A stretch of DNA of 20,533 nt from Candidatus Sulfobium sp. (lineage in GTDB: Bacteria; Nitrospirota; Thermodesulfovibrionia; Thermodesulfovibrionales; UBA6898): NCBI GenBank assembly GCA_037380845.1, contig JARRRI010000010.1, positions 1 through 20,533 of the forward strand. The letters are read 5' to 3'. Under the pieces are notes generated by a model. That model did no database searches, had not been told where the DNA came from, and saw only the letters and a list, made by a program, of their open reading frames with translations. Within the stretch, counting starts at the first letter, position 1; every line of letters starts with the position of its first letter. A program made the position numbers and the translations under genes. Shown here one piece after another: positions 1 to 20,533 of the stretch.

Positions 1-1
1 G

Positions 2-40
2 GAAAAAAATCACTGGCGAATCGAGAAGGAGGGGCAATAA
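2..40 (+). CDS. 3' end of a putative upstream gene (partial, ...EKNHWRIEKEGQ*)
   Basis: Frame 2 is open from the window edge to TAA at 38-40, which overlaps the cytochrome ATG (TAATG coupling). Too short to identify. Confidence 0.35.
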   Translation, partial: EKNHWRIEKEGQ

Positions 41-1389
41 TGAATTCAGAGAAAATGATCGCAGTCCGTCTGACGGCACCTCTATGCGTTCTTACAGCTT
101 TTTTCCTTGTCATTTTTTTGACCGGTCCTGACAACGCATCGAGTGCCGCCCGGAAGAACTCATGCGTGACTGCGAAATGCCACAGCACCATGGGAAAAGA
201 GAAGTTCGTTCACGGTCCTGTTGCTGTCGGCAACTGTGTCTCATGCCACATCCAGGAAGGAAAACATAAATTCGCCAAAATAAAGAGAGCGTCCGACTTC
301 TGTTATAAATGCCACGACAGGCTGAACACGAAGAAGACCGTACACAGGCCCGTGAAAGACGGTGACTGCACCCTCTGCCATGACCCTCATCAGTCCCCCT
401 ACAAGTACCAGCTTCGCGCCGAACGGACCGGCCTCTGCCTGAGATGCCATGAAAAAAAGTTTGCCAGCGGCAAGTATATCCACGGCCCCGTGGCCGTGGG
501 TGGCTGCATAATGTGCCACAACCCCCATCAATCCGATTATCCCAGAATGCTCAAGGCGGCCGGAAATGAAGTCTGCTTTCAGTGCCACGTCGACAAGGCC
601 GAAGCCTTCAAGGGGAAGAAATTCGTCCACGCTCCCGTAAAGAAAGGCTGTGTCAGCTGCCACAGTCCGCACGCCGGCAAGTATAAATACAACCTTGATG
701 CCGACGGCTCGCGCGACCTCTGTCTCGGGTGCCACAGGGAAAAGAAGGAATGGATCGCAAAGGTAAAGGTCAAGCACGGCGGCCTCTATACTGAAAAGAA
801 ATGTCTTGCCTGTCACGACCCGCATGTTTCGGATTATCCGGATCAACTCATAAAGCAGCCGATGGATTTATGCCTTATGTGCCACGACAGGCCTATGGAG
901 ACCCCCAACGGAAAGATCCTGAACATGAAGGAGTATCTTACAGAGAACAAGGACGTGCATGGACCCATCAAGCAGAAGGACTGCTCCGCATGCCACAACC
1001 CTCACGGATCCGACAATTTCAGGATCCTCAGAAAATATTTCCCACCCAAGTTCTACGCGCCTTTCGATGTCAAAAATTACGAACTCTGCTTCAACTGCCA
1101 CGAAAAGACACTGGTGCTCAGTCCCAAAACTACCACATTGACGGGTTTCAGAAACGGCGATCAGAACCTGCATTACGTCCATGTCCACAAGAAGGTAAAG
1201 GGGCGTACATGCAGGGCGTGTCATGACGCCCATGCAACCAACAACCCAAAGCACATAAGGGACGGTGTACCCTTCGGGGCATGGGAATTGCCCATAAACT
1301 ACCGGAAGACGGCCAACGGCGGGTCCTGTCTGCCCGGCTGCCATCAGAGGTTCACTTACGACAGGAATGTGGCAGTCAAAAACAGATAG
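40..1389 (+). CDS. Periplasmic multiheme cytochrome c (paired/doubled CXXCH family), about 15 hemes
   Basis: N-terminal hydrophobic signal segment; 13 canonical CXXCH plus CVTAKCH (CX4CH) and CLPGCH (CX3CH); repeated H-x-P-V...CxxCHxPH...CxxCH modules; SD AAGGAGG upstream. Confidence 0.95.
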   Translation: MNSEKMIAVRLTAPLCVLTAFFLVIFLTGPDNASSAARKNSCVTAKCHSTMGKEKFVHGPVAVGNCVSCHIQEGKHKFAKIKRASDFCYKCHDRLNTKKTVHRPVKDGDCTLCHDPHQSPYKYQLRAERTGLCLRCHEKKFASGKYIHGPVAVGGCIMCHNPHQSDYPRMLKAAGNEVCFQCHVDKAEAFKGKKFVHAPVKKGCVSCHSPHAGKYKYNLDADGSRDLCLGCHREKKEWIAKVKVKHGGLYTEKKCLACHDPHVSDYPDQLIKQPMDLCLMCHDRPMETPNGKILNMKEYLTENKDVHGPIKQKDCSACHNPHGSDNFRILRKYFPPKFYAPFDVKNYELCFNCHEKTLVLSPKTTTLTGFRNGDQNLHYVHVHKKVKGRTCRACHDAHATNNPKHIRDGVPFGAWELPINYRKTANGGSCLPGCHQRFTYDRNVAVKNR

Positions 1390-1411
1390 AAATCACTCTC
1401 ATCGCTCCTCT

Positions 1412-1942
1412 ATGAAGGCGGGAAAGAAATTCCCGCCTTCATGTGCTGTTCTAATATGTCTCTGTTTCCTTATGATCTCTCCTTCCACCGTCACTGGCGG
1501 GGCTCAGCAGAGCGAAACCGGGTCAACCCGTTCCGAATTCGCGGACGCCCTCACTCTTTACAGAGAAGGCTCGACCGCGAAGGCTATAGAGAAAATGAGA
1601 GAGGTCGTAAAGAACGATCCCCGGAATGCGGACGCCTACGAAGAGATGGGATACATACTGCTCAGGAAGGGAGATTTCGACGATGCCCTGAGCGCCTTTC
1701 ATTCGGCCCTTAAGATAAACCCCCGCATGAGAACGGCCCGGACGGGCGCGGGTCTTGCACTCTATGATAAAGGCGACCTGGACGGGGCCGAATCCGCACT
1801 GACCGATGCCCTGACCCTGAACCCCTATCCCTCCAGGGCCCATTATGCACTCGGTCTCGTTTACGAGGCGAGGAAAGATTATCGGAAGGCGATTCACGAG
1901 TACAAGGAAGGGCTGAGAACTTACAAGCCCGGCAAGAAATGA
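1412..1942 (+). CDS. Exported tetratricopeptide repeat (TPR) protein
   Basis: Signal-like N-terminus followed by TPR units (AYEEMGYILLRKGDFDDALSAFHSALKINP, AHYALGLVYEARKDYRKAIHEYKEGL). Start at 1412 chosen because 1367 lies inside the cytochrome gene. Confidence 0.85.
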   Translation: MKAGKKFPPSCAVLICLCFLMISPSTVTGGAQQSETGSTRSEFADALTLYREGSTAKAIEKMREVVKNDPRNADAYEEMGYILLRKGDFDDALSAFHSALKINPRMRTARTGAGLALYDKGDLDGAESALTDALTLNPYPSRAHYALGLVYEARKDYRKAIHEYKEGLRTYKPGKK

Positions 1943-3084
1943 AGATTATGGTCTGCAGAAGAAGGTTTTTTCCGTTTGCTCTCACGGCAGTTATCATCGC
2001 TGTTGTGACCTGCTTCGCATACTCCGTCAATGCGCAGGCCCTGCTGCAGACAGGCAAGGAAGCGCCGGGGTTTACTCTTAAAGATCTTGAAGGCAACAGG
2101 ACCACGCTGTCGCAGTACGCGCAGAAAAAGGCGGTAGTTCTCCTCTTCTGGTCAACCTGGAGCGCGAACTCAAAGAAGGCGTTGAAGAGGTTCGAGGCAT
2201 TCCATCAGAAATACCCGGACAAAGAAATACAGATTCTCGGCATAAATGCCGACAACCAGACCATCTCCACCGAAGACGTCGAAAACATCCGAAAGACAGT
2301 GCAGGAAACAGGTATTACATTCCCCGTTTTGCTGGACAGAGGACTGGAAGCCTTTCACACATACGGTGTCATTGCCATACCTTCGACTATCGTGATAATG
2401 GAGGGCAGGATAGCCTACGAGCTTCCGGGCCTCCCCCTGGTGGGCACCGAAGACTTGTTCGATTATCTCCGGGAACTTGCAGGGGAGAAACCCCGCAGCA
2501 AGACAGAACCGAGGTACAGGCCGCGATATGACGCTATCGCCGACGCCAGCCTCGCAAAGGGGTTTGCAAAGGAGAAGATGAACGCAATGGCGTACCCTTT
2601 CTTCAAAAAGGCCATAGACAAAGACCCCAAATATATGCTCCCTTATGTAGGGCTCGCCAGGCTTTATGAGGCGGACGGAAATCCGAAGGCAGCCGAGGCC
2701 ACGCTCAGGAAGGCCCTCTCAATTGATGGCGGAAACGTGGTGGTTATGAGCGAACTCGGCTGTCTTCTCACGAAGACCGGGAAGACGCAGCAGGCGCTGG
2801 ACATACTCTCCAGTGCGGCAAAGAAGGATTCCTATACGCCCTCTCATTACTATTACGCCTATGCGCTCGGAAAGGCCGGAAAATTCACTGAGTCGCTTGC
2901 AGCCTTCGATAAGGCTCTGTCCCTCAACCCCTTCGAAGTAACGATATATCGTCTCCGGGCCGAGATTTACGAGGACAACAAGATGCTGAAGGAGGCGTCG
3001 GCGGACTACAGAAAGGCCCTGGAGCTCACTTTAAAGATAGACCCGGCAATCGTCAGGGGTCCGGCTCCCACCGGTCCCCGCTAG
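1939..3084 (+). CDS. TlpA/ResA-like redoxin domain + C-terminal TPR protein (CXXC replaced by SXXS)
   Basis: Signal peptide; GKEAPGFTLKDLEG...VVLLFWSTWSANS...TFPVLLD...YGVIAIPSTIVI thioredoxin-fold motifs; TPRs in the C-terminal half; ATGA overlap with the preceding gene. Confidence 0.88.
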   Translation: MKIMVCRRRFFPFALTAVIIAVVTCFAYSVNAQALLQTGKEAPGFTLKDLEGNRTTLSQYAQKKAVVLLFWSTWSANSKKALKRFEAFHQKYPDKEIQILGINADNQTISTEDVENIRKTVQETGITFPVLLDRGLEAFHTYGVIAIPSTIVIMEGRIAYELPGLPLVGTEDLFDYLRELAGEKPRSKTEPRYRPRYDAIADASLAKGFAKEKMNAMAYPFFKKAIDKDPKYMLPYVGLARLYEADGNPKAAEATLRKALSIDGGNVVVMSELGCLLTKTGKTQQALDILSSAAKKDSYTPSHYYYAYALGKAGKFTESLAAFDKALSLNPFEVTIYRLRAEIYEDNKMLKEASADYRKALELTLKIDPAIVRGPAPTGPR

Positions 3085-6000
3085 ACATCCTCCGTCTTCC
3101 GCTCCCTCATCCAGATGCCAACGCCTTTCCAGACGGCGTAAATCGCCGGCAACACGATGAGTGTAAGGATTGTCGCGGACACCATTCCGCCTATCATAGG
3201 CGCCGCGATCCTTCGCATTGTGTCGGCGCCGGCGCCCGCCCCCCAGAAAATCGGCAGAAGACCGGCCATGATGGCCGTCACGGTCATCATCAGCGGCCTG
3301 ACCCTCTCGCCCGCGCCGGTAACGATCGCGTCGTAAAGGTCCGCGTAGCTGATGACATTATTCTTTTCCTGCATCTTTCTGGCAAGCTCCTCATCGACGT
3401 AAATGAGCAGGACAACTCCCGTCTCAGCCGCAACTCCGGAAAGGGCGATGAAGCCCACACCGACCGCTATACTCATGTTGTATCCCAGAAGGTAAATGAA
3501 CCATACGCCTCCCACTATGGCGAAGGGCAAAGCCAGCATCACTATCACCGCCTCGGCCACGTTCTTGAAGTTCAGATATAGCAGAAGAAAAATAATGAGA
3601 AGGGTTATTGGCACCACGATCGCCAGCCTCTTGTTGGCCCTCTGCATGTATTCGTATTGTCCCGACCACTGGATGTTGTAGCCGGGCGGAATATGAACGT
3701 CTTTAGCAACGGCCTTCTGAGCGTTGTTTACATAGGTAGCAACATCCACACCCCGCAGATCTACATAGATCCAGACGCTCGGCCTCGAATTCTCGCTCTT
3801 GATCACTGCAGGCCCCTGATGGATCCTTATATGAGCCACCTGCGTTATGGGTATCTGGGTGCCCGTGGGGGTGGCTATGAGGACACGTTCCAGACTCGGT
3901 ATGGACTGCCTCAGCCCGCGCTGGTACCTGATATTTATGGGATATCTCTCAAGGCCCTCGACGGTCTCGCCCACGTTCATGCCGCCTATGGCAGACTGGA
4001 TCACATCCTCGACGTCCCCGACCGTCAAACCGTATCTGGCGGCAGCCTCCCTGTCTATGTCATAGTCGAAATAATAGCCCCCGACGACCCTTTCGGCATA
4101 GGCAGAAAGAGTACCCGGAACCTTGCTGACCGCCGCCTCGATTTCCTCTCCCAGCGTTGAGAGTGTATTAAGATCATTGCCCATTACCTTGATTCCTACC
4201 GGTGTCTTGATACCGGTTGCAAGCATGTCGATCCTGGTCTTGATAGGCATCGTCCAGGCATTCGTCACGCCTGGAATTTTAACGGCGTCATTCAACTCCT
4301 TGACCAGTTCCTTCTGGGTGATGGGCCGCTCGAGGGGCCATATCCTGGACAGAGGTCTTCGGAAAAATTCCGGCCAGCCGGAAAAGAACCTTTCCACCGG
4401 CACCTTTCTCCACTCGTCACGCGGCTTTAGTCTTATAGTCGTTTCGATCATCGACAGCGGAGCCGGATCGGTAGCGGTGTCGGCCCGGCCGATCTTACCA
4501 AAGACCGATTCTACCTCGGGGAAGCTCTTTATGATCTTGTCAGTCTGCTGAAGCAGTGCCCTGGCTGTCGTGATCGAGATGCCGGGCAGCGTAGTCGGCA
4601 TATAGAGAAGATCTCCTTCGTTAAGGGGCGGCATGAACTCTCCTCCCAGCTTTTCAAGGGGAAAGACCGCGTCTATCTTTTCTGCCACGGACTTCAGCGG
4701 ACCCTCCGGCAGCCTGTTGACCACCAGGGACCGGAAGGGCAGCAGAGTCAGTACTACCACGACGGCGCCGCCTATAGTTGCCGCTTTGTGCCTTAGCACC
4801 CACTGGATTGTGGGCCGGTATACACGGATAAGGAACCTGTTGACCGGGTTCTTCTCTTCAGGGCTGACCGCCTGAGGCCAGAGAACAAGGAAGACCACCG
4901 CGCCAAGGACTATCGCTATGAGCAGGCCGAAGCCTCCCAGAAGCGTCGTGGGAAAGAGAAGCGATACCGCCCGTACCAGCAGGAACACGCCGGCGCCCGC
5001 CAGGGCCGACACGATCCTCTGTTTCCTGAGGGACCAGGCCGCCGGAAGGAGGGTAGTCCTGATGAAATACCCCATGAGGACGGGAACGATAGTAACCGAA
5101 AGAAGCGCGGCCGAGGCCATGGAATACGTCTTCGTAAATGCCAGGGGCTTGAACAATCTCCCTTCCTGGGCCTGCAGGGAAAATATGGGGACGAAGGAAA
5201 ATGTGATTATAAGCAGAGAGAAAAAGAGCGCAGGCCCCACCTGCTTGGCCGAAAGGGTGATGACGGCCCAGTGCTCCTTCATACTGGGATTCTTCTCCAG
5301 GTGTTTATGGGCATTTTCTATCATGACTATCGCCGCGTCGATCATCGCTCCTATGGCGATGGCAATGCCCCCCAGAGACATGATATTGGCGTTCAGCCCC
5401 TGGAGGTGCATGACGATAAACGCCATGAGGATGCCCAGGGGCAGGGTAAATACGGCCACAAAGGTAGACTTGAAATGGAGGAGGAATATTATGCAGACCA
5501 GGGCCACGACTATGCACTCCTCCAGCAGTTTATGGTTGAGGGTATGCACGGCCCTTTCGATCAGGCCCGAGCGGTCGTAGACCGGCACTATCTTTACCCC
5601 CGGCGGCAGACCCGCCTTGAGGCTCTCCAGTTTCTCCTTGACGCGCTGGATCGTGGCCAGCGCGTTTTCGCCGTAGCGCATGACAACGACACCGCCGGCC
5701 ACTTCACCCTGGCCGTTCAGCTCCGCCAGTCCCCTGCGCATCTCCGGACCGAGATGTACGGTACCTACGTCCCGTATCAGGATCGGGGTGCCCGTCTTGT
5801 CCACCCCCAGAGGGATGTCCTCGATGTCCCTGATGGACTTGATGTAACCGAGGCCCCTCACCATATATTCCGTTTCCGCCATCTCGACAGTCCTGCCGCC
5901 CACGTCATTGTTTGAGCGCTGGATTGCGGACTTCACCTTGGAAAGCGGGATGTGATAGGCGAAAAGCTTGTTTGGGTCCAGCTCCACCTGATACTGCTTG

Positions 6001-6551
6001 ACGAACCCCCCGAGCGACGCCACCTCGGCGACTCCCTCCACAGAGGTAAGTTCATACCGGAGATACCAGTCCTGTATGGAGCGGAGCTGAGCCAGATTGT
6101 GCTGACCTGTCTTGTCCACCAGTGCATACTCATAAATCCAGCCTACCCCTGTGGCGTCGGGGCCGAGCGAGGGCGTAACCCCTTTTGGCAGACGGCCCGA
6201 CACATAGTTCAGATATTCGAGGACGCGGCTTCTCGCCCAGTAGAGGTCGGTCCCGTCCTTGAAAATAATGTAGACGAATGAAAGACCGAAAAAGGAATAG
6301 CCCCTCACCACCTTCGACCCAGGGACCGCGAGCATGGCTGTCGTAAGGGGATAGGTGACCTGCTGCTCCACCACCTCGGGTGCCTGGCCGGGGTACCTTG
6401 TAAACACGATCACCTGGACATCGGAGAGATCGGGAATTGCGTCCAGCGGCGTCTTGGAAAGAGCATATATACCCGCCGCCACAACGAAGAAGGTCGCAAG
6501 GATTACGATGAACCTGTTTTTAACGGAGTATTCGATTAACTTTTCGAGCAT
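3081..6551 (-). CDS. cusA: CusA/SilA heavy-metal RND efflux permease, Cu(I)/Ag(I) type
   Basis: DAIPDLSDVQV, GPDATGVGWIYEY and IDAAIVMIEN motifs; Cu(I)-binding Met triad conserved (LLYMPTT, PLSMIETT, RIDMLATG); TGATG overlap with cusB. Confidence 0.96.
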   Translation of the reverse strand: MLEKLIEYSVKNRFIVILATFFVVAAGIYALSKTPLDAIPDLSDVQVIVFTRYPGQAPEVVEQQVTYPLTTAMLAVPGSKVVRGYSFFGLSFVYIIFKDGTDLYWARSRVLEYLNYVSGRLPKGVTPSLGPDATGVGWIYEYALVDKTGQHNLAQLRSIQDWYLRYELTSVEGVAEVASLGGFVKQYQVELDPNKLFAYHIPLSKVKSAIQRSNNDVGGRTVEMAETEYMVRGLGYIKSIRDIEDIPLGVDKTGTPILIRDVGTVHLGPEMRRGLAELNGQGEVAGGVVVMRYGENALATIQRVKEKLESLKAGLPPGVKIVPVYDRSGLIERAVHTLNHKLLEECIVVALVCIIFLLHFKSTFVAVFTLPLGILMAFIVMHLQGLNANIMSLGGIAIAIGAMIDAAIVMIENAHKHLEKNPSMKEHWAVITLSAKQVGPALFFSLLIITFSFVPIFSLQAQEGRLFKPLAFTKTYSMASAALLSVTIVPVLMGYFIRTTLLPAAWSLRKQRIVSALAGAGVFLLVRAVSLLFPTTLLGGFGLLIAIVLGAVVFLVLWPQAVSPEEKNPVNRFLIRVYRPTIQWVLRHKAATIGGAVVVVLTLLPFRSLVVNRLPEGPLKSVAEKIDAVFPLEKLGGEFMPPLNEGDLLYMPTTLPGISITTARALLQQTDKIIKSFPEVESVFGKIGRADTATDPAPLSMIETTIRLKPRDEWRKVPVERFFSGWPEFFRRPLSRIWPLERPITQKELVKELNDAVKIPGVTNAWTMPIKTRIDMLATGIKTPVGIKVMGNDLNTLSTLGEEIEAAVSKVPGTLSAYAERVVGGYYFDYDIDREAAARYGLTVGDVEDVIQSAIGGMNVGETVEGLERYPINIRYQRGLRQSIPSLERVLIATPTGTQIPITQVAHIRIHQGPAVIKSENSRPSVWIYVDLRGVDVATYVNNAQKAVAKDVHIPPGYNIQWSGQYEYMQRANKRLAIVVPITLLIIFLLLYLNFKNVAEAVIVMLALPFAIVGGVWFIYLLGYNMSIAVGVGFIALSGVAAETGVVLLIYVDEELARKMQEKNNVISYADLYDAIVTGAGERVRPLMMTVTAIMAGLLPIFWGAGAGADTMRRIAAPMIGGMVSATILTLIVLPAIYAVWKGVGIWMRERKTEDV

Positions 6552-8335
6552 CAGTACTTGATCTCATTCCCGCAAACCAGCATATCTTTGTCGAGGAAGG
6601 GGTTCTGAACGGAAGAGCCCGTTTGAAGCCACGACTCTTTCTTCATGGGACAATAGAATATCTTGACGCCCTGGGCGTGGGCCTCCTGTCTTCCCGGGCC
6701 TTGCACGTACTTGACCATGGCACGGCTCAGCACAGCGAAGGAAGCCTTGGCCTCTCCGATTTCGCCCGAAAGCAGACCCGGAAGGACCTGATCTACAGTT
6801 TCCACCACATCTTTCACCGAGCCCTCCGTATTTTGAGCCTTGAGTTTTTTTGCGGCATCGGCCAGGGACTCTGCGTATGTCTTCACACCGGCCGGAGATT
6901 CAGCAACCAGAGCACCGTGGATTTTCATGTATGCGTCTGTTACTTCGGACATTATCTGTTTCTGATCTTCCGGCGTTCGCGCCTGGGGGGCTTCTTTCCC
7001 GGTCTCTTTCATTTCGCCCGGTGTGGCCTTCGGCGCTTCCTTCTTCCCGGAAGCTTTTCTGGCCTCTACCATCTTGTTTAATGCCTCCTTGAGGTTGCTC
7101 TCGGAGTCAATGAGGAACTGCGCCGATGTAACAACCTTCTCCCCTTTGGTGAGCCCTGATTTTATCTCCACCACCCCCTGGCCTTCGGCCCCGAGGACCA
7201 CGTCCCTGGGCATGAACTTGCCGCCTCCCAGAGCTATGATGACGATATTCTTGGTGCCTGTCCGTATGACCGCATTGTCAGGCACCTGAAGGACGTTTTC
7301 ACCCACCTTCGTCGTTATTGCCACGTTCACATACATATCGGGCTTCAGCCTGAAACCGGGGTTCTTGAAGTCCATCCTTATCTGGACGGTCCTGGTAGCC
7401 GCCTGCAGGTAGGGATAAATAAACGAAACGCGGCCCTTGTAGACGACCCCCGGCTCATAGGGAAGCGTAATCTCGGCCTCCTGGCCGGTGCGGATAAACG
7501 GCAGTTCATATTCGTAGATGGAGCCCATCACCCAGATGTTCGAAATATCGGCGATGGTATATAGCTCCATCCCCGGGGTGACCTTCATCCCGGCGAGCAC
7601 CTTCTTGTCGATTACGATTCCGTGGGTCGGAGACCTCAGGATCATGGCCTTCTGGATCGTACCGCGCTTTTCGAGGGCCTCTATCTGAGCCGGATCGATA
7701 TCCATGTACAGGAGCCTCCGGCGCGTTGCATCAACAAGCGCCTTTCCCCCGCTCGCTACATCACTGAAGGCGGATGTACTGGTCTGCGTCTCATATCTCA
7801 GGGCCTGGAGGTATTCCTGCTGGGTGGCAACCAGTTCAGGCGAATATATGGAGAGGCGCTCCTCTCCCCTGGATACCTCTTGTCCGGTGGTGTTTACGAA
7901 GAGGTCTTCCACCCACCCCGATACCTTCGTGTGAATGTGCTGGACCAGTTTCTCATTGTAAGTCACCTGCCCCACAGTGCGCACAGTGGCAATGAGCGGA
8001 CCCTGCCTGACCTCCGTAGTCTTTACGCCTATGTCCTGGACCGTTACGGGGTCGATCTTCACAACACCTTCTTCTTCATTTTCTCCCTCATAAACAGGCA
8101 CAAGGTCCATCCCCATGGGAGACTTGCCCGGTTTGCTGCTTATATAGTTAGGGTTCATCGGGGCAACCCAGTATTTGATCTTTCTCTTCTTCTTTGTCTT
8201 GCCCTCCACGGCTTCCTTCTTAGCCGTGGTAACAGGCGTATCCTTCTTCTTCCCGCCGGGGGACATGAGCCATATCACCGCGATCAGAAGAACAAGAATT
8301 ATCGAGATATATTTAACTGTCTTCTTCTTGCTCAT
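6551..8335 (-). CDS. cusB: CusB-type RND periplasmic adaptor with N-terminal Met-rich metal-binding domain and C-terminal DUF3347-like domain
   Basis: TM anchor; YWVAPMNP...PGKSPMGMDLVPVY; MFP core (SIYSPELVATQQEYL, TRTVQIR, LKPDMYV, AQFLIDSESNL); extra C-terminal helical domain ending FYCPMKKESWLQ...NPF...MLVCG. Confidence 0.93.
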   Translation of the reverse strand: MSKKKTVKYISIILVLLIAVIWLMSPGGKKKDTPVTTAKKEAVEGKTKKKRKIKYWVAPMNPNYISSKPGKSPMGMDLVPVYEGENEEEGVVKIDPVTVQDIGVKTTEVRQGPLIATVRTVGQVTYNEKLVQHIHTKVSGWVEDLFVNTTGQEVSRGEERLSIYSPELVATQQEYLQALRYETQTSTSAFSDVASGGKALVDATRRRLLYMDIDPAQIEALEKRGTIQKAMILRSPTHGIVIDKKVLAGMKVTPGMELYTIADISNIWVMGSIYEYELPFIRTGQEAEITLPYEPGVVYKGRVSFIYPYLQAATRTVQIRMDFKNPGFRLKPDMYVNVAITTKVGENVLQVPDNAVIRTGTKNIVIIALGGGKFMPRDVVLGAEGQGVVEIKSGLTKGEKVVTSAQFLIDSESNLKEALNKMVEARKASGKKEAPKATPGEMKETGKEAPQARTPEDQKQIMSEVTDAYMKIHGALVAESPAGVKTYAESLADAAKKLKAQNTEGSVKDVVETVDQVLPGLLSGEIGEAKASFAVLSRAMVKYVQGPGRQEAHAQGVKIFYCPMKKESWLQTGSSVQNPFLDKDMLVCGNEIKY

Positions 8336-8374
8336 GTTTTTTTCCTCTGGTTATGGTTTGTGCTGCCGGGGTCA

Positions 8375-9694
8375 TTATTCAATGTAAAGTCTCTTCCCCA
8401 CACTCGCTTCAATCTCCGATATCGTGTTTTCGTAATCAGTCACCGCCTGGTAGTATTCGATTTCATAGTTGTACAAGGTAACCTGGTTGTTCACCAGGGT
8501 TATGAAATCAACCTTGTTCACCTGGTATCCCGAGATCGCCGATTCAAGGGCGGCCCTGCTCTGTGGCAAAAGCCCGGTCTGGAAAAGTTCGATCTGTCTC
8601 CGGTATTTCCCGATACGTGCCAGCGCATCCTTTATCATGAAAAAAATCCCATTCTTTGCCGCATTATACTGCTCCATCGCCTGCCGGATGTTCCACTTCT
8701 CTTCGGCCACTTTCTTGTCTTCCTTGGTCTTGTACCAGAGAGGCACAGTGACCATGACGACACCGGAAACGAAGTCCGGTCTCTCGTCACGCTGCCCGTA
8801 GCTGACCCCGAAGTCGAAATCGGGATAATAATTCTTCTCCGCCAGTCTCAGGGCCAGTCTGTACCTCTCGATCCGCTGTTTAGCACCGATAAGGACAGGC
8901 CTGTTGACCTCCGCGATCTTCTGAAGTTCGTCACCGGTAAATGCAAAGTCCGGATGCCTCAGACCGTCCATTTCGATACCCTCCATCTCTTCTAAGGGTG
9001 ACTTGACGGGCCGGTAAAGAAGAGTGTTCAAACGGGCGACCGCGGTCTCTTTATTCTGCCGCAGGACTATCAGCTTATCTATCATTTTGGAGAGTTCCAC
9101 CTGGGCCTTCAACACATCCTGCTGAATGCCCTCACCAACCGCGTACTTAGTCTCCGTGGTCTTCACAAATTCCCGCAGGAGGTCCCTGTTTTCTTTCGTG
9201 ATATCAATGGTCTTATTGATCAAAAGCAGGTTCCGGAACGCGTCCTCTACCCCCCTGACCAGATCATTCCTTTTTTCCACGTAATCTTCGGTGACTATCT
9301 CTGTTTCTTTTCTGGCAATGTCCCCTTTAAGCGGAAGTTTACCCGGAAAGGGGACCTTCTGGAAAATCGAGATCTGCTTCTGGGTCATCGGCTCCTGGTT
9401 GAAGCTGAAGCTGTTCGTAGGAACGGCGAGGAGAGAAAATCCTATCCTCGGGTTGTCGAGCGATTCTGCCTGGGAAGGCCGCTGGCTGAAGGCTTCTTCC
9501 CTGTCCTTCAGGGACTTCAGCTCGGGGTTGTTTGCAAGGGCCTCATCTATCAGCCTTTCCAGAACGGCTTCTCCCCTGTCTGTTGTCCCCTCAGCGGACG
9601 ATACGAGAGGCAGCAGCATCAGCAGGGAAGCCGCAACTACCACGGCACAGAGTCCTTTTAAAGAGACGGCTACACTCAATTTTTCCCTTAGCAT
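8375..9694 (-). CDS. cusC: TolC/CusC-family outer membrane efflux protein
   Basis: Signal peptide; ALANNPEL, QKVPFPGKL, QQDVLKAQVELS and YYPDFDFG OEP motifs; directly upstream of cusB. Start at 9694 has a purine-rich SD; 9733 is an alternative. Confidence 0.9.
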   Translation of the reverse strand: MLREKLSVAVSLKGLCAVVVAASLLMLLPLVSSAEGTTDRGEAVLERLIDEALANNPELKSLKDREEAFSQRPSQAESLDNPRIGFSLLAVPTNSFSFNQEPMTQKQISIFQKVPFPGKLPLKGDIARKETEIVTEDYVEKRNDLVRGVEDAFRNLLLINKTIDITKENRDLLREFVKTTETKYAVGEGIQQDVLKAQVELSKMIDKLIVLRQNKETAVARLNTLLYRPVKSPLEEMEGIEMDGLRHPDFAFTGDELQKIAEVNRPVLIGAKQRIERYRLALRLAEKNYYPDFDFGVSYGQRDERPDFVSGVVMVTVPLWYKTKEDKKVAEEKWNIRQAMEQYNAAKNGIFFMIKDALARIGKYRRQIELFQTGLLPQSRAALESAISGYQVNKVDFITLVNNQVTLYNYEIEYYQAVTDYENTISEIEASVGKRLYIE

Positions 9695-9764
9695 CCTGTT
9701 CCCCTGTAGGTCATATTTTCCAAATTTTATCACACCCGAGTAAGTTTATGAATTGAGAAGACAG

Positions 9765-10148
9765 CTATTTCGCCCTGAATTCGAAAGTACCTGTATGGAC
9801 CTTGCCGTCCGGCCCCTTTATCTTCACACGCAGGGTCCACTGGCCCGGCATAGTGGGTTTAATCGAAGCCGAATAGACGTCGCCCTTCCGTATGGCATGA
9901 GCAGTGTAGTTCATAGCCGGCATGGCCGGCATGAAATAATAGAGTTCAGGATCAAGATTATTGACGGGGCTTGTGTCCTTCCTTATATCGAATGTGACTT
10001 TGTTAACACCGACAACAGCGGGGGTGTGGTCTATTTTGAGAATGACATCGTAAGGTCCGACCTTCTTACCGGCACTGTAATCATTAGCGTAAGCCACGCC
10101 CGCCGCAAGAAGCAAAAGCGCTGCACATACTACCGCAAACTTTCTCAT
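9765..10148 (-). CDS. Periplasmic YtkA/FixH-like Ig-fold protein with Met-rich motif
   Basis: SD AGGAGG before ATG at 10148; signal peptide ending AYA; PAVVGVN...YFMPAMPAM...GDVYSA...MPGQWTLRVKI pattern typical of YtkA/FixH-like proteins. Confidence 0.8.
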   Translation of the reverse strand: MRKFAVVCAALLLLAAGVAYANDYSAGKKVGPYDVILKIDHTPAVVGVNKVTFDIRKDTSPVNNLDPELYYFMPAMPAMNYTAHAIRKGDVYSASIKPTMPGQWTLRVKIKGPDGKVHTGTFEFRAK

Positions 10149-10254
10149 ATCGCGCCTCCTCATAAGCACTTTCCTTTGATATATCTTTTTGCCCGGCCAC
10201 AGAGCCTGACCCCGATTTGGGCCTCAGCCGATGGTTCGGGAATCCCACTATGCT

Positions 10255-10308
10255 ACTTTATATTACCGTTATGAAGAAAGTTTGAAAGTATTATGAAGAA
10301 AGTTTGAA
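10255..10308 (-). promoter_or_regulatory. Putative OmpR/PhoB-family-regulated promoter of the cus operon
   Basis: Perfect 18-bp direct repeat TTATGAAGAAAGTTTGAA at 10269-10286 and 10291-10308, giving four half-sites with 11-bp period (- strand TTCAAAC/TTCATAA); -10-like TAAAGT at 10260-10255. Confidence 0.7.
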
Positions 10309-10439
10309 CTGTCCCGGTCCGGCTGGGACTTACCCTCGAGTCAACCTTCGAAATGATTTGCCGCCCCCGCGAAGTTTACCCGCCCTTAACGGCGCCTGAG
10401 GTGACCAGGGGCGGGGCCCGCTTCAGGCCCCGAAAAACA

Positions 10440-10465
10440 TGGATTCCCGCCCTCGCGGGAATGAC
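10440..10465. repeat. REP/dRS3-like palindrome TGGATTCCCGC-CCTC-GCGGGAATGAC
   Basis: Matches the ATTCCC-N8-GGGAAT palindromic repeat class. On the - strand it is followed by a T-run, so it may also terminate desulforedoxin transcription. Confidence 0.7.
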
Positions 10466-10567
10466 GCAGACATAGCCCAATAAAGCCAAAAAGACCGTTC
10501 TAGCGTGAAGCAGTAGCCGCATTCTTCGGCACATGCCTGACTGAATCACTTCTATGGCTGGCTGCCA

Positions 10568-10702
10568 CTACTTGCACTCAAAGTCTTCGCCTATGTTCTC
10601 CATGGGCTCGCCGCAGCAAACGAGTTCCCCATCTCCTGCATTGGTGACTACAACTTCATTGCCGCATACGTTGCATTTGTATTTCTGCCCAACCTTTGTC
10701 AT
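10568..10702 (-). CDS. Desulforedoxin (standalone FeCys4 domain), 44 aa
   Basis: Manual translation [44 protein letters not shown]; diagnostic YKCxxCG...GxGxLxCCGxPM; SD GGGAGG upstream. Below the ORF-track size cutoff. Confidence 0.92.
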
Positions 10703-10819
10703 AACTCTCATCCTCCCTCGATGAATGTCTGCAGCGTCTTCAAGCCTTCCCGTATATGCTTCAACTGCAGTAAGAATTGCAGTCCGCGTTCGCCATTGAC
10801 CCGATAATGCTTATGCGCC

Positions 10820-10895
10820 GTCATTCCCGAGGTAACAGTCGGGAATCCATTCTCTCTTAAGAGAAAACCTGGATAACCCCAACTGAGGACCTCGG
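10820..10895. repeat. Second REP/dRS3-like palindrome with a degenerate inverted partner
   Basis: GTCATTCCCGA-GGTAACAG-TCGGGAATCCA at 10820-10849; decayed reverse-complement copy TGGATAACCCCAACTGAGGACCTCGG at about 10870-10895. Confidence 0.6.
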
Positions 10896-10995
10896 ACCCA
10901 CTGAAACCCGACTTTTATTTACAGGTATTTTTTCACATGCAAGGATTACTTAACTTATATGTCCGTTAAAGCGCAAAGTCAAGACGGAACATAGA

Positions 10996-12039
10996 TCAGG
11001 CCGGCTGGACAGCCGGGGCGCTTACGGCCCACACAAAGAAGTGAGGTCCTTTCTTCTGTCCGACTCCCGTGGCGCCTTTTGTGAGATACAAAGCCCATGC
11101 CCAGTCTGACTCGAACATGCTGGTGGTCGAAGACCAGTAGGATTCCCGGACACTCTCAAACGGATGTCCGGGGGGCAATGCCGGACTATGTGCATCGCAG
11201 TCCACAAGAGATTCCAGCTCGTTGATATTGGGCAACCGCCATCGGTCTCTTCTCTTCGAGCCCTGGTTAAGCCGCTCCACTGCTTCGAGCGCATCACTCC
11301 AGGTAACCGGGCCGCCTGCCAGGTCTGCGCACCTCTTCCAGCAGAGCACCGTCAGTCGATCAATAACCACTTCATCGCGGACTTCAAAGCGGGGTTCAGG
11401 CAATGGCAGGCCGAAACGGAACGCGCCGTCCTGTCCCGTACCTTCGCATGGAATGCATTGTCCGCCCGGGTCGTAACAAAGTGTCTGCCCCGTCGATGCA
11501 AGAATTCCGTTTCCTTCGCCTCTAACCGGCCAAAGCAGGCTAAACTGTTCCTTCCTTCCGTAAAACATCCGTGCGCCTTCCATATGGACATACCACGCGT
11601 ACGCCGGATTAATCGCTGCCGTAGTGGAAGTCCAATACCAGCCGAGGAAGACATCGGCAAAGGGATGTCCTTCAGGAAGCGCCGGTTTTCTGGTCTGATA
11701 ACTCACGAGACTTCGCAGCTCCCGGCGGTTGGGAAGCCGCCAGTCAGAATGGCCGAATGCTTTTCTTCTGTTCATGTCCGCTATATAATCCAGCGCCTCC
11801 TGCCATCTCAGCGCAAATTCGGCGAGGTTGGCGTTCCGTGTCCACCCCAGTCCGGTGAGGCGGTCGAAAACAACGTCCTCGTGTTGCTCGAATCTGGGCA
11901 CGGGCCACACCGCTCCGCTTCTGAATTCCGCATCCTGCCCGCTGCCCGCGCAGGGCACCTCGCGGCCGGCTGTGTCGTGGCAGGTCGTCTGGCCTGTCCG
12001 GACATAACACATTGTAGTTTTCGGATCACGGTTCTCCAT
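10996..12039 (-). CDS. Tandem DUF1566 (Lcl C-terminal domain) protein
   Basis: Two repeats of TGQTxCxD...G[ST]GQD...PRF...V.DRLTxLxW...WRLPNxxELxSLV...YW[TS]STT...AW. Confidence 0.88.
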   Translation of the reverse strand: MENRDPKTTMCYVRTGQTTCHDTAGREVPCAGSGQDAEFRSGAVWPVPRFEQHEDVVFDRLTGLGWTRNANLAEFALRWQEALDYIADMNRRKAFGHSDWRLPNRRELRSLVSYQTRKPALPEGHPFADVFLGWYWTSTTAAINPAYAWYVHMEGARMFYGRKEQFSLLWPVRGEGNGILASTGQTLCYDPGGQCIPCEGTGQDGAFRFGLPLPEPRFEVRDEVVIDRLTVLCWKRCADLAGGPVTWSDALEAVERLNQGSKRRDRWRLPNINELESLVDCDAHSPALPPGHPFESVRESYWSSTTSMFESDWAWALYLTKGATGVGQKKGPHFFVWAVSAPAVQPA

Positions 12040-12112
12040 TATAAAAAAACAGCCTTATGTTTCAGCTTTCCTACCGCAAGGATATTTCATCTTATCACAC
12101 ATGTCCTGCCGA

Positions 12113-12141
12113 TTGCCATGAAAGGCGGAATGTGAGAACAT
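12113..12141 (+). promoter_or_regulatory. Putative copA promoter TTGCCA-N17-GAACAT with extended -10 TG
   Basis: A near-identical element with the same spacing is present upstream of the standalone YHS gene (17593-17621). Confidence 0.55.
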
Positions 12142-12187
12142 AAAAGCAACAACAACTGAGAAATGCAAGCATGAGAGAGGTCATAAG

Positions 12188-14599
12188 ATGAAAGTTACCG
12201 ATCCGGTCTGCCACATGACGATCGAAGACAAGGAGGCCGCCGGAACTTCTACCTACAAGGGTAACACTTACTATTTCTGCTCGAAACCCTGCAAGGAGAA
12301 GTTCGACGAAGACCCCGGGTCTTACCTTGAAGAAAAGGCTGAAGCCGAGAAAACGGCCGCGACCGGAAAAGGAGTTGACCACACCTGCCCCATGCATCCC
12401 GAAATCAGGCAGCCCAAACCCGGTCCCTGTCCGAAATGCGGCATGGCACTGGAGCCGGTTGAACCTGCCGCCCCAATAACCAAAACGGAATGGACCTGTC
12501 CGATGCATCCGGAAATCGTCAGAGACAAGCCCGGGAGCTGCCCGAAGTGCGGCATGGCGCTGGAACCGAAAACAGTGACTGCTGAAGAAGAGGAAAACCC
12601 CGAACTCATCGATATGACCAGGCGGTTCAAGGTCAGCGTCGTCCTCACTGTCCCCGTCTTTCTGATTGCGATGAGGGACTTTATTCCAGGGCTTTCTTTT
12701 CTTCTCTCAGGGGTCCCGCCCTCATTTCTTACCTGGGCGGAACTTGTCCTAACCACCCCCGTCGTCCTCTGGTGCGCCTGGCCCTTCTTTGTCCGGGGGT
12801 GGCAGTCTGTAGTCACCTGGAATCCCAACATGTTCACATTAATCGGCCTGGGCACGGCCGTCGCCTACGTTTACAGCCTTATAGCCGCACTTTTCCCGGG
12901 GTTGTTCCCGGCATCTTTCCGGACCGAAGGCGGGCAGGTAAGCGTATATTTTGAGGCAGCGGCAGTGATTACCACGCTCGTTCTCCTCGGCCAGGTGCTT
13001 GAGCTCAGGGCCAGGAGCAAAACGGGTGCGGCGATAAGGGCTCTTCTCGGTCTGGCCCCCAAAACCGCCCGTCGTATAACTGACGGTAAAGAAGAAGACG
13101 TTCCGCTCGAACAGGTCCTGTCGGGCGACCTCCTGCGCGTGAGGCCCGGGGAGAAGGTACCTGTGGACGGGACGGTTGTGGAGGGATCCAGCTCGATGGA
13201 TGAGTCCATGATAACGGGGGAGCCGATCCCCGTTGAGAAGAAGGAAGGTGACCGGGTAATCGGGGCAACCATAAACGGTACGGGCACGCTGGTCATGAAG
13301 GCCGAAAAGGTCGGTTCAGAGACCCTTCTTGCCCAGATTGTACATATGGTGGCAGAGGCACAGAGGAGCCGTGCGCCGATCCAAAAGCTCGCGGACGTTG
13401 TTGCGGGCTACTTCGTTCAGATCGTGGTAGGGATCGCCGTCATCACCTTTTTCGTCTGGCTGTGGGTGGGACCGGAACCGAAATTTACCGTCGCCCTGAT
13501 TAACGCAGTCGCGGTGCTCATGATTGCGTGTCCATGCGCCATGGGGTTGGCAACACCCATGTCGATTATGGTCGCAGCCGGGAAGGGAGCATCCGCCGGC
13601 GTTCTTTTCAAAAATGCTGAAGCCATAGAAGTGATGAAGACAGTCGACACACTTGTGACCGACAAGACCGGCACTCTCACGGAAGGCAAACCCAGACTTG
13701 TCGAAGTCGTTCCCGCCGGCGGATTCGATGAGAAGGCCGTCCTTCACTTTGCATCCAGCATCGAAGTCGGGAGTGAGCACCCTCTGGCTGCGGCCATAGT
13801 CAAAGGTGCGAAGGAAAAAAATGTGGCAGCCTCTAAGGCCGAATCGTTTGAGTCGCTTACAGGACGCGGGGTAACAGGTCTGGTCGATGGGAAGAAGGTC
13901 GGCCTGGGCAACCTCTTGATGCTTGAGGAGTTCAAAATCGACCCCGGGGACCTTTCCGCAAAGGCTGAGGACATGCGACGTGACGGTCAGACTGTCATGT
14001 TTGTAGCTGTGGACGGTAAGACGGCCGGTCTTCTGGGTGTTGCCGATCCGATAAAGGCGACAACATCAAGAGCCATTAAAGCGCTCCACGAGGAAGGAAT
14101 GCGGATAGTCATGTTAACAGGTGACAGCAAGACGACGGCGGAGGCGGTCTCAAGGAAACTGGACATCGACGAAGTGATAGCCGAAGTATTGCCCGACCAG
14201 AAGGCCGATATAGTCAAACGCCTTCAGGCCGAGGGTAGAATAGTTGCAATGGCCGGAGACGGGATTAACGACGCCCCTGCCCTTGCCCAGGCGCAGGTGG
14301 GCATAGCAATGGGAACGGGTACCGACGTGGCCATGGAAAGCGCGGGAGTAACGCTGGTTAAGGGTGATCTGCGGGGCATCGTCCGCGCAAGAAAGCTGAG
14401 CATGGCCACAATGCGGAACATCAAACAGAACCTTTTCTGGGCCTTCGGCTACAACTCGGTGGGAGTGCCGATTGCGGCCGGTGTCCTGTATCCATTTTTC
14501 GGCATCCTGCTCAGCCCCATGATCGCTGCAGCAGCAATGAGTTTCAGTTCTGTGTCGGTTGTGGGTAATGCACTGAGACTCAGAAGGGTTCATCTCTGA
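12188..14599 (+). CDS. copA: Cu(I)-translocating P1B-type ATPase with N-terminal YHS domain and two CPMHP heavy-metal-binding domains
   Basis: YHS (DPVCHM...YYFCSKPC); two TCPMHPEI...[10 protein letters not shown] repeats; [30 protein letters not shown]; Cu(I)-type YN and MSFSS motifs in the last TM helices. Confidence 0.97.
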
Positions 14600-14892
14600 G
14601 CCCCATCAATCTCGCACTGGCATCCGGAAATCAACCTTCAGATGCAGACGTCTTCCGGACATCCGCGTCTTTCGCCGCTCCGGCATCAAACCGGTTCACG
14701 GCAAATCATTCGTATGCAGTACCTCGAGAGCCGCTTCTGGATTGTCTTTGGGACGTCGCACCCGAACCAGATCATGTCGACACCATCGTCAAGGCCATTA
14801 CCATCCCGGACTCCGAGAGTAAATGTGCCCCCAGTCGTCAAAATGTGACTTGAGACCGGCCGCATGGATTTAAAACTGATCATTACCACAGA

Positions 14893-14923
14893 TAGATAAA
14901 CGGTCATTTTAGAATTATAATGA
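14893..14923 (+). promoter_or_regulatory. Catalase sigma70 promoter overlapped by a PerR/Fur-like box
   Basis: TAGATA (14893-14898) - 17 bp - TATAAT (14916-14921); TTAGAATTATAATGA (14909-14923) matches 11 of 14 positions of the Per box TTATAATnATTATAA. Confidence 0.55.
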
Positions 14924-14966
14924 AATTAAGGTCAGGTCGAACCAGGAATAAAAAGGAGGTATTACC

Positions 14967-16421
14967 ATGAAAAACGACGACCGCAAGCCAACCACAACAG
15001 ATGCCGGGATTCCCGTATCCAGCGACGAGTACTCGCTGACCGTGGGACCCGATGGACCCATCCTTCTGCAGGACCACTATCTCATCGAACAGATGGCCAA
15101 CTTCAATCGGGAGCGGATTCCGGAGCGGCAGCCCCATGCGAAAGGTTCCGGGGCCTTCGGACACTTCGAGGTAACCAAGGATGTCAGCTCTTACACAAAG
15201 GCTGCGGTATTCCAGTCCGACGTCAAGACAGACACACTGATCCGGTTTTCCACTGTGGCCGGTGAGCGCGGCAGCCCTGACACTTGGCGTGACCCGCGCG
15301 GCTTCGCGCTGAAGTTTTACACGAGTGAGGGCAACTACGATATGGTGGGGAACAATACACCGGTGTTCTTCGTGCGCGATCCGATGAAGTTCCAGCACTT
15401 CATCCGCTCCCAGAAGCGCCGTGCGGACAACGGCCTGCGCGACCACGACATGCAGTGGGACTTCTGGACACTATCGCCGGAGTCGGCCCACCAGGTCACG
15501 TGGCTGATGGGTGACCGGGGGATCCCGAAAACCTGGCGGCACATGAACGGCTATTCGAGCCATACTTACATGTGGGTCAATGCGAAGGGCGAGCGCTTCT
15601 GGGTAAAGTACCATTTCAAAACCGACCAGGGCATCGACTTCCTCACACAGGAAGAGGCCGACCGGCTGGCCGGCGTCGACTCGGACTACCATCGCCGTGA
15701 CCTGTTCGAGGCGATCAAGCGGGGTGACTACCCCAGCTGGACGCTGAAGATGCAGATCATGCCCTTCAAAGATGCCGAGACATACCGGTTCAACCCCTTC
15801 GACCTGACGAAGGTGTGGCCGCACAGCGACTACCCGCTCCACGAGGTCGGCCGGCTGACGCTGGACCGCAACCCGACCGATTTTCATACCGAGATCGAGC
15901 AGGCGGCATTCGAACCGAACAACCTCGTTCCGGGAATCGGTCCCAGTCCGGACAAGATGTTGCTCGCCCGCCTCTTCTCCTATGCCGACGCACACCGCGC
16001 CCGGCTCGGAGTTAACTACAAGCAGATCCCGGTCAACAGGCCGAAAGTACCGGTGCACAGCTACAGCAAGGACGGCGTGATGCGGGTCCAGAACGTCTCC
16101 GACCCCGTGTACGCGCCCAATTCAAAGGGCGGCGCGCAGGCCGACGGCAAGCACTACCCTCAGGTGGAGGTCTGGAAGGCGAGCGGCGGGTTTATCCACG
16201 CTGCCTATACGCTGCACAGGGATGACGACGACTTTGGCCAGGCCGGCACCCTGGTGCGCAAGGTCATGGACGATGCTCAGCGCGGCCGCCTGGTGTCTAA
16301 CGTTGTCGGTCACCTTAAAAAAGCCGTGTCTGAGCCCGTGTTGCAGCGTGCGTTCGAATACTGGAGAAACATCGACGGGGAGATCGGCGACCGCATCGCC
16401 AAAGGCGTGAAAGGCGGCTGA
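14967..16421 (+). CDS. katA: Monofunctional small-subunit heme catalase
   Basis: [15 protein letters not shown] (distal His), [11 protein letters not shown] (Asn), RLFSYADAH (proximal Tyr); SD AAGGAGGT. Confidence 0.97.
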
Positions 16422-16455
16422 CTCGACAACAATACGTGCGCGAAGCTCCTGTGAT

Positions 16456-16584
16456 TGAACCGCTGAGCGCGGGGTTCGACGCAGACACCAGTCGGGCGTT
16501 ACGCATGAATCCTGAAGTGCGCCTCGGCCCGTCAGCTGGGGCGCACTTGCCGCAGACTCCCTGCTTAAATCCGCGAGTGGTTCA
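16456..16584. mobile_element. Candidate 129-bp MITE with IS3-like TG...CA termini
   Basis: Ends TGAACCGCT(GAG)CGCGG and CCGCGAGTGGTTCA are inverted repeats; flanked by a GAT direct repeat (16453-16455, 16585-16587); internal hairpins. Confidence 0.5.
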
Positions 16585-16838
16585 GATTTCGGTAATATGA
16601 ATCCGTCTTCCGCTCCGGACGGCATTAAGAAACATTAATAAAAGTTCACTTCTTTTTAATCTCAGCTTAATCAAACCGTTTTAAAATCTTCCTCATATAC
16701 TGCGGACTTTTCGACTTCTCGATGGGTAAGAGGAAGGAGGTGAAAATATAATTCGCAGTCTGCCGGCGGCCGGCAAAATCAACCGTCCGGGCCCGAACAA
16801 TTAAAAAGTCGCTTTCACAATACACAGTGAGATAAGGC

Positions 16839-16860
16839 AGGGCTCAGGTTGGGCCTTATT
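16839..16860 (+). terminator. Possible intrinsic terminator hairpin
   Basis: AGGGCTCA-GGT-TGGGCCTT stem-loop followed by an AT-rich tail; the U-tract is weak. Confidence 0.3.
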
Positions 16861-16945
16861 AATCTGAAAGCTTTAAAGGACATGCGAGCGATTCCGGAAC
16901 AAAAATAACCTGCCTGGAGGTTCTCGCATTTGGAGATCTTTAATT

Positions 16946-17077
16946 ATGGAATATAAAACGTACGAGATAGACCAGTACGGAAGGCTTAGAATTTATCCCT
17001 CTTTGACTCCCACAAGAGCAAAAGGGTTCTGGAGGAAAATCTCCTCCAGGATATTGAAAGCATTGAGGGTATCCTGA
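16946..17077 (+). CDS. Hypothetical small protein, 43 aa (MEYKTYEIDQYGRLRIYPSLTPTRAKGFWRKISSRILKALRVS)
   Basis: ATG preceded by GGAG and an AT-rich spacer; basic amphipathic C-terminus; no recognised family. Confidence 0.4.
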   Translation: MEYKTYEIDQYGRLRIYPSLTPTRAKGFWRKISSRILKALRVS

Positions 17078-17592
17078 ACACTGTACTTTAAACGGTCAGT
17101 CACTGCGCTTATACATCGCCGGAACGATCCAGGAACCCGTTTCTTGCTGCCGAAAGTTATTATTGCCGTCGAAAGTTCTGTCCCGCCATTTGCGACAGTC
17201 CCTAGCAGGTCCTTTGATATCGCCTGTCCCTATAGTCGCGGCGCCGATATTTCTTAGGGATGTCCGGGGTAAAGTCCTGAAGGCCGGGGTGGTCAGCCGA
17301 CGAGAACCTGAAGTATTATTCTGAACATGTGAAATCGGTATGGATCTCTGTCTGGAGATGCTCAGGAGAGCCATGAAGAGGAGCAGCGCCGCTCTTTGCC
17401 ATATTGATCTGCGTCAGGAAGATGCAACCATTATGAAATCCATACCATTTTGAAGGACAGGATATCCCCGTTGATGAACTCGAAATCGAGATAAGAAAAG
17501 AGGTATGGTTTCGACGCCAATAAGCAGGATAGTCCCACCCGATAAGGTTTACCTCGCAGTTGAGAAAAGATTAACTATTATTCACTGCCCGC

Positions 17593-17621
17593 TTGCCGGA
17601 AAGAGAGAAATGTGAGAACAT
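17593..17621 (+). promoter_or_regulatory. Putative promoter TTGCCG-N17-GAACAT, paralogous to the copA promoter
   Basis: Shares CTGCC..TTGCC..GAAAG...AATGTGAGAACAT with the copA upstream region (12106-12141). Confidence 0.55.
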
Positions 17622-17710
17622 GGAAGTACTCGAATAGACCAGATATGCGCAACGGCCGATAGTTGCGACAAATTATCAAACCGCTTATATCCGCCGGAAA
17701 GGAGAGCGAG

Positions 17711-17869
17711 ATGAAGGTTAAAGACCCGGTCTGTAACATGACTATCGAGGAAAGCGAAGCCGCGGGCAATTCCACTTACAAGGGCGACACTTATTATTTC
17801 TGCTCGAAGGGATGCCAGGAGACCTTTGACAAAAACCCCGAGGCTTTTGTGGCAAAGAAAGGCTCGTAA
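17711..17869 (+). CDS. Standalone YHS-domain protein (52 aa), putative copper chaperone
   Basis: MKVKDPVCNM...YKGDTYYFCSKGCQETFDKNPE; SD AGGAG before ATG at 17711. Confidence 0.9.
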   Translation: MKVKDPVCNMTIEESEAAGNSTYKGDTYYFCSKGCQETFDKNPEAFVAKKGS

Positions 17870-17957
17870 GGTTAAGGTCACCCGCCGGTGTCCGGCAAAT
17901 CGCTGCAGTTCCCTCTTTCTTCCATCTGTTTTGTCGGCCGGAGCATGAGCGTGAGGC

Positions 17958-18617
17958 ATGGCTATTACGAAGAAGCAGATAGTCGATCTCTACCGCCTGA
18001 GGTCGCGCCGTTATGAAGTCACCGCAAACCTGTATTACCTGATAGGCTTCAGAGAACAGTCATACCGGAACAAGGCGGTGAGGGCTCTCAATCTCAGTCC
18101 CGGCGATACGGTCGTTGAGATAGGCTGCGGAACAGGGCTTAACTTCACCCTCTTGCAGAGTGCCGTCGGGCCCGGCGGGAGGATCATAGGAGTTGACCTG
18201 ACGGATTCCATGCTGGATCAGGCCCGTAACAGGATAAAGAAAGAGTCATGGTCCAACGTGGAACTGGTGCAGGGCGATGCTGCCTCCTACGTTTTTCCCC
18301 GCGGCATTGACGGCATTATTTCGACCTTCGCGCTCACTCTTGTCCCTGAGTTTGATACTGTCATCCGGAACGGGTGCGAAGCCCTGAAGGAGAGAAAACG
18401 CTGGGTGGTCCTGGACTTCAAGATGCCCGCACCACCTTTTTCTTCTCTTGCCCCTCTCTTCCTTTATCTCACGAAGCCCTTCGGAGTAAGCCTGGACCTG
18501 GCAAGCCGTCATCCGTGGGAGTCCATACACAGATATCTCCGGCACCCGTCCATGATTGAGCATTATATGGGCTTCGTATACATTGCTACCGGGGAAAAAG
18601 GAGGGAGTGGATGCTGA
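17958..18617 (+). CDS. Class I SAM-dependent methyltransferase
   Basis: VVEIGCGTG motif I, IIGVDLTDSML, VELVQGDA, DGIISTFAL. Confidence 0.9.
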   Translation: MAITKKQIVDLYRLRSRRYEVTANLYYLIGFREQSYRNKAVRALNLSPGDTVVEIGCGTGLNFTLLQSAVGPGGRIIGVDLTDSMLDQARNRIKKESWSNVELVQGDAASYVFPRGIDGIISTFALTLVPEFDTVIRNGCEALKERKRWVVLDFKMPAPPFSSLAPLFLYLTKPFGVSLDLASRHPWESIHRYLRHPSMIEHYMGFVYIATGEKGGSGC

Positions 18618-18632
18618 CCGGCTGGAGGTAGC

Positions 18633-19004
18633 ATGGTCCTCATGCCCTTGTTGATGTTTCTCCCCCTGCTGGCCTTGCCGATATTCTGGCTATTGCCGCT
18701 GGCTGAGGCTCTGCCGATTTACCTGTGTCTCGTCGCCCTCTCTGCGGCGATGATGTGGGTCATGCGGAAAACAATGAAGATGCCCTCAAGAACAGGGGCG
18801 GAATATCTGGTCGGCAGAGAGGCGAAGGTGGTTTCCAGATCGGGACCTGGATACGGGACGCAGTACCAGGTCCGAGTTGACGGAGAGTTGTGGTCCGCCA
18901 GAAGCAGCGATGCTCTGGCACCCGGTGACAGCGTAACAGTCGCAGAGATCAAGAGCAACGTCCTTATCGTGGAACGCAAATCTAAATCTCACTCGCACGA
19001 TTAA
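18633..19004 (+). CDS. Short NfeD-like membrane protein (C-terminal OB-fold, YbbJ type)
   Basis: Two N-terminal TM segments, then TGAEYLVGREAKV...VRVDGELWSARS...GDSVTV...VLIV; SD GGAGG. Confidence 0.87.
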   Translation: MVLMPLLMFLPLLALPIFWLLPLAEALPIYLCLVALSAAMMWVMRKTMKMPSRTGAEYLVGREAKVVSRSGPGYGTQYQVRVDGELWSARSSDALAPGDSVTVAEIKSNVLIVERKSKSHSHD

Positions 19005-19179
19005 CTGATCGCTCACACTGCGGTTAGGTTTGTTCCATCTGAGCCGTACTGGCCGATCATCGGCATGGTCGACATGCTGCCCTTCGTGCGGAACGGACAG
19101 GGGACGGTGAGGGCTGCCGGCAGTCCCGCCTTCACAAAATGCAGATACTGTGCTAGCCTAAAGTCAGGACAAAAAGACC

Positions 19180-19482
19180 ATGAAGACGGTTACAGCGATC
19201 GTAAGGACAGACAGTCTCGAAGAAATAGTGAAATCCCTGGAGGAAAAGGGCATCAGGGGCATGACAATTACCGAAATCATGGGCGTCGGGCAGGAAGTCC
19301 GCCTGTACAAGCCTTACACTATCCACAACAGGATCGAGATCATCGTGCCTGACGAAAAAGTGGACGAGGTCACAGGGGCCATCCTCCAGCACGGACAGAC
19401 AGGATTTGCCGGCGACGGCCTTATCGGGGTCTATCCCATGGACTATATGATAAAGATAAGGACGGGCGAAAAGAAGACGTGA
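19180..19482 (+). CDS. PII-family signalling protein with shortened T-loop
   Basis: MKxVxAIVR...GIRGMTITEIxGxG...IEIIVPDEKVDEV...TGxxGDGxI...IRTGE; 100 aa versus 112 for GlnB/GlnK. Confidence 0.9.
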   Translation: MKTVTAIVRTDSLEEIVKSLEEKGIRGMTITEIMGVGQEVRLYKPYTIHNRIEIIVPDEKVDEVTGAILQHGQTGFAGDGLIGVYPMDYMIKIRTGEKKT

Positions 19483-19501
19483 TGGCCGCCAAAGCTGTCT
19501 G

Positions 19502-20533
19502 ATGAAAAGAGACCCGGTCTGCAACATGGAGGTGCGGGAAGAAGACGCCGTCACCGCAGAGTGTGACGGCGAGATCTTCTATTTCTGTTCCGAAGGCTGC
19601 AGAGACAAGTTTCTTGAGGAGAGGACCTGCAAAGTGCCTCGCAGGTCCTACGATCTCATAATACTGGGCGCAGGACCTGCGGGACTTACAGCGGGCGTTT
19701 ACGCCGCAACTCTGCGTGTCGATGCCTTCCTCATAGGGAAAGACCTTGGTGGCCAGGCTGTCGACAGCACGAAGATCGAAAATTATATGGGTTATGACTT
19801 TATCACGGGCCCGGAACTCGTCGAAAAATTCCAGTATCAGCTGATCAATTCCCACTATATCGACCACTTGATTGGTGAGGTGGAAAGGGTCGAGGCCGTC
19901 AAAGGCGGCTTCAACGTGACGACGGCGGAACTGGTTAGCTACTTTGCGAGGACCGTCATTATCGCAACCGGCATGAACAGAAGGAAACTCGGAGTACCGG
20001 GAGAGGAGGCTTTTCAGCGGAGGGGAGTATTCTACGGGAACATCCAGGATTTTTCCTTCGTCAGTGAAGCGCCGGTCGCAGTTATCGGGGGAGGGAACTC
20101 CGCGCTCCAGATGGTGGAAAACCTTCAAGGAGTTGCAGGGGACATCCATCTGGTTTCAAGGGGGGAACTCACAGCCGACCCGGTAATCATTGAACGGGTA
20201 AAGTGTTTCGAGAACCTTCACATTTACGAAGGCTACAAAGTACTGGAGTTGACCGGCGACAGTTTGCTTTCAAAAATAACGATACGTAAGACAGGCACTG
20301 AAGGGAGCGAAAAGATTCCTGTGAGGGGCGTTTTTATATCGATCGGCCTGCAGCCGAATACCTTTCCGGTCTCACACCTCGTCGACTCCAACGAGCGCGG
20401 CGAGATCCTTATCGGTCCGGATTGCAGCACCTCCCGTCCGGGACTTTTCGCGGCGGGAGACGTCACAAACGCCTTCGGGAAAAGGATTATCATCGCTTCG
20501 GGCGAAGGCGCGAAGGCAGCTCTTGCTGCGAGG
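19502..20533 (+). CDS. YHS domain fused to a thioredoxin-reductase/AhpF-like FAD oxidoreductase lacking CXXC (3' partial)
   Basis: Manual translation is open to the window end: MKRDPVCNM...FYFCSEGCRDKF (YHS), YDLIILGAGPAGLTAGVYA, GGQ...IENYMG, IIATG, RGVFYGNIQD, VAVIGGGNSA, GLFAAGDVT, ASGEGAKAA. Confidence 0.92.
   Translation, partial: MKRDPVCNMEVREEDAVTAECDGEIFYFCSEGCRDKFLEERTCKVPRRSYDLIILGAGPAGLTAGVYAATLRVDAFLIGKDLGGQAVDSTKIENYMGYDFITGPELVEKFQYQLINSHYIDHLIGEVERVEAVKGGFNVTTAELVSYFARTVIIATGMNRRKLGVPGEEAFQRRGVFYGNIQDFSFVSEAPVAVIGGGNSALQMVENLQGVAGDIHLVSRGELTADPVIIERVKCFENLHIYEGYKVLELTGDSLLSKITIRKTGTEGSEKIPVRGVFISIGLQPNTFPVSHLVDSNERGEILIGPDCSTSRPGLFAAGDVTNAFGKRIIIASGEGAKAALAAR

Follow-up and report, generated by a model that had tools for sequence, protein, structure and literature searches.

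The window, that is, the whole stretch of DNA analysed (20,533 nt, from Candidatus Sulfobium sp.), ends in a gene that joins an N-terminal YHS domain to a core of the low-Mr thioredoxin reductase (TrxR)/AhpF type, and the genes ahead of it include metal pumps and a second, free-standing YHS protein:

1939-3084: AhpC/TSA-domain (AhpC/TSA-TPR) gene, the nearest such gene, about 16 kb from the fusion gene
3081..9733, minus strand: CusA/CzcA-family RND pump, CusB-like adaptor with HMBD, and outer-membrane factor
12188..14599, plus strand: P1B-1 Cu(I)/Ag(I) ATPase with an N-terminal YHS domain and two HMBD (TIGR01511, 596.7 bits; cut-off 397)
17663..17869, plus strand: free small YHS protein of 68 aa (Pfam YHS, 55.8 bits), close to the N-terminal YHS of the pump
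17958-18617, plus strand: SAM methyltransferase
18633-19004, plus strand: NfeD-like protein
19180..19482, plus strand: P-II family protein (Pfam P-II, 63 bits), 19 nt upstream of the fusion gene
19502..20533, plus strand: YHS-TrxR-like fusion gene, ATG start, 344 aa seen, 3′ end beyond the window

A catalase gene is also present in the window, and no mer genes were seen in it. The methyltransferase and NfeD genes lie between the free YHS and P-II genes with short gaps, and the P-II gene is probably co-transcribed with the fusion gene. Among 80 related loci, P-II homologues were found at nine, the methyltransferase at four and NfeD at none, the latter two being not conserved with the family. 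The true start of the free YHS protein is likely the internal Met before KVKDPVC. In the pump, CPC448, YN755 and MSFSS784 make up the CPC/YN/MxxSS signature for Cu(I)/Ag(I), and export of these ions is the function listed for the P1B-1 class in Table 4 of a review (PMC7558416). A promoter and terminator scan of 16300-20533 returned no more sites than shuffled sequences did.

Within the fusion gene, the following features were located:

19511..19621, plus strand: predicted YHS/TRASH metal-binding head, residues 4-40 (PF04945, 34.3 bits)
19511, 19520, 19586 and 19598, plus strand: D4, C7, C29 and C33, the putative ligand set of the head by analogy to the domain described in PMC4626032
19622..19648, plus strand: linker from head to FAD domain, residues 41-49 (about nine residues; pLDDT of this block 66 in the AF2 model)
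19664..19681, plus strand: FAD-binding GxGxxG, reading GAGPAG, residues 55-60 (G56, G58 and P59 invariant)
20024..20050, plus strand: former redox-active site, reading GVFYGNIQD in place of GVxxCxxCD, residues 175-183 (placed by alignment with AhpF CPHCD)
20087..20104, plus strand: NAD(P)H-binding GGGNSA, residues 196-201 (G196-S200 invariant)
20156..20164, plus strand: end of the NAD(P)H beta-2 strand, S219-R220-G221 (family consensus S-D-T)
20450..20461, plus strand: second FAD motif AAGD, residues 317-320 (read in the translation)

The fusion frame is open at the window edge, and the 45 nt past the window end are N, with the contig continuing; given a family protein length of about 355 aa (relatives 345-386 aa), about 10-15 C-terminal residues would lie outside the window. 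The frame appears only when open-ended frames are allowed, which explains why the ORF track missed the gene, as had been pointed out in the original prediction for this DNA.

A Pfam profile search of the fusion protein matched YHS at residues 4-40 (34.3 bits; cut-off 30.3) and Pyr_redox_2 at residues 50-325 (100.3 bits), with no match to Pyr_redox_dim; the head comprises 45 aa N-terminal to the reductase core. Cysteines are located at positions 7, 21, 29, 33 and 43 and, in the core, at 235 and 308, with none within residues 44-234. At the former active site, GVFYGNIQD matches GVTYCPHCD of AhpF (1hyu) column for column in HMMER, and the G-N-I-Q codons GGG AAC ATC CAG (nt 20036-20047) specify no Cys and no TGA; a selenoprotein was rejected for lack of an in-frame TGA. 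The ATG motif occupies residues 155-157. S219-R220-G221 stands at the position of HRR (or HRRxxxR), the NADPH-specificity motif of TrxR, and an HRR-type motif is absent. Each of the features that the original prediction had named (the FAD and NAD(P)H motifs, GVFYGNIQD and their coordinates) was found in its place, and its observation is confirmed.

The fold and cofactor motifs are intact by Pfam, AF2 and Foldseek. The AF2 model has a mean pLDDT of 85.9 (81-87 in the head), and Foldseek aligned it to TrxRs with TM scores of 0.77-0.84. It is nearest to the FR state of TrxR (5mh4, 0.80; 1f6m, 0.78; versus 0.60 for the FO-state structure 5mjk), in which NAD(P)H faces the flavin. Docking of the head (1-45) against the core (46-344) with FAD gave 0.48, 0.54 and 0.45, against 0.52 for an unrelated-partner control, and returned no contacts, a result that is uninformative in both directions.

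By curated models the protein falls below the cut-offs of three classes: 235.9 bits for low-Mr TrxR (TIGR01292; cut-off 343.45; 236.6 in the genome search), 223 for AhpF (TIGR03140; cut-off 502.9) and 47 for MerA (cut-off 454). The genome encodes two canonical CATC TrxRs elsewhere (385 and 358 bits; cut-off 343), and with the fusion below that cut-off, a housekeeping TrxR was rejected.

A homologue search returned 7,979 matches, and the family counts rest on the best 120 of them, which are 68-100% identical to the query over 98-100% of its length. The combination of YHS with Pyr_redox_2, for which a search had been proposed, is common to all 120, as is the Cys-less site, and thus does not reflect chance. 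GNIQ was exact in 110 of these best 120 of 7,979 and carried one conservative change in six; the remaining four escaped the pattern match, and all 120 were scored in the alignment, in which conservation was 100% at G179, 98% at N180, I181 and Q182 and 99% at D183. None of the 120 (best of 7,979) has Cys at either column of the former CxxC. Such conservation (98-100% per column) effectively refutes a decayed allele, the outcome expected had close homologues kept the motif.

The ligand set of the head is similarly constant. D4, C7, C29 and C33 are present in 116-120 of the best 120 of 7,979, with the four misses being start-truncated gene calls, and are invariant in alignment A1, which includes deep fused lineages of 40-49% identity. 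The other two of the five N-terminal cysteines noted at the outset are present in this copy and are lost in the deeper fused lineages: C43 reaches 96% in the main clade and is missing in five of six deep representatives, and C21 goes likewise, so that D4/C7/C29/C33 form the family-wide set. These deeper lineages also lack GNIQD and read SHSAVQD, AYRLVHE, LEYHDLL or SFSVVQD at the site, an observation listed against the copper-reductase reading set out below. Residue 220 is acidic in 67 and basic in four of the best 120 of 7,979. The SRG reading of the HRR position therefore holds for the present copy, with its Arg, and is peculiar to it; the S-D-T consensus of the family points to NADH as donor, as in AhpF, rather than NADPH.

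The family extends over at least seven phylum-level groups (Nitrospirota, Thermodesulfobacteriota, Gammaproteobacteria, Spirochaetota, Bipolaricaulota, WOR-3 and Stahlbacteria). Its members are annotated as ‘alkyl hydroperoxide reductase subunit F' or ‘thioredoxin-disulfide reductase'; a protein atlas gave generic TrxR or FAD-oxidoreductase cluster names only, and for deep and sister representatives the names were blank, ‘AhpF' or ‘thioredoxin reductase'. As disulfide reduction by the TrxR mechanism is impossible here, these automatic names are wrong. A full-text literature search, with subscription-only papers outside it, found no paper on a YHS/TRASH-TrxR-like fusion. The Cys-less YHS-TrxR-like family is conserved, widespread and uncharacterised. 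Public sequencing runs with the sequence numbered 13, all DNA (marsh and salt-marsh metagenomes), with no RNA run listed.

Among 130 full-length representatives, 12 carried a TRASH domain without CxxC and none a TRASH domain with it. These 12 fused proteins formed one split in a FastTree phylogeny of score-selected rows (SH-like support 95), and their sister was an unfused, likewise Cys-less clade, at an SH-like support of 80. In a metagenome scan with generic patterns, five of 80 loci held the true Cys-less sister; four of these adjoin a malic enzyme gene, the fifth having only 0.8 kb upstream, and no copper context was found at any of the five. The loss of CxxC thus probably preceded the fusion. 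Since this nearest outgroup is unfused, already Cys-less and free of copper context, the head was probably no one-step replacement of CxxC, and the core would have a disulfide-independent activity of its own; a Cys-less sister that has no YHS head and is set beside malic enzyme, away from copper genes, implies another, non-metal acceptor in the ancestry of the core, a point against the copper-reductase reading.

The linkage of the fused family to copper genes is strong. A P1B ATPase match of at least 250 aa was found in 47 of 80 related loci, on the same strand as the fusion gene in 43 of the 47 and within 1 kb in 17; among fully flanked loci (at least 5 kb on both flanks), it lay within 6 kb in 27 of 32, across many phyla, bearing out the copper-gene connection that had been expected. 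Further YHS domains occur in 49 of the 80 loci, being placed on the pump N-terminus in 27 of the 47 and as free small frames in 14 loci. Recurrent neighbours were pumps, YHS proteins, a membrane methyltransferase, DUF5676, Met-rich proteins and CsoR, and ArsM-like and PEMT/ICMT-type methyltransferases recur near the fusion genes. Neighbour clustering, which required 70% coverage, spanned 73 of the 80 loci (the target gene was uncalled in L007, L018, L028, L045, L050, L077 and L080), and there 10 loci had YHS fusions with histidine kinases and three had YHS fusions with phosphorylase-like proteins, in the same islands. Catalase was found in none of the 80 loci and AhpC-like genes in two.

The fusion flavoprotein may therefore reduce or respond to copper in the cell. 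The reading that we put first, tentatively, is an NAD(P)H-driven flavin reductase of the metal held by the head, converting Cu(II) to Cu(I) and feeding YHS-based export. NAD(P)H would reduce FAD, with NADH as donor by the family consensus; without a CxxC relay, the flavin would give single electrons straight to the head-bound metal, most likely Cu(II); and the resulting Cu(I) would pass from the head to like domains, namely the small free YHS protein (68 aa) and the N-terminal YHS of the P1B-1 pump, for export. The identity of the metal, the direction of electron flow and the hand-off are what we infer in this scheme. In its narrower form, as a dedicated cytoplasmic NADH:Cu(II) reductase-chaperone that dispenses with a Cys relay and exchanges Cu(I) like-to-like with the YHS chaperone and the YHS-headed pump, the proposal is possible and rather doubtful. 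The functional interpretation in the original prediction is to this extent partly supported.

There is precedent for the chemistry: RclA of E. coli, from the flavoprotein disulfide reductase superfamily, is reported to be an NADH-dependent Cu(II) reductase (PMC7527725), and in Archaeoglobus fulgidus a CopZ that joins a copper-chaperone domain to an Fe-S domain is described as reducing Cu(II) and then delivering the copper to a P1B pump (PMC7558416). NDH-2, a Pyr_redox_2 flavoprotein, appears in Table 2 of the same review with unspecific Cu(II) reductase activity. However, RclA and MerA use flavin-adjacent cysteines and the fusion has none, so that direct transfer from flavin to metal is assumed. 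Moreover, most hosts are anaerobes, in which cytoplasmic copper should be Cu(I) already, and cytosolic reductants are stated to reduce Cu(II) non-enzymatically (PMC7558416), so that it is not obvious why a Cu(II) reductase would be needed.

The fusions of YHS to histidine kinases and phosphorylase-like proteins in the same islands fit a sensor module. They count against the reductase and in favour of its main rival, a copper-switched flavoenzyme in which the head would sense Cu and allosterically switch an NAD(P)H-dependent flavin oxidoreductase on or off. The acceptor would be something other than the metal, for example a ferredoxin, a rubredoxin, a flavodoxin-type protein, a quinone or O2, and the product would be reducing power or repair capacity under copper stress. 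The precedent is the YHS domain of a Mycobacterium phlei adenylyl cyclase, a Cu-specific allosteric activator (PMC4626032) and the only YHS-enzyme fusion known to have been tested biochemically. The unfused Cys-less sister, next to malic enzyme in four of five loci and away from copper genes, argues for a pre-existing activity independent of the metal head, and the TrxR-fold ferredoxin reductases among the PDB matches demonstrate that the fold works without CxxC. Yet no candidate acceptor gene is conserved beside the family, and the new, strongly conserved FYGNIQD of the main clade, where the sister reads YSAVSY, suggests a changed catalytic site and not added regulation alone; the sister relationship itself has an SH-like support of only 80 in a FastTree of score-selected rows. 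On balance we regard such a switch as a serious, if unlikely, alternative.

Direct reduction by the flavin of a disulfide between C29 and C33 in the head, with exchange then keeping the cysteines of free and pump-borne YHS domains reduced and metal-competent, seems improbable. The invariant C-x3-C pair, the tethered-acceptor design of AhpF with its CxxC relay removed (AhpF being the best sequence match among solved structures, with the same junction) and the catalase and AhpC/TSA-TPR genes in the window agree with it. To our knowledge, however, in all known low-Mr TrxR and AhpF proteins the flavin reduces a disulfide only via an adjacent CxxC, which is absent here. Furthermore, the Cys triad is also conserved in non-redox YHS domains, so that metal binding alone explains it, and the near absence of catalase and AhpC-like genes from the related loci (zero and two of 80) speaks against it.

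Comparably low is the probability that the same island serves another soft metal or metalloid and that the fusion reduces, for instance, Hg(II), Ag(I), Au(III) or Fe(III). The pairing of a metal head with a flavoprotein follows a MerA-like logic, and the recurrent ArsM-like and PEMT/ICMT-type methyltransferases would suit such a role; Ag(I) is also among the ions exported by P1B-1 pumps (PMC7558416, Table 4), and Hg(II) is reported to stimulate RclA as well (PMC7527725). The linked transport genes nevertheless carry copper/silver signatures, CsoR-type regulators speak for copper, as do the Met-rich proteins, and the window shows no mer genes. Finally, an inactive TrxR/AhpF pseudoenzyme kept by chance beside copper genes, which would account for the sub-threshold scores in the curated TrxR and AhpF models and for the absent catalytic cysteines, is very improbable given the invariant cofactor motifs, a replaced site conserved at 98-100% among the best 120 of 7,979 relatives at about 70% identity, and an architecture and gene context maintained over at least seven phylum-level groups.

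The means by which bacteria set the redox state of copper in the cytoplasm, ahead of its export, are understood only in part. The bacterial cupric reductases that the review lists are just CcoG and unspecific activities such as that of NDH-2 (PMC7558416), and RclA joined them in 2020 (PMC7527725). Either answer, a metal-reducing flavoenzyme with a TRASH head on a tether or a flavoenzyme gated by copper, would be new, and either would clarify the role of the many YHS domains in copper islands. A reductase-chaperone, if true, would amount to a complete YHS-based route of copper trafficking, parallel to that of HMA domains (CopZ/CopA), in many anaerobic phyla, and would represent a new catalytic solution for enzymatic metal reduction in the TrxR fold.

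Among characterised systems, AhpF provides the best match to a solved structure by sequence (1hyu, E 1.7e-47). It shares with the fusion the two-domain FAD/NAD(P)H core, an acidic residue of the NADH type where beta-2 ends (the consensus of the fusion family) and an N-terminal acceptor domain tethered at the same junction (query 46-49 corresponding to AhpF 209-212). However, AhpF has a CxxC in its core and a head made of a double thioredoxin fold with CxxC, whereas the fusion core has none, its head is a YHS domain (45-49 residues before the FAD domain) and its gene has no adjacent ahpC. TrxB is alike in fold, in GxGxxG, GGGxxA and the GD motif and in the Asp that follows the former CxxC, and differs in that CxxC is replaced by GNIQ and the HRR-type NADPH motif is absent from the fusion. 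The TrxR-type ferredoxin-NADP+ reductases (YumC/Chlorobaculum type) likewise combine the TrxR fold with the lack of a CxxC, and their flavin hands electrons one at a time to an acceptor with a metal centre, but they are remote in sequence (E 1e-20 or weaker, where AhpF and TrxR reach 1e-47 to 1e-40) and have neither a metal head nor copper context; they possess a C-terminal extension from which an aromatic residue stacks on the flavin.

On the side of the head, the cyclase YHS of M. phlei, as described in PMC4626032, has the same Asp and three Cys ligands and a short (8-residue) linker to its enzyme, but is a C-terminal domain and is involved in no redox chemistry. MerA likewise tethers a small Cys-based metal head (NmerA) N-terminally to an NAD(P)H/FAD reductase within a metal-resistance island; however, it belongs to class I (high-Mr) and has CxxxxC beside the flavin, a pair of Cys at the C-terminus, a dimerisation domain and an HMA head, whereas the fusion has a class II core, no flavin-proximal Cys and a YHS head. 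RclA, cytoplasmic and of the same superfamily, has the demonstrated function nearest to the proposed one (PMC7527725), yet it is homologous to MerA, has CxxxxC, lacks a separate metal head, is regulated by chlorine stress and is not linked to copper pumps. CopZ-FeS, CcoG and NDH-2 operate with Fe-S clusters or quinols, and all three lack both a TrxR-type core and a YHS head. Under the reductase reading, the fusion would be a flavin-driven counterpart of MerA/NmerA, RclA and the Archaeoglobus CopZ-FeS fusion.

The fusion gene (19502..20533, + strand) starts with ATG and encodes 344 residues with no stop up to the window end; the contig goes on past that point, the next 45 nt being N. Since relatives are 345–386 residues long (120 matches listed of 7,979), only about 10–15 C-terminal residues should be missing. 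Pfam assigned a YHS head to residues 4–40 (34.3 bits; cut-off 30.3) and Pyr_redox_2 to residues 50–325 (100.3 bits), and the NCBIfam models TRX_reduct (235.9 bits; cut-off 343.45) and AhpF (223 bits; cut-off 502.9) scored clearly below threshold. In the ORF translation, every motif named in the original prediction was located at its claimed position:

Residues 55-60, GAGPAG
Residues 155-157, ATG
Residues 175-183, GVFYGNIQD (GNIQ at nt 20036-20047)
Residues 196-201, GGGNSA
Residues 317-320, AAGD

GVFYGNIQD pairs column by column with GVTYCPHCD of AhpF (HMMER; 1hyu, E 1.7e-47), so the catalytic Cys pair is replaced by G179 and Q182, and the Asp after the site is retained.

Searching a 5.8-billion-protein collection returned 7,979 matches, and the 120 listed were examined; these are 68–100% identical across 98–100% of the query, and for 118 a YHS domain had already been precomputed. 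A regular expression recovered the site in 116 of the 120 (GNIQ in 110, GSIQ in two, and GNIH, GNIE, GNVQ and GNLQ in one each) and missed it in four. Close homologues do not keep the CxxC: in a MAFFT alignment of the 120 listed relatives, the Cys-less site is conserved at 98–100% per column (G179 100%, N180 98%, I181 98%, Q182 98% and D183 99%). The same genome encodes two ordinary TrxRs (385 and 358 bits, both above cut-off and both with CATC). Given the conserved site and these separate TrxRs, the fusion is an additional paralogue under selection, not a decayed allele.

Of the five Cys counted in the original prediction for the head and linker, three are family-wide. D4, C7, C29 and C33 do not vary across a 46-row alignment, which takes in fused lineages with as little as 40–49% identity, and occur in 116–120 of the 120 listed relatives, the four relatives missing them being gene calls that begin at an internal Met. 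C21 and C43 are 95–96% conserved in the main clade and lost from most deep lineages, and both lie outside the family's core Cys set. D4/C7/C29/C33 matches the ligand set, an Asp plus three Cys, that has been described for YHS/TRASH domains (PMC4626032).

AlphaFold2, run on the 46-row alignment, gave a model with mean pLDDT 85.9 and pTM 0.71 (head 81–87, linker 66, a conserved loop at residues 90–99 below 50). The nearest structures in Foldseek were FR-state TrxRs (5mh4, labelled FR, TM 0.80, rmsd 3.6; 1f6m, 0.78), and the FO state fitted more poorly (5mjk, labelled FO, TM 0.60, rmsd 7.1). In the FR state the flavin is faced by NAD(P)H and the former CxxC loop is directed outward; this one predicted conformation hints weakly at an enzyme no longer needing the FO/FR swing. 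Where the NAD(P)H beta-2 strand ends, the family reads S-D-T; among the 120, residue 220 is acidic in 67 and basic in four, and by the usual Rossmann-fold rule the family leans to NADH, like AhpF. This copy reads S-R-G and may differ from its family in coenzyme preference.

A wider search of 1.84 billion 50%-identity representatives yielded 20,764 matches, the best 150 of which were aligned. Among these 150, all full-length rows with the TRASH signature are without CxxC, the site reading GNVQD in two, then SHSAVQD, AYRLVHE, LEYHDLL, SFSVVQD and LEFHALL, and the nearest CxxC rows (up to 46% identity) are headless. A FastTree phylogeny of 130 full-length rows, picked by score, comprised 104 CxxC headless, 14 Cys-less headless and 12 Cys-less rows with the head; CxxC and head occurred together in none of the 130. 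All 12 fused rows group together in a single split (SH-like support 95), whose sister (support 80) consists of six unfused proteins that are Cys-less too (site YSAVSY/H). Judging by this headless, Cys-less sister clade, loss of the CxxC probably came before gain of the head, and an activity independent of disulfides and linked to NAD(P)H very likely existed in the core before fusion. This weakens the idea of head thiols simply replacing the CxxC. Close to the base of that half of the tree, TrxR relatives with the CxxC carry N-terminal extensions of ~70–115 residues (representatives P0135, P0146, P0147, P0148, P0230, P0238 and P0202).

Sister-type loci made up five of 80 in the metagenome scan. 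In four of the five, a malic enzyme gene ends 10–151 nt directly upstream on the same strand, a conserved pair with the unfused gene (YSAVSY/H):

L090:3598-5903, malic enzyme and unfused Cys-less TrxR-like protein
L091:3597-5903, the same pair
L092:3617-5930, the same pair
L094:3665-5897, the same pair

No copper genes were found at these four loci; the fifth, L093, has only 0.8 kb of upstream sequence.

In the window, 19 nt separate the fusion from the P-II family gene before it. Next in the upstream direction, and on the fusion's strand, come genes for an NfeD-like protein, a SAM methyltransferase and a free YHS protein; beyond these are a catalase gene, the gene of a P-type ATPase and those of a CusCBA-type RND system:

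40-1389, + strand, multihaem cytochrome c, seven paired CXXCH motifs, MtrC-like domain
1939-3084, + strand, AhpC/TSA-TPR fusion
6551-8335, - strand, CusB-like adaptor, N-terminal HMBD; C-terminal extension (residues 456-589) matching the LIC13259/LIC11441 family
10996-12039, - strand, Lcl_C-domain protein (also at L069:5312-6370, a related locus)
12188-14599, + strand, P1B-1 copper pump, one YHS and two HMBD (PF19335), no HMA domains
12188-12340, + strand, N-terminal YHS of the pump
17663-17869, + strand, free 68-aa YHS protein

The ATPase carries CPC448, YN755 and MSFSS784 and scores 596.7 bits with the copper-ATPase model (cut-off 397); P1B-1 pumps are listed as transporting Cu(I)/Ag(I) (PMC7558416 Table 4). 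By sequence comparison, the pump's YHS head is a near-copy of the free YHS protein. CopZ and the CopA HMA domains of classical systems likewise resemble each other, an analogy that suggests a comparable chaperone/pump pair. The pump's HMBD domains carry repeated C-P-M-H-P-E ... C-P-K-C-G-M motifs. The 1.24-kb stretch from catalase to the free YHS gene (16422-17662) holds no Pfam-matching ORF, the cytochrome and AhpC/TSA-TPR genes sit at the opposite window end from the fusion, and a Met/Gly-rich secreted protein of 235 aa follows the fusion just beyond the window (L001:2683-3390).

Gene context was compared across 80 genome loci (Nitrospirota/Thermodesulfovibrionia, Thermodesulfobacteriota, Gammaproteobacteria, Spirochaetota, Bipolaricaulota, WOR-3 and Stahlbacteria). 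A P1B ATPase match of at least 250 aa was found in 47, on the fusion's strand in 43 and within 1 kb in 17 of them; the match at L068, counted among these, shows just 24% identity and may represent a different P-type pump. Where 5 kb or more is available on either side of the gene (32 loci), 27 have the ATPase, which bears out the anticipated linkage to copper genes. Other window neighbours are not conserved (P-II 9/80, methyltransferase 4/80, CusA and CusB 3/80 each, NfeD and catalase 0/80). Additional YHS domains occur in at least 49 of the 80 loci: at least 27 of the 47 pumps have one at the N-terminus, and at least 14 loci have small free YHS frames, all lower bounds because contigs end early. 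De novo clustering of up to four neighbours per side at 73 loci ranked the ATPase first (25 loci), followed by a PEMT/ICMT-type membrane methyltransferase (13), YHS-histidine kinases (10), which are probably cytoplasmic copper-sensing kinases, DUF5676, Met-rich and SHOCT proteins (nine each), P-II (five), Lcl_C and DUF302 (four each), and CsoR and YHS-phosphorylase-like proteins (three each):

L012:2368-3240 and nine other loci, YHS fused to HisKA/HATPase histidine kinase, beside the flavoprotein gene
L025:1734-3656 and two other loci, YHS fused to carbohydrate-phosphorylase-like protein, ~640 aa
L076:8011-8448, L067:7988-8569 and others (9/73 loci), small, extremely Met-rich secreted proteins

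The Lcl_C-domain protein gave tblastn matches in five of the 80 loci, and in four its gene immediately follows that of the flavoprotein.

These data point towards a flavoprotein that oxidises NAD(P)H, cannot use the TrxR dithiol mechanism, bears on a short tether a putative ligand set of the copper type, and is inherited along with Cu(I) export genes. Ranked first, if tentatively, is a flavin metal reductase, most likely for Cu(II) to Cu(I): NAD(P)H would reduce FAD, FAD the metal on the YHS head, and the head would hand it to the free YHS protein and YHS-headed pump. Precedents cited are Cu(II) reduction with NADH by RclA and the tethered metal head of MerA (both as described in PMC7527725), and Cu(II) reduction by the Archaeoglobus CopZ-FeS fusion (as described in PMC7558416). 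However, the flavin-proximal Cys used by RclA and MerA is absent, copper in an anaerobe's cytoplasm should already be Cu(I), and the sister clade operates headless. Somewhat less probable is a copper-switched flavoenzyme with another acceptor: the M. phlei cyclase, the only YHS-enzyme fusion known to have been tested, is switched on specifically by copper (PMC4626032), and YHS-kinase and YHS-phosphorylase fusions occur within the same islands. A keeper of YHS thiols and a reductase for a different soft metal are each unlikely, and a dead paralogue, contradicted by the conservation, is highly improbable. The sequence comparisons confirm the original observation, a real, conserved and uncharacterised flavoprotein of copper islands, and lend its interpretation partial support.

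No description of a YHS-TrxR-like Cys-less family was found in the full-text literature (subscription journals lying outside the scope), and the database names of listed members, 'alkyl hydroperoxide reductase subunit F', 'thioredoxin-disulfide reductase' and 'NADH dehydrogenase', are misleading. Unlike TrxR and AhpF, the fusion has no CxxC, scores below threshold and bears the wrong N-terminal domain; unlike MerA and RclA, it lacks the CxxxxC and the dimerisation domain; and from TrxR-type FNRs it is far in sequence. A distinct subfamily within the TrxR fold, so far unnamed, describes it best.
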